In this document: positions 1-41,839 of the stretch, one piece after another
Position numbering within the stretch: position 1 is the stretch's first letter
Layout: each line of letters begins with the position of its first letter
Assembly (NCBI GenBank): GCA_903930485.1
Contig: CAIYYO010000024.1
Coordinates: 1 to 41,839, forward strand
DNA: 41,839 nt
Source: Methanobacteriota archaeon
GTDB taxonomy: Archaea > Altiarchaeota > Altiarchaeia > IMC4 > QMZM01
Reading direction: 5' to 3'
The notes under the pieces: generated by a model
Seen by the model: only the letters and a program-made list of their open reading frames with translations
Database searches by the model: none
What the model was told of the DNA's origin: nothing
Program-made: the position numbers and the translations under genes

Positions 1-79
1 GTCGAGAAATGGGGCTGTCAGACTAATCTTCCGACGTGGGACGCAGTCCTGAAGAGGTCCGAGAACATCCAGCAGTAGC

Positions 80-2962
80 TCATTGGCTTACTTTAGTCTT
101 CAGTTTGTTTATCCGGAAGTCCGTATCGATGAGCTGTTTCTCGTAGTCCTCGCTTATGTCCTTGAAGCTTTCCAGGCCTATCTCCCGCCTGTAGTATTTC
201 TGCTGGACGATCTTTATCTTCTCCTTGAGGTCGTCTCTCGTGTCTATCAGAGCCTGCAGATCTTCCTGATCTTTTGCCATGAGCTCTCTTTTCTCTTCTT
301 TTATCATGTCTCTGAGTTCGTCGTGGACGCACATGCTGAAGCCCATCAGGAAGTTGTAGAGGTCTTTGTAGACCGCTTCTTCGCCGCTTTTCTCGAGCTC
401 TTTCTTGGCCATCGTTATCCAGGGGATGAGGGATGACTTTGTTTTCTTGATGACCTGGATGAAGTCGTCCATGTTTATCTTCCGCTCGGGAGCGCCTTTC
501 AAAGCCTCGGACCAGGGTATTTCGGCGGCTGAGTCGCATATCATCTTTATGTCCGCCGAGGAGTAGCCGTCGGTAATTTCGGCAAGTTTGTCGTAGTCGG
601 TGCCGGGTTCGATCGGCTTTCCCTTGCAGTGTATCTTGAATATCTCTATCCTTGATTCGAAATTGGGCGGGGGTATGAAGATCTGTTTCGTGAACCTCTC
701 GGACCTTCTGAGAGCGGGGTCTATCGCCCACGGCGAATTGGTCGCGCCCATGACTACGAGGCCTTTTGTTTTCTTGAATCCATCAAGCTCCGTCAGGAAT
801 TCGTCCACGAGCCTGACGTCTGTCATCGTCAGGAGGTCTCTTCTCCCCGCGACGCCTTCGACCTCGTCAAAGAAAAGTATCGCCGGAGCGTTCCTGCTCG
901 CCCTCTGGAATATCTCCTTGATCTTTTTCTCGCTTTCGCCTTTCTCGGGAGAGATCACGTCGGTTATCCTGACGTTGAAGAAGGCTGAATTGCATTCGCC
1001 GGCCGTGGCCTTTGCAAGGTACGTTTTTCCGCATCCTGGAGGACCGTATAATAGTATTCCTCCGCCGATGGTCTTGCCGAATTCCTTGGCAAGGTCTTCC
1101 CTGAGCATCGGGTATATTATGGATTTGCGTATCTCCTCTTTCACATCCTCTAGGCCGCCGACGTCTTTGAAGCTTGTCTGCGGCTTCTTCACGACGTCGA
1201 CTCCGCCAGCATATTTCAGGATATATTTCGTATACTCCCTGTACAAGTCCGATTCCCCGCTTTCCTCGGCCATCCTATAAGCCGCCTTATACCACGGTAT
1301 CAGCGAAGACTTTTGCTTGCTTATCGCCTTAAAGAAGTCCTGCATCCCTATCTTCCTGTTCTCTCCCTTGTCTATCGCCTCCCCCCAGGGTATCTTGGCT
1401 GCAGCGTCGCATATGGCTTTTATGTCCGCCGCCGAGTAGCCGTCGGTTATCTCCCCGAGTTTTTCGTAGTCTATTTCCGCATCCACCGGCTCCTTTTTCG
1501 TGTGCAGCCTGAAGAGCTCTGCCCGCTGCTTTGCATCAGGCGGGGGTATGAATAATTGTTTGGTGAATCTCTCAGCCCTCCTTAGTGCAGGATCTATCGC
1601 CCAGGGAGTGTTCGTAGCTGCCATGAAGAGGATGTTCTCCTTCATGCTCTCGACGCCGTCCATCTCGGTCAGGAGCTGGTTTATCAGCATATTCTCGGTA
1701 TGCTCCCCCTTGGTCCCTCTCAACCCCCCGACTGCGTCTATCTCGTCGAAGAATATCACCGACGGCGGGCTTTTTGATGCTTCCTCGAATATCTCGTGCA
1801 AGGCTCTTGCGCCTTCTTCGAATCCTTTTTTTACGAGGTCGCTCAGGTTTATGTTGAAGAAGTTGGCTCCGCATTCGCCTATCGTCGCCTTGGCTATGTA
1901 GGTCTTGCCGCACCCCGGCGGGCCGTATAATAGTATGCCGCCTCCTCCTTTTCTTCCGTATTGTTTGGCGAGGTCTGGCCTTATTATCGGGTATATTATC
2001 TCGTCTCTTATCTCTCTCTTTACTTCGTCGAGGCCGGCCACTTCGGAGAAGTTGATGGTTTCCCTTTCCACCGGCACGGATTTCACGGCCCCCACTTCTG
2101 TTCCGAGGGAGATCGGCTTGAGTTCGGCTCCGGGGAGCATCTTGTCTTCTTCGTCGCAGTAGCAGACCGGGAAGGAGTAATCGACGACCCTTTCACTTTT
2201 CTTGATCTTTCTCCTGTAACTGCAGCCGATGTATGGCATATAGGTTACTCCTTCGACTTTGACCTCGGCCTGGTAGAGGTTTTTGAATATCGAGGATATC
2301 TGTTCCACGGAGAGCTTGATGGGGTCCTTGGCGTAGGTCTCCGCAAGTACGTTCGTGGATTTGACGTAGTTGGCTAGGTCGTATCCTTCATTGGAGTAAT
2401 ACGGCATGTGGAAATTTATATTCACCCTGTCCTTGACGACGGTGTGTCTGATGCGGTTATTCTCATCGGCTTCTGAAAGCATTTCGTCCATGAACAAGGT
2501 GCAGAGCTCTTTTACGGCCGGCTTGTAGATCTTTATCAGGCCTATGCTCATCAGCTCGGAAAGGGCGTCCGGAGATATCTCGTCCTTGAAGGTCTCGCCT
2601 TTCCGTAGAAGGGTCCCAAGCGCAATGACCGTAGAATCGGCGGCATAAAGCAATTTGTTCAGCAGGTCGTAGGTTTGGATGTTCTTGCCTTTTACGTGGA
2701 AGATCACTCCGGTGTTCAGGTTCACGTAGAAGGTGTTGTCGCGTTTCTCGTAGCTTGTCTGATGGGTTATCCCTTTCTGGATGGCTTCGGCCCTTGAAAG
2801 CCTTAGGACCAGGAGGGGGAAGTATCCTTTTTTTATCTCGGGGTTTTCCTTGGCTATTATGCCCAGGAACTTCCCGGAGCCGGATAAGAGCTTTTCCTCC
2901 AATTCCTTCTCTTTTTTCTCCGAGACTGCGAATGCAAGGGTGTTTACCTTCTTTATTTCCAT
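80..2962 (-). CDS. Tandem (type II) AAA+ ATPase with two Vps4/katanin-like cassettes, an unknown N-terminal domain and a coiled-coil-like C-terminus
   Basis: 960-aa ORF starting at an ATG. It has two Walker A motifs (GPPGCGKT), Walker B FFDEID and FFDEVE, sensor ATN, and DPALRRxERFTKQxFIPPP in both halves, which resembles Vps4/katanin-type cassettes. Each cassette is followed by a similar tail (M.DF...K.KSSLIPW). The first ~300 aa and the charged last ~100 aa match no family I recognise. Confidence 0.85.
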   Translation of the reverse strand: MEIKKVNTLAFAVSEKKEKELEEKLLSGSGKFLGIIAKENPEIKKGYFPLLVLRLSRAEAIQKGITHQTSYEKRDNTFYVNLNTGVIFHVKGKNIQTYDLLNKLLYAADSTVIALGTLLRKGETFKDEISPDALSELMSIGLIKIYKPAVKELCTLFMDEMLSEADENNRIRHTVVKDRVNINFHMPYYSNEGYDLANYVKSTNVLAETYAKDPIKLSVEQISSIFKNLYQAEVKVEGVTYMPYIGCSYRRKIKKSERVVDYSFPVCYCDEEDKMLPGAELKPISLGTEVGAVKSVPVERETINFSEVAGLDEVKREIRDEIIYPIIRPDLAKQYGRKGGGGILLYGPPGCGKTYIAKATIGECGANFFNINLSDLVKKGFEEGARALHEIFEEASKSPPSVIFFDEIDAVGGLRGTKGEHTENMLINQLLTEMDGVESMKENILFMAATNTPWAIDPALRRAERFTKQLFIPPPDAKQRAELFRLHTKKEPVDAEIDYEKLGEITDGYSAADIKAICDAAAKIPWGEAIDKGENRKIGMQDFFKAISKQKSSLIPWYKAAYRMAEESGESDLYREYTKYILKYAGGVDVVKKPQTSFKDVGGLEDVKEEIRKSIIYPMLREDLAKEFGKTIGGGILLYGPPGCGKTYLAKATAGECNSAFFNVRITDVISPEKGESEKKIKEIFQRASRNAPAILFFDEVEGVAGRRDLLTMTDVRLVDEFLTELDGFKKTKGLVVMGATNSPWAIDPALRRSERFTKQIFIPPPNFESRIEIFKIHCKGKPIEPGTDYDKLAEITDGYSSADIKMICDSAAEIPWSEALKGAPERKINMDDFIQVIKKTKSSLIPWITMAKKELEKSGEEAVYKDLYNFLMGFSMCVHDELRDMIKEEKRELMAKDQEDLQALIDTRDDLKEKIKIVQQKYYRREIGLESFKDISEDYEKQLIDTDFRINKLKTKVSQ

Positions 2963-2990
2963 GCGTTATGAATATGGGGAAGACTACTTA

Positions 2991-3788
2991 TTATTTCTTA
3001 CCCCCGATTTCGACGCTGTAGGCTTTCCCTCCCCTGTCAAGGATCGAGGTTACGATTATGGAAAGCGCCTGGTTGACTGCGGTCTGGTCGGTGCCGGTGA
3101 CGTCTATGAAGACGTCTTTTGTGCCCTCGCTCAGTCGGGTGAGTTCTCCGTTTATTATCGGCGGAAAAGAGAGGATGTTCTTGTTCCTGTCGAGTATTAT
3201 GGGGAACCTCTTCATCCCTTCCAGAGCCCCTGCGTACATTTTTCCTTTAGGATGCTTTTCAAGTATCTCCCCAAGGGACATCTTTTCTTTCATGTCCAAG
3301 GGTACGAACGAGATGTCAGAAGGCCCCGAGGTCGTGTAATAGAAGGGGGCTGCGACCCGGCCCATATCGTGTACGCCGATTGCAACTTTTTTCCTGTTCC
3401 TGCCGTGCGTGATGTGGAGCTTTTCCTGTATGTTCATCAGGGAGATCAGCCGTTCTTCGGTGAAGGTCAGGCCTCGAACGATGCCTGCGGCTATGTATGG
3501 CCTGACGTCTTTTACCGCAGGGTCGACGAGGACCTCTATGTCGGAGTTGAGAACTTTGTATACGGGCAGGCCGGTCTCTATCCCTAGCACTCCTTTGAGG
3601 GCGCGGGCGAATCCTTCTATGCCTAGCATGTCCGGCCTGTTGGGGAAAACCTCCATGACTATTTTTTCCCTGTCCAGGCGCTCCACATCTACTCCGAGCA
3701 TGGAGACGCATTCTCTCAATTCTTCGGGCCGGTAATCCTTTCCCAAAAGGGAAGTCAGCTCCCTGAAACCGAACTCTGTCGTAGGCAT
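2991..3788 (-). CDS. Phenylalanyl-tRNA synthetase beta-subunit-like protein, N-terminal plus B3/4 domains only (truncated paralog or gene fragment)
   Basis: The ORF is 2991..3806 from a GTG. The internal ATG at 3788 gives MPTTEF..., the canonical archaeal PheT start. PheT-like motifs are present: NRPDMLGIEGFARAL, RPYIAAGIVRGL, HGRNRKKVAIGVHD, PPIINGELT, IDVTGTD. The protein stops after ~265 aa, where full-length archaeal PheT (~550 aa) continues into the B5 and C-terminal domains. Confidence 0.75.
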   Translation of the reverse strand: MPTTEFGFRELTSLLGKDYRPEELRECVSMLGVDVERLDREKIVMEVFPNRPDMLGIEGFARALKGVLGIETGLPVYKVLNSDIEVLVDPAVKDVRPYIAAGIVRGLTFTEERLISLMNIQEKLHITHGRNRKKVAIGVHDMGRVAAPFYYTTSGPSDISFVPLDMKEKMSLGEILEKHPKGKMYAGALEGMKRFPIILDRNKNILSFPPIINGELTRLSEGTKDVFIDVTGTDQTAVNQALSIIVTSILDRGGKAYSVEIGGKK

Positions 3789-3847
3789 ATTCTCTTTTGA
3801 AAACACTCGCTTTTATTGTATTAAGGCTTTAGGGAAATTAAAACCCC

Positions 3848-3858
3848 TTTTTATTATA
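3848..3858 (+). promoter_or_regulatory. TATA-like box upstream of the trkH-like gene
   Basis: The sequence tttttattata is centred ~26 nt upstream of the ATG at 3879, inside a 72-bp divergent AT-rich intergenic region. This is consistent with a leaderless or short-leader archaeal transcript. Confidence 0.35.
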
Positions 3859-3878
3859 GCGTCTGAATAATTAATCTG

Positions 3879-5453
3879 ATGTTTTCTTTAAACACCGAAG
3901 ACATAAAGATCTCTCTCAAAGAGCTCAGCGGACTGTTCAGGTTCATACCTCTTATATTCCTGGCGCCTCTGCCTTTCGCAATAGATACTGTTCTGTCGAA
4001 AGACCTTTTCAAAGGCAGGGTCAGGCTGGAAGACGTCCTCCCGCTTCTCGGAGGGATTTCGGTCCAGGATTTTACGACGATGATCATAGACCTTGTGATT
4101 CGGTTCCTTGTCTTTCTGGTCCCGGCAGTCCTGTCCTACATAATCTATTCCATTTTGAGAGAGATCGCGCCGAAACAGCAGCGGTCGTCGCAGGCGAAAA
4201 CGAAGCACATCATGATGTCGGTCTCCATGGGCTGGCTTATTATCGCATTGATCAGCGCCTTACCTTATGTGTTATCGAGTACGTTGAGCCCGGTTGATGC
4301 GGTTTTCGAATCCGTTTCTGGCTGGAGCACTACCGGGATGACTCTGATAAAGGACCTGGAGTCGGCTCCAAGGGACATACTGTTCTACCGTAGTCTTACG
4401 CAGTGGCTCGGAGGCCTGGGAATAATCTTCACGGCTCTTTCGGTTTTCATGAGGAAAGGCACGGTGGCGATGGATTATTATACGCCGGAGAAAGGAGAGA
4501 AAAGGATCAAGCCGAGCATCCGCGGAACCGTGACCGAGATATGGAAGATATACGGCGTATACACGGTGATATGCTTCATACTCCTATACCTTGCGGGCAT
4601 GGGCCTTTACGACGCGTTGAATCATTCCATGAGCGTCCTTGCTACGGGCGGTTTTTCGACGCACAACGACAACATCGGCTTTTTCCAGGACCGGCCGGCC
4701 ATCCTCATCATCTCGGTTTTATTCATGTTCGTCGGGTCGATCAGTTTCTTCGTTCACTTCAGGCTCTTCGAAGGCAAAATAGGATTCCTCATCCAGAACC
4801 TCGAGTTCAGATACATGCTGACGCTTATAGCCCTGGCATCGATAGCGATATCCGTCGTCCTGTACCTGCACGACCCCTCATTGGGTGTGAATGCGGTGAT
4901 CCAAGCCGTCATCCACGCGGTCTCGGCAATGACTACCACCGGATTTTCCATAGTCGACCTCAGCAAATGGCCGGAGGCCGCGCAGATACTGCTCATCCCT
5001 TTGATGTACATCGGGGGTTTCTACGGGTCGACGGCCGGAGGGATAAAGATACTGCGGTTCATACTCTTGATAGAAATCATTTTATACAGCATAAAGAAAC
5101 TAACCCTGCCCAAGACCGCCATAATCCGGATAAAGATCGGCAACAGCCATGTAGAAGGCGAAGAGATATTCAACGTCTTCGGTTCCGCCGCTGCGTACCT
5201 CCTTATAATGTTCATAGGGGCCTTGCTGCTTATGTCTGAATACACGGCGACTCAATCGTTTTTCCTGAGCGCTTCGGCGATAGGCAACGTCGGGCTGATC
5301 AACGTATCCCCCGACCATTGGTTCGCAATGTCCATAACCTCGAAGGTGATACTCTCCTTCCTTATGTGGGCGGGGAGGCTGGAGATCCTGCCGGTGCTGG
5401 TGTTCCTGAACTCGCTGTACTTGAAAAAGAGGACGCCCAACTTCCAGGCGTGA
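3879..5453 (+). CDS. trkH: TrkH/KtrB-family cation (K+) transporter
   Basis: 524-aa polytopic membrane protein with repeated selectivity-filter-like P-loop motifs (WSTTGMT, ATGGFSTHN, TTTGFSIVD, GNVGL) and GGLGIIF. No trkA gene is adjacent. Confidence 0.85.
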   Translation: MFSLNTEDIKISLKELSGLFRFIPLIFLAPLPFAIDTVLSKDLFKGRVRLEDVLPLLGGISVQDFTTMIIDLVIRFLVFLVPAVLSYIIYSILREIAPKQQRSSQAKTKHIMMSVSMGWLIIALISALPYVLSSTLSPVDAVFESVSGWSTTGMTLIKDLESAPRDILFYRSLTQWLGGLGIIFTALSVFMRKGTVAMDYYTPEKGEKRIKPSIRGTVTEIWKIYGVYTVICFILLYLAGMGLYDALNHSMSVLATGGFSTHNDNIGFFQDRPAILIISVLFMFVGSISFFVHFRLFEGKIGFLIQNLEFRYMLTLIALASIAISVVLYLHDPSLGVNAVIQAVIHAVSAMTTTGFSIVDLSKWPEAAQILLIPLMYIGGFYGSTAGGIKILRFILLIEIILYSIKKLTLPKTAIIRIKIGNSHVEGEEIFNVFGSAAAYLLIMFIGALLLMSEYTATQSFFLSASAIGNVGLINVSPDHWFAMSITSKVILSFLMWAGRLEILPVLVFLNSLYLKKRTPNFQA

Positions 5454-5463
5454 CCTCGACCCT

Positions 5464-5505
5464 TTGCCGGTCAAGCCGGCAAGCGTCGACGGAAAGAAAG
5501 AAAAA
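5464..5505. terminator. Hairpin plus T-tract between convergent genes
   Basis: A perfect 7-bp stem with a 5-nt loop lies at 5464-5482 (ttgccgg-tcaag-ccggcaa). It is followed at 5493-5505 by an A-rich run that reads tttttctttcttt on the minus strand, downstream of the nre-like gene. Confidence 0.35.
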
Positions 5506-5527
5506 CGTCCGATTGCGGGATTCGGAA

Positions 5528-6802
5528 CTAGAAGTATTCGTTGATCTTCCTCTGCTTGAGCACTTCGCTGTTCTTCACATATTCCTCGATCGGTATCCTT
5601 AGGCGCGTTCTGATGTCCGTCAGCGCGTCGGAGAGGCTGCCGAACCTGTGCGGCTTTTTCTCAAGAGCCTTCCGGACATTCTCGCGAACCTCCCAGACCC
5701 CAACGGGCATGATATATCCCTCATAGATCTCCCTGAATATGATGACGCGGGCCTGCTTCTTCATCCTGTGCAGGGTCTCAGTGACTGCGATCCTTCCGGC
5801 GTAGTAGCCGCCGCCTTCCTTCATGGCGTACGTGGTCCGTCCCTCGAATCCTTCGTGCTCTTCCTGTATGACTGGCTTGTCGTAGGACATAGTCCATAGA
5901 GTATTCGGAGCCCATGTCTCGAACTGCTCGAACTCCCAGCGGCCGGGCATGAACAAGACCTCGAAGTGATTCTCCAAATACGTGTTTTCGTAGACTAAGA
6001 ACTGGCTTAGCTCGGGGAATAGACGTATCTCCTTCATAAGCTCCTTGGCTATCATGTCGTCGACGGCCGTGATGCTCCACCTCGTAGGCACGAGCCGTTT
6101 GCCTTCCTGCTTCCCGAGGGCTCCGGAGGAGAGGATGCTGGTCAGGTAATAGACGTCGTAGTCCTTCTTGAAAAGCTCCATTGCCGCATCGACCGCGCGA
6201 ATGTCGTCGGAAACAAGCGAGTCGACCTTGCGCGGGATCTTCGGATTATCGGCCAGCTTGAAGTCTCGTATGATGCCGGTAGGTCCCATAGGCTGGCTTA
6301 CGGCGGAAAAAGAGATATTGTATGTCGGCCGCTTCACGAAAGATGTTTCGATATCTACCGGCTTTACCGATAGAGCGATCTCCTGGGATTTTTCAACGAA
6401 CGTGCCCCGGTCTCTCACGTTCTGCTGCTTCTTGGACCTGACCAACAAGGAGCGCATCTCTATTATCTCGTCGAAGCCCATGCCGTACCACTTCGACGGG
6501 TCGTCGAGGAGGGCCGCTTTCTTGGAGTCTAGGGCAGTCATCGGGCCCACGAAAACGTTGGGGTAAGCTTTCCAGCCGACGAAGATCGACGGCGCAGGCC
6601 CGAACATGTCCTGGCTCAGGCGTTCCTCAATCGGGTCCTGGATATTGATCTTCTGCAGCAGGGGACAGGAATCGCGGCCGCAGAGAAGCCTTCCACCCTT
6701 GCAGATAAGGCAGAGCTCCCTCGACATCGGGGCGGCTTCCTTCATTGCCTTCACTATCTCGCAGCGCGGTTTCTCCCAGGTCTGGTGTTTCTCGACATGC
6801 AT
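5528..6802 (-). CDS. Nre-family (archaeal DNA-repair-associated, DUF650/DUF651-type) protein
   Basis: 424-aa ORF with the N-terminal C-x2-CKG-x-R-x-LCG-x3-CP motif (CLICKGGRLLCGRDSCP) followed by FGPAPSIFVG. I recognise this as the Nre family. The true start may be one of the internal Met residues (MKEAAPMSRELC). Confidence 0.65.
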   Translation of the reverse strand: MHVEKHQTWEKPRCEIVKAMKEAAPMSRELCLICKGGRLLCGRDSCPLLQKINIQDPIEERLSQDMFGPAPSIFVGWKAYPNVFVGPMTALDSKKAALLDDPSKWYGMGFDEIIEMRSLLVRSKKQQNVRDRGTFVEKSQEIALSVKPVDIETSFVKRPTYNISFSAVSQPMGPTGIIRDFKLADNPKIPRKVDSLVSDDIRAVDAAMELFKKDYDVYYLTSILSSGALGKQEGKRLVPTRWSITAVDDMIAKELMKEIRLFPELSQFLVYENTYLENHFEVLFMPGRWEFEQFETWAPNTLWTMSYDKPVIQEEHEGFEGRTTYAMKEGGGYYAGRIAVTETLHRMKKQARVIIFREIYEGYIMPVGVWEVRENVRKALEKKPHRFGSLSDALTDIRTRLRIPIEEYVKNSEVLKQRKINEYF

Positions 6803-6859
6803 GATGCTTTCTATATATTCAGTTTAAAGGCTTAAGTCTAAATCATTAACGGCCAAAAA

Positions 6860-8236
6860 ATGAAATTGACCTTCTGCGGCGCGGCAAGGATAGTCACGGG
6901 CTCATGCTATCTCGTCGAATCAGGGAGCGACAAGATACTCATCGATTGCGGCATGTTCCAGGGGGTAAAAGACGTCACGCGCCACAATTATGAGCCCTTC
7001 AGGTTCGATCCAAGGACGATAAGCTACGTTCTCCTTACTCACGCGCACATAGACCACTCCGGGCTCCTGCCCAAGCTGGTAAAAGAGGGATTCCGGGGAA
7101 AGATCTTCGCGACGTCGGCATCTATCGACCTGTGCCATATAATGCTTGCAGACTCCGCAGAAGTCCAGAAGTCCGAGACAGAGGACGAGAACAGGCGGCG
7201 GGAAAGCGAGGGCCTTCCGCCAAGGAATCCGCTGTATTCGATGGACGATGTGCAGGCAACGCTTCCACATTTCCAGGAAGTCGAGTACGGCCGCACCTAT
7301 TCGATAACCCGGAACATACAGGCAAGATACCTGGACGCCGGACACATCATAGGCTCGGCCATTATCGAGCTATTCGTGACCGAAAACAACGAGACCAAAA
7401 AGATCGTCTTTTCCGGCGACCTCGGGCAGTGGGACGTGCCGATAATCCACGACCCGACGATGGTCGAGGAAGCCGATTACGTTGTGATGGAATCGACCTA
7501 CGGGGACAGGCTGCACGAAGACCTCAAACAGAGAGACGACATTCTGCTGAGCTACGTCAAAGAGACCTACAACAAAAGGGGCAAACTGTTGATCCCGTCC
7601 TTCGCCGTCGAAAGGACACAGGAGCTGCTCTACGCGTTCAACAAAATGATCCTTGCAGGGAAATTCCCTGACGAAAAAGTGTTCCTGGACAGCCCGCTCG
7701 CGATCAAAGCAACCGAGATATTCGAGAAGCACCGTGAGTTCTACGACCGGGAGGCATTCAAATACAAAAACCCCTTCAACTTCCCCAACCTGGTAGAGAC
7801 CAGCAGCGTCGAAGAGTCCAAGGGGATAAATACGTACGGCCGGCCGTGCGTAGTCATCGCAGGAAACGGCATGGTCACCGGGGGACGTATCAGGCACCAC
7901 CTGAGGCACGGCCTGTCCGACCCGAGAAATACGGTGCTGTTCGTCGGATACCAGGCGGAAGGAACGCTTGGTAGACAGATACTCGAAGGCGCGAAAAGCG
8001 TCAAGATGATGGGCTTGGAGATAGAAGTCAAGGCAGAGATCAAGCGGATAGACAGCTTTTCTGCTCACGCAGACTATGAGGAACTGCTTAAATGGGTTAA
8101 CGGCTTCGTTCAAAAGCCGAAGAAGATATTCATAACCCACGGCGAAGAAGCGTCCGCCGAGGAATTCGGCAAACGGCTGACCAAGCAGGGCTTCAGGATA
8201 CACATACCCAACATCGGGGAATCGGTGGAGACATAA
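6860..8236 (+). CDS. Beta-CASP metallo-beta-lactamase-fold ribonuclease (aCPSF2/RNase J-like, no KH domains)
   Basis: 458 aa with the MBL motif HAHIDHSG, a beta-CASP region and a C-terminal SFSAHADYEEL motif. Confidence 0.85.
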   Translation: MKLTFCGAARIVTGSCYLVESGSDKILIDCGMFQGVKDVTRHNYEPFRFDPRTISYVLLTHAHIDHSGLLPKLVKEGFRGKIFATSASIDLCHIMLADSAEVQKSETEDENRRRESEGLPPRNPLYSMDDVQATLPHFQEVEYGRTYSITRNIQARYLDAGHIIGSAIIELFVTENNETKKIVFSGDLGQWDVPIIHDPTMVEEADYVVMESTYGDRLHEDLKQRDDILLSYVKETYNKRGKLLIPSFAVERTQELLYAFNKMILAGKFPDEKVFLDSPLAIKATEIFEKHREFYDREAFKYKNPFNFPNLVETSSVEESKGINTYGRPCVVIAGNGMVTGGRIRHHLRHGLSDPRNTVLFVGYQAEGTLGRQILEGAKSVKMMGLEIEVKAEIKRIDSFSAHADYEELLKWVNGFVQKPKKIFITHGEEASAEEFGKRLTKQGFRIHIPNIGESVET

Positions 8237-8242
8237 TTTTTT
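8237..8242 (+). terminator. Oligo-T tract immediately after the stop codon
   Basis: taa is followed directly by tttttt. Oligo-T tracts are the usual archaeal termination signal. Confidence 0.4.
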
Positions 8243-8284
8243 ATCTTGTCGGTAGACTAATTCAATCCATAGAGGAATGAGAAC

Positions 8285-8620
8285 ATGAGGATTATAAGCG
8301 AAAGGACCAGGGGGGAAACAGTTATTAGGGAAGAGACCCAGATACAGGGAACAGTCAACGGCCGCGTCTACGTCGACAGGGAAGGAATCCTACTACACCA
8401 GGGAATGATAATCGGCAACGTGACGGTCGAGAAAGGAGGGGAGGCAAATCTGTTCGGCTTCGTCAAAGGAGACGTCATAAACAACGGCGGAAAACTGACC
8501 ATCTTCGGCACGGTCAACGGAACGGTCAGGACGGAATCAGGCGTCACCAAAATAGACAAAGACGCGTTCATAAGAGAACTGCTCGACATGAGGGCGCAGG
8601 CCGCAGCTCCGGGGCGTTAA
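8285..8620 (+). CDS. Small beta-helix repeat protein, bactofilin/polymer-forming-cytoskeletal-like (putative)
   Basis: 111 aa with a GAGGA ribosome-binding site 9 nt upstream. It has degenerate repeats of the G-x-V/I-x-G type (IQGTVNGRVYV, IIGNVTVEKGG, FGFVKGDVINNGG, IFGTVNGTV). The function call is weak. Confidence 0.4.
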   Translation: MRIISERTRGETVIREETQIQGTVNGRVYVDREGILLHQGMIIGNVTVEKGGEANLFGFVKGDVINNGGKLTIFGTVNGTVRTESGVTKIDKDAFIRELLDMRAQAAAPGR

Positions 8621-8628
8621 TCCACCCC

Positions 8629-8994
8629 TCACTCCGTCAGTTTCTTCAAGAGCTCTTCCTTGGTCGGGATCTCGCCGATGAAGGCGAGCTCTTCGTCTAT
8701 CACCAGCGCAGGCGTCGACGCCACCTGGAATTGCAGGGCATCCAACATGCAGTCGCGTCCGCCGATAGCGGCCGGCAGCTCCGTCTGTTTTATGTCTTCT
8801 TCCGAACCTACGATGTAGTACTCGGTCCCTTCCAGTTTTGCTTTCGTCCCCGGCGTCACCTTGTCTCCGTCGATCAGTTTTTCCGAGAAGTCTTTTCCTT
8901 CTATCAGGTTGAGTTCTTTAGCGGCTTCGCGGAGCATTTTCCTGAACCTGGGGCACTTCGGGCACTTTGTTGACGTGAATAGTATTGCTTTCAT
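8629..8994 (-). CDS. Thioredoxin-fold redox-active disulfide protein (CPKC)
   Basis: 121 aa with an N-terminal beta-strand followed by CPKCP, and the C-terminal STPALVIDEE...G motif typical of small archaeal thioredoxin/glutaredoxin-like proteins. Confidence 0.7.
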   Translation of the reverse strand: MKAILFTSTKCPKCPRFRKMLREAAKELNLIEGKDFSEKLIDGDKVTPGTKAKLEGTEYYIVGSEEDIKQTELPAAIGGRDCMLDALQFQVASTPALVIDEELAFIGEIPTKEELLKKLTE

Positions 8995-9053
8995 TTCATG
9001 CCGCTCATATACTGGTTTTTATTCATAATTTAATAGGATTAATGTTTAGGTTT

Positions 9054-9061
9054 TTTATAAA
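9054..9061 (+). promoter_or_regulatory. TATA box for the small plus-strand gene at 9083
   Basis: TTTATAAA is centred ~26 nt upstream of the ATG at 9083, in an AT-rich divergent region shared with the redoxin gene. Confidence 0.4.
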
Positions 9062-9082
9062 ATAAATAAGGGTTTCTAAAAA

Positions 9083-9284
9083 ATGGCCGAAGGATTCGAA
9101 AAATGCGATTGCCTTATGGACATCATAGAAAGAGCTTTCAAGGATCGCGGGCGTATCGTGGGAACAGATGCGGGCCTGCATGCGCGCCCTTGGAAAACTG
9201 GGCATAGTCGAAAGATACGGCGCAGACAAATACGCTATGTACTCTATAAAAATTGGAAAGAACCGGGTCCTTTTGATGCCGTGA
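9083..9284 (+). pseudogene. Small winged-helix (wHTH) regulator-like gene interrupted by a 1-nt frameshift
   Basis: The frame starting at 9083 reads MAEGFEKCDCLMDIIE and then turns into Arg-rich nonsense antisense to nrdD. The +1 frame from 9129 reads KELSRIAGVSWEQMRACMRALGKLGIVERYGADKYAMYSIKIGKNRVLLMP, with a stop at 9282-9284. That is a typical HTH-plus-wing pattern. Skipping one A in the gaaaga run at 9128-9133 joins the two parts. Confidence 0.35.
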
Positions 9285-9292
9285 ACCGTCGC

Positions 9293-11419
9293 TCACCCGC
9301 CCATTTTCCCCAGTTTCTCCCTGACTTCAGCACTTACGCCATTCCCTTCACCGGCCGTTCCATACCTCCTCCTCTGAGAAAGCTCGGCAAGCTTGCCCTT
9401 GTTCCAGCCCGACACGTTCTGGTAATAGCCGGTTATCCTGCTCCACCAGTCGATCTTATCGCTTCCGCAGTTCGGACATTTATGAAGGAGGCCGCCTGCG
9501 GTAAAATCGCATTGGGTGCAGACTGAAAGGTCTTTCGTGTATGAGTAATACTGTATCGCGGTCTTTGTCGTGATCTTTTTGGTGAGCTCGTATATTCCTT
9601 CGGTCGTCGGATTAGATTCAGAGAGGAACACGTGGCTCATCGCTCCGCCGTCGGTCAGGGGGTGGAACGATCCCTCCATCGTCAGCCTCCTCCACAATGG
9701 CACGTCGGCCGAGGGCCTTACGTGGAACGAGTTCGTGTAGTATGCTGAGTCTTTTGTCCCGTTGAACACAACCTTGTCCTTGAATTTTCGCATGTCTATC
9801 TGAGGCAGCCTGTGGGAGCAGGATTCTGCCGGGGTCCTTGCAAGAGAGAAGTTGAGGCTGGTCTCGTCCCTGTACTCCGCGACGCGGTCTTTCATGTGCT
9901 TCATGACTGTGAGTGCGAATTTCCAAGCGTCTTCGGATTCGTGCAGCTCTTTTCCGGTATGTGCTTTGGTCATCTCGTTCATGCCCAGGATGCCTATGAT
10001 GAAGCTCTGTTTGTCGACTTCGAGGTAGTGTTCTCCGGCCTCGTTTATCGGCTGGTTCATGAAGGGCAGGAGGTTGTTCTTCAGGTTCCTTTTAACGATG
10101 TCCCTCTTGAGCAGGAGCACGTCCTTAGCCTTCTTCATGCGGTCGTCGAGTATCTCAAAGAACTTTGTATCGTCGCCGTTGGCGATGTATGCTATCTGGG
10201 GGAGGTTTATCGTCACGACCTGCAGGCCTCCGCCCCGTATGGTTCCGTTGACGACGTCTTCGTCGGTCTTGGACTTGTCGAGGGGCATCAGGAACGCGCA
10301 GCACTGGTAGCATGCGAACTCCGGCATGTAGGGCTGGTTGACTATGTAGTAGGGTGTCCCGAATTTTGCCGCAAGAGCCGAGAGCTTCATGAATTCCTCG
10401 TAATGATGCCCTTTCCGTATGTCTTCAGGATAAGTCTGGACCTCGAACTTCGGGAAATTGAATGGCTTGCCGATATAATCGCCTTGGTAGTAGACGTCTA
10501 CGAGCGCGTTGAAAAGGTTTTTGACCTCGTCCTCATAGTCGCCGTATGTGACGCTGTCCTGCACTACGCCGCCCATCTGAACCGCAGGGACGTCGAGGAA
10601 CTGCTTCGGCACACACATGTCAGAGTCGATGCTCGAGAAAACGACCTGTCCGCCCCGCGCGACGTACATCTGCGACAATTCATAGATGAACATCTGGGCC
10701 AGCTGCTTTACCTTCTTGTAGTCCAGGCCCGCAACATACGGAGCAAGGAAAGTGTTGAAGTACGAGAAACCCTGCCCTCCCGCGCAGTTGGTCTGGGCAG
10801 CTGCAAGGACTTTTGCGGCATGCAGGAACGCAACCTCCGGCCTCCTTGCCGGCCCCGCAACGGCCGTGTGGTTCCCGACACCGTCGGCCTTGAATCCGTT
10901 CTTCAGGAAGAACCTTATGTCGTGAGAAAAGCAAAAAGGCCTGATGAAATAATCAAGATCGTGTATGTGTATCTCGCCGGCCATGTGCGCGTCCGCAAGA
11001 TGCAGTGGCAGCAGGCTTATCAGTGCGTACTCTTTGGATATCTGGTCCGCCATCAACTTGTGAACCGTTTCAGGATTGTACTGAAGATTAGCATTCTCCT
11101 TGGAGCCGAAGCCCACCAGGTTCGAAACGTCGTAGACCGGCATACCAAGCCTCGTATACTTGGCCCTCTCCCTCTCCATGCCGTGCTCCAGCAATTTTAC
11201 GTTGGCGATCTCCCTTATGAGCGGGGCTGTCAGGTAGTTCAATTTCATTCCTGAGAGCTCTTCCTCGACTTCCAGAGCTATTTGATTAGCCTTCTCCTGT
11301 TCCAGTTCAGCCTCTTTTATCAGGGATTTGGCGATCTTTGTTCTGTCGAATTGCTCTAGCAAGGTCTTAGAAGTCCTGACTATCAGTTTTTTCCTGGAAC
11401 AATTGTTTTCGCCGCTCAT
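9293..11419 (-). CDS. nrdD: Anaerobic (class III) ribonucleoside-triphosphate reductase
   Basis: 708 aa with an N-terminal ATP-cone-like segment, a C-terminal zinc site (CTQC...CPNCG) and the glycyl-radical motif RITGYY. Confidence 0.95.
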   Translation of the reverse strand: MSGENNCSRKKLIVRTSKTLLEQFDRTKIAKSLIKEAELEQEKANQIALEVEEELSGMKLNYLTAPLIREIANVKLLEHGMERERAKYTRLGMPVYDVSNLVGFGSKENANLQYNPETVHKLMADQISKEYALISLLPLHLADAHMAGEIHIHDLDYFIRPFCFSHDIRFFLKNGFKADGVGNHTAVAGPARRPEVAFLHAAKVLAAAQTNCAGGQGFSYFNTFLAPYVAGLDYKKVKQLAQMFIYELSQMYVARGGQVVFSSIDSDMCVPKQFLDVPAVQMGGVVQDSVTYGDYEDEVKNLFNALVDVYYQGDYIGKPFNFPKFEVQTYPEDIRKGHHYEEFMKLSALAAKFGTPYYIVNQPYMPEFACYQCCAFLMPLDKSKTDEDVVNGTIRGGGLQVVTINLPQIAYIANGDDTKFFEILDDRMKKAKDVLLLKRDIVKRNLKNNLLPFMNQPINEAGEHYLEVDKQSFIIGILGMNEMTKAHTGKELHESEDAWKFALTVMKHMKDRVAEYRDETSLNFSLARTPAESCSHRLPQIDMRKFKDKVVFNGTKDSAYYTNSFHVRPSADVPLWRRLTMEGSFHPLTDGGAMSHVFLSESNPTTEGIYELTKKITTKTAIQYYSYTKDLSVCTQCDFTAGGLLHKCPNCGSDKIDWWSRITGYYQNVSGWNKGKLAELSQRRRYGTAGEGNGVSAEVREKLGKMGG

Positions 11420-11596
11420 TTTGATTAAATCTAAATCCTGATTTCATCAATTTTAAAAACCATATTTGATAGATATAATTTATAACTTTACTAGTTTAAG
11501 AACTTATTCGGTGTAAAACAAAACGACAAAAAAGACGGCCAATAGTAAACACCTGCAAATATATGCAGTTAAGACCCAAACTATGACCATTGAATA

Positions 11597-11606
11597 TTTT
11601 ATATAC
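11597..11606 (+). promoter_or_regulatory. TATA-like box upstream of the DUF112 permease gene
   Basis: The sequence ttttatatac is centred ~24 nt upstream of the ATG at 11625, in a 205-bp AT-rich divergent region shared with nrdD. Confidence 0.35.
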
Positions 11607-11624
11607 TATAAACACCTATAAAAA

Positions 11625-12833
11625 ATGCTCGAATATGTTTTTCTGGCTTTGATAGGATGCGCCATCGGCGTGGTCACCGGGCTCATTCCGGGACTGCACG
11701 TGAACACCGTGGCAGTGATGGGATTCGGGACATATGTCGCTTTAGGCCTCACGCCGTTGGACTTCGTCATAATCCTTACTGCAGTCTCTATAACGCACGC
11801 ATTCTTGGACTACATCCCGGCCATCTTTCTTGGGGCGCCGGCAGAAGATACGGCATTGTCCGTACTTCCCGCTCACAGGCTGTTCATGCAGGGCAGGGCT
11901 TTCGAGGCCGTGAAACTGACTGCGACAGGAAGCCTTCTAGGCCTTGGAATAGGTCTGATGCTCCTTATCCCGGCCTTATATATCATACCGGCGATCTATC
12001 ACGCGTCGCGAGGCTTCATCGCCTACATCCTGATAGTCGCCGTCGTAATCCTCATAGCCCAGGAAAAATCCCCTAGAGCCATCAAATGGGCAGTCCTTAC
12101 TTTCCTCATCTCAGGATGGCTTGGCGTCGTCGTATTAGACCATCAGGATTTCCTCTCTTCTTCGGACGTGTTGTTCCCTGTCTTTGCGGGTCTCTTCGGC
12201 CTGGCAAACCTATTGGATTCACTAAAGTCGGAAGCAGTCGCGATACCCCAGGACCCGTACATCAAGGTCAAATTCGAGAAAAAGTTCTTCGGCGCGGGAT
12301 TGCTTGGAGCGATCTCGGGGGCATTGATCGGCGTATTGCCCGCTATCAGCCCATCGCAGATGGGGGCTCTCATCTCGGAGAAGGCGAAGCTGGATTCTAA
12401 GAACTTTCTGGTCTTCCTTAGTGCTATAAATACCTCGGATGCCATTTACTCGATGCTGGCGTTGTATACGATAAGCAATGCGCGAAGCGGCGTTGCTGTC
12501 ATAGTAGGCAAGGTCATAGACGTCAATTTCGACGTAGTCCTATTGCTTGTCGGCGTCATGGCGTTTTCGGCCTTCTTTGCAACCGTTGTGCACATACAGA
12601 TCGGCAAGAGAATGTCCGGGCTCGTCGAGAAGATAAACTATCGGAAGCTTTGCGTCGCATCGTTCGTGTTCATACTGTCCATGGTCTATGTGTTCACGGG
12701 TTGGTTCGGTCTCCTGCTTGCGCTTTTGTGTACCGTAGTCGGAATCCTGCCCATAATTGCCGGAATCAGCCGGACACACCTTATGGGCGTGCTTTTATTG
12801 CCTACAATCCTATTCTTTTTAGGGGTGGGCTGA
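11625..12833 (+). CDS. DUF112/TctA-like integral membrane protein
   Basis: 402-aa polytopic membrane protein. The N-terminal GxxTGLIPGLHVNT motif is typical of the TctA/DUF112 family. No TctB or TctC partners are adjacent. Confidence 0.6.
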   Translation: MLEYVFLALIGCAIGVVTGLIPGLHVNTVAVMGFGTYVALGLTPLDFVIILTAVSITHAFLDYIPAIFLGAPAEDTALSVLPAHRLFMQGRAFEAVKLTATGSLLGLGIGLMLLIPALYIIPAIYHASRGFIAYILIVAVVILIAQEKSPRAIKWAVLTFLISGWLGVVVLDHQDFLSSSDVLFPVFAGLFGLANLLDSLKSEAVAIPQDPYIKVKFEKKFFGAGLLGAISGALIGVLPAISPSQMGALISEKAKLDSKNFLVFLSAINTSDAIYSMLALYTISNARSGVAVIVGKVIDVNFDVVLLLVGVMAFSAFFATVVHIQIGKRMSGLVEKINYRKLCVASFVFILSMVYVFTGWFGLLLALLCTVVGILPIIAGISRTHLMGVLLLPTILFFLGVG

Positions 12834-12836
12834 AAG

Positions 12837-13253
12837 ATGCGGCAGGAAGGAGAAGGTTTCGAGAAGATGGTTGCCAAGGAATTGGCGGTCCTGAACAAGA
12901 ACATAATTCTCCACAGGAAAAACCTTAAAGAGCTCCTGGCAGAAAAAAACCCATCGATCGCTGTCAAAGGTCAGGAGGATTACGTCTTCGACAAGGCGGC
13001 GCTGAAGAAAGCTGCCGCGAAATATCCCGAACACAAGCACGACGACGTAAAGCTGCCGGTTCTCTTTTACATCGATACCGAGGTTCCCAACCAGTGCTAT
13101 ATCCGCGAAGAGCTGAATGCGGATTTCTTCAAGAAGATCTCCGGGCTCGAGGGTTATAAGTACAAAAAAGGCAAGATGTGGCTTTCGAAAGCCGTTGCGA
13201 GCGATCTCATGCGTGAGTATCCTACTCTTTTCCAGTACTTCTTCCTGCCTTAG
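12837..13253 (+). CDS. UPF0216 (DUF61)-like archaeal protein
   Basis: 138 aa, starting 3 nt after the preceding stop. The pattern LNKN...RKNLKELL...P...V......F....L......P......VKLPVLFY resembles the UPF0216 family as I remember it. Confidence 0.45.
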   Translation: MRQEGEGFEKMVAKELAVLNKNIILHRKNLKELLAEKNPSIAVKGQEDYVFDKAALKKAAAKYPEHKHDDVKLPVLFYIDTEVPNQCYIREELNADFFKKISGLEGYKYKKGKMWLSKAVASDLMREYPTLFQYFFLP

Positions 13254-14469
13254 GCTTCATCCTGATAAGCGGCATGCTCAGGTGCCTCCTCGCTCCGGGC
13301 GGGACTTCGTAGAATCCTTTCACAAGGTCTCGAAGAACTTCTTTCAAACGAATCTCGCGCGCTCTTTTCCCGCATTTCCTGCACTTGTATCCCTTGCCTT
13401 TTCCTGCAGAAGTCATCCTCCTGCCGCAGCATGTGGGAGAATCTTTTAAATAGACTTTGGCCAGCTTCAATATCCTGATCTTTTCCAGATTAAAAGTGTT
13501 CGGGTGCTTGCTTATCCCACCGAATACCTCGATCCTGTCCCCAAGCAGGAGCTTCTTTACGGTATTCCTGAACGGCCCGGTGGGCTTGTATGCAGCGCAC
13601 GTTATTTCCCCCGTCAGGTCCCTGAGCCCGAACAATATATGGCCGCCAGCTATCGTTCTTGGTTCCTTGGCAACGGTTCCGTTCAGTATTGCGCAGTCGT
13701 AAGGCTTTAATTCCGCGATCTTTTTCTTCCTGAGGTGCGCGTCTGTCCCCTGGTTTGTGACGAATATCTGGGTCCGTTCGATCTCTTCCAGGGGCTTGAC
13801 CATTGCCCATGCCTTTTCGACGACGCTCTTGGAATTTCCGCGTATGCCGCAGAATACTGGGTCGTACCCGTGTGGGAATATAAGTATCCTTCCCGTGTTG
13901 TTGTCGATGTTGTTAAAGGTTTCGGGATAAGTCTCCTTGTCCATCCGGTAGATGGAATCGACGTCTATCTTTTTCTCTTTCTTCCTGTGGCTCCTGTATG
14001 CGATTATTTCGTAGGTCTTGTCAGGGAGCTCCGCCCCTATTGCCGCAAGGGCTCCGATGATGCCTCGGCCGTTCTTGAATTTGTGGAATTCCGCGCCCAC
14101 CGACGAGGCGCATTTCTCAGCGTTCTCTATCGAAACAAGTTCCGAAACCGCGCGCCGATAAAAGTCCCTCAGTTTTTTCTTATCCGCAGGATTGAGCTTT
14201 TCTATGAACACGACGCCTGGGTTGGTCTTTTTCTCTTCGAACTGCGCGTATTCGCCGACCATGTCGAGAACGGTCTTCTTTATCAGGGCGCGATCTCCTT
14301 CGACTATCAGGCATACTGCGCCGTTGCCCCTGGTCTTGTACGGGATGTTCGGGTTCAAACGTATCAATCGCGGAAGTTCTACAGTGCCTAACTTTTCGCA
14401 GAGCAGCGCCGCCAGATACGTCGTGCACATCCTCTTCTCGGAATCCGTATCATCGATGCCTACGTACAT
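13222..14469 (-). CDS. tiaS: tRNA(Ile2) 2-agmatinylcytidine synthetase
   Basis: 415 aa with the N-terminal GIDDTDSxxxMCTTY signature and a C-terminal zinc ribbon (CCGRRM...CRKCG). Confidence 0.85.
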   Translation of the reverse strand: MYVGIDDTDSEKRMCTTYLAALLCEKLGTVELPRLIRLNPNIPYKTRGNGAVCLIVEGDRALIKKTVLDMVGEYAQFEEKKTNPGVVFIEKLNPADKKKLRDFYRRAVSELVSIENAEKCASSVGAEFHKFKNGRGIIGALAAIGAELPDKTYEIIAYRSHRKKEKKIDVDSIYRMDKETYPETFNNIDNNTGRILIFPHGYDPVFCGIRGNSKSVVEKAWAMVKPLEEIERTQIFVTNQGTDAHLRKKKIAELKPYDCAILNGTVAKEPRTIAGGHILFGLRDLTGEITCAAYKPTGPFRNTVKKLLLGDRIEVFGGISKHPNTFNLEKIRILKLAKVYLKDSPTCCGRRMTSAGKGKGYKCRKCGKRAREIRLKEVLRDLVKGFYEVPPGARRHLSMPLIRMKPKAGRSTGKE

Positions 14470-14481
14470 AACAGAAAACTA

Positions 14482-15183
14482 TCATATGAACTCTTCTTGC
14501 GCCTTCATCGCATAATACGTCCTGTGAGCTATGTTGACAGAGTGATCCGCAATCCTTTCCAAATATCTTGCCGTCAGTATGATGTTGAGGGCGAAAGACA
14601 TGCCTTCGGCGTCTTTTCTTGATATCTCCTCAAGCTTTCTGAAGACCTTCGCGAAAAGCTTGTCAACGTTGTCCTCCATCTTGTGGATCTCCTCGATCCT
14701 TCCGACGTCTTTATGTATGAAGGCCGGACCCGCTTTGTTCACCATGTCCGCGGCTATCTCCCCCATCTCCATTATCGGATTTTTATTTCCTTCGTTCATG
14801 TCCACCAGCTTGAGGACGTGTCTGTTGAATTCCTGGCTTATATTGGGAGACTCGTCAAGGATGTAATTCACGTTCTTTGCTATGTCGACGGCATAGTCGC
14901 CGATCCTCTCCAAATTCGTCGCGACGTCCATCGAGATGCTGATGAAGCGCAGATCCTTTGCCACCGGCTGCTGGAGTGCGATGGTCTGGATGCACCTCTC
15001 CTTTATCTCGGCATAGAGCTCGTTGACGTGCTTGTCTTTTTCTATGATATCGTGCGCTTTTTTGCTGTCCAGTTCGGACAGCGCCGTCATTGCGTTTCTC
15101 AGTTGCTCCTCGGCAAGGAGAGTCATCCTGAGGATATCTTCCTTGATGGTATCCATCTGGAAATCCAGTTTCTGTCTTGGCAT
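14482..15183 (-). CDS. phoU: Phosphate transport system regulator PhoU
   Basis: 233 aa with two PhoU repeats (ERIGDYAVDIA and ERIADHSVNIA). It lies directly downstream of pstB, with a GGTGGTG ribosome-binding site. Confidence 0.9.
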   Translation of the reverse strand: MPRQKLDFQMDTIKEDILRMTLLAEEQLRNAMTALSELDSKKAHDIIEKDKHVNELYAEIKERCIQTIALQQPVAKDLRFISISMDVATNLERIGDYAVDIAKNVNYILDESPNISQEFNRHVLKLVDMNEGNKNPIMEMGEIAADMVNKAGPAFIHKDVGRIEEIHKMEDNVDKLFAKVFRKLEEISRKDAEGMSFALNIILTARYLERIADHSVNIAHRTYYAMKAQEEFI

Positions 15184-15203
15184 TTTTTTTCACCACCTAT
15201 CTT

Positions 15204-15965
15204 TTATCCAAATCTTCCCGTGATATAATCCTCTGTTTCCTTCTTTTTTGGGTTCTCAAATATGTCTCGCGTCTTAGCGAATTCAAGGAGTCTCCCCAGG
15301 AGAAAGAATCCGGTGTAGTCCGAGACTCTTGCGGCCTGCTGCATGTTATGCGTCACTATTACTATCGTATATTTCTTCTTTAAATCCTGCATCAGGTCTT
15401 CTATCTTGCCTGTGGCTATCGGGTCAAGAGCCGAGCAGGGTTCGTCGAACAACACTACCTCGGGTTTGACCGCGAGGGTCCTTGCGATGCATAGCCTCTG
15501 CTGTTGTCCTCCTGAAAGGTCGAGAGCATTCGTGTTGAGGCGGTCCGACACTTCCCCCCACAGGGCCGCGCCGACAAGGCTTTCCTCGACTATCCTCCTT
15601 AATTCGGTCTTGTCTTTTATCCCGTGTATCCTTGGTCCGTAGGCGACGTTGTCGAATATGCTCATCGGGAACGGATTCGGTCTTTGGAATACCATGCCGA
15701 CTCTTTTACGCAGGGCTACCGGGTCGATGTCCTTATCGTAAATGTTCTTATTGTCCAGTAACACTTCCCCGGTTATCTTTACTCCGTCTATCAGGTCGTT
15801 CATCCTGTTAAGGCACCTTATGAAGGTCGATTTCCCGCACCCGGAGGGGCCGATCAGAGCAGTCACCCGGTTCTCTTTTATGTTCAGGTTGTTGTCCTTC
15901 AAAGCCTGCTTGTCGCCGTACCACAGGTTCAGGTCCTTCACCAATATCTTGTTCTTTTGGTCCAT
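15204..15965 (-). CDS. pstB: Phosphate ABC transporter ATP-binding protein
   Basis: 253 aa with Walker [13 protein letters not shown] signature LSGGQQQR, Walker [13 protein letters not shown] and a PstB-type C-terminus. Confidence 0.95.
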
Positions 15966-15966
15966 C

Positions 15967-16815
15967 TCAGCAGTTCCGCCTCAAGTTCCTTGAGAGCCTT
16001 TTCTTGAAAACCCTTGTTATATGATTGAGCAGGAGGATGATTAACACGAGAGTCAAGGCCGTTCCGAACGCCACTTTAAGCGAGATTCCCTCCATGGCCA
16101 GATAGTAAAGCTGCGTCGTCAGTGTGTTCCCGCTGCCGAACAGGGAGGACGGGATCGTCGGATTCAACGCGACCATGAAGATTATGGGGGCCGTTTCCCC
16201 TACGGCCCGGCCGATGCTAAGGATTATTCCCGTAGCTATGCCCGGAACCGAGCCCGGCAGGACGATATTTCTGATCGTCTGGAGTTTCGATGCGCCCATG
16301 CCGTAGCTCTCCATCTTTTCCGCGTACGGAACGCCGCGCATAGCGACTTCCGAGGTCCTGATTATCGTGGGAAGCACCATGAATCCTAGAGTAAGGCCTG
16401 CCGACAGCAGAGAGGGTCCGCCGGTGTAATCCTTCAGGTAGAACACGAAGAGGGCGAGCCCGAACAAGCCGAAGACTATCGACGGGACCGCGTTCAAGGC
16501 ATCCGACGCCGTTCTAATAACTCTCGAGAACCAGTCGTCTTTGCGAAACTCCGTAAGATAGATCGCCGTTCCCACCCCGACCGGCGCAGCGAAAGACAGG
16601 GCGACGACAACCACAATCAATGAGCCGAGGATTGCCGGGAATATGCCTCCTTCGCGCCAGTTGTTCTGCGGCATGTCGAGCAGGAATGAAACAGAAAGGG
16701 CCCCGACGCCTTTTATGAATATATAGCCCAGGACCGCGAGCAGGATTAAGATTATGACTACGGCGGACATCCAAAGCCATATCTTTGCCAGCCTGTCGGT
16801 GGTGTGTTTGTTCAT
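15967..16815 (-). CDS. pstA: Phosphate ABC transporter permease PstA
   Basis: 282-aa permease with the EAA-like loop ([21 protein letters not shown]). It sits between pstC and pstB. Confidence 0.9.
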
Positions 16816-16823
16816 CTTGATGA

Positions 16824-17696
16824 CTATTCAAATCTTTCATGGTTTCGGCTTATCAGCCTGCTTGATAAGACGCTTAGTACGAGCACGAACACGAAGGGGA
16901 CTATGCCGAGGCAGAACAGCGCCCTATAATGGAGGCTGTTTACGACCGCTTCACCCATCTCGAGAAGGATGGCCGACGTCAGCGTTTCTCCAGGAACCAG
17001 GAAGCCGGTCGGGAACTTTTCAACGTTCCCTATGACAAGAACGACTGCCATAGTCTCTCCGATCGCCCTACCCATTCCCAAGATGACGCCGGCGACGATG
17101 CCCTGGCTTGCGGCCGGGAGCAGGACCCGGTGAATAGTCTGCCAGTCGGTTGCGCCCATAGCATACGAGCCTTCGCGGTAAAGTCTCGGAACCGCCTCTA
17201 TCGCGTCCTGAGAGATGCTTATGATTATGGGCAGGACCATTATGGACAGGATTATCGATGCCGCGAGGATAGTCTCCCCCGTCGCAAGATTGAACGTAAT
17301 ATGGGCCGCGTTCACGATGATGACTAGGGCGAAGACGCCGTAGATGATGGACGGGATCCCGGCGAGTAATTCGATCGCGGGACGCACGATGTTCTTAGCC
17401 CAGCGCGGAGCGATCTCCGAGAGGAATATGGCGCAGGACAATCCTAAAGGCACCGCTATCAGGAGCGCGCCGAAGGTTACCATGAATGCTGCGACGATGA
17501 ATTGGAACGCGCCGTAGACGTCTTTCGACGGGACCCATCTGGTGCCGAACAGGAAATCCAGGACCCCGACTTTCGTGAACAAGGGAAGGCCGGCATTGAA
17601 GATGAAGAGCATGATAAGCAGTAGCACGACGACGGCGGTTATGCTGAAGAGCATCAACACCCTTCCGACCATTTTTTCAGGCTCGAATCTGCCCAT
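16824..17696 (-). CDS. pstC: Phosphate ABC transporter permease PstC
   Basis: 290-aa permease with the motif REGSYAMGATDWQTIHRVLLP. It sits directly after pstS. Confidence 0.9.
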   Translation of the reverse strand: MGRFEPEKMVGRVLMLFSITAVVVLLLIMLFIFNAGLPLFTKVGVLDFLFGTRWVPSKDVYGAFQFIVAAFMVTFGALLIAVPLGLSCAIFLSEIAPRWAKNIVRPAIELLAGIPSIIYGVFALVIIVNAAHITFNLATGETILAASIILSIMVLPIIISISQDAIEAVPRLYREGSYAMGATDWQTIHRVLLPAASQGIVAGVILGMGRAIGETMAVVLVIGNVEKFPTGFLVPGETLTSAILLEMGEAVVNSLHYRALFCLGIVPFVFVLVLSVLSSRLISRNHERFE

Positions 17697-17698
17697 TT

Positions 17699-18499
17699 TT
17701 ATGGTTTTATTTTTATGAATCCTTCATGTTTGACTATGTCCTGGCCTTCCGGGGAGAGGATGTAGTCGATGAAATCCTTGGAGATACCCTGCGGCTGTCT
17801 CTTGGTTATCAGGTACAGGTTCCTTGAAAGCGGGTACCGCTTGTTCCGGACGTTCTCTTCATCCGGTGACGAGCCGTTCAAGGAAATCGCCTTTATCGAG
17901 TCGTCGAGATAGCCTATGCCGACGTATCCTATCGCGTTCTCGTTCCCTGCGACCGTGAAACGGATGGCCCCGCTCGCAGGCTTCTGCAGCGCGCCGTCCG
18001 AGACGTCGGTTTTGCCCATCACCATGCTCTCGAACATCGACCTAGTCCCGGAGCCGTCTTCTCTCTCGACGAGGACGATGGGCCTATCCGGGCCCCCGAC
18101 TTCTTTATAGTTCTTTATTTTTCCCGAAAAGATGTCTCTGACCTGCTGGAGGGTTAAGTCTTTTATCGTGTTCGACGGATTCACTACAATGGCGATGCAG
18201 TCTATTGCTACAGTCGTCGTCACTAAGTCCGGCCCCTTGGTCTTTTCCTGGGCCGTAAGCTCGCGGGAGGAGGCGCCGATCCCGACAGAGCCTTCTGCGA
18301 CCATGTTTATTCCCGTTCCCGAGCCTCCGCCTTCGACGCCTATCCTTACGCTCGGATGCTCGGTCGAATATGTCTCAGACGCTCTTGTGACGATGGGCTG
18401 TACGGTAGTAGAGCCGGAAATGATCAGATCCTTGCTGTCCTTGCCGACGCAGCCGCCGAACAACGTGAGCGCTATGACGAAGCAGACTAGACTTTTCAT
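17699..18499 (-). CDS. pstS: Phosphate-binding protein PstS (lipoprotein-type signal)
   Basis: The ORF extends to 18592, but the Met at 18499 gives the signal peptide MKSLVCFVIALTLFGGC and avoids overlapping the upstream pstA2. It has SGSTTVQP and GGGSGTG motifs. Confidence 0.85.
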   Translation of the reverse strand: MKSLVCFVIALTLFGGCVGKDSKDLIISGSTTVQPIVTRASETYSTEHPSVRIGVEGGGSGTGINMVAEGSVGIGASSRELTAQEKTKGPDLVTTTVAIDCIAIVVNPSNTIKDLTLQQVRDIFSGKIKNYKEVGGPDRPIVLVEREDGSGTRSMFESMVMGKTDVSDGALQKPASGAIRFTVAGNENAIGYVGIGYLDDSIKAISLNGSSPDEENVRNKRYPLSRNLYLITKRQPQGISKDFIDYILSPEGQDIVKHEGFIKIKP

Positions 18500-18545
18500 C
18501 GCATTTATGTTTAATACTTGCACGCGGAACACAAAAATACAAAAC

Positions 18546-19400
18546 TCACCTCCGTATATTCGCAGACAGCCTGTTGTTGAGCGCCCTCGCAACGTAGTTC
18601 AAGACAAGCACCATGAACAGGAGCAGGGAGGCGACGGCAAAAGCCCGCGTTATGTATTGTTCGTTCTGGGCTTCGGATGTCAGGAAATACAGAGTTGTCG
18701 TGAGCGAATTGAAAGGGTCTGCAGGCGACAAAGGAGTGATCGGTGGCCAGAACGAGGCCAGCCAGATTATCGGAGCAGTCTCTCCGGCAGCCCTTCCCAA
18801 ACCAAGGATGACTCCGGTAATTATCCCCGGAAGCGCAGTTGGCAGTATAACTCCGGTTATCGTCTGAAGCTTTGTCGCGCCAAGGGCATAGCTTCCCTCT
18901 ATCTCGGACCACGGTACGGCCTTTATTGCGACCTCGGCGGTCCTGATGATCGTGGGAAGGATCATGAATCCCAGGGTCAGCCCGGCTGCAAAGACGGACG
19001 GCTTCATTCTCAAATAATAAAGGAACAACGTCAATCCGAATAAGCCGAACACTATCGACGGGATCGCGTTAAGGGCGTCGGAGCCGATTCTCATTAACTT
19101 CGTCGTCCGTCCTTCTTTTGTATACTGAGTCAGGTGGACTGCGGCCCCGATGCCGAGAGGGGTTGCGAAGAGGAGGGCTATCAAAACAGTGTACAGAGTC
19201 CCTATCAAAGCCGGAAGCATTCCGCCTGCAAGCCAGATATTTTCAGGCTGGCCCAAAACAAACTCCACACCCAGGTCGTGGGACCCCCGGTATACTACGT
19301 AGAGGACTATTGAACACAGGATCAGTAGAATGGAACCAGCAGACAGCCACAATAGAGTCATTGCGGCCTTGTTTTTTCTTTGAGGGGTGAAGTCTAACAT
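18546..19400 (-). CDS. pstA: Phosphate ABC transporter permease PstA, second copy
   Basis: 284 aa, paralogous to 15967..16815 (for example GSYALGATKLQTITGVILP). It overlaps pstC2 by 7 nt. Confidence 0.85.
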   Translation of the reverse strand: MLDFTPQRKNKAAMTLLWLSAGSILLILCSIVLYVVYRGSHDLGVEFVLGQPENIWLAGGMLPALIGTLYTVLIALLFATPLGIGAAVHLTQYTKEGRTTKLMRIGSDALNAIPSIVFGLFGLTLFLYYLRMKPSVFAAGLTLGFMILPTIIRTAEVAIKAVPWSEIEGSYALGATKLQTITGVILPTALPGIITGVILGLGRAAGETAPIIWLASFWPPITPLSPADPFNSLTTTLYFLTSEAQNEQYITRAFAVASLLLFMVLVLNYVARALNNRLSANIRR

Positions 19401-20299
19401 TTCGATTGCCTCCTCCTTTTTGCCAGCAGGTATTCTGAGGCCATGCTGAGGGCGAAGGCCATGAAGAACAACGTAAGCCCCAGGGTAAAGAGAGCGGCAT
19501 AATGCATGCTTCCGACAGGCACGTAGGACATATCCAACATTATCGCAGAAGTCAGGGTCTCTCCCCGGCTATCAATGCCGAGGATGTTCGACGGGATCAT
19601 TCCCACGTTGCCGAGGACCAGGACGACGGCCATGGTTTCGCCTATCGCCCTGCCCACTCCCAGGATGACTCCGGCAGCTATCCCGGGCATAGCGCCCGGC
19701 AGAATGACTTTCTGGATGGTCTGCCATTTGGTCGAGCCCAATGCGTAAGACGCTTCCCTGAAACTTCTGGGAACTGCACAAATCGCGTCCTGTGAAATGC
19801 TTATCACAATCGGCAGGATCATAACGCCGAGTATCAGTGCCGCAGCAAGTATCCCCTTGCCGGTTGGAAGAGAATCTCCTGTCAGCAATTTTCCAAGGTC
19901 CTGCTGTACCAGTCCCACGATCACGATCAATGCGAACAGGCCGTAGACTATCGAAGGGATTCCTGCCAGGAGTTCGATTGCCGGCCTCAGGATATTAACG
20001 GCTTTTTTTGGCGCCACCTCTGAAAGAAAGACTGCGCACGCGACTCCCAGCGGAACGGCTATGAAAAGCGCCCCGGCGGTCGTCAGGATAGAGCCGGCTA
20101 TGAATATTCCCGCGCCGTAAACGTTTGCCGTAGGCTTCCATACCGTTCCGGTGAGGAAACCAACCAGGTCTCCGTGAGAAAGGAACGGCAGGGCTTCCTT
20201 GAAAAGAAAAAAGACGATGAACAAAAGGATAAGGGCCGCGGATAACGCTGAGAGGAACAATGCCGCCCTTACCGTCTTTTCCTTGTCGCCGGGTTTCAT
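19394..20299 (-). CDS. pstC: Phosphate ABC transporter permease PstC, second copy
   Basis: 301 aa, paralogous to 16824..17696 (REASYALGSTKWQTIQKVILP). Confidence 0.85.
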   Translation of the reverse strand: MKPGDKEKTVRAALFLSALSAALILLFIVFFLFKEALPFLSHGDLVGFLTGTVWKPTANVYGAGIFIAGSILTTAGALFIAVPLGVACAVFLSEVAPKKAVNILRPAIELLAGIPSIVYGLFALIVIVGLVQQDLGKLLTGDSLPTGKGILAAALILGVMILPIVISISQDAICAVPRSFREASYALGSTKWQTIQKVILPGAMPGIAAGVILGVGRAIGETMAVVLVLGNVGMIPSNILGIDSRGETLTSAIMLDMSYVPVGSMHYAALFTLGLTLFFMAFALSMASEYLLAKRRRQSKC

Positions 20300-20302
20300 G
20301 CC

Positions 20303-21139
20303 TTATCTCAACTTTACGAACCCCTCGTCCTCGACTATTTTTTGTCCCGCGTCCGATAGCACATAATCTATGAATGCTTTCGCATTGCCGGAGGCTTCGC
20401 CTTTCGTCAGCATGTAGAGCTTCCTCGAGATGGGATACGTTCCGGACTTGATCGTCTCCCTGGTAGGCTCTATGCCGCCAATCTTCAGGCCTTTGACAGT
20501 TCCGTCCAGGTATCCTGCGCTGATGTATCCTATCGCGTTCGGGTTCGAGCCCACGGTCGCTTTAACGGCTCCGTTGCTGGGCTGCTGCTCTGCGTTTTGG
20601 GTATTATTGGTCTTGCCTTTGTCCATGATCATATCCTCAAAAGACGTCCTGGTACCGGAGCCTTCCTCCCTTATCACGACCACGATCTGCTTGTCAGGGC
20701 CGCCGAGTTCCTTATAGTTCGTTATCTTGCCGGAAAAGATGTCCTTGATCTGCTGCTTCGTGAGGTCCGAGAGTGTGTTGCCTGGATGGACGACGATCGC
20801 TATCCCGTCGTCGGCTATTTCGTAGACCTTGAGGTTCCCTGCTGCGATCTCATCAGCGGTCAGGTCTCTTGAAGATGCGCCTATGTCTGCCGAGCCTTCG
20901 GAGGCCATCTTTATCCCTGTGCCCGAGCCGCCTCCCGCAACCGAGACCGTGACGCCAGGATTAATCTTCATGTACGCTTCGGCAGCCTTTGCGGCTATCG
21001 GCTGGACGGTCGTCGATCCCGCCACCGTTAGTGTTTGTTTTTGTGTCCCTGGGTTGCTTCCCGTGCATCCTGCGTAGAGCAGGGTGGTTATAAGCAATAC
21101 CACGAGGTATGCTCCTTTTACCTTTCCGTTTATTTTCAT
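20303..21139 (-). CDS. pstS: Phosphate-binding protein PstS, second copy (lipoprotein-type signal)
   Basis: 278 aa with signal and lipobox-like LLYAGC, and AGSTTVQP and GGGSGTG motifs. By eye it is roughly half identical to the other PstS. Confidence 0.9.
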   Translation of the reverse strand: MKINGKVKGAYLVVLLITTLLYAGCTGSNPGTQKQTLTVAGSTTVQPIAAKAAEAYMKINPGVTVSVAGGGSGTGIKMASEGSADIGASSRDLTADEIAAGNLKVYEIADDGIAIVVHPGNTLSDLTKQQIKDIFSGKITNYKELGGPDKQIVVVIREEGSGTRTSFEDMIMDKGKTNNTQNAEQQPSNGAVKATVGSNPNAIGYISAGYLDGTVKGLKIGGIEPTRETIKSGTYPISRKLYMLTKGEASGNAKAFIDYVLSDAGQKIVEDEGFVKLR

Positions 21140-21162
21140 TAATGGCTATATAGAACATTGCT

Positions 21163-21170
21163 TTTATATA
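21163..21170 (-). promoter_or_regulatory. TATA box of the pst array
   Basis: The sequence tttatata is centred ~27 nt upstream of the pstS2 ATG at 21139. Confidence 0.35.
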
Positions 21171-21258
21171 TTCTTAGCCAGTATTCTATATAGTCTATAT
21201 ATTTTACTTCTTTCCGGAGCGATATAAGCAAAGGCCGGCAATAAATAAATCCCTGAAA

Positions 21259-21702
21259 ATGAAAAAGAGCCCCATCATCTACTGGAGCATGACCGGAAAC
21301 ACGAAGGCGATGGCAGAGGCGATAAAGGAAGGCATCGAATCCGCCGGCGGCAAGGCGGAGTTAAAGACGGTGGAAGAAGCAAGCCTCGATGATGTAAGGA
21401 AAGCGGACGCCTTCGCAATCGGCTCGCCGGCCATGGGTATAGAAGAGCTTGCGGACGAGATCGAAGTATTCGTCGACGGCATGGAAAAGGAAAAGATAAC
21501 CGGGAAAACCGTAGGGGTTTTCGGCTCGTACAAATGGGGCGACGGGGCCTGGATGAAAGATACGGTCGCCCGGCTGAGAAAGGACGGCTTTTCCGTAGTG
21601 GGCGTAGGCCTCATCCTGCAACTTACGCCGGACGAAGCGGGACTGCAGGCATGCAGAGCCTATGGAAAAAAGATAGCCGAAGCCGCCAAAAAAAGAGGAT
21701 AA
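21259..21702 (+). CDS. Short-chain flavodoxin
   Basis: 147 aa with the N-terminal FMN phosphate-binding loop IIYWSMTGNTKAMAE. Confidence 0.85.
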   Translation: MKKSPIIYWSMTGNTKAMAEAIKEGIESAGGKAELKTVEEASLDDVRKADAFAIGSPAMGIEELADEIEVFVDGMEKEKITGKTVGVFGSYKWGDGAWMKDTVARLRKDGFSVVGVGLILQLTPDEAGLQACRAYGKKIAEAAKKRG

Positions 21703-21703
21703 A

Positions 21704-22249
21704 ATGCTAAACATCCCCGTGATACTAGGGACCGCACGTGAGGGACGCCAGTCGGAGAAAGCGGCCAACTACATGGTCAGGGAAGCGATGAAAGCGGGCT
21801 GTGAAACAGAGCTTCTGGACGTCAGAGATTACCGCATCGGTGCGACAGACAAGAAAGAGAACGATCCTAAAGCAAAAAAGCTCGCGGAAAAGATAGATAA
21901 AGCCGACGCATTGATAATAGTGTCGCCGGAATACAACCACGGATATCCCGGAGAACTGAAGATGATGCTTGACATGCTGTATCTGCAATACTTCAATAAA
22001 CCCGTAGGCTTCTGCGGGGTTTCCATCAGTCCGTTCGGCGGCGTTCGCGTAGTTGAGCAGCTGCGTCTAGTCGCTGCCGAGTTACATATGGTCTCGATAA
22101 GAAGCGCGTTGTATTTCTCCAGGATACAAGATTTTTTCGACGAGAAGGGAGAGCCCGTAGACAAAACCTGCCCTGCACAGACTAAAATCTTCCTTGACGA
22201 ATTGATATGGTACGGAGACGCTCTGAAGACAAAACGGATGAATAGGTGA
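21704..22249 (+). CDS. NAD(P)H-dependent FMN reductase family protein
   Basis: 181 aa, starting 1 nt after the flavodoxin stop. It has the IIVSPEYNHGYPGELKMMLD motif. Confidence 0.75.
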   Translation: MLNIPVILGTAREGRQSEKAANYMVREAMKAGCETELLDVRDYRIGATDKKENDPKAKKLAEKIDKADALIIVSPEYNHGYPGELKMMLDMLYLQYFNKPVGFCGVSISPFGGVRVVEQLRLVAAELHMVSIRSALYFSRIQDFFDEKGEPVDKTCPAQTKIFLDELIWYGDALKTKRMNR

Positions 22250-22303
22250 CTAAATGGCGTCTTATTACCAAGTTCCGACAAATATATACTTGAGGTGGTT
22301 GGT

Positions 22304-24931
22304 ATGTCAAGATTTTTTCTGTATACTGTAGGTGTTCTCTTTGCCTTCATAGTATTTTTTTCCGGGTGTATCAGCGGCCCGGGTGTGTATGGAAACGCTT
22401 CGACCACAACTCCGCAGGGGAATGCTACGAACCCGGAAATAAAAAACGCATCGATTGAGATTACCCAAAACCCGTCGCTTGGAGCCATAATTACCGATGG
22501 CGACGGCATGACCTTGTACGTGTTTACAAAAGACGTGCAGGGTAAGAGCAACTGCTACGCCCAATGCGAAGCCGCATGGCCGCCGTTGTTTGTCACGGGA
22601 AGCGTCACCTCCTCAGACCTTTCTCAAGAAGACCTCGGAGTGACCCTACGACAGGATGGACGCACGCAGGCTACCTTTAAGGGCATGCCTCTATACTACT
22701 TCGCGCAGGATAAAAAACCCGGAGACATAGCTGGCGAGGGCTACGGAAAGGTATGGTATGCCCTTGTGTTGCCTTCCGACAAAGCGATCCCTCCTGAGGC
22801 CGCGCAATACTCTAAAGACTGGCCTCTACCCAATAAGGACTACAGCAACACCCGCGCCACCAAGGACTCATCCATAAACTCCGGGAACGTGAAAGACCTG
22901 GGAGTAGGATGGTCGTTCCCCATACCCGGAGTAGGCGCCTACGGGGGCGCGGCAAGCACGCCGCTGATACTCGGGAATACGGTATACTTCCAGGACCTCA
23001 AAGCCAACGTCTTTGCATTGGATCTCCAAAACGGCAAAGCGAAGTGGTCGAAGATGTATGATATTTCGGCGGTGGTCGGTCCCAACGGCCCTGCGGTAGC
23101 CTACGGCAAAGTATTTGTCGCAAAAGACCTCTACAGCATGGTCGCATTGGATATCAATTCAGGCGAGGAGCTGTGGTCTACAAAGCTGTCAGATGTGAAA
23201 ACAACGGGCATAGACATCCAGCCAACGGCCTATGACGGCCTAATATACACATCGACGGTTCCGGGAACTGCCGATATATTCTACGCGCCGGGAGGTATCG
23301 GCGTCATATACGCCCTCGACCAGAAAGACGGTTCAGTCAAATGGAACTTTTCCACGGTGGATTCACCCGACCTATGGGGGCATCCCGAAGTAAACAGCGG
23401 AGGGGGCTGCTGGTATACCCCCTCGATAGACCTCGCGACCGGCATAATGTACTGGGGAATAGCCAACCCCGCGCCCTTCCCTGGAACGGAGCAATGGCCC
23501 AGCGGCTCAAGCAGGCCCGGACCCAACCTGTATACCGACAGCATGATGGCCCTGGAACACAGGACCGGAATGATGAGCTGGTATAAACAAGTCCTCCAGC
23601 ACGACCTCTTCGACTACGACTTCCAGATAGCGCCGATCCTTGCCAGCGCGAAAATAAACGGAAAACAACAGGACATCGTCATAGGCGCCGGGAAGATGGG
23701 GAGAGTATATGCCTTCAACCGCGGCACGGGAGAGATACTATGGTCGGCAAACGTCGGAGAACATAACGGGAACGATCAGCTCGACCGCCTGCCCCCAGGG
23801 ACTACGAAGGTCATACCTTCCGCTCTTGGAGGGGTGGAAACGCCGATGGCTTATTCAGACGGCATCGTGTACGTGCCGGTGGTCGATCTGCCGATGGATT
23901 GGACGCCTACAAAATTAGATTTTTCGTCGGTGAATTTCTCCAGCTCGAAGGGAGAGCTTGCGGCAATAGATGCGAGTACCGGCAAGACCTTATGGAATAA
24001 GGTTTTTGACTCATTGAATGTCGGAGGGGCCACGGTTGTGAACGACCTGGTATTCACCGCCACATATGGCGGAAACATCTACGCCTTCAAAAAAGACACC
24101 GGGGAGCAATTATTCCAGTACAAGGCGCCTGCGGGGATCAATGCCTGGCCGGCCGTAGCCGGAGACACCATAATATGGCCTGCCGGCGTAGGCGGCACTC
24201 CAATGCTCGTAGCCCTGAAAATAGGGGCTAAAGATGTTCCTGCGTCCTCACCCGCGCTCGCGATAATAAAACCGAATAAAGGCTCCACGATATTGGCCGG
24301 GGATATAGAAACAGCCGTCAAAGTGTCGAATTTCAACCTGGTCCATAAGCCCGGAGACGCCAACGTAAAAGGGGAGGGACATCTTATCTACTATTTAGAC
24401 GTTGAACCGCCGACGGACCCGCTGCTGCCTGCGTTCACTTCCACCGGCACATACGGGGCGGACTACGGCACTTCACACATATGGATGGGAGTAGCACCGG
24501 GCGCCCATACTTTCGCGGTGCAGCTGGTCAACAACGACCACACGCCTCTGAGACCCCCCGTCATAGCAAGAGCATCGTTCAATACAATAGCATACAACTA
24601 CGGGGAAGGCGCCGGAGGAGAGACTGCCAAAATAACCCTGACGGCGAAGAACAGAGCATTCGACAGGAAACAAATAATCGTCCCGGCAGGCGCGCTGGTA
24701 ACGATAGTATTCAACAACCAGGACGAAGGGATCCAACACAACTTCGCGGTCTACGAAGACAAGGAAGCGACTAAACTAGTCTTCCGGGGAGGTCTTATAA
24801 CTGGCGTCTCAACCACTACCTACAAATTCGCCGCTCCGATGAAGACCGGAACCTACTTCTTCCAGTGCGACCCCCACTCTAAGATCATGAACGGGGAATT
24901 CATCGTGCAAATCTCGGGAGGATCGATATGA
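22304..24931 (+). CDS. Secreted/lipid-anchored multidomain protein: Yx(FWY)xxD lipoprotein domain, PQQ-dehydrogenase-like beta-propeller, DUF4399-like domain and C-terminal type-1 cupredoxin
   Basis: The ATG at 22304 is preceded by GAGGTGG (the ORF track starts at the GTG at 22295). The signal plus FFSGC resembles a lipobox. MTLYVF...CYAQCEAAWPP...PLYYFAQD matches the COG4315-type domain. There are six or more A(L/F)D..(T/N/D)G...W propeller repeats. Quinoprotein dehydrogenase signatures are present: GGGCWYTPSIDLATGIMYWGIANPAP and NLYTDSMMALEHRTGMMSWYKQVLQHDLFDYD. The C-terminal copper ligands are HNF...C-DP-H-SKI-M. Confidence 0.8.
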   Translation: MSRFFLYTVGVLFAFIVFFSGCISGPGVYGNASTTTPQGNATNPEIKNASIEITQNPSLGAIITDGDGMTLYVFTKDVQGKSNCYAQCEAAWPPLFVTGSVTSSDLSQEDLGVTLRQDGRTQATFKGMPLYYFAQDKKPGDIAGEGYGKVWYALVLPSDKAIPPEAAQYSKDWPLPNKDYSNTRATKDSSINSGNVKDLGVGWSFPIPGVGAYGGAASTPLILGNTVYFQDLKANVFALDLQNGKAKWSKMYDISAVVGPNGPAVAYGKVFVAKDLYSMVALDINSGEELWSTKLSDVKTTGIDIQPTAYDGLIYTSTVPGTADIFYAPGGIGVIYALDQKDGSVKWNFSTVDSPDLWGHPEVNSGGGCWYTPSIDLATGIMYWGIANPAPFPGTEQWPSGSSRPGPNLYTDSMMALEHRTGMMSWYKQVLQHDLFDYDFQIAPILASAKINGKQQDIVIGAGKMGRVYAFNRGTGEILWSANVGEHNGNDQLDRLPPGTTKVIPSALGGVETPMAYSDGIVYVPVVDLPMDWTPTKLDFSSVNFSSSKGELAAIDASTGKTLWNKVFDSLNVGGATVVNDLVFTATYGGNIYAFKKDTGEQLFQYKAPAGINAWPAVAGDTIIWPAGVGGTPMLVALKIGAKDVPASSPALAIIKPNKGSTILAGDIETAVKVSNFNLVHKPGDANVKGEGHLIYYLDVEPPTDPLLPAFTSTGTYGADYGTSHIWMGVAPGAHTFAVQLVNNDHTPLRPPVIARASFNTIAYNYGEGAGGETAKITLTAKNRAFDRKQIIVPAGALVTIVFNNQDEGIQHNFAVYEDKEATKLVFRGGLITGVSTTTYKFAAPMKTGTYFFQCDPHSKIMNGEFIVQISGGSI

Positions 24932-25464
24932 AAAACATAAAAAAGTTTGGGAGGATATTTACGGCATTCTTTATTGTCTCTGTTTTTTTAACGCTCGGAT
25001 GCGTCCAGCAGCCGGGGAACCCTGGAACGACTCCGACAACGACTGTTGAGGCCACTACGACGGAGACGCCGGCAACGCCGACCGAGGTCCAGTCAACGGC
25101 GCCTCAGGTCACGATCCCTGCCGCGACCCCAACTCGGGAAACGAATACGGAAAAGATCGCTACGACGACTATGACGGCAACGGCAATTCCAACGACTGCC
25201 CAGAATACGGCAAAGACGGTTCAGGTTTCGATAAGCGGCTTCGCATTCCACCCTTCGATGGTAAATATTAATAAAGGCGATACCGTAGTCTGGACTAACA
25301 TGGATACTGCCCCCCACACCGTTACGTCAGATTCGGGAGGAGAGCTGTCTTCAAGCACGTTATCCCAGGGAGACACGTACTCGCACACCTTCAACTCCAC
25401 CGGGGCGTTTGCTTATCACTGCAGCATACACACTTCGATGAAAGCTGATGTGAACGTTAAATAA
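24928..25464 (+). CDS. Cupredoxin (amicyanin/halocyanin-like blue copper protein), lipoprotein with a Thr/Pro-rich linker
   Basis: 178 aa. Its start overlaps the upstream stop in an ATGA, and a GGGAGG ribosome-binding site is present. It has a signal plus LTLGC and a ~70-aa T/P/A-rich linker. The type-1 Cu ligands are APHTV...YHCSIHTSM. Confidence 0.8.
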   Translation: MKNIKKFGRIFTAFFIVSVFLTLGCVQQPGNPGTTPTTTVEATTTETPATPTEVQSTAPQVTIPAATPTRETNTEKIATTTMTATAIPTTAQNTAKTVQVSISGFAFHPSMVNINKGDTVVWTNMDTAPHTVTSDSGGELSSSTLSQGDTYSHTFNSTGAFAYHCSIHTSMKADVNVK

Positions 25465-25568
25465 CCCTAATAGTCGACGGCAGGCCGTGCATGCTGGAGC
25501 TTTCTTTAGTATCCCTCATAACCCTTTCCTATAAATCCGGGGCTGTCTTATATATTTAAGGTGAGACT

Positions 25569-26063
25569 ATGGACCGGGTAATAAATCTGTTGATTTTCGC
25601 AGTTATTTTGTCGCTTATCCTGTCCCCAGGCTGCGCGCATCAAAGCACAAAGCCGCAAGCTGAAACGACCACAGTCCCTGAAGAGAACCCCGTTCCTACG
25701 GAAAGCCCCATAGCAACGACTACGACTCTTACGAGCTCCAACGGATTCAACTCCTCCATCAACGATTCAGAGGCGAAGTCTACTACGACTACGCTGCCCG
25801 GGGACGTATCGAAGATGATCAATCTGGCGATAAAGAATTTTGAGTACAGCGAGGTCGCGCTGAGGATCCGTAAGGGCGACACGATCGTATGGACAAACCT
25901 CGACACGGTCGCACATACCGTGTCCTCGGACACGGGCGGCGAACTGGATTCCGACACGCTCGTCAGGGGAGAGACTTTCATGCACACCTTCAACAGCCCC
26001 GGGGTATTCAACTACCATTGCAAGATCCATCCGTCGATGAAAGCCAAGGTGATAGTCTCATGA
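25569..26063 (+). CDS. Cupredoxin, second paralog, lipoprotein with a Thr-rich linker
   Basis: 164 aa with an AGGTGA ribosome-binding site, a signal plus LSPGC, and type-1 Cu ligands VAHTV...YHCKIHPSM. Confidence 0.8.
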   Translation: MDRVINLLIFAVILSLILSPGCAHQSTKPQAETTTVPEENPVPTESPIATTTTLTSSNGFNSSINDSEAKSTTTTLPGDVSKMINLAIKNFEYSEVALRIRKGDTIVWTNLDTVAHTVSSDTGGELDSDTLVRGETFMHTFNSPGVFNYHCKIHPSMKAKVIVS

Positions 26064-26395
26064 CTGATGACCGGGCAACGTCCGACGCCATTGTCTTTAT
26101 CTACGTGACGAACCCTTCAAAGAAGGAAGCCGAGCGGATCGCGAAGAGCCTGATGGACAGAAAGCTCGTCGCATGCGCTAACATGTTCCCTATCGAGAGC
26201 ATCTATCCCTGGGAGGGGAAGATCGTGGACGGGAAGGAGTACGCCCTAATATTAAAGACCGTCCCGGAAAAATCCGGGCTGGTCGAGGAAGCCGTGAAGG
26301 AGATGCACCCCTACAAAGTGCCCTGCATAATCACTTTTCAAGTAAGCCCCAACAAGGAATTCGGGAACTGGCTCAGGAGCGAGCTGGGTCCCTGA
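26060..26395 (+). CDS. cutA: Divalent-cation tolerance protein CutA
   Basis: The Met at 26060 forms an ATGA overlap with the cupredoxin stop. The longer ORF from 25889 is an out-of-frame overlap of the cupredoxin gene. CutA motifs are present: VFIYVT..S.KEAERIAKSL...KLVACAN..P..S.Y.W.GKI. Confidence 0.85.
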   Translation: MTDDRATSDAIVFIYVTNPSKKEAERIAKSLMDRKLVACANMFPIESIYPWEGKIVDGKEYALILKTVPEKSGLVEEAVKEMHPYKVPCIITFQVSPNKEFGNWLRSELGP

Positions 26396-26415
26396 AGTTT
26401 CTTTAAGGTGTTTTC

Positions 26416-28317
26416 ATGCCTTCAAAAAACGCACCAACCGCCTTGGAAGATCTGAGAAAAAAGAGCCCGGAGAAATTCCCATCATCGGAAACCGCATTCA
26501 GCCGCATACATTCCGGGGACCACATACTGATAGGCTCGGGCTGCGGCGAGCCTCAATATCTGTTAAAGTCTTTCATCTCGTATGTCCGGGCCAACCCCAA
26601 GGCGATCCTTGATGCCGAAGTATTCCAGTTATGGGCCCTGGGAAACGTTCCTTATGGCGACGAGCGGCTTGCAGAGAACCTGCGCCACAATTCTTTTTTC
26701 ATAGGCTGCGAAGTCCGGGAAGCCGTGAACAAAGGGCTTGCCGACTATACGCCGATCTCTCTTTCAGACGTGCCGGATCTTTTTTTCAGGGGCATCGTGC
26801 CTGTCGACGTCGCTCTCATACAGGTTTCTCCCCCGGACGTTGAAGGATTCATGAGCCTCGGGGTCAGCGTCGACATCGTGAAGTCGGCAGTAAAACAGGC
26901 ATCCCTCGTAATCGTGCAGGTCAACTGCAACATGCCGAGGGTTTCCGGAGACGGACGGCTCCATGCGGACGATGTCGACTATATCCTTCCATGCGATGAG
27001 CCCCTTATCGAATACCGGCCCGAGGTCGACGAGGAGACTGCTGGAAAGATCGGCAACTATTTATCCCGCCTGGTGCATGACGGTGAGACGATACAAGCCG
27101 GCTACGGCGGGCTCGTCTCTTCTGCAGTGGCGCATCTTAAAGACAAGAAGCATCTGGGCGTACATACTGAGCTTTTGTCCGGCGGCCTGGTGAGCCTCTT
27201 GAGATCCGGGGCCGTTGACAACAGCAGTAAGACGGTCAACCCCTGGAAGACGGTTGCATCATTTTGCATGGGTACGCAAGAGGATTACCGATTCCTTGAC
27301 GGCAACACGGGAATAGAGTTCAGGGGAATAGAGTATACGAACGACCCGCTCGTCATCGCCGGGCACGAGAACATGACTGCGATAAACAGTGCCCTGGGCA
27401 TAGACCTGACCGGTCAGGCGACCGAGGAGTCTGTCGGAAAGTCTTTCTACGGCGGGATAGGCGGGCAGGCGAATTATATGCGCGGGGCGGTCCTTTCCAG
27501 GAACGGTAAAAGCATTCTCGTCCTCGAATCGACTGCCGAAGGCGGGAAAGTTTCTCGGATAATGCCTTTCCTCGAAGAAGGCGCCGGCGTCACCTTGAAC
27601 CGCGGCGACGTCCATTACGTGGTCACCGAGTACGGAATAGCATACCTGCACGGAAAGAACATACGCGAGAGAGCCATGGAACTGATATCCATCGCCCACC
27701 CGCGTTTCAGGCCGCACCTCCTCGCAATCGCTAAGAAGAACAATATCGTGTACCCCGACCAGGCTTTGATATCGGGAAAGAACGGAACATATCCCGAGGG
27801 ACTGGAGGCGTACCGGACGACGAGGACTGGGCTAGGCATCCTCCTTCGGCCGGTTAAGATAACCGACGAGCACCTTCTAAAGGACTTCTTCTATTCCCTT
27901 TCAGAGGAGAGCCTCTATCACCGGTTCATTTCTGTTAGGAAAGACATGCCTCACCACAGGCTCCAGGATTATACGGTCATAGACTACGAAAAACGCATGA
28001 TAATACTCGCAGTCTCGCCGGACGAAAAAGACGAAGAACTTATAGGAGTAGGACAATATGATATACTGGAGGACTCCCACACAGCAGAGATCGCCTTCGT
28101 CGTCAGGGACAAATACCAGAACAAAGGCGTGGGTAAAGAGCTTTTGAAATACCTCACGTACATCGCGAAAAAGAAAGGCTTGCTTGGCTTCAAGGCCGCA
28201 GTCCTGCCTGACAATAAAGCGATGACGACGCTCTTCGAAGAGGCCGGATTCGAAGCAGACAAAAAGACCGCCGACGGATTATACGAATACAGATCGATCT
28301 TCAGGAGGAGACAATGA
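26416..28317 (+). CDS. Fusion protein: acetyl-CoA hydrolase/transferase-family domain (4-hydroxybutyrate CoA-transferase-like) plus C-terminal Pat-type GNAT acetyltransferase domain
   Basis: 633 aa with a GGTG ribosome-binding site. The N-terminal ~450 aa carry GVHTE and GGIGGQANYMRGA motifs. The C-terminal ~165 aa carry YHRF...DY.....LAV....ELIGVGQY......TAEIAFVVRDKYQNKGVGKELL...A...G......VLPDNKAM..LFEEAGF, which is typical of the protein lysine acetyltransferase (Pat) GNAT. Confidence 0.75.
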   Translation: MPSKNAPTALEDLRKKSPEKFPSSETAFSRIHSGDHILIGSGCGEPQYLLKSFISYVRANPKAILDAEVFQLWALGNVPYGDERLAENLRHNSFFIGCEVREAVNKGLADYTPISLSDVPDLFFRGIVPVDVALIQVSPPDVEGFMSLGVSVDIVKSAVKQASLVIVQVNCNMPRVSGDGRLHADDVDYILPCDEPLIEYRPEVDEETAGKIGNYLSRLVHDGETIQAGYGGLVSSAVAHLKDKKHLGVHTELLSGGLVSLLRSGAVDNSSKTVNPWKTVASFCMGTQEDYRFLDGNTGIEFRGIEYTNDPLVIAGHENMTAINSALGIDLTGQATEESVGKSFYGGIGGQANYMRGAVLSRNGKSILVLESTAEGGKVSRIMPFLEEGAGVTLNRGDVHYVVTEYGIAYLHGKNIRERAMELISIAHPRFRPHLLAIAKKNNIVYPDQALISGKNGTYPEGLEAYRTTRTGLGILLRPVKITDEHLLKDFFYSLSEESLYHRFISVRKDMPHHRLQDYTVIDYEKRMIILAVSPDEKDEELIGVGQYDILEDSHTAEIAFVVRDKYQNKGVGKELLKYLTYIAKKKGLLGFKAAVLPDNKAMTTLFEEAGFEADKKTADGLYEYRSIFRRRQ

Positions 28318-30443
28318 CCGATAAACCGGACATAACAAGCCTGTTCGAGCCTCGCACCGTAGCGGTTGTCGGAGCCTCCCACAACCCTGAAAAGATCGGC
28401 TACAAGATTGTCGAGAACATAATCGCCTGCGGATACGCCGGCAGGATCTGTCCGATAAATCCCGAAGGCGGCGAGATACTGAAGCTCCCGGTCTACAAGA
28501 ACGTGGGCGACGTCGACGGGGAAATCGACGTGGCGGTCATAACCATCCCCTCGAAATACGTTTACGACGCCGTCAAGGCCTGCGCGGACAAAGGCGTCAA
28601 GTACTCGCTCATAATATCTTCCGGTTTCTCGGAGGTCGGCGACTACGAGAGCGAAAAGAAGATCGTCTCATGCGCGCAGGAAGGCGGTATGCGCATCATC
28701 GGGCCCAACATCTTCGGCATGTATGTCGCTAAGTCCTCGTTCAACGCAACCTTCGGTACAAGGGACGTACGCCCGGGCGGGATAGCGATAATAACCCAGA
28801 GCGGCGCCCTGGGAATATCCCTCATGGGCAAGACGGCGGTGATGAACATAGGGCTTTCAGGGATGTTCTCTCTCGGGAACAAGTCCGACGTAGACGAATC
28901 CGACCTGCTGGAATACCTGATAACCGACGACAGCACGCGGATAATAATGATGTACGTCGAAGGCGTAAAGAACGGCGGCCGTCTTGTGGAGCTGCTCAAG
29001 AAAGCTACCTCAAAAAAGCCAGTGATCGTCATCAAGGCCGGCAGGTCGAAGCGCGGGGCGATGGCGGCTGCATCCCATACCGGCTCCCTTGCAGGTTCGG
29101 ATGCGGTCTTCTCGGACATAATGAAGCAGTGCGGCGTCATACGCGCCGAAAGCATTCAGGAGGCCCTTGACGCGTGCAAGTACATCTCTAATTCCCCTCA
29201 GCCGAAGGGCGAGAATTCGGTCATAATAACTAACGGAGGCGGCATGGGAGTCATGGCAGCCGACGCATGCGAAAAATATTCCGTGAACCTTTACGACAAT
29301 ATAGAAGACCTTAAAAGGACATTTTCAAAAGTCGTGCCGGCATTCGGTTCCGTGAAGAATCCAGTGGATCTTACCGGCCAGGCGACGCTGGAGAACTACA
29401 AGACTGCGATAGACGCGGCGCTGGCGAACAAAGACATCCACACGGTTATATGCCTTGGATGCGAGACAGCGTTCTTCGATGCATCCAAGATAGCAGAGAT
29501 GATTAAAGGGTTGTATTCAAACAGCAAGCCTGCCAAGCCTTTGGTCTATTCGTTTTTCGGCGGCGCAAGGATTGAGGATTGCATAACGAGCCTTAAAGCC
29601 GTCGACATACCGGCGTTCTCCGACGTCTACGAAGCGGTCTCCTGTATGGGTGTATTGTACGAGAACTACAGGAACACGGCTTACGCGACCGAATCCGACC
29701 AGAAGGAAGAACAAGGGATCGACGATCCTTCAATAGACGTGATAGTCAAAAAGGCACTGGGTGAGGGCCGGCACTTCCTGCTGTCTTACGAGGCTGAAAA
29801 AGTCATGGCCGCCGCAGGTATACGGATGCCTAAGAGCTTCCTTGCGAAAGACTTTGACGAGGCCGTGAAATTCGCGGAAAAGATCGGTTATCCCGTAGCG
29901 CTGAAGGTCGTCTCAAAGGATATAATCCATAAAAGCGATGCAGGCGGCGTTGCTTTGAATCTCGAGAACAGGCAGGAGGTTTTGGACGCGTATCAGGTGA
30001 TACTCTACAACTGCAAAAAAGCCAAACCGGACGCAGTCATAGAAGGCGTCTCCGTGAGCGAGATGATGAAGAAGGAAATTGAAACCATCGCCGGCGCGGT
30101 AAGGGATAAATCGTTCGGGCCCGTCGTGATGTACGGCCTAGGCGGCGTGTACGTGGAGATATTGAACGATGTCGCATTCAGGTCTTTCCCTCTAGGCAGG
30201 AAGGACATACTCAAGATGATAAACGAAACAAAGTCGTCGCAGCTCCTCATGGGCGCAAGGGGCGAGAAACGCAAAGACGTCGGCTCCGTCGTGGATGCCG
30301 TGTCAAAGCTCGGAACAATACTCGCAAGGCATGAAGAGATATCTGAAATAGAGATCAACCCGCTCATGGTCTATGAGGACGGGCAGGGGGTAATGGCCCC
30401 GGATGTGCGGATCCTGTTGTCAAAGGGTCCGGAGGCGAAATAG
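28314..30443 (+). CDS. ADP-forming acetyl-CoA synthetase (acetate--CoA ligase, NDP-forming; fused alpha-beta)
   Basis: 709 aa, with its start overlapping the upstream stop in an ATGA. It has a CoA-binding N-terminus (VAVVGAS..P.KIGY), the phosphohistidine loop AAASHTGSLAGS and a C-terminal ATP-grasp region (GYPVALKVVS.DI.HKSDAGGV). Confidence 0.9.
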   Translation: MTDKPDITSLFEPRTVAVVGASHNPEKIGYKIVENIIACGYAGRICPINPEGGEILKLPVYKNVGDVDGEIDVAVITIPSKYVYDAVKACADKGVKYSLIISSGFSEVGDYESEKKIVSCAQEGGMRIIGPNIFGMYVAKSSFNATFGTRDVRPGGIAIITQSGALGISLMGKTAVMNIGLSGMFSLGNKSDVDESDLLEYLITDDSTRIIMMYVEGVKNGGRLVELLKKATSKKPVIVIKAGRSKRGAMAAASHTGSLAGSDAVFSDIMKQCGVIRAESIQEALDACKYISNSPQPKGENSVIITNGGGMGVMAADACEKYSVNLYDNIEDLKRTFSKVVPAFGSVKNPVDLTGQATLENYKTAIDAALANKDIHTVICLGCETAFFDASKIAEMIKGLYSNSKPAKPLVYSFFGGARIEDCITSLKAVDIPAFSDVYEAVSCMGVLYENYRNTAYATESDQKEEQGIDDPSIDVIVKKALGEGRHFLLSYEAEKVMAAAGIRMPKSFLAKDFDEAVKFAEKIGYPVALKVVSKDIIHKSDAGGVALNLENRQEVLDAYQVILYNCKKAKPDAVIEGVSVSEMMKKEIETIAGAVRDKSFGPVVMYGLGGVYVEILNDVAFRSFPLGRKDILKMINETKSSQLLMGARGEKRKDVGSVVDAVSKLGTILARHEEISEIEINPLMVYEDGQGVMAPDVRILLSKGPEAK

Positions 30444-31478
30444 ATGCAAAAGATAATTATCGCTTCTGCAAGCAGAGGCGCAGGGAAGACTTTTGTGACC
30501 GTGGGACTGATGAAGGCGGCCGGGAAGGGTCTCGGCTACATAAAGCCGCTCGGGAACCGGCTAGTCTACTCCCGGAAAAAACTCTGGGACTATGATGCTG
30601 CGCTCATAGCCAAGGTCTTCAAGCTCCAGATGCCGCCGGAAGATCTCACGATAGGCTTCGAGCATGCGAAGATCAAGCACTCATACACGAAGGATGCCGT
30701 GAAAAAGAAGGTCCTCGAGCTTTCGGCCGAAGCGTCGAAGGGCAAGAAAGCCCTCATCATAGAAGCCGGAACAGATTTGTGTCACGGGACAAGCATAAAC
30801 CTCGACCCGATCTCGCTTGCCAAATACGTGAAAGGGAAGATTGTCCTCGTCGTGAACGGGGACGATTACGACGCCCTCGACGATTCGCTCTTCTTCGGCT
30901 CGTGCATCAAGAAGACAGGCGCAGGGTTCGCAGGAGTGATAATAAACAACGTCAAAGACCCGTCGGGGTTCCGGGACCTGTACCTGCCGCGGATCAGGGA
31001 AGCAGGGATAAAGGTTCTTGGGATCATTCCATACAACGACGCCTTAACCCACTACGATGCCGGCTATCTGGCCGATAATCTTTTCTCCAAGACGTTAACC
31101 GGCGAAGCCGGCCTGGGCAAGGTCGTAGAGAATGTGTTCGTAGGAGACGTGTCTTCCACGACGGCTCTCAAGAACCCCTCATTCCATAAGAAAGGCAACC
31201 TCGTCATAACCGGAGGCGACAGGAGCGACATGATCCTCGCGGCCATAGAAACGGGCGCATCATGCGTTATATTGACCAACAACATAATGCCGCACGCGAA
31301 CATAATATTAAAGGCATCGCACGCGCAGGTCCCACTGCTGCTGGTTCCGACCGATACGTACACGACGGCAGTAAGGGTCGAGCACCTCGAGCACATGCTG
31401 ACGGAAAAAGACGAGGAGAAGATCGCAGCCCTGGGCAGGATGGTCAAGAAGCACGTGAAGCTGAAAGAAATATTTTAA
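30444..31478 (+). CDS. DRTGG-domain protein resembling the N-terminal regulatory region of phosphotransacetylase (no PTA catalytic domain)
   Basis: 344 aa; its ATG directly abuts the upstream TAG. It has a P-loop-like ASASRGAGKTFVTVGL and a DRTGG-type LVITGGDRSDMILAAIETGASCVILTNN. Confidence 0.7.
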   Translation: MQKIIIASASRGAGKTFVTVGLMKAAGKGLGYIKPLGNRLVYSRKKLWDYDAALIAKVFKLQMPPEDLTIGFEHAKIKHSYTKDAVKKKVLELSAEASKGKKALIIEAGTDLCHGTSINLDPISLAKYVKGKIVLVVNGDDYDALDDSLFFGSCIKKTGAGFAGVIINNVKDPSGFRDLYLPRIREAGIKVLGIIPYNDALTHYDAGYLADNLFSKTLTGEAGLGKVVENVFVGDVSSTTALKNPSFHKKGNLVITGGDRSDMILAAIETGASCVILTNNIMPHANIILKASHAQVPLLLVPTDTYTTAVRVEHLEHMLTEKDEEKIAALGRMVKKHVKLKEIF

Positions 31479-31533
31479 GGGCCGCAGCCGCTGTAGGTGT
31501 GTCTTAAGCAATGCTTTCCCAATATAGCCTACT

Positions 31534-32178
31534 ATGAAGGCTTGTTTCCTTCTTTTCTTGGCGGCTTGTTTGACTCTTACATGCTGCACCGGTCAGGTGG
31601 ACCAGAACCTGAAATCGGTGGAGATAAAAGAATACAACGGGACGAAATTGGGCTCGATGACCGACTTCGTCGAGAACTCGATTAACGGGCCGCAGTCCGT
31701 CAATATCTCGACCTACCGGCTGTCTGTGGACGGCCTGGTCGCTAACCCTCAGCATTACACATATTCTGAGGTGCTGGGCCATAGAAGCTTCCTTAAAGTG
31801 ACCACTCTCGACTGCGTTGAAGGCTGGAGCGTGAAAGTCCTCTGGCACGGCGTTCTGGTTTCAGACCTCGTCGACGAAGCGAAGCCGTCGCCCGGCGCGA
31901 ACACCGTCATATTCCATGCCTATGACGGATATACGACGTCGCTTCCTCTTCAGTACGTCCGGGACAAGAAAATACTACTGGCCTATAAGATAAACAACGT
32001 GACTCTACCTCCGGCTAACGGTTACCCGTTCCAGCTCGTCGCCGAAGACAAGTGGGGGTACAAGTGGATCAGATGGGTGGACGAGATACGAGTATCCAAT
32101 GATTCGTCTTATAAGGGATACTGGGAGAGCCGGGGTTATAGCAATGACGGAGACAACTCCCGGCCTATGTTTGGCTGA
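31534..32178 (+). CDS. Molybdopterin-dependent oxidoreductase, MsrP/YedY-like catalytic domain, lipoprotein-type signal
   Basis: 214 aa with the signal LLFLAACLTLTCC. LDCVEGWSVKVLWHGVLV carries the Mo-ligand Cys motif of the YedY/sulfite-oxidase family, and GYPFQLVAEDKWGYKWIRW is also present. Confidence 0.75.
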   Translation: MKACFLLFLAACLTLTCCTGQVDQNLKSVEIKEYNGTKLGSMTDFVENSINGPQSVNISTYRLSVDGLVANPQHYTYSEVLGHRSFLKVTTLDCVEGWSVKVLWHGVLVSDLVDEAKPSPGANTVIFHAYDGYTTSLPLQYVRDKKILLAYKINNVTLPPANGYPFQLVAEDKWGYKWIRWVDEIRVSNDSSYKGYWESRGYSNDGDNSRPMFG

Positions 32179-32184
32179 GGTCTG

Positions 32185-32190
32185 TTTTTT
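32185..32190 (+). terminator. Oligo-T tract after the molybdoenzyme gene
   Basis: tttttt begins 7 nt after the TGA stop at 32176-32178. Confidence 0.4.
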
Positions 32191-32260
32191 GATCAATGAG
32201 GCCTCCAAAACCGTCTATTAAGGAATATTTTCCTAGACATAACCCTGGGGTTGAAAAGAA

Positions 32261-32878
32261 ATGGATGCAAAAAACAAGATCTACGTTCTGCCGGAACTGC
32301 CTTATGCCTACGATGCATTGAAGCCGTACATATCTGAAGAACAATTGAGGATACACCACGACAAGCATCATGCGGCTTATGTAGCCGCGGCGAACGCTCT
32401 TCTGGAATCGCTTGAAAAGGCGAGGCAGGGAAATACGGACCTGGATTACGGAACGGTCGCAAAACAACTGTCCTTCAACACTGGAGGCCATCGGCTGCAT
32501 TCGCTCTACTGGAAGAACCTGACTCCCGTGGATAATACCGGCAAGGCGCCGAAGCCCTCGGGAGAGATAGGCAACGCCATAGACCGGGAATTCGGAAGCT
32601 TCGACCGCTTCAAAAAAGAGTTCTCGCAGACCGCGGCAAAGACCGAAGGCTCGGGCTGGGCAGTCCTATCGTTTTGCCGCGAGGTCGAGCGGCCTATAAT
32701 AATGCAGGTCGAGAAGCACAATATGAACGTGACGCCAAGGCGTCCCGTGATACTGGTGCTGGACGTATGGGAGCACGCATACTATCTGGACTACAAGAAC
32801 GACCGGGCCAAATACGTTGAAAACTTCTGGAACATAGTCAACTGGGACGAAGTGGGCAGGCGGCTTGCAGATCTGTAG
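32261..32878 (+). CDS. Fe/Mn-family superoxide dismutase
   Basis: 205 aa with LPELPYAYDALKPYIS...HHDKHH and DVWEHAYYLDY motifs. Confidence 0.95.
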   Translation: MDAKNKIYVLPELPYAYDALKPYISEEQLRIHHDKHHAAYVAAANALLESLEKARQGNTDLDYGTVAKQLSFNTGGHRLHSLYWKNLTPVDNTGKAPKPSGEIGNAIDREFGSFDRFKKEFSQTAAKTEGSGWAVLSFCREVERPIIMQVEKHNMNVTPRRPVILVLDVWEHAYYLDYKNDRAKYVENFWNIVNWDEVGRRLADL

Positions 32879-32891
32879 AAAAAATAAACAC

Positions 32892-33752
32892 ATGAAGGGC
32901 GTTTCTGTTTTCCGAGATTCATTGGGGCTTTTCAGGCAGGCCTTCTCCGAATGGAACAAGGACAATGCATCCCTTATCGCGGCAGCCATAGCATACTATG
33001 CGGCGTTTTCCCTGGCTCCTTTGATGATAATCCTGATGGTCATCTCTGGTTTACTCGTAGGTCCTGCCGGACAGACCGGCAGGCTACAAAGAAGCGTTAG
33101 CGGCTTCCTGGGGGCCGAAATCGCCGCATCTCTGGAGGGAATCATACGCACCGTCGGCAGTTCTCCCCCAAGCTACTTTGCCACTGCGTTGGCCGCCCTG
33201 TTTTTGTTTTTGGGAGCGACCGGACTGTTCCTCCAGACAAGGAAAGGCTTACAGATAATATGGGGCCTGAAACCCGCGGCTGGGGGAGCCATTCTAAATA
33301 CGCTGAGATCCTATCTCCTCTCATTCGTCCAGCTAGTCCTGGCAGGGCTTATAGTGCTGCTTTCAGCCGCCCTTACGGCAGTGATCACATCGACCGGAAG
33401 GTCTCTTAGAGTTATCCCGTTCCATTTCACCCTGCTCCACATGGCAAATTTTCTGGTTTTTTTTATTGCCGTCTGCATTCTGTTCGCATCGACTTACAAG
33501 ACGCTCTCCGACGCGCGGCTGCTATGGAGCGACGTCTTATACGGTTCGGCATTCACCGCAGCGCTTTTCTCGGCAGGGAACATCATAATAGGAACATATC
33601 TGGGAGCCGCGAACATCGGATCCGTTTACGGCGCCGCAAGCTCGATCTTCGTCGTAATCTTCTGGGTATACTATTCTGCGCAGATATTCTTTTTCGGGGC
33701 AGAGCTGATCAAGGTATATTCGAAAAGGTGCGGGTCGCAGAAGTGCGTTTGA
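32892..33752 (+). CDS. YihY/BrkB-family membrane protein
   Basis: The ORF starts at 32865 and overlaps the SOD gene, so the ATG at 32892 (MKGVSVF) is preferred. It has IAAAIAYYAAFSLAPL and a C-terminal VIFWVYYSAQIFFFGAEL. Confidence 0.75.
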   Translation: MKGVSVFRDSLGLFRQAFSEWNKDNASLIAAAIAYYAAFSLAPLMIILMVISGLLVGPAGQTGRLQRSVSGFLGAEIAASLEGIIRTVGSSPPSYFATALAALFLFLGATGLFLQTRKGLQIIWGLKPAAGGAILNTLRSYLLSFVQLVLAGLIVLLSAALTAVITSTGRSLRVIPFHFTLLHMANFLVFFIAVCILFASTYKTLSDARLLWSDVLYGSAFTAALFSAGNIIIGTYLGAANIGSVYGAASSIFVVIFWVYYSAQIFFFGAELIKVYSKRCGSQKCV

Positions 33753-33765
33753 GACGGATCTCGGA

Positions 33766-34284
33766 TTAACGTCTATTCCTTATGCTCCTCATCAGCGCCA
33801 GCAGCCCCTTCATTAACTCTTTCGGCTCTGGCGGATTCCCGGGTATTTTGATATCGACCGGCAGTATCATGTCCGCGCCGCCGAGGACTGCGTATGTCCC
33901 TTTATAGATCCCGCCGTCGCACGCGTCGTCCCCGACCGCCATTACGTACTTGGGCGAAGGAGTCGCATCATACGTCTTTTTCACTGCCCCGGCCATGTTG
34001 CGCGTGACCGCGCCGGTTATAACAATAACGTCCGCATGCCTCGGCGACGCTACGAAGGTTACTCCGAATCTTTCGACGTCGTAGTGAGGCGTCCCCAGGT
34101 TGTTCAATTCGATTTCGGCGGCATTGTCGCTTCCGCTATCAAGTTCGCGAATGGCAAGGCTTCGCCCAAATATGGTGTCTATGTCCTTTTTCAGCCTGAT
34201 GCCTAGCGCCTCGAATTCTTCGTCCTTGAAAGTGACTTCCTCAGTCACGGGTTTTTTGAAAATGTTCGTGATAGCTTTGTTCAT
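33766..34284 (-). CDS. NuoB/HycG-like small subunit lacking the canonical [4Fe-4S] cysteine ligands
   Basis: The start at 34284 (MNKAITN) is 5 nt after the large-subunit stop. The longer ORF to 34572 overlaps that gene. The fold motifs are clear: YDVERFGV..VASPRHADV.VITGAVT and PK.V.AVG. The cluster motifs are degenerate: GSDNAAE instead of GSCNGCE, GDDACDGG instead of GxCAxxGG, and IPGNPP instead of IPGCPP. Confidence 0.8.
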   Translation of the reverse strand: MNKAITNIFKKPVTEEVTFKDEEFEALGIRLKKDIDTIFGRSLAIRELDSGSDNAAEIELNNLGTPHYDVERFGVTFVASPRHADVIVITGAVTRNMAGAVKKTYDATPSPKYVMAVGDDACDGGIYKGTYAVLGGADMILPVDIKIPGNPPEPKELMKGLLALMRSIRNRR

Positions 34285-34289
34285 TTTTT

Positions 34290-35870
34290 TTACAAGTCTG
34301 TGCCCGAATATGAAAGGTTGAAACTCTTGTTGATCAGGGGGAAATCCGGCACGATGTTGCCGATGACTGCGTGTTCTATCGCCTGCCAGTTGCAGAACGA
34401 GGCCGTGCGTATTTTGTATCGGTCGACGACGCCGTTCTTTACCCAAATCCAGTGGAAGCTTTGGCCCCTTGCGCATTCGACGAGGGAGGTGGCGTAGCCG
34501 TCCCTGATGGCATAATCCGTAGATACCGGGCCCGAAGGCAGATCGTCGAGCGCCTTTTTTATCATCCTGCACGAGTCGAGGATATCCGAAGCCTTTGTCT
34601 CGAACCTTGCCAGGACGTCGCCCTCGTCTACGGTTTTCACGTTCGGTTTTATTTTTTCGTATAGGCCGTAGGGGTGATATATCCTGGTATCTGTAGAAAG
34701 CCCATTCGAGCGCGCCATCGGTCCGGTTATGTGCAGGGCCGCTAGCAGCTCTTTACGTATAACGCCCGTCTTTTCGAATCTGTCTATGACCGAGGGCGTT
34801 GAACGCACATATTCGACCGACTCTTCAAACGTCTCTATACATTTATCCAGGAAGGTAGGCAGCTGTTTCAGCGCGTCTTCCGGAACGTCTTTTTTCAGCC
34901 CGCTTATGCCTATGACGTCTTTCATGAAACGCGAACCTGTAAGGGCCTTGTTCTGTCTCAGGATCTCTTCCCGTAATATGAAGAACGGGCTAGCGCCTAC
35001 CGGGAACGCGACGTCGACGCACATCCCGGCAAGGTCTCCGAGAAGCGAATAGATCCTTTCCATCTCGAGGAAGACAGTGCGCAGGCGCCATGCGCGTTCC
35101 GGCGGCCGGATGCAGCAGAGCTTCTCTATGGCATTGCAATATGCGACGGCGTTGGATACCTTCTCGTCTCCGCTTATGGATTCCGCGATCCTCACGCATT
35201 CCTCGGGCGTTTTCCCTTCCGCCAGTTTCTCTATCCCGCGGTGTTTGTAGAACATCCGTATCTCGAGGTGGTAGATCGTCTCTCCTATGACGCTGAACCT
35301 GAAGTGTCCGGGCTCTATGATCCCGGCGTGGACTGGTCCGACGGGTATCTCGTAGACTCCTTCGCCTGCGACTTTTCTGAACTGGTATTCTCCAGCGCCG
35401 GTCGGCTCGCCGTTTTCCATTGTATCGAGCTCAGAGTTCTTGAACCCTTTTTGCAGCGGGTGGAACCCTTCTGGGTATGATTCGTGCAGGAAGAGCCTTC
35501 TTTCGTCGAAGGGGTTTGTGAACCTTATGCCGTAGCCGTCGGTCGCTTCTCTTTCGTACCATGACGCCGACGGGAACGACGACGTTATCGATGGCGCGCT
35601 TTCCCATCTGAGCGGGAGCCGGAATACTGCGATCTCTTTGTAGGGCTTTTTCTCGAATGCATAGAGCAGCGTGTAGGCGGCGTGCGCATCAAAGCCTTCG
35701 ACGCAGAAAAGGCTTGCGAGTTCGTAGGCGCTTGCTGACAGGAGATGCATGACGGTCTCCAAGTCCCTCTCAGCTAGGGTAATGTAGACGTCGTTATTGC
35801 ACCCTATCTTTGCGTCTGACTCGACTATCCTGCCCCTTGTCGTATATGCTATGTCGTCTATAAGCTCCAT
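34290..35870 (-). CDS. NuoC-NuoD fusion (HycE/HyfG-like large subunit) lacking all [NiFe]-binding cysteines
   Basis: 526 aa with an N-terminal NuoC-like part (WYEREA.DGYGI.F) and a NuoD-like part (PVGPVHAGIIEPGHFRF, RMFYKHRGIEK). The L1 motif reads SISGDEKVSN where CG[ILV]Cxx.H is expected. The C-terminus reads NLSYSGTDL-stop where DPCxSCxDR is expected. Confidence 0.85.
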   Translation of the reverse strand: MELIDDIAYTTRGRIVESDAKIGCNNDVYITLAERDLETVMHLLSASAYELASLFCVEGFDAHAAYTLLYAFEKKPYKEIAVFRLPLRWESAPSITSSFPSASWYEREATDGYGIRFTNPFDERRLFLHESYPEGFHPLQKGFKNSELDTMENGEPTGAGEYQFRKVAGEGVYEIPVGPVHAGIIEPGHFRFSVIGETIYHLEIRMFYKHRGIEKLAEGKTPEECVRIAESISGDEKVSNAVAYCNAIEKLCCIRPPERAWRLRTVFLEMERIYSLLGDLAGMCVDVAFPVGASPFFILREEILRQNKALTGSRFMKDVIGISGLKKDVPEDALKQLPTFLDKCIETFEESVEYVRSTPSVIDRFEKTGVIRKELLAALHITGPMARSNGLSTDTRIYHPYGLYEKIKPNVKTVDEGDVLARFETKASDILDSCRMIKKALDDLPSGPVSTDYAIRDGYATSLVECARGQSFHWIWVKNGVVDRYKIRTASFCNWQAIEHAVIGNIVPDFPLINKSFNLSYSGTDL

Positions 35871-35882
35871 ATTTTTCTTCTT

Positions 35883-37334
35883 CTAAAATCCGAGTCCGGA
35901 AACTATGCTATTCAATGCTCCGTCCAAAGGCTGCGGGAAGAACAACCCGAGGCCGTAGACCAGTATTATGAGGATTATCACCGGGATTTTCATCCTTACA
36001 GGTGTGGGGTAACGGCGCATAACGTCGTTCTCGTCTATTCTCGTGAAGATGGCGGTGATGAATAATGCGAAGCCGGCGGCCGCTAACAACAGCAGGAGGA
36101 GAACTGCGATGAGGAGGATCGTCGAGAACTTCGCCACCTGGACGAGGATGGAAAATTTTGTAATGAAAACGATTGCTGGCGGGATCCCTATTATGGCAAG
36201 GCTTCCGAGGATCAGTCCTGCAGAGGCAAGCGGCTGCAGTTTTAGCGCGTTCTTTATGTTCTCGATCTTGTTGCTGTCGTATTGCCGGTTCAGTATCCCC
36301 GCCGACAGGAATAGAAGGGCTTTGGTAAGGGAATGGGCAAGGACGTGATACAAAGTCCAGTAGATCGCGATCGGTGTCCCGATTCCGATTCCTATGAGCA
36401 TGAGTCCTGCGTGTTCCGTGCTTGAGAATGCTATCAGTTTTTTCAGATTCTTCTGCTGCAGCATGCTGAAGGCTGCGATGAACAGGCTGAGGATTCCGAA
36501 AGCTATCAGGAGGTTCGAACACGTCGCGGCCGAGCCTGGGTTCTGCCTCGTTATCGAGTAGATGCGCAGTATTCCGTATATCCCTATGTTCAGCATGACG
36601 GCCGAGATTATGGCGCTTACTGCCGAGGGGGCTTTCGAGTAGGCGTGCGGCAGGCTTGTATGCAGCGGCGCTATTCCGGATTTGGCCGCGTATCCGAGGA
36701 ACATGAACGCGAAGCTTGCGGCAAGGGGCGCTGCCGGGAAGGTTTTTGCGTTCTTGAGCAGGACGTCCCAGTTCAGTGTCCCTGTTCCGAGGGTTTTTTC
36801 AGTCAGGGCGAACAGGAGGATCAGGCCGATGAACGAGAACAGCATCGCAGTAGACGTGACGAATATGTATTTCAGCGACGCATCTATGTTCTTTTTCGAG
36901 TTCAGTATGGCTATGAGGAAGGCCGTGAAGAACGTGGTGAGTTCGGCGAATATCCAGAACAGCGCAAGGTTGTTGGACGAAAAGGCGAGGACTGTGAACA
37001 ATAGCAGCGCATTGAAGGAGAGATAGTAGCCCTTAAGGTTTTTCCTTTCAAGGATGCCGATCTTTATCAGGCTCTCTGCATGCCCTCCTGCATAGACTGC
37101 GGCGAGCAGGAAGATCGTGCCGGCGATGAATATCTCGTAGGTGCTGAGGGCGTCGATATACAGGTTGTTTTCAAGATAGTAAACCGGAATGGCGCCGGAA
37201 TACTGGAGGCAGGCGGCGAACGCGATGCATGCGATGGCGTGGGCTATTGCAACAAGATTCATAGCTTTATGCGATTTCAGGAATTGCGTGAGCGCAAGGG
37301 CCGCGAAAGCCGCCAGAAGATAATATTGGAGCAT
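35883..37334 (-). CDS. Antiporter-like subunit (NuoM/N, HyfD/F-type)
   Basis: 483-aa polytopic protein with Mrp/NuoN-type motifs (SGIAPLHTSLPHAYSKAP, AFSSTEHAGLML). Confidence 0.8.
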   Translation of the reverse strand: MLQYYLLAAFAALALTQFLKSHKAMNLVAIAHAIACIAFAACLQYSGAIPVYYLENNLYIDALSTYEIFIAGTIFLLAAVYAGGHAESLIKIGILERKNLKGYYLSFNALLLFTVLAFSSNNLALFWIFAELTTFFTAFLIAILNSKKNIDASLKYIFVTSTAMLFSFIGLILLFALTEKTLGTGTLNWDVLLKNAKTFPAAPLAASFAFMFLGYAAKSGIAPLHTSLPHAYSKAPSAVSAIISAVMLNIGIYGILRIYSITRQNPGSAATCSNLLIAFGILSLFIAAFSMLQQKNLKKLIAFSSTEHAGLMLIGIGIGTPIAIYWTLYHVLAHSLTKALLFLSAGILNRQYDSNKIENIKNALKLQPLASAGLILGSLAIIGIPPAIVFITKFSILVQVAKFSTILLIAVLLLLLLAAAGFALFITAIFTRIDENDVMRRYPTPVRMKIPVIILIILVYGLGLFFPQPLDGALNSIVSGLGF

Positions 37335-37335
37335 T

Positions 37336-38061
37336 TTACGCCTCCTCCCCGTTTCTTTTCCTTAAATGCTCGAACCTCTTCTGCAGCCGGGGGATATGGA
37401 TGGCGTTGAATTTCTCCCTGAACTCCTCCACGCTGGAATCTACTCCTATGGAAAGGATGGCCGCGAGCAGGACTATCATAAAAAGGTCTATCATCACAAG
37501 CACCTCTATCATGAAAGGCAGCTCGGTCAGAAACAGGCTGAAGAGCAGGACCCCGTTCTCCATCGTCAGATAGCCGATCACCTTGGTGATTACTTTTTTC
37601 CTGCTGAACGTGATGAGCATCCCCATGAGAGTAAGGGATATCCCGAATACCGCGCCGAGATAGAAGAGGTCGCCGGGCGAGAGTTCCCGCAGGATCTTTG
37701 TGAACGAGCCGTAGACGAGTAGGATCAGGAATATCATCGCGGTTATGGATTCCATCGGCGAGAGATAGTGGAAATCTATGTCTCGGGATATTTTTATCTC
37801 TTTCTGTATCTTTTTTATGGCATAAGGTATCAGTATCACTTTGCTGGTCACTGTCAAGACGGCCAGGTATAAGAGCATCTCGCTTCCGTTGGAAAGATAA
37901 AGAGAAACAGCGATGACCGACAATAGCAGGGACTGGAGCTGGTATGCCGAGACCAGTGAAAGAAGGTCTTTCCTCGTCACGACGAACGCGCCGGTCACCA
38001 GGACCATGACCAGGAGCGCCTCTATCCAGTCGCCGCCAGCCGGCAAGCCTGACGCTATCAT
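37336..38061 (-). CDS. HyfE-like small membrane subunit
   Basis: The start at 38061 forms an ATGA overlap with the stop of the upstream gene. The ORF extension to 38259 lies inside that gene. The protein is ~241 aa with multiple TM helices and a hydrophilic tail. Its position and size match HyfE of hydrogenase-4-type operons. Confidence 0.65.
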   Translation of the reverse strand: MIASGLPAGGDWIEALLVMVLVTGAFVVTRKDLLSLVSAYQLQSLLLSVIAVSLYLSNGSEMLLYLAVLTVTSKVILIPYAIKKIQKEIKISRDIDFHYLSPMESITAMIFLILLVYGSFTKILRELSPGDLFYLGAVFGISLTLMGMLITFSRKKVITKVIGYLTMENGVLLFSLFLTELPFMIEVLVMIDLFMIVLLAAILSIGVDSSVEEFREKFNAIHIPRLQKRFEHLRKRNGEEA

Positions 38062-38999
38062 CCGAACACCTCCAACCATATCGTGAGGATCGAGAAGAAG
38101 AACGCTATCATGAAAAGGCTGGGCAGGTTGAAGAACCTCATCTTTGCCATGGAAGATTCCACAAGGCCGGTCACGAAAGAAAGCAGGCCGGCCTTTAAGG
38201 CGAATGCTGCGGCAGCGATCAGTATTCCTGCGACGGTGAGCTCCGAGGTCAGCCCCCATGGAAGGAGTATGTTTATCAGGACCGCCATGTATAGCGTTTG
38301 TTTTATCGCGTGGGAAAGCTCCATCAGGGCAAGGTCTCTTCCGGAGTATTCGAGGACCATCGCCTCATGGACCATGGTGAGCTCCAAATGAGTCTCGGGA
38401 TTGTCCACCGGCACTCGAGAGGTCTCGACTATGAGGACGATGAACAAGGGGATCGCTATGAGAAGCAGTCCCGGGTTCAGGAATGCGGTCGCACCGGCTC
38501 TTTCAAGGAACATCTGATGGAAGTCGGTGGTATGCAGGCTGAAAGAAAGGGCGGCGAATGCTATGATCGTTATCGGCTCGATGATGGCCGATATGCTCAT
38601 CTCCCTCGAGCTTCCCATGCCTCCGAAGGTGCCTCCGGCATCCAGTCCGGACAAAGCCATGAAGAATTTTGCCAGCGCGAGCATGTAGAGGAACAGGATG
38701 ACGTTGCCTATCCCGTCGGTCGGCGTAGGTATCAAAGCCAGGGGTATGCACAGCGAAGCCACGAGCATCACTGCTATGTTGATGTAAGGCGTCGCCCTCA
38801 TGATGGCCGACGTGTTCTTTGAATAGATCCTCTCTTTTTTCAGGAGCTTGGACAGATTGTAATACGGCTGCAGGAGCGGCGGGCCTCTCCTACCCTGCGC
38901 CCGCGCCTTGACAATCTTTATGAGCCCCATGTAGAACGGCGATAACAGCACCACCAGTACGGTGTTCAGCAGGGCGTATAACAGGAACGAGGCGTTCAT
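38058..38999 (-). CDS. NuoH/HycD/HyfC-like membrane subunit
   Basis: The ATG at 38999 forms an ATGA overlap with the upstream stop (the ORF track starts at the GTG at 39008). Motifs are RAQGRRGPPLLQPYYNLSKLLKKE and ETSRVPVDNPETHLELTMVHEAMVLEYSG. Confidence 0.85.
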   Translation of the reverse strand: MNASFLLYALLNTVLVVLLSPFYMGLIKIVKARAQGRRGPPLLQPYYNLSKLLKKERIYSKNTSAIMRATPYINIAVMLVASLCIPLALIPTPTDGIGNVILFLYMLALAKFFMALSGLDAGGTFGGMGSSREMSISAIIEPITIIAFAALSFSLHTTDFHQMFLERAGATAFLNPGLLLIAIPLFIVLIVETSRVPVDNPETHLELTMVHEAMVLEYSGRDLALMELSHAIKQTLYMAVLINILLPWGLTSELTVAGILIAAAAFALKAGLLSFVTGLVESSMAKMRFFNLPSLFMIAFFFSILTIWLEVFG

Positions 39000-40933
39000 A
39001 TGAACCACCCCACGTAGACCATGATCAGGACCGCGGCGATGAATACGTATGCCAGGTATGTGTCCAGGTTCCAGTTCTGGAGCCGGGAAACCTTCTCGGA
39101 TAATGAATTAACGAGCCTCGCAATAGGGAGATAGAGCGCTTCCTCGAAGAATTTCACCAGATGTATCTCTGCGCTGCCCTGCACGAAAAGGCTCTTGCTC
39201 TCGTCAAAATACGTCGCCTCCCTGACCTCCTTTGTCCTGTATATCGAGCTGAATATCCTGACGATGGGCTGGGAGTATCCGGATGCGGTGTATTCGTTCC
39301 TCCCGGTCTGCGTTAATATGCCGCAGCCCCACGTTTCCCCCATTCTTTCCGCGCTCGATGAAACGTTTTTCAAGACAAACCATGCAAGAACGTAGGCCGC
39401 CGCGAGGAACGACCCGATAAGCAACAGGTCAGGTATGGGCAGAACGTATCCTGCGCCTGCGAATATCTGGTAGGAAAAGATGCCGAGGGACATGCATAAA
39501 AAGGCAAGTATCATGGGTCCGAGGAGCATGTATTTCCCAACCTCTTTCGCATTCTTTGCATTATCAGACCTCGGGGCCGCGAGGAAGGTTATGCCGAAGG
39601 CTTTCACGAAGCATGCGGACGCAAGGGCGCTCGTCAATGCGAGAATCGCAAGCGAGGAAAGCATGAGCACCTTCATGAAAGGATCGACCAAGGCATAGGA
39701 TTGCAGGAGCGCGGTGAATATCATGAGCTCGCTTACGAAGCCGTTGAACGGAGGGAGACCGGAGATTGATACGGCGCCTACGAGAAAGAACAATGCGGTG
39801 TACGGCATCCTCTTCACGAGCCCGCCCATGTCTTCGATGTTCCTCTCGCCGGTCCTGTAGACCACGGAGCCGGCAGTCAGGAAAAGAAGGCTCTTGAAGA
39901 CGGCATGGTTGAGGACGTGGAAAAGCGAACCCAACAGGCAGAGCATTGCGATATCAGGGAGGTTGTTATTCGTGAATATTATGTACGCTCCGAAACCGAT
40001 GAGGATTATCCCTATATTCTCTATGCTGTGATAGGCCAGCAGCCGTTTTATGTCGTGCTCCTTGAGGGCGTATATGACCCCCAGTATCGCTGAAAGAGTC
40101 CCGGCGACGAGGATGAGCACCCCCCACCAGGTTTCAGGCTGCAGGACCGTGAGCGTGAAGCGCATCAGGCCGTATATTGCGACTTTGATCATGACCCCGG
40201 ACATCAGGGCAGAAATATTCGACGGGCTTGCCGTATGCGCGTATGGAAGCCATTTATGGAACGGTATAACGCCGGCCTTTATGCCGAAGCCGACGAAAAG
40301 CGCCAGGAATACCACTCCTGCGGCGCCGGTACCGATATCTGCTGGCTGTATCGCAAAAGACCCAGTCACTGCATTGAGCCCCAAGAATCCGGCCGTCAGG
40401 AACAACGTCGACAGCTGCGTCATGATGAAATAGAACAGTCCGGCCTTGCGGGTCTCGGGCTTTTCGTATTCGAACAAGACCAGGGCGAACGACGACATAG
40501 ACATTATCTCCCAGAAGAACAGGAAGGCGAACATGTTCGCAGAGGACACGACGAACAACATGGCAGCTATGAAGAGATTCATCAAACCCGTAAGGATGTT
40601 CTTCCTCTTCTCCCCGTGCCAATGTCCTATGTACTGAACCGAGTATATCGAAGCGCTCAATGCGACGACTGAGATAAGCAGGATGAAAAAAGCAGCCAAG
40701 CGGTCTATACGAAAAGAGAGCACAAGACCTGGGGCGATCCCGTACGGCGCAAGGTATACCTGCTGGTTCGTATACAGGATAAATACGGAAAACGAGATGA
40801 ACACGAGCAGGGCGAGCATCGAGAAAAACAGGGCTATCCGTCTCATCACGCCGTCTCCGCCGATCCTCACGAGCGGGAGGACCGTTCCGAGGAGCAGTAA
40901 GGCTGCGCCTACGTAGAAAGCAGTCGAGAGCAT
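38996..40933 (-). CDS. NuoL/HyfB/HycC-like antiporter-type subunit
   Basis: 645-aa polytopic protein with FFWEIMS, PFHKWLPYAHTASPSNISALMSG and AYHSIENIG motifs. Confidence 0.85.
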   Translation of the reverse strand: MLSTAFYVGAALLLLGTVLPLVRIGGDGVMRRIALFFSMLALLVFISFSVFILYTNQQVYLAPYGIAPGLVLSFRIDRLAAFFILLISVVALSASIYSVQYIGHWHGEKRKNILTGLMNLFIAAMLFVVSSANMFAFLFFWEIMSMSSFALVLFEYEKPETRKAGLFYFIMTQLSTLFLTAGFLGLNAVTGSFAIQPADIGTGAAGVVFLALFVGFGIKAGVIPFHKWLPYAHTASPSNISALMSGVMIKVAIYGLMRFTLTVLQPETWWGVLILVAGTLSAILGVIYALKEHDIKRLLAYHSIENIGIILIGFGAYIIFTNNNLPDIAMLCLLGSLFHVLNHAVFKSLLFLTAGSVVYRTGERNIEDMGGLVKRMPYTALFFLVGAVSISGLPPFNGFVSELMIFTALLQSYALVDPFMKVLMLSSLAILALTSALASACFVKAFGITFLAAPRSDNAKNAKEVGKYMLLGPMILAFLCMSLGIFSYQIFAGAGYVLPIPDLLLIGSFLAAAYVLAWFVLKNVSSSAERMGETWGCGILTQTGRNEYTASGYSQPIVRIFSSIYRTKEVREATYFDESKSLFVQGSAEIHLVKFFEEALYLPIARLVNSLSEKVSRLQNWNLDTYLAYVFIAAVLIMVYVGWFI

Positions 40934-41039
40934 GTTTCCTTATTCACAGAATACCTGCGGAGTGTTTTCCATCCCTTTTTTATGGCTTTAGGTACCGTTT
41001 TCGAGAGTAATATACTTCACAGGAGAATAAAAATAGAGA

Positions 41040-41839
41040 ATGTATTTGCCGGTTTACGTTTTAGCGGCCGTCTTCTTCCTGATAGCCGTCAGAAGGGTCG
41101 GAGGCGTTAAGATCCAGATATGGCAGGCGATGCTCGTCGGGGCTCTTGCAGTCCTTCTATTCGGACAGATAAGTCCGGCAGGCGCTCTCAAGTCCGTAAA
41201 TCTGGACGTGATGCTGTTCCTCTTCGGGATGTTCGTCGTGGGTTCGGCGCTCGAGCTAAGCGGATACCTCACTCATCTGTCTTATCGGTTTTTTAGGCGG
41301 GCCCGGTCGGTTGACGGCCTTGTATTATCCATTCTGTTCGGCCTGGGCTTTGCGTCCGCGTTCCTCATGAACGACACCTGCGCGATCATCGGCACCCCAA
41401 TGGTGCTGGCTCTGGGCCGAAGTCACAAGATCTCATCCAAACTAATGCTCCTTACGCTGGCTTACGCGATAACCATAGGCAGCGTTGCGAGCCCGATCGG
41501 CAACCCTCAGAACCTGCTCATAGCGGTTAACGGAGGCGTGGCCACCCCTTTTACGACGTTCCTCAGGTACCTGATCCTGCCGACGCTGTTGAATCTATTC
41601 CTTGCGTACGCATTGCTGAAAATTTTTTACAAAAAAGAGTTTCACAAGATCGCTCTAAACCATTCGGACGAGCCGTTGAGGGATGAAGGCCTCGCACGAC
41701 TGTGCAAAGCGTCCCTCGTCTTGCTCGCTGGAATGATATTGGTAAAGGTCTTCATCTTGTTCTCCTATATCTTCCCCAGAGCCTTTAGAACCTTGTCCGG
41801 CGTAATCGGATTAAAAATCCATTTGCCGATGGCATTGTA
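41040..41839 (+). CDS. ArsB/NhaD-superfamily (citrate-transporter-like) permease, 5' part; runs off the window
   Basis: This ORF is not in the ORF track because it has no stop. I translated it by hand from the ATG at 41040 and found it open for 266 codons to the window end. It is hydrophobic and has NDTCAIIGTPMVLAL and GSVASPIGNPQNLLIA motifs. Confidence 0.6.
   Translation, partial: MYLPVYVLAAVFFLIAVRRVGGVKIQIWQAMLVGALAVLLFGQISPAGALKSVNLDVMLFLFGMFVVGSALELSGYLTHLSYRFFRRARSVDGLVLSILFGLGFASAFLMNDTCAIIGTPMVLALGRSHKISSKLMLLTLAYAITIGSVASPIGNPQNLLIAVNGGVATPFTTFLRYLILPTLLNLFLAYALLKIFYKKEFHKIALNHSDEPLRDEGLARLCKASLVLLAGMILVKVFILFSYIFPRAFRTLSGVIGLKIHLPMAL

Follow-up and report, generated by a model that had tools for sequence, protein, structure and literature searches.

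An archaeal lipoprotein that joins a divergent PQQ dehydrogenase-like propeller to its own blue-copper domain

An 875-aa protein encoded in the 41.8-kb stretch of archaeal DNA analyzed here (the window) combines an eight-bladed propeller with a fused type-1 copper domain, and two further cupredoxins are encoded downstream. We give a probability of roughly 0.6 to the reading that it is a membrane-anchored, extracytoplasmic redox enzyme from a distinct and widespread clade of the PQQ alcohol-dehydrogenase superfamily. Most likely, it is an extracytoplasmic dehydrogenase that hands electrons to blue copper and not to cytochrome c.

Gene order and domain architecture

The four genes listed in Table 1 are the same as those in the public gene call of the contig. 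A GTG at 22295 is an alternative start for the first gene and would give a protein of 878 aa instead of the 875 aa read from the ATG. The 178-aa gene starts on the stop of the 875-aa gene in an ATGA overlap at 24928 (cgatATGAaaa), and the CutA1 gene likewise starts on the stop of the 164-aa gene at 26060 (ctcATGActg). Both overlaps agree with the initial annotation, which proposed an operon of four genes that included CutA. However, CutA adjoins the propeller gene only in the window and in none of 80 related loci, and the 164-aa gene has a TATA-like element of its own, so a single four-gene operon is an overstatement. The elements upstream of the 164-aa gene may provide it with a second promoter and a ribosome-binding site. 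CutA is a lineage-specific local addition outside the conserved module.

The host is archaeal, as had been proposed, and is Altiarchaeota-like. It is not a methanogen, although the closest named relatives of the propeller protein come from methanogens and could mislead on this point.

Table 1. Features of the locus, with positions in the window
Feature	Position	Strand	Basis
875-aa multidomain lipoprotein	22304..24931	+	ORF; Pfam and NCBIfam; AF2 model, mean pLDDT 82.8
Predicted signal peptide ending in lipobox-like FSGC (Cys22)	22304..22369	+	Sequence; helix at residues 2-18 in AF2 model
Two Lipoprotein_15 (Yx(FWY)xxD) repeats	22475..22765	+	PF03640, 93 bits vs cut-off 24.4, two stretches
Eight-bladed propeller, PQQ alcohol-dehydrogenase superfamily, residues 161-645	22784..24238	+	PF01011, E 3.4e-46; TIGR03075; PDB alignments; Foldseek; conservation counts
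All-beta linker domain, weakly DUF4399-like	24251..24598	+	PF14347; pLDDT ~90
Fused type-1 copper (cupredoxin) domain, ligands H812, C855, H858, M862	24620..24910	+	Pfam; auracyanin A ligand alignment
178-aa cupredoxin lipoprotein (Cys25)	24928..25464	+	ORF, Pfam, NCBIfam, ligand alignment
TATA-like tataaat and GGTGA directly upstream of 164-aa gene	25530..25564	+	Read from sequence
164-aa cupredoxin lipoprotein (Cys22), Thr-rich stalk	25569..26063	+	ORF, Pfam, NCBIfam
CutA1 homologue, 111 aa	26060..26395	+	PF03091, 104 bits vs cut-off 22.4

Pfam and NCBIfam searches recovered the five-part architecture described in the initial annotation. The signal and lipobox sequence of the 875-aa protein is MSRFFLYTVGVLFAFIVFFSG/C22, with Cys22 as the putative site of lipid modification. 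No solved structural relative was found for the Lipoprotein_15 repeats, over which the AF2 model has low pLDDT. The DUF4399 label is weak (PF14347, 19.3 bits versus a cut-off of 28; E 0.0015), and motif counts gave a family consensus of GEGHxHY where this protein has GEGHLIY. The fused copper domain scored 35.5 bits against Cupredoxin_1 (cut-off, 27) and 26.5 bits against Copper-bind (cut-off, 21.2). Complete type-1 copper ligands are present in all three cupredoxins, in agreement with the copper sites originally described. The ligand sets of the fused domain and of the 178-aa protein (H130, C165, H168, and M171) correspond in alignments to those of auracyanin, plastocyanin, and NirK, and those of the 164-aa protein (H116, C151, H154, and M157) were read from sequence by analogy with its 178-aa paralogue. 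Both stand-alone cupredoxins score best as amicyanin/halocyanin-like, at 46 to 48 bits against an amicyanin equivalog cut-off of 110, and the 178-aa protein has a ~70-aa stalk rich in Thr and Pro.

Homology and putative active site of the propeller

The initial annotation saw more in the propeller than generic PQQ-like repeats, and both homology and fold support this view. When the family profile was compared with the PDB, the best match was the quinohaemoprotein ADH 1kb0 (2.3e-41), followed by 1kv9, 1yiq, PedH, and XoxF; the propeller sequence itself matched XoxF 6oc5 (1.3e-24). In the AF2 model, pLDDT exceeded 90 across the propeller. Foldseek ranks 1 to 30 were occupied only by genuine eight-bladed PQQ ADH/MDH structures (2.6e-32 to 6e-25; TM to target, 0.58 to 0.74), while BamB and YxaL first appeared at rank 31 (~1e-19). 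The two sequence signatures quoted in the annotation are real and align with XoxF and quinohaemoprotein ADH motifs. However, the propeller fell below the curated cut-off of every PQQ family model in NCBIfam, with 192.6 bits versus 480 for TIGR03075 and 98 versus 833 for TIGR03074. The second-best NCBIfam match was TIGR04528, "acido-empty-quinoprotein group A" (162 bits versus 650). Sequence and modeled fold place the propeller with genuine PQQ alcohol/methanol dehydrogenases and not with BamB, yet as a non-standard member.

Residues W245, N263, D308, and K335 of 1kb0 correspond in PDB alignments to W370, N388, D437, and K464, and the lanthanide Asp of PedH/XoxF corresponds to D439, which forms a D-x-D motif with D437. 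Each of these five residues is invariant in close homologues (111/111), and they are the best-kept positions over 86 diverse representatives (71 to 78 of 86). Other parts of the site are lost. The vicinal Cys-Cys ring is deleted, and the aromatic F326 stands opposite the metal Glu (1kb0 E185) in the alignment, within an insertion-bearing loop. PQQ-binding residues of 1kb0 are swapped (R122 to N261, E70 to A217, and N394 to E512), and T167 is replaced by D304; these changes would make the pocket more acidic and a poor fit for the tricarboxylate PQQ. The model has lower pLDDT in the funnel loops (residues 321-330, 351-370, and 391-410). Retention of the core set suggests that a hard metal ion and a planar o-quinone most likely occupy the site. 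Thus, the proposed methanol/ethanol quinoprotein stands as far as homology and the five key residues go, but "genuine" is unproven because the TIGR03075 threshold was failed and the Cys-Cys, the metal Glu, and the PQQ-binding Arg, Glu, and Asn are missing.

Redox partners, hosts, and gene context

The architecture is not rare and belongs to a large, uncharacterized family annotated only generically; many members are publicly labeled "BamB family." Mapping of its distribution gave ~420 propeller clusters at 50% identity, with hosts among methanogens, Dehalococcoidia/Chloroflexota, Patescibacteria, and Firmicutes. At least 59 of 81 related loci have a cupredoxin or DOMON domain either within the propeller protein or next to it, consistent with the earlier idea of a dehydrogenase joined to its own acceptor. 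Of the 81 loci, 46 have a cupredoxin in the same protein or as a same-strand neighbor, L063 has a sulfocyanin fusion, and 12 others have a fused or neighboring DOMON domain (DOMON match in P0093, 3.1e-26). Arrays of five to seven cupredoxin domains surround the propeller in L011, L044, and L079. No CxxCH motif was found in 120 homologues, and no fusion of the propeller to cytochrome c was seen. Only the redox partner is conserved among the neighborhoods; the rest varies.

In four Chloroflexota loci (L026, L063, L068, and L080), COX2-COX1 immediately follows the propeller gene, and the COX2 subunit in L026 carries an extra blue-copper domain. The closest relative (L081; 69% identity) is encoded near an FMN reductase, SOD, a rubrerythrin-like protein, peroxiredoxin, glutaredoxin, a TrxR-like protein, and a secreted Mo-oxidoreductase. 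Neighbors in the window include an FMN reductase at 21704, a secreted Mo-oxidoreductase at 31534, and SOD at 32261. SOD lies within 6 kb of the propeller gene in 4 of 81 loci, against ~0.3 expected by chance by a rough estimate. The loci examined contained no context pointing to alcohol or C1 metabolism. The self-contained electron-transfer chain that had been envisaged was not borne out, as no terminal electron acceptor is visible in the window.

Known systems, alternative readings, and proposed electron path

The best profile and structural matches are the type II quinohaemoprotein ADHs of Comamonas testosteroni (1KB0) and Pseudomonas putida HK5 (1KV9 and 1YIQ). Like the 875-aa protein, these are extracytoplasmic, carry a C-terminal one-electron carrier behind an eight-bladed propeller, and have the Trp floor, Asn, catalytic Asp, and Lys. 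Their physiological acceptor is azurin, a blue-copper protein. However, identity is only ~22 to 24%, and their carrier is a cytochrome c where ours is a cupredoxin. The 875-aa protein also lacks their Cys-Cys ring, Glu metal ligand, and Arg/Glu/Asn PQQ contacts and differs in its extra Lipoprotein_15 and DUF4399-like domains, putative lipid anchor, and anaerobe hosts. The lanthanide-dependent XoxF, PedH, and ExaF share the D-x-D motif, which is invariant in the propeller family, but their bidentate Glu and Cys-Cys are absent here, and the acceptor here is a cupredoxin, not cytochrome cL or XoxG. Methylamine dehydrogenase is likewise a periplasmic quinoprotein with a neighboring gene for its electron acceptor, an amicyanin-type cupredoxin, but the enzyme's cofactor is protein-derived TTQ and its catalytic subunit is unrelated.

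The PQQ dehydrogenases of heterotrophic marine Thaumarchaeota are, by description, also archaeal and divergent and without Cys-Cys, some have DYD/DXD, and they have been proposed to reduce blue copper because cytochrome c is absent (PMC7300363). Their hosts differ in being aerobes with PQQ synthase and a haem-copper oxidase, and no cupredoxin fusion was reported (PMC7300363). The initial remark that PQQ biosynthesis is not generally known in archaea needs qualifying, as archaeal PQQ enzymes and a PQQ synthase are already on record (PMC7300363). SqpA (Mthe_0878, "surface quinoprotein") of Methanothrix thermoacetophila and the PQQ-domain proteins of Methanosarcina barkeri, also compared by description, are surface PQQ-like propellers of cytochrome-poor anaerobic archaea; they carry the same "BamB, PQQ-like repeat" annotation as our family and are discussed with surface copper proteins, and their role was hypothesized from expression data only (PMC10470525 and PMC6315138). 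Fungal CcPDH (AA12 propeller plus AA8 DOMON-type cytochrome b) offers a precedent for the PQQ propeller-DOMON fusion of Methanothrix harundinacea-type relatives, but it is eukaryotic and its propeller is six-bladed and unrelated in sequence (bioRxiv 10.64898/2026.07.10.737718).

It is possible, though we hold it doubtful, that the protein is a genuine PQQ- and lanthanide-dependent methanol/ethanol-type alcohol dehydrogenase that uses scavenged PQQ and has a cupredoxin in place of the cytochrome c domain of type II quinohaemoprotein ADHs. The invariant D437-x-D439 is the motif used for predicting lanthanide dependence, W370, N388, and K464 are retained, and quinohaemoprotein ADHs, PedH, and XoxF are the top sequence and structure matches. 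There is precedent for PQQ enzymes in organisms with no PQQ synthesis of their own, with host supply proposed for CPR bacteria (bioRxiv 10.64898/2026.07.10.737718), and for archaeal, Cys-Cys-less DYD PQQ dehydrogenases thought to feed blue copper (PMC7300363). However, the TIGR03075 cut-off is missed by a wide margin, roughly half of the PQQ and metal contacts that could be mapped are gone or acidic, and the candidate substrate class (alcohol or C1) lacks gene-context support. PQQ itself, both here and in the preferred reading, is disfavored by the presence of the family in Patescibacteria and methanogens, which are not known as PQQ makers; M. barkeri is without pqq genes (PMC6315138). An "empty" quinoprotein homologue without PQQ, with a metal site in the acidic funnel or another cofactor, is a similarly tentative reading. 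It might carry out redox chemistry on O2, reactive oxygen species, sulfur, or metal species, for example, with the cupredoxins supplying or removing electrons. Loss of the Cys-Cys roof and carboxylate-binding residues, gain of invariant acidic residues (D231, D304, D434, E512, and D581), hosts that include lineages with minimal biosynthesis, and recurrent proximity to SOD, peroxiredoxin, Hcp, FMN reductase, and Cu-ATPase genes all fit this reading, and tetrathionate hydrolase, a weak match (1e-8), exemplifies PQQ-free use of the fold. The TIGR04528 match, second best in NCBIfam, also points this way but is far under its cut-off, and without a planar cofactor it is hard to explain why conservation across the family is strongest at the stacking Trp, the PQQ-contacting Lys, and the metal and base residues.

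That strict conservation of the catalytic Asp and metal site also favors chemistry over conduction alone, making it improbable that the propeller and blue copper form a surface conduit for uptake of extracellular electrons (DIET), as speculated for SqpA. Genes for surface PQQ-domain proteins and cupredoxins are expressed, or more highly expressed, in Methanothrix and M. barkeri during DIET, but the sources themselves term the idea speculative (PMC10470525 and PMC6315138). The multicupredoxin arrays of some relatives and the long stalks of the stand-alone cupredoxins would suit a conduit. However, methanophenazine and ferredoxin have potentials far below those of blue copper and PQQ (PMC6315138), and the family also occurs in Patescibacteria and beside terminal oxidases in Chloroflexota. 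Least credible of all is a non-catalytic BamB-like scaffold or binding protein fused by chance to other surface domains. The public annotations and matches to PQQ_2 and BamB models suggest it, but the BamB models score far under their cut-offs (96 versus 285 and 79.7 versus 423), Foldseek E-values favor PQQ dehydrogenases by 10 to 13 orders of magnitude, and the hosts are archaea and monoderm bacteria without BAM machinery. The invariant active-site residues and the frequent redox-domain partner likewise argue against it.

For the preferred reading, a dehydrogenase that feeds blue copper, we infer catalysis, cofactor, direction of electron flow, and physiological role from homology, fold, kept and lost residues, copper sites, partner pattern, and gene contexts. 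By analogy, an alcohol, aldehyde, or sugar-like compound would be oxidized in the propeller funnel by W370 (stacking), N388 (metal binding), D437 (catalytic), D439 (lanthanide type), and K464, with Ca2+ or Ln3+ as the metal ion. The cofactor would probably be PQQ from the environment, or possibly an alternative, as the rest of the pocket is remodeled. Single-electron transfers would then reduce the fused type-1 copper center, which would pass electrons to the two amicyanin-like cupredoxins, tethered to the membrane by long Thr/Pro stalks. Blue-copper potentials are too positive for feeding the low-potential carriers of strict anaerobes, which argues against this path. The final acceptor would lie outside the window, and the contexts of relatives suggest oxygen-linked sinks, namely, the haem-copper oxidase in Chloroflexota and the oxidative-stress islands in this lineage.

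Fold and active site of the propeller

The propeller of the 875-aa protein is homologous to the solved eight-bladed PQQ ADH/MDH enzymes, as indicated by profile and structure searches. A single-sequence search returned the lanthanide-dependent PQQ dehydrogenase XoxF (6oc5, 1.3e-24) together with quinohaemoprotein ADHs. A search with the family profile returned the type II quinohaemoprotein ADH of Comamonas testosteroni (1kb0, 2.3e-41), then 1kv9, 1yiq, the lanthanide-dependent PedH, and XoxF, with BamB not appearing before about 1e-19. In a Foldseek search with the AF2 model, ranks 1-30 were all experimentally established eight-bladed PQQ ADH/MDH (2.6e-32 to 6e-25; TM to target, 0.58-0.74), and BamB and YxaL appeared from rank 31 onward. 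Curated models rejected the protein: it scored 192.6 bits against a cut-off of 480.05 for the methanol/ethanol-family PQQ dehydrogenases (TIGR03075), 98 against 833 for TIGR03074, and 162.3 against 650 for acido-empty-quinoprotein group A (TIGR04528). Scores were also under the cut-offs of the BamB models (TIGR03300, 96 against 285; NF008351, 79.7 against 423), and the host is archaeal. A BamB-like or non-catalytic propeller was rejected in view of the model cut-offs, the fold ranking, and the conserved active-site residues.

The active site was mapped by HMMER alignment to 1kb0, and every residue statement rests on sequence alignment to solved structures. The alignment numbering reproduces the Cys-Cys pair of 1kb0 at 116-117 and its active-site positions (E185, W245, N263, D308, and K335). 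Five residues that are kept, W370, N388, D437, D439, and K464, are invariant in all 111 close homologues. Among 86 diverse representatives of the family, with identities as low as about 35%, they occur 74, 72, 71, 78, and 76 times, respectively, and are among the best-conserved positions. The conserved core is therefore the part common to the quinoprotein catalytic site. D437-Y-D439 lines up with DFD in XoxF and PedH, a D-x-D motif that the propeller family has in common with these lanthanide enzymes.

Residues of the 1kb0 active site and their counterparts in the 875-aa protein (MDH numbering in parentheses)
1kb0 position	Role	875-aa protein	State
W245 (W243)	stacks under PQQ	W370	kept
N263 (N261)	metal ligand	N388	kept
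D308 (D303)	catalytic base	D437	kept
T310 (Asp in PedH/XoxF)	lanthanide ligand	D439	kept as Asp
K335 (R331)	PQQ carbonyl contact	K464	kept
C116-C117	ring above PQQ		five-residue deletion; family reads GPNGPAV
R122 (R109)	PQQ contact	N261	replaced
E70 (E55)	PQQ contact	A217	replaced
T167 (T159)	PQQ contact	D304	replaced
E185 (E177)	metal ligand	F326	loop with insertion
N394-W395	PQQ contact	E512	one-residue deletion

The rest of the pocket is remodelled. In the alignment to 1kb0, the vicinal Cys-Cys ring over PQQ is missing, all four binders of the PQQ carboxylates and carbonyls (MDH E55, R109, T159, and N394) are replaced, and of the metal ligands the Asn is kept while the Glu aligns with F326 in a loop that has an insertion. 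About half of the PQQ contacts are lost, and the pocket is more acidic. The family-specific residues E512 (49/86) and D304 (40/86) are less constant than the five kept residues; D324/D325 or E512 might substitute for the missing metal Glu. The initial annotation had associated two signatures of the propeller with genuine methanol/ethanol-family dehydrogenases. The kinship stands, in that the nearest enzymes are PQQ ADH/MDH and the catalytic Asp is kept with the rest of the core, but the label "genuine" is not earned, given the TIGR03075 score and the loss of the Cys-Cys pair, the metal Glu, and several PQQ contacts. Since the curated models reject the propeller and its pocket has changed to this extent, we conclude that it is best placed, as far as sequence comparison goes, in a separate clade of the PQQ dehydrogenase superfamily.

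The remodelled, acidic pocket leaves room for a serious rival reading, that the propeller holds a cofactor other than PQQ or a metal alone. The kept residues, for their part, argue for a planar cofactor that would lie over the Trp and a hard metal that would be held by Asn, Asp, and Asp. No pqq genes were found among the approximately 30 window open reading frames (ORFs) scanned. Missing PQQ biosynthesis would not be a strong objection to a quinoprotein, because the enzyme is predicted to sit outside the cytoplasm and apo-quinoproteins that scavenge PQQ exist, E. coli glucose dehydrogenase being one. PQQ scavenging has likewise been argued for CPR bacteria in a 2026 preprint (10.64898/2026.07.10.737718).

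Gene cluster, cupredoxins, and host

The initial annotation had described the 875-aa protein as a lipoprotein with a propeller, a DUF4399-like domain, and its own blue-copper domain, followed by two cupredoxin lipoproteins and CutA; domain matches and ORFs bear out this anatomy. The signal peptide ends in a lipobox-like FSG/C22, and a helix spans residues 2-18 in the AF2 model. That model, built from 111 homologues, has a mean pLDDT of 82.8, with the propeller, middle domain, and cupredoxin mostly above 90 and residues 19-156 poorly predicted. Two Lipoprotein_15 repeats (93 bits; cut-off, 24.4), a PQQ-type propeller (PF01011, 3.4e-46), and a C-terminal cupredoxin above the Pfam cut-offs were matched. 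The all-beta domain at residues 650-765 is weakly DUF4399-like (PF14347, 19.3 bits, under the gathering cut-off of 28). At residues 690-696, the family consensus GEGHxHY reads GEGHLIY; the second His, present in 78 of 94 sequences aligned there, is missing (H-x-H is H-L-I), and if H-x-H binds metal, the window copy may be degenerate. Searches for a solved structure or literature on the Lipoprotein_15 and DUF4399 domains returned nothing useful.

All three cupredoxins match PF00127 (26.5, 42.2, and 36.5 bits; cut-off, 21.2) and carry the His, Cys, His, and Met ligands of type-1 copper with a C-x2-H-x2/3-M loop. The ligands of the fused domain and of the 178-aa protein align to auracyanin, plastocyanin, and the NirK cupredoxin domain; those of the 164-aa protein were read from its own sequence and not from an alignment to a solved structure. 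The stand-alone cupredoxins are amicyanin-like only, at 46.1 and 47.9 bits against 110.2 for the amicyanin equivalog TIGR02657. Their lipobox-like Cys residues (C25 and C22) and Thr/Pro-rich stalks of about 60-75 residues would suit tethered, mobile electron carriers.

The four genes lie head to tail and recur in the public gene call of the same metagenomic contig (ENA ERZ1426824, 66 kb). Both ATGA stop/start overlaps were confirmed in the sequence. The 178-aa and 164-aa genes are separated by a 105-bp gap, in which a TATA-like "tataaat" lies about 26 nt before the likely transcript start and is followed by GGTGA. With this arrangement, the cluster is possibly two transcription units, one for the 875-aa and 178-aa proteins and one for the 164-aa protein and CutA. 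The last product matches the CutA1 domain (PF03091, 104.2 bits; cut-off, 22.4) and falls slightly under the cut-off of NF041095 (108.7 against 120). CutA had been counted as part of the module, but it lies beside the propeller gene in the window only and in none of 80 related loci; it is incidental, and a conserved role in the system is ruled out. Three genes lie only 20 bp past CutA and may share a transcript with it: one for an acetyl-CoA hydrolase/transferase with a fused GNAT domain, one for a protein resembling ADP-forming acetyl-CoA synthetase, and one for a DRTGG/AAA_26 protein.

Coordinates of features in the window and in related loci (L numbers; coordinates within each locus)
Feature	Position	Strand	Remark
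875-aa multidomain protein	22304-24931	+	ORF
GEGHLIY of DUF4399-like domain	24371-24391	+	residues 690-696
178-aa cupredoxin	24928-25464	+	ORF
164-aa cupredoxin	25569-26063	+	ORF
CutA1 homologue, 111 aa	26060-26395	+	ORF
Flavodoxin, then FMN reductase	21259-22249		immediately upstream of 875-aa gene
Three genes past CutA	26416-31478
Secreted Oxidored_molyb (Mo-oxidoreductase) lipoprotein	31534-32178		downstream of module
Fe/Mn SOD	32261-32878		downstream of module
NrdD	9293-11419
TctA-family tricarboxylate transporter	11625-13253		about 10 kb upstream of module
TiaS	13222-14469
Phosphate ABC transporter genes	14482-21139	-	two consecutive sets
PstS-like binding proteins	17699-18592, 20303-21139	-	one with each permease round
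Group-4 [NiFe]-hydrogenase/Mrp-like cluster	33766-40933	-
Chloroflexota oxidase locus L026	5776-14197
Chloroflexota oxidase locus L063	5962-10920
Chloroflexota oxidase locus L068	5848-13437
Chloroflexota oxidase locus L080	5917-12501
Cupredoxin array, L011	3385-8628
Cupredoxin array, L044	5304-9539
Cupredoxin array, L079	7867-9782
One-strand island, L081	1-8372
Soluble Rieske protein, L081	2088-2399
Soluble Rieske protein, L082	7086-7406

The window is archaeal, with Nre, TiaS, a Cdc48-type ATPase, NrdD, and the hydrogenase/Mrp-like cluster. NrdD shares 82% identity with a protein from a 'Candidatus Altiarchaeota archaeon', and the named relatives among the best 120 matches of TiaS (up to 68% identity) are all Altiarchaeota, Altiarchaeia, or Altiarchaeales. 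These two markers place the host near Altiarchaeota. A methanogen host, considered from GC content and the top propeller matches, is ruled out, as both markers indicate Altiarchaeota. An exact-cluster look-up found no named relatives of window proteins at 90% identity or more. Since 'Ca. Altiarchaeum' is reported to have a double membrane, a literal periplasm in this host is possible.

Other parts of the window bear on host physiology. The hydrogenase/Mrp-like cluster, which bears on energy metabolism, encodes a 20-kDa subunit, a fused 30/49-kDa subunit, and two Proton_antipo_M subunits. The phosphate ABC transporter sets comprise PhoU, PstB, and two rounds of permease pairs. PQQ is a tricarboxylate; no link was found between it and the TctA transporter, and the enzyme would act outside the cytoplasm.

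Redox partners and gene context across the family

The family is large. More than 2,000 relatives came up in a word-indexed search, the only annotations being "PQQ-binding-like beta-propeller repeat protein" and "BamB family," and an exhaustive search of 1.84 billion representatives gave 421 clusters (50% identity) at an E value of ≤1e-30. One-genome-per-species data contained at least 549 matching loci. The best 80 loci belong to archaea (Methanotrichaceae, Methanoculleus, Methanoregula, Methanospirillum lacunae, Methanomassiliicoccales, and Thermoplasmatota) and bacteria (Dehalococcoidia and other Chloroflexota, Patescibacteria of the Collierbacteria and Daviesbacteria, Syntrophomonadaceae, Peptococcaceae, Atribacterota, and Actinomycetota). 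The 875-aa protein has its nearest named relatives in methanogens and Dehalococcoidia, whereas the host belongs near Altiarchaeota; this patchy distribution of the gene family would fit lateral transfer of the module among anaerobes.

In 46 of the 81 loci, the propeller has a cupredoxin fused to it or encoded next to it on the same strand, and L063 has a sulfocyanin-type fusion. Another 12 loci, mostly from Methanothrix, have a DOMON domain in the fused or neighboring position (L006, L007, L008, L009, L012, L014, L017, L019, L043, L046, L075, and L076). In these loci, among them Methanothrix harundinacea metagenome-assembled genomes (MAGs), an Atribacterota MAG, and Dehalococcoidia, the place of the cupredoxin right past the propeller match is taken by one or two DOMON domains. 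L042 combines an upstream DOMON domain with two downstream cupredoxins. In total, at least 59 of the 81 loci have an electron-transfer domain, and several of the others are contigs that end at the propeller. The haem-c motif CxxCH was absent from all 120 homologues searched, which include no cytochrome c fusions. Because a cupredoxin or DOMON partner recurs while CxxCH is absent, the propeller can be read as a redox module in which blue copper or DOMON takes the role of the cytochrome c of bacterial quinohaemoproteins, and this partner pattern is the strongest argument for that reading. Three loci, from two Methanotrichaceae MAGs and one Methanomassiliicoccales MAG, have five to seven cupredoxin domains around the propeller; such arrays may be a copper-based counterpart of multihaem electron chains. 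The comparative data thus strengthen the proposal of a quinoprotein-like dehydrogenase that carries its own blue-copper acceptor, which is plausible, while revealing the architecture to be common rather than unique to this protein.

No general partner gene besides the redox domain emerged from all-versus-all clustering of 905 neighbor ORFs or a Pfam census of 149 neighbors. The census returned M50 peptidase (5), FMN reductase (3), Hcp (3), and GSDH (3) as minority neighbors. GSDH (PF07995) is the six-bladed PQQ sugar dehydrogenase type, and its 3 occurrences among the 149 neighbor ORFs of the L001-L057 set mean that a second putative PQQ enzyme adjoins the propeller in a few genomes.

Some neighborhoods are linked to oxygen. 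In four Chloroflexota loci, the propeller gene with a cupredoxin or sulfocyanin lies directly upstream of COX2-COX1, encoding a haem-copper oxidase. A haem O synthase gene follows in L026, where the COX2 subunit has an additional blue-copper domain; the other three have cytochrome c in that place. These loci fit a chain from dehydrogenase to blue copper to terminal oxidase. The closest relative of the 875-aa protein, P0016 in L081 (69% identity), has the same Lipoprotein_15-propeller layout without the cupredoxin. It lies in a one-strand antioxidant island encoding, in order, a Cu-ATPase, FMN reductase, Fe/Mn SOD, a DUF2769 protein, a Rieske protein, the propeller, a cyclase, a rubrerythrin-like protein, peroxiredoxin, glutaredoxin, a TrxR-like protein, and a secreted Mo-oxidoreductase. 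The window has three of these genes, for FMN reductase, the secreted Mo-oxidoreductase, and Fe/Mn SOD, and its module is thus flanked by oxidative-stress genes on both sides. In L057 (Daviesbacteria), SOD, Cu-ATPase, FMN reductase, cupredoxin, and propeller occur together. SOD, FMN reductase, Cu-ATPase, and COX genes are each found in 4 of 81 loci, and Hcp occurs in five, all from Methanoculleus or unclassified Methanobacteriota MAGs. The chance estimate is about 0.3 occurrences in 81 loci (single-copy gene, 12-kb window, genome of about 3 Mb). These associations involve a minority of phylogenetically non-independent loci, and they point consistently to oxygen.

The secreted Mo enzyme of the window has no obvious electron donor. 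Two of the closest relatives, L081 and L082, encode small soluble Rieske proteins in the vicinity of the propeller; the other 80 loci have no Rieske match at an E value of ≤1e-5.

Proposed electron path and significance

In the mechanism that we consider most likely, the 875-aa protein would be an anchored extracytoplasmic dehydrogenase that oxidizes its substrate at a metal-plus-quinone site. N388, D437, and D439 would ligate the metal, W370 would form the floor, K464 would lie at the carbonyls, and the base would be D437. From this site, electrons would travel one at a time to the fused blue copper, next to the pair of tethered cupredoxins, and finally to an oxygen-linked sink encoded elsewhere.

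The closest characterized systems are the type II quinohaemoprotein ADHs, which likewise combine a propeller with a fused one-electron domain. Divergent PQQ dehydrogenases of marine heterotrophic Thaumarchaeota were earlier proposed to feed blue-copper proteins (PMC7300363), and speculation on electron uptake in Methanothrix and Methanosarcina has turned to their "surface quinoproteins" and copper proteins (PMC10470525, PMC6315138). Literature searches found no paper characterizing the propeller family or a propeller-cupredoxin fusion.

The most far-reaching reading, to which we give about one chance in four, would make the 875-aa protein the first example of a so far undescribed class of oxidoreductases that act outside the cytoplasm of anaerobes devoid of cytochrome c (Altiarchaeota, methanogens, Dehalococcoidia, and Patescibacteria). 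Its propeller would derive from PQQ dehydrogenases and have a remodelled, highly acidic site, which would use scavenged PQQ together with a lanthanide or Ca, or else an undescribed cofactor. Blue-copper or DOMON wiring would replace haem c, and the enzyme would have an oxygen-linked task at the cell surface, either electron disposal or defence.

The recurring terminal oxidase and antioxidant gene neighbors suggest a so far unrecognized oxygen-handling system at the anaerobe surface. Catalytic activity in the family would carry quinoprotein-type, and possibly lanthanide-dependent, chemistry into strictly anaerobic archaea and minimal-genome bacteria unable to make PQQ. It would also provide a role for the blue-copper proteins of organisms without cytochrome c and a concrete, testable identity for the "surface quinoproteins," so far invoked on non-biochemical grounds in work on interspecies electron transfer. 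A single biochemical characterization would re-annotate thousands of genes, in about 420 clusters at 50% identity, that are now labelled "BamB" or "PQQ-like repeat."

Follow-up and report, generated by a model that had tools for sequence, protein, structure and literature searches.

The textbook example of acetylation controlling metabolism in bacteria is the modification of acetyl-CoA synthetase on lysine. The bacterial enzymes that write such marks have been classed in five architectural types, and in types I and II (E. coli PatZ/YfiQ, S. enterica Pat and S. lividans PatA) a GNAT domain shares its chain with a large acyl-CoA-handling domain, namely an inactive NDP-forming acyl-CoA-synthetase-like domain. 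A second arrangement is seen in the acsA-acuABC cluster of Bacillus subtilis, where an acetyltransferase, AcuA, an HDAC-type deacetylase, AcuC, and AMP-forming acetyl-CoA synthetase (Acs) are encoded together. Two further families are relevant here: the 4-hydroxybutyrate CoA-transferases and RipA (PDB 3gk7, 2oas, 3eh7, 9vag and 3qli), which are stand-alone proteins of about 435 residues devoid of a GNAT domain, and the class II phosphotransacetylases (Pta) of E. coli and Salmonella, in which an N-terminal AAA_26 plus DRTGG module is joined to a C-terminal PTA_PTB domain. The three adjacent archaeal genes described below belong to an acetate/acetyl-CoA cassette of wide distribution, which probably acts as an acetylation switch on acetate metabolism. 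A full-text literature search found no study of the gene 1 fusion, of acetylation of the ADP-forming acyl-CoA synthetase (ACD), or of the pairing of ACD with a DRTGG protein, so that the cassette has apparently never been studied before.

The genes lie in an archaeal contig of 41,839 nucleotides, the whole of which constitutes the window, and were read directly from its sequence as three open reading frames on the + strand at 26416-28317, 28314-30443 and 30444-31478. These encode, respectively, a 633-residue fusion of a CoA-transferase with a Pat-type GNAT (P0001), a 709-residue fused alpha-beta ACD (P0002), and a 344-residue protein, PtaN (P0003). The open reading frames, domains and junctions given in the sequence-only reading were thus confirmed, as were the motifs it had listed, HTE, GGQANY, QNKGVGKELL and ASHTGSLAGS, all of which occur in the translations. 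Genes 1 and 2 overlap in an ATGA stop/start (28314-28317, + strand), the TAG of gene 2 abuts the ATG of gene 3 (30441-30446, + strand), and GGAGG-like sites stand 5-10 nt 5' of the starts of gene 2 (AGGAGGAG at 28303-28310) and gene 3 (GGAGG at 30431-30435). The three genes may be co-transcribed. A scan for promoters and terminators yielded no more matches than shuffled sequence did, with bacterial models that are not applicable to an archaeon. Gene 1 is preceded by cutA (CutA1 family; 26060-26395, + strand), which ends 20 nt upstream of it; the same order recurs in one Altiarchaeales relative, with a gap of 2 nt and a CutA that is 57% identical, but in none of the remaining 79 loci of our 80-locus neighbourhood set. 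cutA may be a lineage-specific extra member of a transcription unit with gene 1.

P0001 is a true fusion, because its 633 codons form a single open frame and full-length homologues of 620-650 residues are present in at least 594 species-level genomes; among the matches listed, relatives are 58-69% identical, and such full-length homologues also occur in at least 120 database clusters. An origin from a missed stop or a frameshift, which had been named earlier as a finding that would undo the fusion, is thereby ruled out. Pfam assigns AcetylCoA_hydro to residues 16-193 (E 2e-40), AcetylCoA_hyd_C to 286-437 (3e-58) and Acetyltransf_1 to 519-612 (6e-13), bearing out the suggestion that a GNAT is fused to a domain of the acetyl-CoA hydrolase/transferase family. 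An inactive NDP-forming acyl-CoA-synthetase-like domain was not found in P0001 with Pfam, and the architecture is missing from the five-type scheme of bacterial GNATs as set out in two reviews. Our best reading is that P0001 would be bifunctional, its N-terminal 440 residues serving as a CoA-transferase and its C-terminal 175 residues as a Pat-type acetyltransferase, and at least 98% of the 191 homologues compared retain the catalytic residues of both domains. For structural comparison we used an AF2 model built from a 107-sequence alignment (pLDDT 87, pTM 0.82), an earlier model from 20 sequences having been poor (pLDDT 62.6).

The Pat-type GNAT, including the N-terminal flank specific to Pat enzymes, spans residues 458-623 (27787-28284, + strand) and aligns end to end with PatZ residues 709-874 (9it0, E 9e-20); SlPatA (4nxy/4u5y, 6e-18), MtPat (4ava, 2e-10), MsPat (4orf) and SsPat (3f8k) are further PDB matches, among which AcuA, the single-domain GNAT of the Bacillus cluster, does not appear. 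The NCBIfam model ActPatMycb56 scores 76 bits on this domain as compared with less than 26 bits for models of small-molecule GNATs. In Foldseek, the model superimposes on the GNAT of SlPat, which was crystallised with the C-terminal domain of Acs (4u5y), with a target-normalised TM of 0.94 and an rmsd of 1.6 A. Glu558 (TAEIAF; codon 28087-28089, + strand), the putative general base, aligns with the Glu of the AEF/AEV/AEI motifs of PatZ, SlPatA and MtPat and is Glu or Asp in 188 of the 191 homologues, of which 187-189 also preserve the QxxGxG motif at 568-573. The Pat-type assignment made from the letters alone therefore holds, and a small-molecule GNAT was rejected. The likeness to type I and II Pat enzymes thus extends over the whole GNAT, its flank, its Glu and its QxxGxG motif, as well as to the presence of a large acyl-CoA-handling domain in the same chain and to a genomic link with acetate-activating enzymes. 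Where the two differ is in the nature of that partner domain, which in P0001 is a family-I CoA-transferase with its catalytic residues kept, and in the placement of the ACD fold, which lies inside the chain of Pat but is encoded here by a separate adjoining gene that retains the catalytic His.

The partner domain (26461-27726, + strand) resembles 4-hydroxybutyrate CoA-transferases in sequence, with 3eh7 as a match at E 3e-105 and 9vag, 2oas and 3gk7 as others, and has their two-lobed AcetylCoA_hydro plus AcetylCoA_hyd_C fold according to both Pfam and Foldseek (target-normalised TM 0.91-0.94 to 3gk7, 2oas and RipA). Glu252 (GVHTEL; codon 27169-27171, + strand), the putative nucleophile that the sequence-only reading had wished to see checked, falls opposite the Glu of the HTE motif in 3eh7, 9vag and 2oas and is Glu in 188/191 homologues of the fusion, while the glycines of the GxGGQ loop are invariant (191/191). 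The alteration noted earlier in the GQANY motif is genuine as well: P0001 carries Asn353 and Tyr354 (GGQANY) in place of the Asp and Phe found in most members, and Asn occupies position 353 in 24 of the 191. The domain hence looks catalytically competent by its residues. It does not fall into any substrate-defined NCBIfam equivalog, either butyryl-CoA:acetate (TIGR03948, 242 bits against a cut-off of 675) or succinyl-CoA:acetate, other models scoring 82-105 bits against cut-offs of 500-740. Identity as a plain acetyl-CoA hydrolase was rejected.

The features of this domain bear on two alternatives to a regulatory acetyltransferase that handles acyl-CoA. First, P0001 could be primarily a metabolic CoA-transferase that passes CoA from some acyl-CoA to acetate, after which ACD would make ATP, the GNAT being an accessory that acts on a non-protein or N-terminal substrate. 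The conservation of Glu252 is easier to reconcile with active metabolic catalysis than with sensing alone, so that the acetyltransferase could be secondary, and the same is suggested by the oxyanion loop, kept like the Glu in at least 98% of members, and by a structure-based identity of 36-40% at target-normalised TM values above 0.9 to real 4-hydroxybutyrate and butyryl CoA-transferases. We nevertheless regard this as unlikely, because the GNAT is specifically of the Pat type and because two rare relatives, with only 33% identity between them, combine CoA-transferase, GNAT and Hist_deacetyl domains in a single polypeptide in which the transferase Glu (GIHSGLL, GIHTDIL) and the GxGGQ loop are lost and the GNAT is retained. 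These triple fusions are no strict proof of a protein substrate, since Hist_deacetyl also includes acetylpolyamine amidohydrolases. In Lyngbya, too, a deacetylase adjoins the fusion, the order being Acs, an MFS transporter, the fusion and a divergently oriented HDAC-type deacetylase; this locus and the triple fusions recall the Bacillus cluster, which, however, has no CoA-transferase, ACD or PtaN.

Among the loci in favour of an acetate-linked acetyltransferase is that of Synechocystis salina, where the fusion lies about 1.7 kb upstream of a full-length Pta. The Synechocystis gene 'ach' is probably this fusion, judged by adjacency to pta only, and slr1888 may be so too, judged by its annotation. 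Engineering papers treat 'ach', which is part of the pta locus, as an acetyl-CoA hydrolase, in keeping with a metabolic role, but in the same literature its overexpression in Synechocystis gave no rise in acetate.

Second, the CoA-transferase domain could be a ligand-binding regulator incapable of turnover, in full analogy with Pat's dead ACD domain or with the cAMP, ACT and NADP domains found in type III enzymes. This would agree with the extra domain being an allosteric sensor in all other multi-domain Pat-type enzymes, and the divergent triple fusions, having lost both the catalytic Glu and the loop, point the same way. It appears quite unlikely for the main clade, whose retention of the Glu and of the loop glycines would be unexpected in a domain that only binds.

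P0002 has the five-domain alpha-beta architecture of ACDs together with their phosphohistidine loop (Pfam CoA_binding_2, Succ_CoA_lig, Ligase_CoA_2 and ATP-grasp_5) and matches 8wzu (E 1e-127), with which it has the motif IIHKSDAGGV in common, as well as the alpha (6e-112) and beta (2e-53) chains of 4xyl; a search of the 78% complete genome found no second ATP-grasp_5 gene. Its His255 (AASHTGSLAGS; codon 29076-29078, + strand) aligns with AASHTGSIAGS of the 4xyl alpha chain and is the phosphohistidine-loop His that is absent from Pat/PatZ; according to the PatZ paper, Leu245 stands at this position in PatZ. From Pfam and the 4xyl alignment, the bona fide ACD with a His loop that had been proposed directly 3' of the fusion is live-looking: P0002 is apparently a functional enzyme that keeps what PatZ has lost. 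Models specific for acetate score below their cut-offs (TIGR02717, 500 bits versus 567; NF045494, 522 versus 1200). That the fusion and ACD both contain a DLTGQAT peptide is due to chance, since each has it as part of a native motif.

Gene 3 corresponds to only the regulatory N-terminal half of phosphotransacetylase, as had been suspected: P0003 comprises a P-loop-like AAA_26 domain (residues 2-202) and a DRTGG domain (209-314) and matches positions 2-366 of the 708 of PRK05632. It has the N-terminal module of class II Pta but not the PTA_PTB domain, of which there is none in P0003 and no match in the 78% complete genome, and it is paired with an ACD instead. The DRTGG domain also matches A. 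fulgidus AF_1212 (PDB 2ioj), whose gene presumably adjoins that of the characterised A. fulgidus ACD, AF1211.

The survey of co-occurrence that the sequence-only reading had called for covered 80 species-level fusion loci and revealed that the order fusion-ACD-PtaN is conserved across phyla. ACD lies directly 3' of the fusion in 35 loci and nearby in 8 more, and PtaN follows ACD directly in all 36 loci that could be assessed. For 36/80 the region examined contained no ACD, nor do most of these have an Acs nearby; AMP-forming Acs stands within about 2 kb of the fusion in roughly 10 loci, and the acetate channel SatP is a neighbour in 4. These neighbourhoods fit the earlier notion that acyl-CoA sensing or turnover, acetylation and acetate formation may be wired together at one node.

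The same neighbourhoods bear on what the GNAT would acetylate. One candidate is ACD itself, or the ACD-PtaN pair, which would make the system a Pat whose synthetase is still active, being the product of the adjoining gene and regulated through acetylation. This would account for the immediate succession of the two genes in 35 loci and their translational coupling here, for a GNAT-then-ACD order that mirrors type II PatA, and for the alignment of PatZ with P0002 over residues 7-698 (E 4e-74), and PatZ reportedly autoacetylates. On the other hand, about half of the fusions, although 58-63% identical to P0001, have no nearby ACD, and several adjoin AMP-forming Acs. Nor do the eight conserved lysines of ACD (K27, K190, K241, K531 and K540 among them) discriminate, because their motifs also occur in aligned ACD structures from outside the cassette, and ACD does not contain the PX4GK context known from Pat substrates. 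Acetylation of ACD, which the sequence-only reading had put forward, thus gained no specific support and strikes us as somewhat unlikely; AMP-forming Acs, on which Pat canonically acts, is at least as good a candidate. The source genome carries an Acs (825 bits, above the cut-off) on a contig that ends before the C-terminal target lysine, along with an HDAC-type deacetylase. An Acs above the curated cut-off is present in 25/30 cassette-bearing genomes as compared with 7/14 control genomes, which is weak evidence since AMP-forming Acs is common in prokaryotes.

Our scheme for activities, acetylation target and PtaN role builds on these domain identities, catalytic residues, gene order and co-occurrence. 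To the preferred reading, that of a lysine acetyltransferase which is like Pat but has acquired a different partner domain, co-expressed with ACD and PtaN and controlling acetate-activating enzymes, we give about an even chance of being right. The GNAT would acetylate, and so switch off, acetate-activating enzymes, most likely Acs encoded elsewhere in the genome and possibly, as a second target, ACD. The CoA-transferase domain may bind acyl-CoA or turn it over and thereby tie the GNAT to the acyl-CoA/carboxylate pool, in the role that the dead ACD-like domain fills in Pat/PatZ. ACD would convert acetyl-CoA, or a similar acyl-CoA, with ADP and phosphate to the acid and ATP, and PtaN would probably be its nucleotide- or metabolite-sensing partner. 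Co-expression of ACD with an acetyltransferase that silences Acs could prevent an ATP-wasting Acs/ACD cycle, and the HDAC-type deacetylase of the genome could reverse the mark. It is also conceivable, but in our estimation distinctly improbable, that fusion, ACD and PtaN form one complex in which the CoA-transferase makes or exchanges acyl-CoA for the GNAT, the acyl group placed on ACD or Acs signals which organic acid is present, and the dead synthetase domain of Pat descends from such a live neighbour, the whole being a 'proto-Pat'.

If the preferred reading is true, the fusion would represent a further and very widespread type of acetylation writer, present in at least 594 species, in which the sensor domain itself is probably an active acyl-CoA enzyme. 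The strict pairing of ACD with PtaN suggests that the half of Pta concerned with regulation can be transferred as a module and can serve a different acetate-forming enzyme. The cassette would sit at the branch where anaerobes either gain ATP from acetyl-CoA or assimilate acetate, a branch relevant to acetogens, syntrophs, methane-cycling archaea and engineered cyanobacteria. Since the carriers of the fusion, which comprise hundreds of anaerobic bacteria and archaea, Methanothrix and some cyanobacteria, include organisms in culture, such as Methanothrix thermoacetophila (ABK14410.1) and Synechocystis sp. PCC 6714 (WP_238546860.1), the hypothesis is open to direct test.

The locus consists of three co-directional open reading frames on the forward strand: gene 1 (26416-28317, 633 aa), encoding the CoA-transferase::GNAT fusion P0001; gene 2 (28314-30443, 709 aa), encoding the ADP-forming acyl-CoA synthetase (ACD) P0002; and gene 3 (30444-31478, 344 aa), encoding P0003, the N-terminal half of a phosphotransacetylase (PtaN). 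The frames and junctions described in the sequence-only reading were borne out: an ATGA overlap joins genes 1 and 2 (28314-28317), a TAG stop touches the ATG start between genes 2 and 3 (30441-30446), and GGAGG-type sites precede the starts of genes 2 and 3. Gene 3 ends 55 nt before a downstream molybdoenzyme gene, and cutA (26060-26395, same strand) ends 20 nt upstream of gene 1. In an Altiarchaeales relative (locus L001), cutA at 319-633 lies 2 nt before the fusion and encodes a CutA 57% identical to that of the window, with SOD downstream in both. Because CutA is absent near the fusion at the other 79 of the 80 loci compared, we regard cutA as a lineage-specific addition to the cluster. The source genome comprises 1.69 Mb in 321 contigs and is an estimated 78% complete; the best named matches of all three proteins are consistent with its Altiarchaeota lineage.

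Gene 1 does not owe its architecture to a missed stop or frameshift, since Pfam places AcetylCoA_hydro (16-193), AcetylCoA_hyd_C (286-437) and GNAT (~476-616) in one open frame with full-length relatives across both domains. In a word-indexed search, the best 120 of 8000 relatives were all 618-674 aa long, with an identical domain set and 61-69% identity to P0001, and came from Altiarchaeota, ANME-1, Methanoperedenaceae, Theionarchaea, Bipolaricaulota and WOR-3. When each species was represented by a single genome, at least 594 loci carrying the fusion were confirmed; the best 80 come from about 20 archaeal and bacterial phyla, with Methanothrix, Heimdall- and Hodarchaeota, Lyngbya and Synechocystis among the carriers. 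HMMER, run exhaustively against 50%-identity representatives, added dozens of more divergent full-length clusters (31-45% identical). Cultured carriers include Methanothrix thermoacetophila and several Synechocystis strains. Some sources already use the name [quoted passage not shown], so the architecture has been recognised by annotators. Two paralogous copies lie a few kb apart at a Dehalococcoidales (L042), a deltaproteobacterial (L049) and a Methanotrichaceae (L060) locus.

The CoA-transferase half is nearest to 4-hydroxybutyrate CoA-transferase structures (3eh7, E 3e-105; also 9vag, 2oas and 3gk7) and to Yersinia RipA. The GNAT half best matches E. coli PatZ (9it0/9isq), the S. lividans PatA GNAT (4nxy/4u5y), M. 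tuberculosis and M. smegmatis Pat, and Sulfolobus Pat. Its proposed Pat-type character is supported by an alignment with PatZ 709-874 that covers the Pat-specific flank (YP..LE...RP...DE..L..F....S.ES.Y.RF), and by NCBIfam scores of 76 bits for the mycobacterial Pat model versus <26 bits for small-molecule GNATs, the aminoglycoside and RimI types among them. An AF2 model of P0001 built on an alignment of 107 homologues (pLDDT 87, pTM 0.82) superimposes on 4-hydroxybutyrate CoA-transferases with a target-normalised TM of 0.91-0.94, and fits the SlPat GNAT from its co-crystal with the C-terminal domain of Acs at a TM of 0.94 (rmsd 1.6 Å). Both domains look catalytically alive because their catalytic residues are kept across 191 homologues: in the transferase, Glu252 in 188 and the glycines of GxGGQ in every one; in the GNAT, the base (Glu/Asp558) in 188 and the QxxGxG motif in 187-189. 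The GQANY motif, earlier flagged as altered, does deviate from the majority but is not unique, Asn353 being a minority, recurrent variant (24/191). In P0010, an Altiarchaeota MAG homologue otherwise 68-69% identical, Gly replaces Glu252 (HTGLL), either through an error in sequencing or as a naturally occurring inactive form.

P0002 has the complete Pfam ACD domain set and aligns lengthwise with 8wzu, the ADP-forming 4-hydroxybutyrate-CoA ligase of Nitrosopumilus, and with both ACD subunits of 4xyl, retaining AASHTGSLAGS (His255) and IIHKSDAGGV; it looks like the live ACD with a catalytic His loop that had been proposed. Its score against an acetate-specific model (500 bits) falls slightly below the cut-off (567), so its acyl preference is not fixed as acetate. 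It is the sole ACD-type gene found in the genome. P0003 contains AAA_26 and DRTGG without any further domain, covers positions 2-366 of the 708 in the class II Pta model and matches A. fulgidus AF_1212 (2ioj) in its DRTGG part, in agreement with the PTA-less protein first described; a search of the 321 contigs of the 78% complete genome for PTA_PTB gave no match. The fusion (residues 330-336; 27403-27423) and the non-homologous ACD (352-358; 29367-29387) share the heptapeptide DLTGQAT, their coding stretches agreeing at 17/21 nt. Gene conversion was considered and rejected, as the motif varies in other cassette ACDs (D[LI]TG[QEGP]..) and the match looks like a coincidence of native motifs.

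Across the 80 loci, an ACD lies immediately 3' of the fusion in 35 (23 taxon labels, both domains) and near it in another arrangement in 8 more. PtaN follows the ACD on the same strand in 36 of the 36 loci where this could be assessed, including divergent Nitrospirota pairs whose ACD and PtaN share 36-39% and 28-32% identity, respectively, with those of the window; the tighter unit is therefore ACD-PtaN, with the fusion as its frequent partner. Where the ACD is missing, an AMP-forming Acs lies within ~2 kb of the fusion at about 10 loci and a SatP/YaaH acetate channel adjoins it at 4. In Synechocystis salina, a full-length Pta lies ~1.7 kb downstream. The Lyngbya sp. CCY1209 locus (L010, 4220-12828) has, in this order, AMP-Acs, an MFS transporter, the fusion, a divergently oriented HDAC-type deacetylase and a second MFS transporter; it resembles acsA-acuABC.

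Whether its neighbour is ACD or Acs, the fusion is ~60% identical to P0001, and the simplest reading is thus that the GNAT would serve one conserved substrate class. Acs is the established Pat substrate. The source genome encodes one AMP-forming Acs (825 bits; contig C210, whose end cuts it before the C-terminus) and one HDAC-type deacetylase (contig C314), with no sirtuin (SIR2) match among its 321 contigs (78% complete). Of 30 cassette-bearing genomes, 25 have an AMP-Acs that passes the curated cut-off; most of the other five yield no more than partial matches, of which three begin at a contig end. It is possible that the ACD itself is the acetylation target; however, no cassette-specific lysine was found in it, its eight conserved lysines lying in motifs common to aligned non-cassette ACD structures. 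A cell having both Acs and ACD has to prevent a futile, ATP-burning cycle, and co-transcription of the ACD with an Acs-silencing acetyltransferase would do so.

Two triple fusions in the representative library, P0293 (955 aa) and P0300 (1013 aa), just 33% identical to each other, add an HDAC-type Hist_deacetyl domain to the CoA-transferase and Pat-type GNAT. A writer and an eraser in one polypeptide, together with the deacetylase neighbour, are as would be expected of an enzyme of reversible lysine acetylation. The transferase catalytic Glu is replaced in both, by Gly and Asp (GIHSGLL, GIHTDIL), which shows that this domain became non-catalytic in some branches. The same library also holds P0247 and P0248 (~960 aa), fusions with an N-terminal extension of ~350 aa bearing 4Fe-4S dicluster motifs, and P0333 (568 aa), a response-regulator receiver domain joined to the CoA-transferase alone.

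A 2021 review and a 2025 PatZ structure paper distinguish five types of bacterial protein GNAT, of which I and II carry a dead ACD-like domain, III carries cAMP, ACT or NADP domains, and IV and V possess no regulatory domain; a CoA-transferase partner is not in this scheme. The synthetase domain of Pat is dead, whereas both domains of the fusion appear active; PatZ has Leu at the position equivalent to the ACD catalytic His (2025 PatZ structure paper), whereas P0002 keeps His255. Our literature search found no functional study of the fusion, of ACD acetylation or of the ACD-DRTGG pairing. In Synechocystis engineering papers, the pta locus is described as carrying a native acetyl-CoA hydrolase gene, “ach”, whose overexpression slightly lowered acetate; this gene is probably the fusion.

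Taken together, Pfam, structure and conservation data uphold the architecture first proposed and support the earlier interpretation in part, its acetylation target and wiring being proposals. We argue that gene 1 probably encodes a Pat-type acetyltransferase with a new, putatively active partner domain in a conserved acetate-node cassette; the protein is widespread, uncharacterised and directly testable.

Follow-up and report, generated by a model that had tools for sequence, protein, structure and literature searches.

The gene cluster described here raises the question of whether a machine of the group 4 hydrogenase and complex I type can remain functional after its redox-cofactor sites have gone, and what such a machine might then do. 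The window analysed is the whole of a 41,839-nucleotide Altiarchaeota contig, and its minus strand carries, at 33766–40933, six co-directional and tightly packed ORFs in the order ehrA-B-C-D-L-S. These encode a NuoL/HyfB/HycC-like antiporter-type membrane subunit (ehrA, 38996–40933, 645 aa), a NuoH/HycD-like membrane subunit (ehrB, 38058–38999, 313 aa), a HyfE-like small membrane subunit (ehrC, 37336–38061, 241 aa), a HyfF/NuoM-N-like antiporter-type subunit (ehrD, 35883–37334, 483 aa), a HycE-like NuoC-NuoD fusion forming a large subunit without NiFe ligands (ehrL, 34290–35870, 526 aa), and a NuoB/HycG-like small subunit that lacks [4Fe-4S] ligands and has one Cys (ehrS, 33766–34284, 172 aa). 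The ehrA/ehrB and ehrB/ehrC pairs overlap in ATGA at 38996–38999 and 38058–38061, and the remaining gaps are 1 nt (ehrC-ehrD), 12 nt (ehrD-ehrL) and 5 nt (ehrL-ehrS). The first-pass annotation had described six packed genes with two such overlaps, gaps of 1-12 nt, and the order NuoL/HyfB, NuoH/HycD, HyfE, NuoM/N/HyfF, NuoC-NuoD, NuoB; the ORF coordinates agree with the former and the Pfam and NCBIfam matches with the latter. Public gene calls from independently assembled contigs give the same six gene lengths. Assembly error at the motif sites discussed below can be excluded, since an identical EhrS occurs on at least five contigs from different samples and the substitutions are common to 68-72 orthologues.

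The operon is a member of the known Ehr family, of the ehrABCDLS type, and does not represent a novel system. Clusters of this type are described in Geobacter sulfurreducens (GSU0739-45; PMC7894505) and Methanospirillum hungatei (Mhun_1817-1822; PMC4704411). Matched to the window operon by gene content and order, these prototypes have the same six kinds of subunit, the same gene order and a large subunit without NiFe cysteines, although the Geobacter cluster differs in having seven genes with two copies of ehrA. The suggestion that the module goes beyond the Ehr concept does not hold, because it has the gene content and order of ehrABCDLS and belongs to a clade with up to about 500 matching species genomes. 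What sets this clade apart from the published definition, which concerns the NiFe site only (as given in publications other than the founding ones by Coppi (2005) and Marreiros (2013)), is that the N2 ligands are gone too and that both metal sites are rebuilt with invariant residues.

The ehr gene order equals hyfB-C-E-F-G-I with HyfA, HyfD and HyfH missing, and the NCBIfam matches are to models of subunits B, E and F of hydrogenase 4. The E. coli FHL complex (Hyc, 7Z0S) provides solved homologues of four core subunits (HycC, HycD, HycE and HycG), the best ones for EhrA, EhrB and EhrL; FHL and Hyf differ in having their own NiFe site, N2 cluster, HycF/HyfH (2x[4Fe-4S]), HycB/HyfA, FdhF and maturation genes, all missing here. 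Other NiFe-less group 4 relatives with antiporter-like subunits include the Ehr complexes with a NuoB-NuoI fusion (in Margulisbacteria, Firmicutes and hyperthermophiles) and Mbx/MBS (6U8Y), but in these the Fe-S domains remain, and a redox drive is either known or presumed; MBS matches the window proteins far more weakly (L, 2.5e-19; B, 2.4e-09). The Mrp Na+/H+ antiporters (6Z16, 7QRU, 7D3U) have subunits homologous to EhrA and EhrD (MrpA, 2.5e-47) with the same Lys/Glu pattern, and they operate without redox chemistry, which makes them the closest functional analogy. They differ in lacking NuoH-, NuoD- and NuoB-like subunits and in having MrpB, E, F and G, and the likeness would concern a possible working mode, not family membership. 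Searches of the PDB by sequence and by fold returned no Ehr structure.

Among the membrane subunits, EhrA contains PF00361 (1e-59) and PF00662, scores 870 bits against NCBIfam NF006418 (cutoff 794 bits), and has HycC as its best solved homologue (7Z0S_C, 8e-70); in 56 sequences (55 orthologues and the window protein) residues E142, K219, K250, H339, H343, K347 and E402 are each kept in at least 93%. EhrB matches PF00146 (6e-37) and HycD (7Z0S_D, 4e-39) and conserves the acidic E-channel residues E141, E192, D199, E206, E212, E217 and E227. EhrD matches PF00361 (2e-49), NF006427 (569 bits, above the 511-bit cutoff) and MbhH (6CFW_H, 8e-35), with E131, K218, H334, K338 and K393 conserved and with N, S or T, not Lys, at the TM8 position. 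EhrC matches the HyfE model NF008556 (hydrogenase 4 membrane subunit) at E = 2e-14, below the model's cutoff, and has no Pfam match and no solved homologue even when searched with a 34-sequence profile; its residues E168, E186, D192, D208 and E212 are invariant. Both the Lys/Glu/His channel residues of EhrA and EhrD and the acidic E-channel of EhrB are kept in the clade.

The large subunit EhrL (PF00329 and PF00346) aligns to E. coli HycE (7Z0S_E) with E = 7e-67, and the alignment bears out the earlier claim that all four [NiFe] cysteines are absent: HycE C241-G-x-C244 is aligned to EhrL S233-G-D-E236, and the C-terminal D-P-C-x-x-C-x-D to N-L-S520-Y-S-G523-T-D. In place of C-G-x-C-x-x-x-H there is a rebuilt motif S233-G-D-E-K-V-S-N240 (35151–35174, minus strand) in which S233, G234, D235, E236 and N240 are invariant in 68/68 family members, and in place of D-P-C-x-x-C-x-x-R a motif N518-L-S-Y-S-G-T-D-L526 (34293–34319, minus strand) in which N518, S520, Y521, G523 and D525 are equally invariant (68/68). 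EhrL terminates at the residue aligned with the last position of the HycE L2 motif, approximately the site at which HycE is processed on maturation. The beta1-beta2 coupling loop, G178-P-V-H-A-G-I-I-E-P-G-H-F-R191 (35298–35339, minus strand), is intact, with G178, P179, H181, G183, E186, H189 and R191 present in all 68 sequences.

The small subunit EhrS has a match to PF01058 (5e-25) and to the solved structures of NDUFS7 (1e-31), MbhJ and HycG (3.5e-27). Its AF2 model (pLDDT 78) is matched by Foldseek to NuoB, MbhJ and HycG. The canonical N2 ligand positions correspond to D53, A56, D120 and N150, none of which is Cys, in agreement with the earlier claim. The motif D53-N-A-A-E57 (34114–34128, minus strand) replaces C-N-G-C-E, with D53 and E57 in 72/72 family members, N54 in 71/72 and position 56 variable; D119-D120-A-C122 (33919–33930, minus strand) replaces x-C-A-x, with D119 in 70/72 and D120 and C122 each in 71/72; and N150 in P-G-N-P-P (33835–33837, minus strand) stands in place of the fourth ligand in P-G-C-P-P, position 150 being N in 69/72 and D in 3/72. 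These counts refer to the 72 small and 68 large subunits examined out of the clade, and the EhrS ligand substitutions are common to 120/120 close homologues. C122, the only Cys in EhrS, was considered as a shifted N2 ligand and rejected, as it is also found in many homologues with all four ligands intact and is an inherited second-shell residue. None of the other five subunits is as well conserved as EhrS. The claim that the module has no recognisable redox-cofactor site stands after every ligand position was checked, although to call the ligands 'lost' is too weak: at the NiFe site and the proximal [4Fe-4S] (N2) site alike, invariant Ser/Asp/Glu/Asn motifs have taken their place.

Could electrons nonetheless pass through the complex? 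They might pass directly into a substrate pocket at the L/S/B interface, coming from a docking partner with its genes elsewhere (formate dehydrogenase, or an F420- or flavodoxin-type donor) or from a membrane carrier (methanophenazine or menaquinone), or else travel via an organic or non-Cys-ligated cofactor invisible to sequence analysis. An FDH-Ehr complex has been proposed (PMC6349859), Ehr was held to 'likely reduce Fd' in M. hungatei, where the ehr genes are situated among fdh genes (PMC4704411), 'another role in electron transfer' has been suggested (PMC10432482), and Geobacter Ehr subunits increase with formate (PMC7894505). However, the Ehr types for which partners were proposed have a NuoB-NuoI homologue fusion that the window clade lacks. 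CxxC is absent from all six Ehr proteins, EhrS has its single Cys, and translation of the entire window in six frames yields no CxxCxxCxxxC; nor was a HycF/HyfH/NuoI-type gene found there, in keeping with the earlier remark that only 5 nt separate ehrL from ehrS. The annotated lack of hyp, hycI, fdhF and hyfA was reproduced by Pfam among window ORFs of at least 150 aa, essentially the non-overlapping ones. In the 80 loci compared, no neighbour of ehr, redox genes included, is conserved from one taxon to another. The ion permease noted next door at 41040 is present, being a divergent CitMHS/ion-transporter-superfamily gene, but it is not a family-wide partner, as only the window and its closest relative share it. 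The 106 nt between it and ehrA (40934–41039) have A-rich TATA-like stretches and presumably contain the promoters of both genes.

Related loci bear on the same point. Sister six-gene clusters (L083/L084 and L085/L086) have the same subunits, no HycF/NuoI, and an EhrL with S-G-D, N-x-S-Y-S-G-x-D-L and an identical beta1-beta2 loop, but their small subunits keep full C-N-G-C, G-D-C-A and P-G-C-P-P motifs, some have the permuted order S-A-B-C-D-L, and EhrL positions 236 and 240 are T/S and H where the window clade has E and N. N2 retention in these clusters, from which the NiFe cysteines and HycF are already missing, and a variant locus (L088) with full NiFe motifs are compatible with a surviving redox enzyme. 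Against this, the N2 ligands were lost several times independently: they are gone from 30 of 143 representatives, which requires at least 18 changes on a rough NJ tree, and for several of the Cys-less sequences the nearest neighbour is a CCCC sequence. The independent Cys-less lineages have the same six-gene architecture, still under selection, so the N2 cluster is dispensable for its function, and we consider a redox role unlikely.

Loss of all catalytic metal ligands could also mark a relic or a decaying hydrogenase operon, and a 2026 study reads missense mutations in Geobacter ehrA-2 and ehrB as 'already nonfunctional' under relaxed selection (PMC13194489). The cofactor-free Ehr clade is large, with up to 507 species genomes matching the patterns used, among them Methanosarcina isolates, Methanoregula, Bathyarchaeia, Altiarchaeota, Dehalococcoidia and Moduliflexus. 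The order A-B-C-D-L-S is kept in essentially all loci, about 70 genomes carry the ORFs without interruption, and dN/dS is 0.07-0.14 for each of the six genes, showing strong purifying selection on all of them and upholding the earlier view that the operon is not in simple decay. EhrS is 64-80% identical across the loci compared and 66-72% identical to bacterial copies, the replacement motifs are invariant, and proteomics recovers every Ehr subunit in Geobacter (PMC7894505). The selection analysis effectively refutes the relic reading, which is now extremely improbable, and the operon very probably encodes a functional, cofactor-free Ehr. The window's archaeal proteins are 46-69% identical to bacterial copies, and the module has passed between the archaeal and bacterial domains as one block.

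As to function, Ehr might be an ion-gradient-coupled non-redox catalyst whose Asp/Glu/Ser/Asn/Tyr pockets bind Mg2+, Mn2+, Ca2+ or a polar substrate, with a hydrolysis, hydration or decarboxylation step performed by, or driving, the complex. DAB and cyanobacterial NDH-1MS/CupA, in which antiporter-like subunits are coupled to CO2 hydration, are comparable. Complete invariance of both former ligand sites is typical of active sites, and the exceptional conservation of EhrS, the retained coupling loop and E-channel, and the convergent replacement of Cys by Asp, Asn or Ser in independent lineages fit such a catalyst. It is nevertheless quite improbable: Pfam and NCBIfam show hydrogenase and complex I families only, and nothing that can be recognised as a catalytic domain or motif; a His/Cys set suited to Zn is lacking; the clade-specific E236 and N240 mean that the pocket differs from one Ehr type to another; and the AF2 monomer has low confidence at EhrS loop 52-58.

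The best explanation as a whole, to which we give a probability of about 0.5, is a hydrogenase 4 derivative that would act as a redox-independent, Mrp-like cation/proton translocator with a remodelled peripheral arm. Several points count against an antiporter. The invariant S-G-D-E...N, D-N, D-D-A-C and N resemble a catalytic or ligand-binding site more closely than they do a passive plug, and the small subunit shows the strongest conservation of all. Mrp antiporters function without a peripheral arm, so the keeping of an arm of about 700 residues under strong selection calls for explanation, and Methanosarcinales hosts carry a separate Mrp antiporter. The formate response in Geobacter and the fdh context in M. 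hungatei hint at a formate or redox link. A non-redox peripheral arm, as first suggested, remains the most economical reading; the ion-gating part of that suggestion, like any specific antiporter mechanism, we put forward tentatively. The operon derives from hydrogenase 4 (Hyf), with its HyfB, HyfC, HyfE, HyfF, HyfG and HyfI homologues kept in order and HyfA, HyfD and HyfH lost. Under the translocator explanation, the complex would have stopped transferring electrons and become a secondary antiporter or ion-gradient converter. The L/S cap would shut and gate the cytoplasmic entrance of the E-channel, and the carboxylate-rich former metal sites may bind and relay cations or protons, standing in for the quinone or proton chemistry with which complex I and MBH set off their conformational and electrostatic wave.

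The six ehr genes (Ehr, energy-converting or Ech hydrogenase-related complex) lie on the reverse strand at 33766-40933 and are tightly packed, with two ATGA junctions and remaining gaps of 1, 12 and 5 nt; the naming as ehrABCDLS follows usage in Geobacter (PMC7894505) and M. hungatei (PMC4704411). EhrA (38996-40933) is NuoL/HyfB-like, matching PF00361, PF00662 and NF006418 (870 bits, above the curated cutoff), EhrB (38058-38999) is NuoH-like (PF00146), and EhrD (35883-37334) is HyfF-like (NF006427, 569 bits, above cutoff). The large subunit EhrL (34290-35870) is a NuoC-NuoD fusion (PF00329 and PF00346) and the small subunit EhrS (33766-34284) is NuoB-like (PF01058). Homology to the core of group 4 [NiFe]-hydrogenases and complex I is seen for these five subunits with Pfam, NCBIfam and PDB, and for the sixth, EhrC (37336-38061), through a weaker match to the HyfE model NF008556 (E = 2e-14, below cutoff). 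EhrC has no match among solved structures, either as a single sequence or as a 34-sequence profile, and the best solved homologue of four others is the E. coli formate hydrogenlyase 7Z0S (HycC, 8e-70; HycD, 4e-39; HycE, 7e-67; HycG, 3.5e-27). The gene order is that of hyfB-C-E-F-G-I, and together with the family and structure matches this identifies the operon as a hydrogenase-4 derivative without HyfA, HyfD and HyfH. The order of NuoL-like, NuoH-like, HyfE-like, second antiporter-like, large and small subunits is kept in about 70 loci.

The first-pass annotation had claimed that this module has no recognisable redox-cofactor site, and alignments to HycE, NDUFS7, MbhJ and HycG bear this out in both subunits of the peripheral arm. 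Where HycE has C241-G-x-C244...H, EhrL has S233-G-D-E236...N240, and the C-terminal D-P-C-x-x-C-x-D of HycE is replaced by N518-L-S-Y-S-G-T-D, with S520 and G523 at the second Cys pair; all of the NiFe-binding cysteines of the L1 (RxCGxCxxxH) and L2 (DPCxxCxxH/R) motifs are therefore missing. EhrL ends one residue beyond the latter segment; in the alignment this is where the L2 motif of HycE finishes, close to the site at which HycE is processed on maturation. In EhrS the four canonical positions of the proximal [4Fe-4S] site (N2) are occupied by D53, A56, D120 and N150, and C122 is the sole cysteine of the protein. A role for C122 as a shifted fourth N2 ligand was considered and rejected; Cys is also found at this position in many four-ligand homologues, and C122 is thus an inherited second-shell residue rather than a displaced ligand. 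An AlphaFold2 monomer model confirms the EhrS fold; with pLDDT values under 50 across loop 52-58, it is uninformative on the rebuilt site. None of the six proteins contains a CxxC motif, and a six-frame scan of the 41.8-kb window found no ferredoxin-type CxxCxxCxxxC in any reading frame. This, with the 5 nt gap between the L and S genes, rejects an overlooked HycF/HyfH/EchF- or NuoI-type gene, and no hyp, hycI, fdh (including fdhF) or hyfA genes were found among the window's ORFs of at least 150 aa, essentially the non-overlapping ones, when searched with Pfam. These alignments and scans show that the predicted complex has no site for Ni, for Fe-S or for any Cys-ligated cofactor.

The replacement residues are nearly or completely invariant. 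EhrL S233, G234, D235, E236, N240, N518, S520, Y521, G523 and D525 are present in 68/68 sequences, and in EhrS D53 is found in 72/72, D120 and C122 each in 71/72, D119 in 70/72 and N150 in 69/72, with Asp in the other three. The invariance of these rebuilt pockets leaves room for two other explanations. The first is that electrons still pass through the complex by a cryptic redox route via an unlinked partner, which we regard as unlikely; the second, that the pockets carry out non-redox chemistry or bind metal, seems to us distinctly improbable.

Each of the six genes has a dN/dS of 0.07-0.14 (Nei-Gojobori, from orthologue pairs with unsaturated synonymous sites), and EhrS shows the highest conservation among the six proteins. 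The beta1-beta2 loop of EhrL has invariant G178, P179, H181, E186, H189 and R191, and charged residues are kept throughout the membrane arm: E142, K219, K250, H339, H343, K347 and E402 in EhrA; E131, K218, H334, K338 and K393 in EhrD, whose TM8 position is N, S or T and not Lys; E141, E192, D199, E206, E212, E217 and E227 in EhrB; and E168, E186 and D192 in EhrC. The predicted ion-channel and coupling residues are intact, and selection on the six genes is strong. Contigs assembled independently have public gene calls with identical protein lengths of 313, 241, 483, 526 and 172 aa, and the replacement motifs recur in 68-72 orthologues. Pseudogenisation, relaxed selection and assembly error at the motif positions are rejected on these combined grounds, in agreement with the first-pass argument against simple decay, and the notion that the module is a dead relic is effectively excluded and deserves hardly any weight.

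The reading we prefer, at a probability of roughly 0.4, is that the conserved function would be ion translocation by the Hyf/Mrp-type membrane arm with no electron transfer, that the L/S cap would gate the E-channel, and that the carboxylate-rich former metal sites would bind or relay cations or protons. The earlier suggestion of a non-redox role for the peripheral arm is reasonable, and its ion-gating mechanism is put forward here tentatively. We also entertain, as a rather unlikely possibility, a repurposed coupling machine in which ion translocation is driven by, or itself drives, the binding or chemistry of a non-redox ligand. Such a ligand, either a hard metal ion or a polar substrate of small size, would occupy the invariant carboxylate pockets that took the place of the NiFe and N2 sites. 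If true, this would add a new principle of energy coupling to the superfamily, one found in hundreds of anaerobic species of both archaea and bacteria.

At E <= 1e-10 the database contains 4219 relatives of EhrS. Identity is 66-82% for the nearest 120, and all of these have the motifs D-x-G-S-D-N-x-x-E, G-D-D-A-C-x-G-G and P-G-N-P-P. A scan of one genome per species identified a relative in 507 genomes, which is an upper bound for the Cys-less clade, since relatives with the cysteines can also match one of the two patterns used. The best 80 loci are from Methanosarcinales (23, including cultured isolates), Bathyarchaeia (17), Methanomicrobiales (15), Dehalococcoidia (6), Altiarchaeota (5), Moduliflexus (3) and others, and the A-B-C-D-L-S order is present in essentially every locus with sufficient flanking sequence. 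The loss of the cysteines is a clade-wide trait and not a local accident. All six archaeal proteins of the window are 46-69% identical to the bacterial copies, which implies inter-domain transfer of the whole module; its GC content is the same as in the remainder of the window, and composition thus gives no hint of a recent acquisition.

Clustering of all flanking ORFs of the best 80 loci gave none common across taxa, only lineage-specific synteny, and a conserved partner gene was rejected. The ion permease noted previously as a neighbour, and described as ArsB/NhaD-type, does adjoin the module as a CitMHS permease; the closest relative, locus L003 of an Altiarchaeales metagenome-assembled genome, has this permease and a superoxide dismutase gene in common with the window, which places the host and shows the adjacency to be lineage-specific. 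In L003 (Candidatus Altiarchaeales MAG nzgw1) a second ehrA, ehrB and ehrC set is located about 4 kb downstream of the first ehr operon (L003:14389-17851), indicating duplication of the module in that genome. An ArsR/HTH_5-type regulator gene adjoins the ehr cluster in two loci of the N2-containing sister lineage (L083:6731-7081 and L084:6258-6608) and in a variant locus, L088 (L088:2412-2777), and the Methanosarcina operon is followed by a different HTH regulator, a response regulator, a histidine kinase and a type-IIC P-type ATPase.

The nearest outsiders to the window clade (51-53% identity) have all four N2 cysteines and the same six-gene architecture, also lacking a HycF gene. Their large subunits have already lost the NiFe cysteines and have S-G-D and N-x-S-Y-S-G-x-D-L motifs as in EhrL. 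The sister state is thus that of a "classic" Ehr, which is without NiFe but retains N2, and the window clade is one step beyond it, having lost the N2 ligands too. An exhaustive search was made against representatives clustered at 50% identity, a set in which one or two sequences stand for the whole window clade. Of 143 representatives, 30 lack at least two N2 ligands. On a rough neighbor-joining tree of the representatives, built without the ligand columns, at least 18 changes are needed from a root with Cys at all four positions (CCCC), and the nearest neighbour of several Cys-less sequences is of the CCCC type. Three independent Cys-less lineages are found in ehr-type clusters; those with NEGD and DAAD at the four positions are complete six-gene clusters, and that with SAES is on a truncated contig with only the large and small subunit genes. 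N2 loss is recurrent within one unchanged six-subunit architecture, with convergent replacement of the cysteines by Asp, Asn, Ser or Glu, and these comparisons show the Fe-S cluster to be dispensable within it.

An unusual Ehr-type combination is seen in L088 (L088:210-2353; ENA ERZ27311206, contig k141_5873008), where the large subunit has complete NiFe motifs (EGACGVCSVTH and ELCYACTDR) and the 201-aa small subunit has the SAES pattern and no cysteines at all. This would be a NiFe site without an attached Fe-S wire.

The window module matches ehrABCDLS-type Ehr in its NiFe-less large subunit, its subunit set and its gene order; it is a member of this known family and nothing beyond it, contrary to the first-pass view that it exceeds the Ehr concept. 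Orthology to the M. hungatei prototype (Mhun_1817-22) is likely, as Methanomicrobiales loci at ~67% identity belong to the family. Group 4 [NiFe]-hydrogenases (FHL/Hyf) have four NiFe cysteines, N2 ligands and a 2x[4Fe-4S] subunit (HycF/HyfH/EchF), whereas the window module is without all three. Complex I (NDH-1) has 11 or more core subunits, NuoA, NuoJ, NuoK and NuoI among them, as well as N2, but the module has only six genes and lacks both NuoI and the N2 ligands. Mrp antiporters consist of an MrpA-G set including MrpB, E, F and G with no peripheral arm; the window module lacks those and has NuoH-, NuoD- and NuoB-like subunits, although the TM5 Glu, TM7 Lys and TM12 Lys of Mrp are shared by EhrA (E142, K219, K250, K347) and EhrD (E131, K218, K338), a likeness in how they would work.

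In the later literature surveyed Ehr is defined by its missing NiFe ligands and its function is called unknown, and HydDB excludes it from the hydrogenases. Neither sequence nor fold comparison with the PDB gave an Ehr complex. Ehr types with a proposed formate-dehydrogenase partner have NuoB fused to a NuoI homologue, a fusion that is missing in the window clade. The small-subunit cluster is not mentioned in this later literature. Coppi reportedly concluded of the Geobacter cluster that it "did not appear to encode a hydrogenase", and that Archaea as well as Bacteria have related clusters. An earlier description of the N2 loss may exist in Coppi 2005, Marreiros 2013 or Anderson 2009. The Geobacter cluster GSU0739-45 includes EhrA (NuoL-like), EhrC (HyfE-like), EhrL and EhrS, and all subunits have been seen by proteomics, with greater abundance on formate (PMC7894505); a 2026 paper treats this complex as non-functional (PMC13194489).

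The other genes in the window encode ordinary archaeal functions, including Cdc48, Nre, TiaS, NrdD, two Pst systems, ACS-ADP and SOD. The Pst genes (14482-21139, reverse strand) form two tandem phosphate-type ABC transporter sets with two periplasmic binding proteins, four permease genes and one common ATPase and PhoU gene. The stretch 22295-26063 (forward strand) encodes an 878-aa protein with PQQ-type beta-propeller repeats and a C-terminal cupredoxin domain and, after it, two small cupredoxin proteins, and an Fe/Mn superoxide dismutase gene is located at 32261-32878; together these are copper- and oxygen-related equipment in an otherwise anaerobic-looking archaeon with NrdD. No RNA genes were found in the window by tRNA and Rfam searches, and about 1 kb (8237-9292) is without an ORF of at least 150 aa, a tRNA or an Rfam match.

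Cys-less small subunits (P0004, P0005, P0122 and others) are labelled in databases as "Ni,Fe-hydrogenase III small subunit", "formate hydrogenlyase subunit 7", "NADH-quinone oxidoreductase subunit B" or "NuoB". Ehr has been catalogued for some twenty years, and in genome papers it is either drawn as a ferredoxin-reducing hydrogenase, as for M. hungatei ehrABCDLS (Mhun_1817-1822), which is assumed to reduce ferredoxin (PMC4704411), or dismissed as dead (PMC13194489). Such labels, and the former drawing, imply chemistry that Cys-less proteins cannot do. For the window clade, the absence of any Ni, Fe-S or Cys-ligated site, the strong selection and the repeated discarding of N2 point away from both views. 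The module sharpens the question of function and moves it away from "which electron donor?", and it offers invariant residues for mutation, five at the former N2 site and about eight at the former NiFe site, in a cluster present in cultured strains of Methanosarcina and Methanospirillum.

Follow-up and report, generated by a model that had tools for sequence, protein, structure and literature searches.

An Ehr complex of an altiarchaeon whose small subunit lacks the [4Fe-4S] ligands

Background

Ehr complexes are defined by a large subunit that is related to those of group 4 hydrogenases and lacks the cysteines of the Ni-Fe site (PMC6349859, PMC10284858, PMC3569383). Their composition, ehrABCDLS, as well as the names and the order of the subunits, is laid out in PMC7894505 and PMC6688271, and the Ehr of Geobacter sulfurreducens and Methylacidiphilum is traced to Coppi 2005 and Marreiros 2013, as cited in PMC7894505, PMC6688271 and PMC3569383. 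The function of Ehr is given as unknown (PMC10284858, PMC10432482), and likewise in papers up to 2026. A role in pH homeostasis has been suggested (PMC6688271), a partnership with formate dehydrogenase (FDH) has been proposed for Margulisbacteria (PMC6349859), and the Ehr proteins of Geobacter rise with formate (PMC7894505). Finally, the Ehr of Geobacter KN400 has been treated as non-functional (PMC13194489).

These complexes bear on a wider question, as it is still debated how complex I, MBH and FHL turn chemistry at the interface of NuoB and NuoD into ion translocation. Here we describe an Ehr operon from an altiarchaeal contig of 41,839 nucleotides (CAIYYO010000024.1, assembly GCA_903930485.1), in the following referred to as the window. 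It resembles the Ehr of G. sulfurreducens and Methylacidiphilum in its six subunit types, arranged in the order A (NuoL-like), B (NuoH-like), C (HyfE-like), D (NuoN-like), L and S, and in its large subunit without Ni-Fe cysteines. The clade to which it belongs differs from the described complexes, by comparison with their published description, in that the small subunit has additionally lost the four [4Fe-4S] ligands, which are replaced by a conserved D/x/D/N. The literature searched makes no mention of such a cluster loss in Ehr; Coppi 2005 and Marreiros 2013 lie outside it, and an earlier mention is therefore possible. The prototype proteins of G. sulfurreducens (GSU0739-0745) were not among the best 120 matches of our homologue searches.

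Results

The operon occupies positions 33766-40933 on the reverse strand, with ehrS as its last gene, and its six products, as judged by Pfam and NCBIfam, match the composition ehrABCDLS. The first gene, ehrA (38996-40933), encodes a NuoL/HyfB-like antiporter-type subunit of 645 aa (Pfam Proton_antipo_M, 1.1e-59, and Proton_antipo_N; NCBIfam NF006418, 870 bits, cut-off 794) with the conserved residues E142, K219, H226, K227, K250, H339, H343 and K347. It is followed on the same strand by ehrB (38058-38999), the gene of a NuoH/HycD-like subunit (Pfam NADHdh, 6.2e-37; gene call of 313 aa) in which E141, E192, D199, E206, E212, E217 and E227 are conserved, and by ehrC (37336-38061), whose 241-aa product, a length also called on public contigs, is a HyfE-like membrane subunit (NCBIfam NF008556 'hydrogenase 4 membrane subunit', 2.2e-14, below cut-off) with conserved E168, E186 and D192. 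The second antiporter-type subunit, NuoN/HyfF-like and of 483 aa, is encoded by ehrD (35883-37334; Pfam Proton_antipo_M, 2.3e-49; NCBIfam NF006427, 569 bits, cut-off 511) and conserves E131, K218, H225, K338 and K393. The membrane machinery thus appears intact, with charged residues kept in the antiporter-like and NuoH-like subunits. By contrast with hydrogenases and complex I, a gene for a 4Fe-4S ferredoxin-like subunit (HycF/HyfH/MbhN/EchF/NuoI) was found neither in the six-gene operon by Pfam and NCBIfam nor in 80 related loci. A scan for bacterial promoters and terminators gave matches no more frequent than in shuffled sequence, the models being bacterial and the host archaeal.

The ehrS gene (33766-34284, reverse strand) starts with the ATG at 34284 and encodes a NuoB/HycG/MbhJ-like small subunit of 172 aa without [4Fe-4S] ligands, as assigned from Pfam PF01058, PDB alignments and an AlphaFold (AF2) model compared with Foldseek. 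A longer reading frame with a GTG start was rejected: it extends into the gene upstream, the alignments with homologues begin at residue 1, and a length of 172 aa is also obtained from independent gene calls. The protein matches Pfam Oxidored_q6 (PF01058) over profile positions 4-128 of 128 (E 4.5e-25; 88 bits, cut-off 27 bits) and the NCBIfam NuoB subfamily NF005012 with 133.9 bits (cut-off 116), and 100% identical proteins occur on five to six public contigs. Genes of the EhrS type currently carry annotations such as 'NADH-quinone oxidoreductase subunit B family' or 'Ni,Fe-hydrogenase III small subunit'. A preliminary description of this DNA had proposed that the NuoB fold is retained, and the structural model agrees: with a mean pLDDT of 85.5 (below 50 in the loop 55-58), the predicted fold superposes on solved members of the NuoB/HycG/MbhJ family, including MbhJ (6cfw_J; TM 0.73/0.87, rmsd 2.2 A), Aquifex NuoB (rmsd 1.7 A) and many NDUFS7/NuoB chains (E about 1e-15). 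The geometry of the pocket is taken by homology from solved clusters.

Within EhrS, the segment 33829-34134 (reverse strand) translates exactly as first described, to GSDNAAE, GDDACDGG and PGNPP with the motifs YDVERFGV, SPRHADVIVITGAVT and PVDIKIPG in between, and the claim that the cluster-ligating cysteines are gone holds for all four positions in structure-based alignments. GSDNAAE (34114-34134) is the counterpart of the C-x-x-C motif of hydrogenases or the CC motif of complex I, with D53 at the position of Cys1 and A56 at that of Cys2, as indicated by family counts and by the gapless alignment of SGSDNAAEIE to SGSCNGCDIE of MbhJ and CGGCNGCEIE of HycG. Similarly, GDDACDGG (33910-33933) and IPGNPP align to GSCANGGG and IPGCPP of NDUFS7 (E 9.5e-32), which places D120 at Cys3 and, within PGNPP (33829-33843), N150 at Cys4, with K146 four residues upstream; counts of IPGNPP and IPGDPP among relatives agree with the latter assignment. 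The Asp at the Cys3 position was thus recognised correctly, but C122, initially regarded as an additional cysteine, is old rather than new: according to column states in 150 representatives, C122 and D119 are ancestral non-ligand residues, common in relatives that keep all four cysteines (patterns CNC-A/D-C-C-C). C122 is the only Cys of the whole protein, which has two His, in keeping with the earlier opinion that a cubane cluster is unlikely. A shifted register or alternative cysteine ligands were rejected on the ungapped alignments to five solved homologues and because no shift can yield four cysteines from one. Nevertheless, aspartate can ligate Fe-S clusters in a few proteins, so that EhrS might still hold some metal.

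The replacing residues are themselves strongly conserved. Among the 120 best homologues (66-82% identity), the Cys1 position is Asp in 119, the Cys3 position is Asp wherever the motif was matched, and the Cys4 position is Asn in about 111 (IPGNPP) and Asp in about six (IPGDPP); the Cys2 position varies (A/T/P). D53, N54, D119, D120 and C122 vary little or not at all, D120 and C122 being clade-specific invariant residues, and N150 is conserved in at least 90%. K146 is invariant in the clade and is F, D, Y or W in four outgroups. Asp at the Cys1 and Cys3 positions, a change from Cys that takes two nucleotide substitutions, recurs in separate Cys-less lineages of a neighbour-joining tree, which is a crude one (built on BLOSUM distances over 127 columns, without support values) and backs several losses only qualitatively.

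The adjacent ehrL gene (34290-35870, reverse strand) encodes a large subunit of 526 aa, a HycE-like fusion of NuoC and NuoD (Pfam Complex1_30kDa and Complex1_49kDa), whose best solved relative is HycE of E. coli (7z0s_E, 7e-67). By alignment and family conservation, the equivalent of L1 is SISGDEKVSN (35151-35180, reverse strand; RVCGICGFAH in HycE), with S233 and E236 in place of cysteines, and that of L2 is NLSYSGTD (34296-34319, reverse strand; DPCYSCTD in HycE), with S520 and G523. All four Ni-Fe cysteines are therefore lost, and neither the L1 motif RxCGxCxxxH nor the L2 motif DPCxxCxxH/R is kept. All of 74 family members have S233, G234, D235, E236 and N240, of which E236 and N240 are specific to the clade, and NLSYSGTD is invariant in the EhrL family. 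G234 aligns with the quinone-binding Tyr of NDUFS2 (DRLDYVSMMCN), so that the Tyr of R-L-D-Y is absent as well. The reading frame ends ...SYSGTDL, one residue past the L2 equivalent, and hence leaves no protease-cleaved C-terminal extension; no hyp or maturation protease gene was found among the window's reading frames scanned.

Operons of this type also occur in Methanosarcina, Methanoregula, Bathyarchaeia, Altiarchaeota, Dehalococcoidales and Moduliflexus, their hosts being mostly CO2-fixing or methanogenic anaerobes. Of 80 archaeal and bacterial genome loci, roughly 65 have the six genes in this order. Species-representative genomes contain 516 relatives. All six reading frames of the operon are intact, and none of its proteins is as conserved as EhrS, with 64-80% identity across phyla, compared with 40-69% for the other five subunits, and dN of 0.19-0.23, compared with 0.23-0.45 (dS is saturated). 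The loss of the ligands is not decay, because D53, D120 and N150 are nearly invariant in the 120 homologues and EhrS outranks the other products of the operon in conservation. Beyond the six ehr genes, the 10-kb flanks of the 80 loci hold no conserved partner gene (ferredoxin, FDH, hyp or carbonic anhydrase). An ABC ATPase family in 25 of the 80 loci is lineage-specific, as is a beta-carbonic anhydrase gene (Pfam Pro_CA, 1.7e-42), which lies about 8 kb upstream, non-adjacent, in six loci of the Methanoregula type.

The closest comparison is offered by sister clades. A cluster-containing clade (L083-L085; Acidobacteriota, Handelsmanbacteria and others) shares all six subunits with the window clade, likewise lacks a HycF/NuoI gene, and has an identical beta1-beta2 loop, PVGPVHAGIIEPGHFRF; its large subunit carries ISGD...H and N-x-SYSGNDL in place of the Ni-Fe cysteines. 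Unlike the window clade, however, its small subunit keeps GSCNGCE, GDCA and PGCPP (for L083, Cys stands at all four positions in 113 of the 120 closest homologues, the remainder being incomplete motif matches), its L1 has retained an Arg and a His at the positions of S231 and N240 in the window clade, and its small-subunit gene is the first of the operon instead of the last. The Ehr of CPR/Patescibacteria (L086-L088; PMC7304191) resembles the window clade in having six subunits, no Ni-Fe cysteines and no small-subunit cysteines, but the replacements are T/S/N, E, G and D, compared with D, A/T/P, D and N in the window clade, and the small-subunit gene again comes first. Another lineage (L089) has D-A-A-D, and a further Cys-less set, S/A/E/S, was seen; L083, the CPR bacteria and L089 all have large subunits without Ni-Fe cysteines. 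The core function of Ehr can evidently do without the cluster, since among sister clades with an identical set of six subunits some retain the four cysteines and others have replaced them differently.

Discussion

The closest solved relatives of the window complex are the Hyc/Hyf formate hydrogenlyase of E. coli (HycE, 7z0s, 7e-67) and the MBH of P. furiosus (MbhJ, 6cfw, 2.2e-28), which share with it the NuoC-NuoD fusion and the gene order HyfB-C-E-F-G-I. Both possess a Ni-Fe site, a proximal [4Fe-4S] cluster and a ferredoxin subunit (HycF/HyfH/MbhN) and evolve H2, whereas the Ehr of the window, judged from its genes, has none of these. With the Q-module of complex I (NuoB/Nqo6/NDUFS7 and NuoD/NDUFS2) it has the fold in common (E about 1e-31 to NDUFS7), as well as a large subunit without a Ni-Fe site and, at N240 of EhrL, the Asn of 'MMCNE'. 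Complex I, however, keeps the N2 cluster and the quinone-binding Tyr (G234 in EhrL) and has NuoA/I/J/K and an electron-input module, whereas the window operon consists of six genes, with nothing further in conserved flanks. The functional analogy that we favour is the Mrp antiporter, a redox-free machine of NuoL/M/N-type subunits with conserved Lys and Glu, although Mrp has no homologues of NuoH, NuoB and NuoD. EhrA (E142, K219, K250 and others) and EhrD (E131, K218, K393) are PF00361 (MrpA/D-type) subunits with conserved, presumably corresponding membrane Lys and Glu. Counterparts of MrpB, C, E, F and G were not found in the operon by Pfam and NCBIfam, the only membrane subunit besides EhrA, EhrB and EhrD being HyfE-like.

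We consider it somewhat better than an even chance (about 0.55) that the complex is a cofactor-free Ehr that translocates ions without electron transfer, its former metal pockets now being polar acidic sites. The window Ehr probably moves ions without redox chemistry, because every metal-centre site is lost and yet many anaerobic archaea and bacteria have kept the complex in strongly conserved form. The clade has shed every redox centre of the ancestral group-4 hydrogenase module: the ligands of the proximal [4Fe-4S] cluster have become D53/A56/D120/N150, those of the Ni-Fe site S233/E236/S520/G523, and the operon encodes no ferredoxin-like subunit. Purifying selection meanwhile maintains the folds of NuoB and NuoD, the coupling loop beta1-beta2, the NuoH-like subunit and the two antiporter-like subunits with their charged residues. 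Such a complex could work as an Mrp-like secondary cation/proton exchanger or as a conformational device driven by an ion gradient, with the cytoplasmic L/S module as gate or entry to the EhrB channel and with D53-D120-N150 (and K146) of EhrS and D235-E236-N240 of EhrL binding a proton, a water chain or a cation instead of a cofactor. A carboxylate- and amide-lined cation or proton site in the former EhrS/EhrL metal pockets is plausible, and the data would agree with the earlier suggestion that the replacements may have created a different site, for instance one for a cation. More tentatively, this may be a natural cofactor-free version of the coupling module of complex I and hydrogenases, in which D53/D120 and D235/E236 would form a cation/proton relay that drives the beta1-beta2 loop and the NuoH-like channel, turning the 'Q-module' into an ion-operated gate of an antiporter-type membrane arm. 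Against ion transport speaks that the cytoplasmic L/S module has no candidate energy source or ligand. Furthermore, MrpB/C/E/F/G and MbhA-G are the subunits thought to carry Na+, and because these Mrp-type subunits are absent an antiport cycle is not obviously complete.

A salt-bridge filler involving K146 is as simple a reading of the EhrS residues as a new cation site, and K146 may simply neutralise D53 and D120. In its full form this explanation, which we hold to be rather unlikely, takes D53, D120, N150 and K146 as a buried core of salt bridges and hydrogen bonds in place of the cluster, with L and S as a passive cap for assembly or stability around an empty pocket. It would account for the joint change of K146 with D120 and N150, seen in a Lys that is invariant in the clade and different (F/D/Y/W) in the four outgroups, for the unconstrained Cys2 position (A/T/P), and for the differing residue sets of Cys-less clades (T/E/G/D, D/A/A/D, S/A/E/S), as expected if a cavity can be filled in many ways. 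EhrS is, however, conserved beyond the needs of a passive cap, carboxylates have arisen where ligands once stood in lineages independent of each other, although the codon change takes two steps, and at the former Ni-Fe pocket the interface has turned markedly acidic, with an invariant Glu acquired and the L1 Arg and His gone. Alternatively, the acidic pockets could bind a divalent metal and couple a non-redox reaction to the ion gradient, for example vectorial conversion of CO2 and bicarbonate (DAB, NDH-1 Cup) or another hydration or hydrolysis. Membrane modules of the complex I type are indeed coupled to non-redox chemistry in DabAB and in cyanobacterial NDH-1MS, and both the CO2-fixing or methanogenic hosts and the carbonic anhydrase gene of the six Methanoregula-type loci would fit; but that neighbour is non-adjacent and confined to 6 of 80 loci, a conserved partner gene was not found, nothing resembles the His/Cys-rich Zn site of a carbonic anhydrase of any class, and none of the analyses indicates a substrate, so that we regard this as improbable.

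Still more doubtful is a complex that remains redox-active, either through a non-canonical cluster or metal on Asp, Asn or Cys122 together with EhrL ligands, or through electrons from a partner encoded elsewhere, such as FDH. The FDH-Ehr partnership of Margulisbacteria (PMC6349859) and the induction of Geobacter Ehr with formate (PMC7894505) hint at a redox link, although the Geobacter complex is maybe of the cluster-containing type, and the sister clade keeps its four cysteines although it has neither Ni-Fe ligands nor HycF. EhrS, by contrast, has a single Cys; the Ni-Fe site, the quinone-binding Tyr (G234) and the ferredoxin subunit are missing; no redox gene is conserved nearby in the 80 loci; and the NuoB-NuoI fusion of the Margulisbacteria-type Ehr is absent from the window clade. 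That all catalytic ligands are gone might also mark a drifting hydrogenase operon that has lost its function, as suggested for Geobacter KN400, where Ehr is treated as non-functional (PMC13194489). Such a decaying relic is effectively refuted by the conservation data: six intact frames, 64-80% identity of EhrS between archaeal and bacterial phyla, dN far below the saturated dS, and invariant replacement residues in a family with 516 relatives.

Conclusions

Ehr complexes were known already and are widespread; the clade of the window is, as read from its genes, a cofactor-free form of them. In this clade the last possible redox centre is lost, yet no protein of the operon is better conserved than EhrS, and therefore the core function of Ehr would need no electron transfer. 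Since the operon occurs in cultured Methanosarcina strains, with M. hadiensis and Methanosarcina sp. T3 among its carriers, the question is open to experiment. When the metabolism of methanogens, Bathyarchaeia, Altiarchaeota and Dehalococcoidia is reconstructed, genes of the EhrS type should not be scored as hydrogenase or complex I.

Loss of the cluster ligands in EhrS

The gene ehrS (33766-34284, minus strand; ATG start at 34284) encodes the NuoB-like small subunit EhrS of 172 aa, a length backed by public gene calls and full-length homologues; an alternative 268-aa ORF with a GTG start overruns the upstream gene and was rejected. EhrS belongs to the Oxidored_q6 (NuoB) family (Pfam, 4.5e-25), and translation of 33829-34134 (minus strand) exactly reproduces the three degenerate motifs and the flanking fold motifs of the preliminary description. 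In ungapped HMMER alignments to homologues of solved structure, 'SGSDNAAEIE' of EhrS corresponds to 'SGSCNGCDIE' of the P. furiosus MBH small subunit MbhJ and to 'CGGCNGCEIE' of the E. coli formate hydrogenlyase small subunit HycG, while 'GDDACDGG' and 'IPGNPP' correspond to 'GSCANGGG' and 'IPGCPP' of human and mouse NDUFS7 from complex I (E 9.5e-32). Because these alignments fix the register, the positions of the four ligands of the proximal (N2) [4Fe-4S] cluster, Cys1 to Cys4, are D53, A56, D120 and N150. C122 is the sole cysteine of the entire protein, and a four-Cys site is therefore not restorable by any other register; a shift that would supply it is ruled out, and the proposed loss of the cluster-ligating cysteines is confirmed. 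The 'extra' C122 and D119, which might have been taken as novel, are both frequent at those positions in four-Cys relatives. Retention of the NuoB fold, likewise proposed, is borne out on a predicted model (AlphaFold2, 64 homologues; mean pLDDT 85.5, below 50 only in loop 55-58), which in a Foldseek search of the PDB matches NuoB, NDUFS7, HycG and MbhJ chains only (MbhJ: TM 0.73/0.87, rmsd 2.2 A).

Operon and large subunit

Six co-directional, tightly spaced genes, of which ehrS is the last, form the operon ehrABCDLS (33766-40933, minus strand), whose other products are a NuoL/HyfB-like subunit of 645 aa, a NuoH/HycD-like subunit of 313 aa, a HyfE-like subunit of 241 aa, a NuoN/HyfF-like subunit of 483 aa and the NuoC+NuoD fusion EhrL of 526 aa (ehrL, 34290-35870, minus strand). 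This subunit set and order are those published for the Ehr (Ech- or energy-converting-hydrogenase-related) complex (PMC7894505; PMC6688271). The nearest solved relative of EhrL is the formate hydrogenlyase large subunit HycE of E. coli (7e-67), whose Ni-Fe motifs L1 (RVCGICGFAH) and L2 (DPCYSCTD) are replaced by SISGDEKVSN and NLSYSGTD. EhrL ends one residue past the L2 equivalent and therefore has no protease-cleaved extension. Across 74 family members there is no variation at EhrL residues S233, G234, D235, E236 and N240 or in the C-terminal motif, and G234 aligns with the quinone-binding Tyr of complex I (comparison with NDUFS2). Since the defining features of both hydrogenase and complex I were checked and are lacking, the complex is neither. 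The conserved Lys, Glu and His of the Ehr membrane subunits are kept, and the beta1-beta2 loop PVGPVHAGIIEPGHFRF is identical as far as distant sister clades. A segment of EhrL (about residues 218-237; 35130-35210, minus strand), AEGKTPEECVRIAESISGDEK, gave weak, repeated phmmer matches to TALE repeat proteins (LTPEQVVAIASNIGGKQ), which we take to be a chance likeness of one helix-loop unit.

Conservation and distribution

A protein database search returned 4219 EhrS relatives at E<=1e-10. Among the best 120 of these, which share 66-82% identity, the Cys1 position is D in 119, Cys2 is A, T or P, Cys3 is D, and Cys4 is N in about 111 and D in about 6. With each GTDB species represented by a single genome, 516 relatives were found, and the best 80 of them include, besides the top match in Altiarchaeota (80% identity), Methanosarcina (cultured strains included), Methanoregula and other Methanomicrobiales, as well as Bathyarchaeia, Woese- and Nanoarchaeota, Thermoplasmatota, Dehalococcoidales and Moduliflexus. 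The six ehr genes keep the same order at roughly 65 of these 80 loci, the remainder being broken by contig ends; neither the window operon nor any of the 80 contains a HycF/NuoI-type ferredoxin gene, and no further conserved gene family was found in their 10-kb flanks. Across the 80 loci EhrS has the highest identity in the operon (64-80%, against 40-69% for the other subunits), and its dN is 0.19-0.23 as compared with 0.23-0.45, with dS saturated. The window operon is under strong purifying selection. Judged from these comparisons, the ligand replacements characterize the family and are conserved within it; they do not reflect decay.

Sister clades

Among 1.84 billion 50%-identity representatives we found 6645 EhrS relatives, about three of which represent the clade of the window protein. 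The sister types nearest to this clade all lack the Ni-Fe cysteines in the large subunit, and their small subunits differ. In a six-gene complex of Acidobacteriota and others, likewise without a HycF gene, all four cysteines are present (GSCNGCE, GDCA, PGCPP), as they are in 113 of 120 homologues of this type, the other 7 being incomplete motif matches; CPR/Patescibacteria have T/S/N, E, G and D at the four positions, and a Chloroflexi locus has D, A, A and D. The cluster is thus present in some and missing from other, otherwise equivalent, six-subunit Ehr complexes, and the sister clades show it to be dispensable. In a rough NJ tree the Cys-less proteins seem to fall into five or more separate lineages, three of which have Asp at Cys1 and Cys3. 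A change from Cys to Asp takes two nucleotide substitutions, so that selection, more than any mutational bias, would explain why Asp recurs.

The residues that never vary in the window clade and differ in every outgroup are A44, I58, N62, K103, D120, C122, K146, N150 and L164 of EhrS and E236, N240, G282, P384 and H500 of EhrL. Relative to the cluster-containing sister, the interface between the two subunits has gained D53, D120, E236 and K146, and Arg and His are gone from L1.

The four-Cys loci (L083:7356-14666, L084 and L085), devoid of Ni-Fe cysteines and HycF, would hold a lone cluster whose electron donor and acceptor are not evident; immediately upstream of the six-gene cluster sits a gene for an ArsR-type HTH protein. 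Conversely, another locus (L091:210-2353; ENA ERZ27311206 k141_5873008) encodes a large subunit with all four Ni-Fe cysteines (L1 EGACGVCSVTH, L2 ELCYACTDR) beside a small subunit with S/A/E/S at the four ligand positions, a pairing in which a putative [NiFe] subunit would sit next to a cluster-less one with no obvious electron path.

Genomic neighbourhood

The window is archaeal and anaerobic in content (Nre, TiaS, Cdc48-type AAA ATPase, NrdD). Convergent to ehrS, a molybdopterin oxidoreductase with a sulfite-oxidase/MsrP-like domain, an Fe/Mn superoxide dismutase and a BrkB/YihY membrane protein (31534-33752, plus strand; the dismutase stop and the TTG start of the BrkB ORF share a 14-nt overlap) look like an oxidative-stress cluster in this NrdD-bearing organism. 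Other lineages do not share this neighbourhood, except for the Mo enzyme at one Methanoregula locus. Farther away lie two tandem phosphate ABC transporter sets, each a pstS-like binding protein and two permeases, followed by one ATPase and PhoU (14482-21139, minus strand); an NADPH-dependent FMN reductase gene (21704-22249) near genes for an 878-aa protein with PQQ-type beta-propeller repeats and a C-terminal cupredoxin domain and for two small cupredoxin/plastocyanin-like proteins (22295-26063, plus strand), a copper-protein set unusual in an apparent anaerobe; and an acetyl-CoA hydrolase/transferase fused to a GNAT acetyltransferase, directly followed by an ADP-forming acetyl-CoA synthetase-type protein (709 aa) and a DRTGG/AAA_26 protein, with overlapping stop and start codons (26416-31478, plus strand).

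In the closest genomic relative, Altiarchaeales nzgw1 (L003:14290-17854), additional ehrA-, ehrB- and ehrC-like ORFs lie downstream of ehrS, and the EhrA tblastn match is there rather than upstream. On a 1.39-Mb contig of Altiarchaeales IMC4 SM1 (L079:10001-10516) the other five ehr genes were not detected within 10 kb either side of ehrS, which may reflect masked sequence or a solitary gene. Six Methanoregula-type loci (L019:1564-2112 and five similar ones) carry a beta-carbonic anhydrase (Pfam Pro_CA, 1.7e-42) about 8 kb upstream of ehrS, a lineage-specific, non-adjacent and probably coincidental association.

Possible function of the complex

The name Ehr goes back to two founding papers, of 2005 and 2013, in which the small subunit is reportedly discussed. 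Its cluster loss is not mentioned in the Ehr literature searched, from which the founding papers were absent, so that a prior description is possible. Genome papers repeatedly note Ehr without Ni-Fe cysteines and leave its function unassigned (PMC6349859, PMC10284858, PMC3569383, PMC10432482, PMC6688271), and one 2026 paper regards Ehr as non-functional (PMC13194489). On sequence grounds we file the window complex as a cofactor-free variant of Ehr.

In the window complex the ligands for Ni-Fe, proximal cluster and quinone are all missing, as is the ferredoxin subunit. We favour, with a probability of about 0.55, ion translocation free of electron transfer, in which both pockets that once held metal would serve as polar, acidic putative sites taking up protons, water or a cation. 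Within this reading, a genuine cation- or proton-binding role of D53, D120 and N150 is suggested tentatively. That these residues would merely fill the pocket structurally through salt bridges involving K146, itself gained at the interface, is a somewhat doubtful alternative. The acidic pockets could also hold a catalytic metal site for non-redox chemistry, on inorganic carbon for instance, which seems improbable; still less probable, given the many ligands lost, is that some redox function survives by way of a non-canonical centre or a partner encoded elsewhere. Decay of the operon would account for those losses, but the conservation of the replacements under purifying selection makes it very improbable.

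The core function of window-type Ehr would dispense with electron transfer. For a complex of two antiporter-type subunits and a NuoH/HyfE channel, ion translocation would be the simplest activity, proceeding by Mrp-like secondary exchange or by an ion-gradient-driven conformational cycle, and the module of EhrL and EhrS may serve as its cytoplasmic gate or entry.

Follow-up and report, generated by a model that had tools for sequence, protein, structure and literature searches.

What does a hydrogenase-like membrane complex do when the motifs expected to hold its [NiFe] centre have been replaced? The question is raised by an operon of an Altiarchaeota archaeon on contig CAIYYO010000024.1 (assembly GCA_903930485.1), of which we analysed a stretch of 41,839 nt (the window; all coordinates are given on its forward strand). 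Six genes on the minus strand, from 38996-40933 down to 33766-34284, form a Hyf-like operon in the order HyfB-like, NuoH/HycD-like, HyfE-like, HyfF-like, large subunit and small subunit (B-H-E-F-L-S). This order recurs in relatives and is that of Hyf-type clusters. All six reading frames are intact and tightly packed, with intergenic distances of -13 to +12 nt. Large subunits without [NiFe] ligands are already known and constitute the Ehr class (energy-converting hydrogenase-related); what is added here is a small subunit without FeS ligands, the lack of a ferredoxin-like subunit, and the integrity of the channel residues and coupling loops.

The former [NiFe] motifs of the large subunit

The large-subunit gene (34290-35870, minus strand) encodes a protein of 526 aa in which NuoC-like and NuoD/HycE-like domains are fused (Pfam Complex1_30kDa and Complex1_49kDa). 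Its best match in a phmmer search of the PDB is HycE of E. coli (7z0s_E, E = 7e-67), with which residues 92-525 align. The first-pass annotation had claimed that both [NiFe] motifs are replaced, reading SISGDEKVSN directly before AVAYCNAIEKL and NLSYSGTDL directly before a stop codon, and the minus-strand translation reproduces both segments exactly: the former L1 motif, S231-I-S233-G-D235-E236-K-V-S-N240, lies at nt 35151-35180, and the former L2 motif, N518-L-S520-Y-S-G523-T-D525-L, at nt 34293-34319, with the TAA stop codon at 34290-34292 (all on the minus strand). In the phmmer alignment, S231-N240 fall on R-V-C-G-I-C-G-F-A-H of HycE (RxCGxCxxxH) and N518-D525 on D-P-C-Y-S-C-T-D (DPCxSCxD), which places S233 at Cys1, E236 at Cys2, S520 at Cys3 and G523 at Cys4. 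The two segments are true homologues of L1 and L2, a point on which the claim depended, and the 11 Cys of the protein (residues 24, 56, 225, 245, 252, 253, 284, 344, 434, 466 and 493) are all located away from the motif positions. Its score against Pfam NiFeSe_Hases, 22 bits, is below the cutoff of 25.8. Given that both motifs are homologous and neither contains a Cys pair, the large subunit should be unable to ligate a [NiFe] centre, and we consider it almost certain that the gene encodes an Ehr large subunit (EhrL-type) incapable of binding NiFe.

The replacement residues are under strong constraint. S233, G234, D235, E236, N240, N518, S520, Y521, G523 and D525 are invariant in all of the best 120 homologues, which are 56-67% identical overall, and the majority fraction reaches 0.88 in the L1 columns and 0.96 in the L2 columns, as compared to a protein mean of 0.76. 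An identical protein is encoded on 5 contigs, and the three places listed for it derive from three different samples. Together with the invariant residues, this recurrence argues that the altered motifs are not the product of chance or sequencing error, and the retention of the replacement residues across the best 120 homologues argues that the loss of the [NiFe] ligands is not decay. The annotation had further pointed to the missing C-terminal extension. There is indeed none, and all of the best 120 homologues end right after the L2 motif with no tail in any of them; as a diagnostic, however, this feature fails, since the genuine hydrogenases of its clade, which have all four Cys, end tail-less at ...C-x-D-R as well.

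Alignments to MbhL and Nqo4 locate the beta1-beta2 coupling loop at P179-VHAGIIEPGHFRF-192 (35295-35336, minus strand). Within this loop, E186 aligns with E21 of MbhL, the proton-transfer Glu beside the active site, and I185 occupies the position of H38 of Nqo4, which together with Y87 ligates the quinone head group (PMC7684303). E186 is invariant in the best 120 homologues, and the large subunit has in this way kept the proton-transfer Glu of group 4 hydrogenases; the loop as a whole is invariant in 120/120 of these proteins, except for two conservative I/V changes, and its motif is near-identical between true hydrogenases and Ehr proteins at 85 loci. An AF2 monomer of the large subunit (pTM 0.80), obtained from a 17-sequence alignment and unreliable at residues 143-213 (beta1-beta2 loop) and 491-526 (L2), where pLDDT is <50, has HycE as its closest fold (TM 0.81). 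A fold search with this model confirmed the HycE/NuoCD fold and returned nothing further.

Loss of the [NiFe] Cys is the defining trait of Ehr, for which PMC6349859, PMC3569383 and PMC10432482 cite Coppi 2005 and Marreiros 2013; the annotation had listed this class as a candidate, and we assign the operon to it. The large subunit is homologous to those of group 4, has no L1/L2 Cys and is encoded in a cluster with NuoB-like, NuoH-like and Mrp/NuoL-M-N-like genes; it also has the sequence signature of Ehr proteins, [RSK]-[IV]-S-G-D and N-L-S-Y-[SA]-G-x-D. The function of Ehr is called unknown (PMC10284858, PMC10432482, PMC6349859), and a full-text literature search yielded no functional experiment on Ehr complexes. 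In the general view, Ehr is presumed to link the translocation of ions with a redox reaction in the cytoplasm (PMC6349859).

Small subunit, membrane arm and genomic surroundings

The start codon of the small-subunit gene lies 5 nt past the large-subunit stop (33766-34284, minus strand). The gene encodes a NuoB/HycG-like protein of 172 aa (Pfam Oxidored_q6), in which, according to an alignment to NDUFS7 and motif tables of the clade, the ligand positions of the proximal [4Fe-4S] cluster are D53, A56, D120 and N150; all four Cys are gone. On the minus strand, G51-S-D53-N-A-A56 (34117-34134, placed by the motif tables) stands in place of G-S-C-N-G-C with ligands 1 and 2, G118-D119-D120-A-C122-D-G-G (33910-33933) in place of G-x-C-A-x-x-G-G with ligand 3 at D120, and P148-G-N150-P-P (33829-33843) in place of P-G-C-P-P with ligand 4, the latter two being placed by both sources. 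C122, the sole Cys of the protein, is a non-ligand Cys common in its clade, whereas D53, D119 and D120 are strictly conserved. Large-subunit S-E-S-G and small-subunit D-x-D-N occur together in 20/20 loci of the window clade with a scorable small subunit. The loss of the small-subunit ligands, which was absent from the first reading, is a more unusual feature than the loss of the [NiFe] ligands; a full-text search of the literature that followed the first descriptions of Ehr (Coppi 2005; Marreiros 2013) returned no mention of it. As the protein passes the NuoB subfamily cutoff of NCBIfam (133.9 bits vs 116), automatic pipelines would probably label it NuoB.

The membrane arm is complete in its channel residues. 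The operon starts with a HyfB/HycC/NuoL-like antiporter-like subunit of 645 aa (38996-40933, minus strand; Pfam Proton_antipo_M and Proton_antipo_N), which scores 869.8 bits against NCBIfam NF006418 ('hydrogenase membrane subunit'; cutoff 794) and has HycC as its top PDB match (7z0s_C, E = 7.6e-70), with MrpA and MrpD among the best; none of its channel residues E142, K219, K250, H339, H343, K347 and E402 varies within the window clade. The next gene (38058-39008, minus strand; Pfam NADHdh) overlaps this one by 13 nt and encodes the NuoH/HycD-like subunit that anchors the peripheral arm in the membrane; read from a GTG start, the protein has 316 aa, as compared to 313 aa in the gene calls of relatives. 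Its top PDB match is HycD (7z0s_D, E = 3.7e-39), the acidic TM5-6 loop is aligned, and the window clade shows no variation at E195, D202, E209, E215, E220 and E230. The HyfE-like small membrane subunit (37336-38061, minus strand; 241 aa with the start as called in relatives) overlaps its upstream neighbour by 4 nt; it has no Pfam match and matches NCBIfam NF008556 ('hydrogenase 4 membrane subunit') at E = 4.7e-14, which is under the cutoff of that model, and contigs with the identical large subunit also have a 241-aa gene called at this place. A second antiporter-like subunit, HyfF/NuoM-N-like and 483 aa long (35883-37334, minus strand), scores 569.1 bits against NCBIfam NF006427 (cutoff 511), has MbhH and MbsH as top PDB matches and shows E131, K218, K338 and K393 as invariant residues of the window clade. 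Both antiporter-like subunits retain their Lys/Glu/His chains, and the NuoH-like subunit its TM5-6 loop, although the TM8 Lys of MbhH corresponds to Asn in the HyfF-like subunit, which we count against a role in ion translocation.

No source of electrons is apparent around the complex. Pfam and NCBIfam searches of the operon found no ferredoxin-like (HycF/NuoI) subunit, and across the window clade, ORFs with a pair of CxxCxxCxxxC motifs are missing both from the clusters and from their flanks. When the flanking ORFs of 21 window-clade loci were clustered all against all, and Pfam contexts were compared in six lineages, no conserved neighbour emerged beyond the six genes; a conserved redox partner adjoins the operon at none of these 21 loci, the surroundings in the genome itself being surveyed over the 42-kb window. 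The window ORFs scanned include neither formate dehydrogenase nor hyp genes. Likewise, no substrate-related gene is conserved nearby at the 21 loci, and Pfam and NCBIfam detected no known hydrolase or lyase motif in the operon proteins. An Rfam scan for riboswitches and leader RNAs, covering the window and eight bacterial FeS-less loci, gave three tRNAs only; a tRNA scan of the window gave none. In Altiarchaeia only, a CitMHS-family transporter gene divergently adjoins the cluster. Since no FeS ligands are left, the sequence argues against redox chemistry in this Ehr complex.

Selection, distribution and competing readings

The peripheral arm is the part of the complex under the strongest purifying selection, and its subunits are the most conserved: invariant columns make up 37% of the small subunit (mean identity 69%) and 29% of the large subunit (56%), as compared to 14-28% of the membrane subunits. 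The cassette is present in Altiarchaeia, Bathyarchaeia, Thermoplasmatota, Methanosarcina, Dehalococcoidia and Moduliflexus, and one close relative has an additional, membrane-only B-H-E-F cluster. In a neighbour-joining (NJ) tree, which is a rough distance tree, the large subunit groups with genuine hydrogenases that have all four Cys and share its gene order. All cluster Cys of the small subunit are kept in 106 of 165 related loci, which makes it probable that the ancestor was redox-active. At most one Cys remains at the four ligand positions in 21 of 134 related small subunits (full-coverage representatives at 50% identity), the replacements being mainly D, E, N and S. A second FeS-less Ehr clade, with another gene order and on a separate NJ branch, occurs in CPR bacteria (Saccharibacteria, Daviesbacteria) and is independent of the window clade. 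At 3 loci, its cluster lies inside or next to an F1Fo ATP synthase operon; no other locus, those of the window clade included, is arranged in this way.

Our preferred reading is that the operon encodes a six-subunit Ehr complex of an Altiarchaeota archaeon that has no redox cofactor and translocates ions independently of redox reactions, a proposal to which we give not quite an even chance. That the whole complex is devoid of redox centres is quite probable, judging from the ligand positions, and we infer that it does not act as a hydrogenase or reduce quinones or sulfur. As a mechanism, the translocation of ions with no redox step is a tentative suggestion, the likeliest of those considered here but with somewhat less than an even chance. 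In place of redox chemistry, the two former metal pockets, lined with carboxylates, would be protonated or bind a cation, and the coupling loops would relay this event to the membrane arm, with ions moved as in Mrp, that is, without a redox reaction. The resulting activity could be cation/proton exchange, or the conversion or regulation of ion-motive force. Antiport is not directly supported by the subunit content, given that the operon encodes no homologues of MrpE/F/G or of the MbhA-G Na+ module, and the Asp/Glu sites are to be regarded as candidate metal-binding sites. A broader generalization strikes us as rather unlikely: a widespread, horizontally mobile machine of the complex I/membrane-hydrogenase type, free of redox cofactors, in which carboxylate pockets might drive or gate the antiporter-like arm through protonation, a cation or a non-redox reaction, and of which the CPR complex would be an independently derived counterpart.

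Several other readings have to be weighed against this proposal. The complex might still be an oxidoreductase that receives electrons from a separately encoded or transient carrier, uses a new non-Cys metal site or an organic cofactor, and pumps ions as in Ehr, MBH and MBS; D235, E236, H181, H189 and D525 could, for example, hold Fe or Mn. This agrees with the view of Ehr as a redox-coupled ion translocator (PMC6349859), with the cluster kept in most related loci and the probably redox-active ancestor, with the strict conservation of replacement residues of metal-ligand type and with the retention of E186. However, the cluster whose Cys are all gone is the only electron entry to the pocket in all solved relatives (PMC8165549), neither a ferredoxin-like subunit nor a conserved redox neighbour is found at the 21 window-clade loci, and CPR bacteria have retained this type of complex, there with a link to ATP synthase. 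We consider an oxidoreductase unlikely. To our knowledge, the CPR bacteria in question (Saccharibacteria, Daviesbacteria) have no electron transport chains. The pockets could alternatively bind Mg2+, Mn2+ or Zn2+ and carry out a hydrolysis, hydration or decarboxylation-type reaction, which would make the complex a chemically driven non-redox pump or an enzyme powered by ion-motive force. Very strong constraint on the acidic replacements in both former metal pockets, the convergence of independent lineages on Asp/Glu at the small-subunit ligand positions and the intact coupling loops would all fit, whereas a conserved substrate-related gene, a hydrolase or lyase motif and an RNA element pointing to a ligand were each sought and not found in the searches described above. 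We know of no precedent for non-redox chemical coupling in the superfamily and regard this possibility as quite improbable.

The missing catalytic and cluster ligands could also mark a group 4 hydrogenase remnant decaying under relaxed selection, and one paper assumes the Ehr of Geobacter to be a relic (PMC13194489). Against this stand the six intact, closely spaced ORFs, the ten invariant motif residues in the best 120 homologues, the peripheral subunits as the most conserved parts, the maintenance of the cassette across six archaeal and bacterial lineages, and the detection of Geobacter Ehr subunits as abundant proteins (PMC7894505); a non-functional remnant is very improbable, and the conservation data led us to reject a pseudogene or relic. 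Even less credible is a NuoD/NuoCD-type subunit, be it of a compact complex I, an Fpo-like quinone/methanophenazine reductase or an Mbx/MBS-type sulfur reductase. NuoD models are the best NCBIfam matches of the large subunit by E-value, public records name its relatives 'NADH-quinone oxidoreductase subunit C', and the small subunit exceeds the NuoB cutoff. Yet all curated NuoD/NuoCD models remain far under their cutoffs (NF004739, 198.9 vs 360; TIGR01962, 154.9 vs 459; NF008728, 141.9 vs 840), while the gene order is Hyf-type and HycE is the top match in sequence and fold. The first-pass annotation had argued that the protein is not simply a complex I subunit and had proposed to look for quinone-site and Mbs-type ligands; its argument holds, as H38 and Y87 of T. 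thermophilus Nqo4 are replaced by I185 and G234, the operon has no NuoI match, and the small subunit is devoid of the complex I N2 ligands (a tandem CC and two further Cys). Of the four Cys, two (C85, C385) persist in MbsL, while MbsJ has a three-Cys proximal cluster and MbsN two clusters (PMC7684303); the Cys pair of MbsL and the three-Cys cluster of MbsJ have no counterpart here, the L1/L2 positions being Cys-free. On these defining residues, membership in NuoD, Fpo and MBS was rejected.

Significance and comparison with known systems

Ehr complexes are frequent among environmental archaea and bacteria, and their subunits are routinely entered in public records as those of hydrogenase, formate hydrogenlyase or NADH dehydrogenase. 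It follows from this misnaming that metabolic reconstructions counting Ehr as H2- or NADH-linked are wrong. The subclade described here has lost the catalytic metal site as well as the only FeS cluster able to feed that site, yet it is under strong purifying selection. Should our preferred reading of a redox-free complex be correct, the coupling apparatus of complex I (beta1-beta2 loop, NuoH loop and antiporter chain) would be able to run without electron transfer. How a pocket is coupled to proton channels, a matter still debated for complex I, could then be studied in a simple, natural 'redox-free complex I' of six subunits. Experiments may be feasible in the Methanosarcina strains that have the cluster, as Methanosarcina is a genus with genetic tools.

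The Ehr complexes of Geobacter sulfurreducens (EhrA-EhrL-EhrS, GSU0739-45), Nitrospira, ammonia-oxidising archaea and CPR likewise have a CxxC-less large subunit, with NuoB-like, NuoH-like, HyfE-like and antiporter-like partners (PMC6349859, PMC10284858, PMC10432482, PMC7894505). In contrast to most of the related Ehr loci, which have the cluster Cys, the small subunit of the window clade carries D-x-D-N; the clade also differs from other Ehr in having no Arg before Cys1 and no C-terminal Arg, and in the change of the L1-terminal His to Asn. Formate hydrogenlyase/hydrogenase 4 of E. coli (7Z0S) resembles the window complex in its fused NuoC-like N-terminal domain and its Hyf-type membrane set, with HycE, HycD and HycC as best matches, whereas the window complex is without NiFe ligands, proximal cluster, operon-encoded HycF/HycB and C-terminal extension. 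With regard to group 4 [NiFe]-hydrogenases in general, the proton-transfer Glu is present, and the four NiFe Cys and the four-Cys proximal cluster are absent.

The antiporter-like subunits of the window complex have homologues in Mrp antiporters, with which they share the Glu/Lys/His channel residues. However, MrpB, C, E, F and G have no match here, and the NuoH-like subunit and the NuoB/C/D-like cap are features that Mrp lacks. Of the seven-subunit MrpA-G set, only MrpA/D-like homologues are present, next to a peripheral arm; the complex was not assigned to the Mrp family, and the resemblance is one of a possible mode of action. In complex I and MBS, the proximal [4Fe-4S] cluster persists together with a series of further clusters, neither of which the window complex possesses. 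What it has in common with the Q-module of complex I (NuoB, NuoC, NuoD and NuoH) and with MBS/Mbx of Pyrococcus is the fold and a three-loop coupling architecture, and NuoD has likewise lost the [NiFe] site (PMC8165549, PMC7684303).

The large subunit and its class

The first-pass annotation had claimed that both L1 and L2, the Cys motifs that ligate [NiFe] in hydrogenase large subunits, are replaced in the large subunit encoded here (526 aa; 34290-35870, minus strand), and translation reproduced its two peptides exactly. The former L1 reads S231-I-S-G-D-E-K-V-S-N240, followed by AVAYCNAIEKL (nt 35151-35180, minus strand), and the former L2 reads N518-L-S-Y-S-G-T-D-L526, followed by TAA (nt 34293-34319, minus strand). 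Pfam recognizes a NuoC-like Complex1_30kDa domain fused to the NuoD/hydrogenase large-subunit domain Complex1_49kDa, while NiFeSe_Hases stays below its model cutoff. In a phmmer search of all PDB chains, the top match was E. coli HycE (7z0s_E, E = 7e-67, residues 92-525), with the two segments pairing residue by residue with R-V-C-G-I-C-G-F-A-H and D-P-C-Y-S-C-T-D, respectively; S233, E236, S520, and G523 thus take the places of the four [NiFe] ligands. None of the 11 Cys residues occupies a motif position, and we found no true motifs with Cys pairs elsewhere in the protein. HycE is also the best fold match (TM 0.81) of an AF2 model (pTM 0.80) that is unreliable at both regions packing against partner subunits.

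The identical protein is on record from five contigs, the three listed places being three different samples, and the next relatives share only 56-67% identity. Among the 120 best matches, S233, G234, D235, E236, and N240 as well as N518, S520, Y521, G523, and D525 are invariant, and each protein ends directly after the L2 motif. The majority fraction is 0.88 for L1 and 0.96 for L2 columns, compared to 0.76 for the whole protein. Judged by these alignments, the Cys-less pattern is evidently a family signature under purifying selection and no accident. At three non-ligand motif positions, this protein differs from its other clade members: K237 (T or S in all 119 of them), S239 (A in 112), and S522 (A in 119).

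Since 2005, the name Ehr (Ech- or energy-converting-hydrogenase-related) has denoted group-4-hydrogenase-like complexes without CxxC motifs in the large subunit; such complexes were reported from Geobacter, Desulfotomaculum, Margulisbacteria/Saganbacteria, comammox Nitrospira, ammonia-oxidising archaea, and CPR bacteria, their function being given as unknown throughout (PMC6349859, PMC3569383, PMC10284858, PMC10432482, PMC7304191, PMC7894505). The protein studied here displays all structural criteria of this class, and the initial interpretation, Cys-free L1/L2 homologues distinct from NuoD, was thus right for a pattern that already bears a name. Its additional argument from the missing C-terminal extension does not discriminate, since four-Cys hydrogenases of the same clade (motifs E-R-x-C-G-x-C...H and E-L-C-Y-x-C-x-D-R) carry no tail either.

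Absence of Cys from the ligand positions rules out a true hydrogenase. NuoD is ruled out as well: the quinone ligands H38 and Y87 of Nqo4 align with I185 and G234, and every curated NuoD model scores far below cutoff. An MBS/Mbx protein is excluded by the lack of the retained Cys pair, the three-Cys cluster, and an MbsN-type subunit (PMC7684303). Automated naming can mislead here: the Cys-less small subunit scores 133.9 bits with the NCBIfam NuoB subfamily model, above the cutoff of 116, and relatives of the large subunit carry public names such as 'formate hydrogenlyase subunit 5', 'Ni,Fe-hydrogenase III large subunit', 'Membrane-bound hydrogenase subunit alpha', and 'NADH-quinone oxidoreductase subunit C'.

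Loss of the small-subunit cluster

Ligand loss in the NuoB/HycG-like small subunit (172 aa; 33766-34284, minus strand) is a feature that the first reading had overlooked. The whole protein contains a single Cys, and alignment to NDUFS7 together with motif tables of relatives revealed that all four proximal [4Fe-4S] ligands are replaced. G-S-C-N-G-C, harboring ligands 1 and 2, has become G-S-D53-N-A-A56; G-x-C-A (ligand 3) has become G-D119-D120-A, C122 being the counterpart of a non-ligand Cys of the clade; and P-G-C-P-P (ligand 4) has become P-G-N150-P-P. There is no HycF/NuoI-type two-cluster subunit in the operon, and neither the gene cluster nor its immediate flanks contain an ORF with two CxxCxxCxxxC motifs. 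Judged by its sequences, the complex lacks sites for NiFe and for any Cys-ligated FeS cluster.

We gathered 165 loci from genome and metagenome scans, plus four contexts of database hits, and sorted them into classes by the residues at the ligand positions, four in each peripheral subunit. True hydrogenases account for 20 loci, Ehr with an intact small-subunit cluster for 106, and Ehr without this cluster for 26, with the class of 13 loci undetermined. The clade containing the window operon (gene order B-H-E-F-L-S; hereafter, the window clade) combines S-E-S-G in the large with D-x-D-N in the small subunit at all 20 loci with a scorable small subunit; named members come from Altiarchaeia, Bathyarchaeia, Thermoplasmatota, Methanosarcina, and Methanosarcinales, and further from Dehalococcoidales, Dehalogenimonas, and Moduliflexus. 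A distance tree recovered this clade as monophyletic, close to cluster-retaining Ehr of Firmicutes and Nitrososphaeria. A second FeS-less clade (Saccharibacteria, Daviesbacteria, Firestonebacteria, and Thermoleophilia; gene order S-B-H-(E)-F-L) groups with Ehr that share its gene order and still contain the cluster, and the cluster has therefore been lost at least twice. Both clades most often carry Asp at ligand 1, mostly Asp at ligand 3, and Asn or Asp at ligand 4. In line with this, an exhaustive HMMER search with the small subunit yielded 134 full-coverage representatives (50% identity), of which 21 have no more than a single Cys among the four positions, the replacements being mostly D, E, N, or S.

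Locus L057 of a Chloroflexota MAG (cluster around 10001-11296) shows a different combination: its large subunit retains all four [NiFe] Cys (RICGAC..., ELCYACLDR), and its small subunit, with 12 Cys in all, has E, C, E, and D at the proximal-cluster positions (GDEACSGG, PGDPP). Such a complex would combine a hydrogenase-type active site with the lack of a canonical proximal cluster.

Operon, membrane arm, and neighborhood

The large-subunit gene is the fifth of a tightly spaced six-gene operon (overlaps or gaps of -13 to +12 nt). On the same minus strand, it is accompanied by genes for HyfB/HycC/NuoL-like (38996-40933), NuoH/HycD-like (38058-39008), HyfE-like (37336-38061), and HyfF/NuoM-N-like (35883-37334) subunits and the small subunit. 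Conservation within the window clade is highest in the peripheral subunits: 37% of positions are invariant in the small subunit (mean identity to the window 69%) and 29% in the large subunit (56%), against 14-28% in the membrane subunits (51-61%). The beta1-beta2 loop P-V-H-A-G-I-I-E-P-G-H-F-R-F is near-identical in true hydrogenases and all Ehr proteins, and invariant in the 120 homologues save two conservative I/V changes. In the NuoH-like subunit, the acidic TM5-6 loop aligns with its HycD counterpart. The HyfB-like subunit retains E142 (TM5), K219 (TM7), K250 (TM8), H339, H343, and K347 (TM11), and E402 (TM12); the HyfF-like subunit retains E131, K218, K338, and K393, with Asn in place of the TM8 Lys found in MbhH and MbsH.

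No neighbor beyond the six genes is conserved across the window clade, and no riboswitches were detected. In the second, CPR-type clade, three loci place Ehr inside or adjoining an F1Fo ATP synthase operon. Saccharibacterial L065 (59-13344) has the order atpB, atpF, atpH, atpA, atpG, EhrS-B-H-E-F-L, atpD, atpC, that is, Ehr between atpG and atpD of a complete operon; at L062 (7-9368), Ehr lies directly downstream of atpG, atpD, and atpC; and in Daviesbacteria (L055, 2989-21159), it splits atpC from atpH-atpA-atpG-atpD. No other locus has atp genes within 10 kb. L085, the closest relative of the window cluster (67% identity), encodes a second, membrane-only B-H-E-F cluster without large or small subunit (15883-20909), as does L082 (20303-end).

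Other window genes are archaeal (Nre, TiaS, beta-CASP nuclease). All named relatives of TiaS are from Altiarchaeota, one sharing a 124-kb Altiarchaeia contig with a 65%-identical large subunit, and the host is therefore an Altiarchaeota archaeon. Upstream of the cluster, as in L085, a CitMHS-family transporter gene is oriented divergently, and a BrkB gene and a putative superoxide dismutase gene follow the cluster; the membrane-only cluster of L085 likewise ends next to a superoxide dismutase gene. At 31534-32878, a short sulfite-oxidase-type molybdopterin-binding domain protein (214 aa) adjoins a 205-aa ORF that, by synteny with the Sod_Fe gene of L085, is taken to be a putative Fe/Mn superoxide dismutase. 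The window further encodes anaerobic ribonucleotide reductase NrdD (9293-11419); a phosphate-uptake locus (14482-21139) with two consecutive sets of a substrate-binding protein and two permeases (PBP_like_2 + 2 x BPD_transp_1), followed by genes for one ABC ATPase and for PhoU; and an 878-aa protein that joins a PQQ-type beta-propeller to Lipoprotein_15 repeats and has a cupredoxin domain at its C terminus (22295-24931). A Filamin/PQQ_2-like 870-aa protein is found near the Ehr cluster of the Bathyarchaeia relative L083. An acetyl-CoA hydrolase/transferase-GNAT acetyltransferase fusion (633 aa), a 709-aa ORF, and a DRTGG/AAA_26 protein (26416-31478) suggest an acetyl-CoA/acetate node.

Possible function and relation to known complexes

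Both peripheral subunits have lost every Cys ligand, the polar and acidic replacements are strictly conserved, coupling loops and channel residues are intact, and a conserved redox partner is absent. We infer a complex without redox cofactor that could not be driven by electron transfer. In all solved homologues known to us (e.g. 7Z0S, 6CFW), the four residues that ligate a given cluster lie close together; D53, D119, D120, and N150 are thus expected to form the lining of one small cavity, and S233, D235, E236, E186, and D525 that of its neighbor. Such highly conserved, clustered carboxylates suggest a cation- or proton-binding site. Our preferred, albeit tentative, reading is a redox-independent ion-translocating complex, serving cation/proton exchange or the conversion or regulation of ion-motive force, in which pocket occupancy, instead of redox chemistry, would be the signal relayed to the membrane arm. 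Given that CPR bacteria, to our knowledge, have no respiratory chains, their ATP synthase linkage fits redox-independent ion translocation, as does the membrane-only paralogue.

A cryptic redox enzyme, its partner encoded elsewhere or its metal held at a non-Cys site, is unlikely; the polar and acidic replacements could accommodate such a site, and neither the operon nor the six-gene clade context supplies a partner. We consider a non-redox, chemically driven pump, which would share the intact coupling parts and equally dispense with electron transfer, more improbable still. The lost ligands might also mark a relic, which is very hard to reconcile with motif columns conserved above the protein average, and a misassigned NuoD or MBS subunit is the least credible explanation, the fold kinship notwithstanding, after the comparisons with Nqo4 and MBS.

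That Cys-less L1 and L2 motifs are the hallmark of the Ehr class is already known. In the literature searched, the two founding Ehr papers excepted, we found no description of the coupled, clade-wide loss of the small-subunit cluster, of its independent recurrence with convergent acidic replacements, or of the embedding in atp operons of CPR bacteria. Together, these features provide a testable handle on the role of Ehr complexes and on complex I-type coupling without electron transfer.
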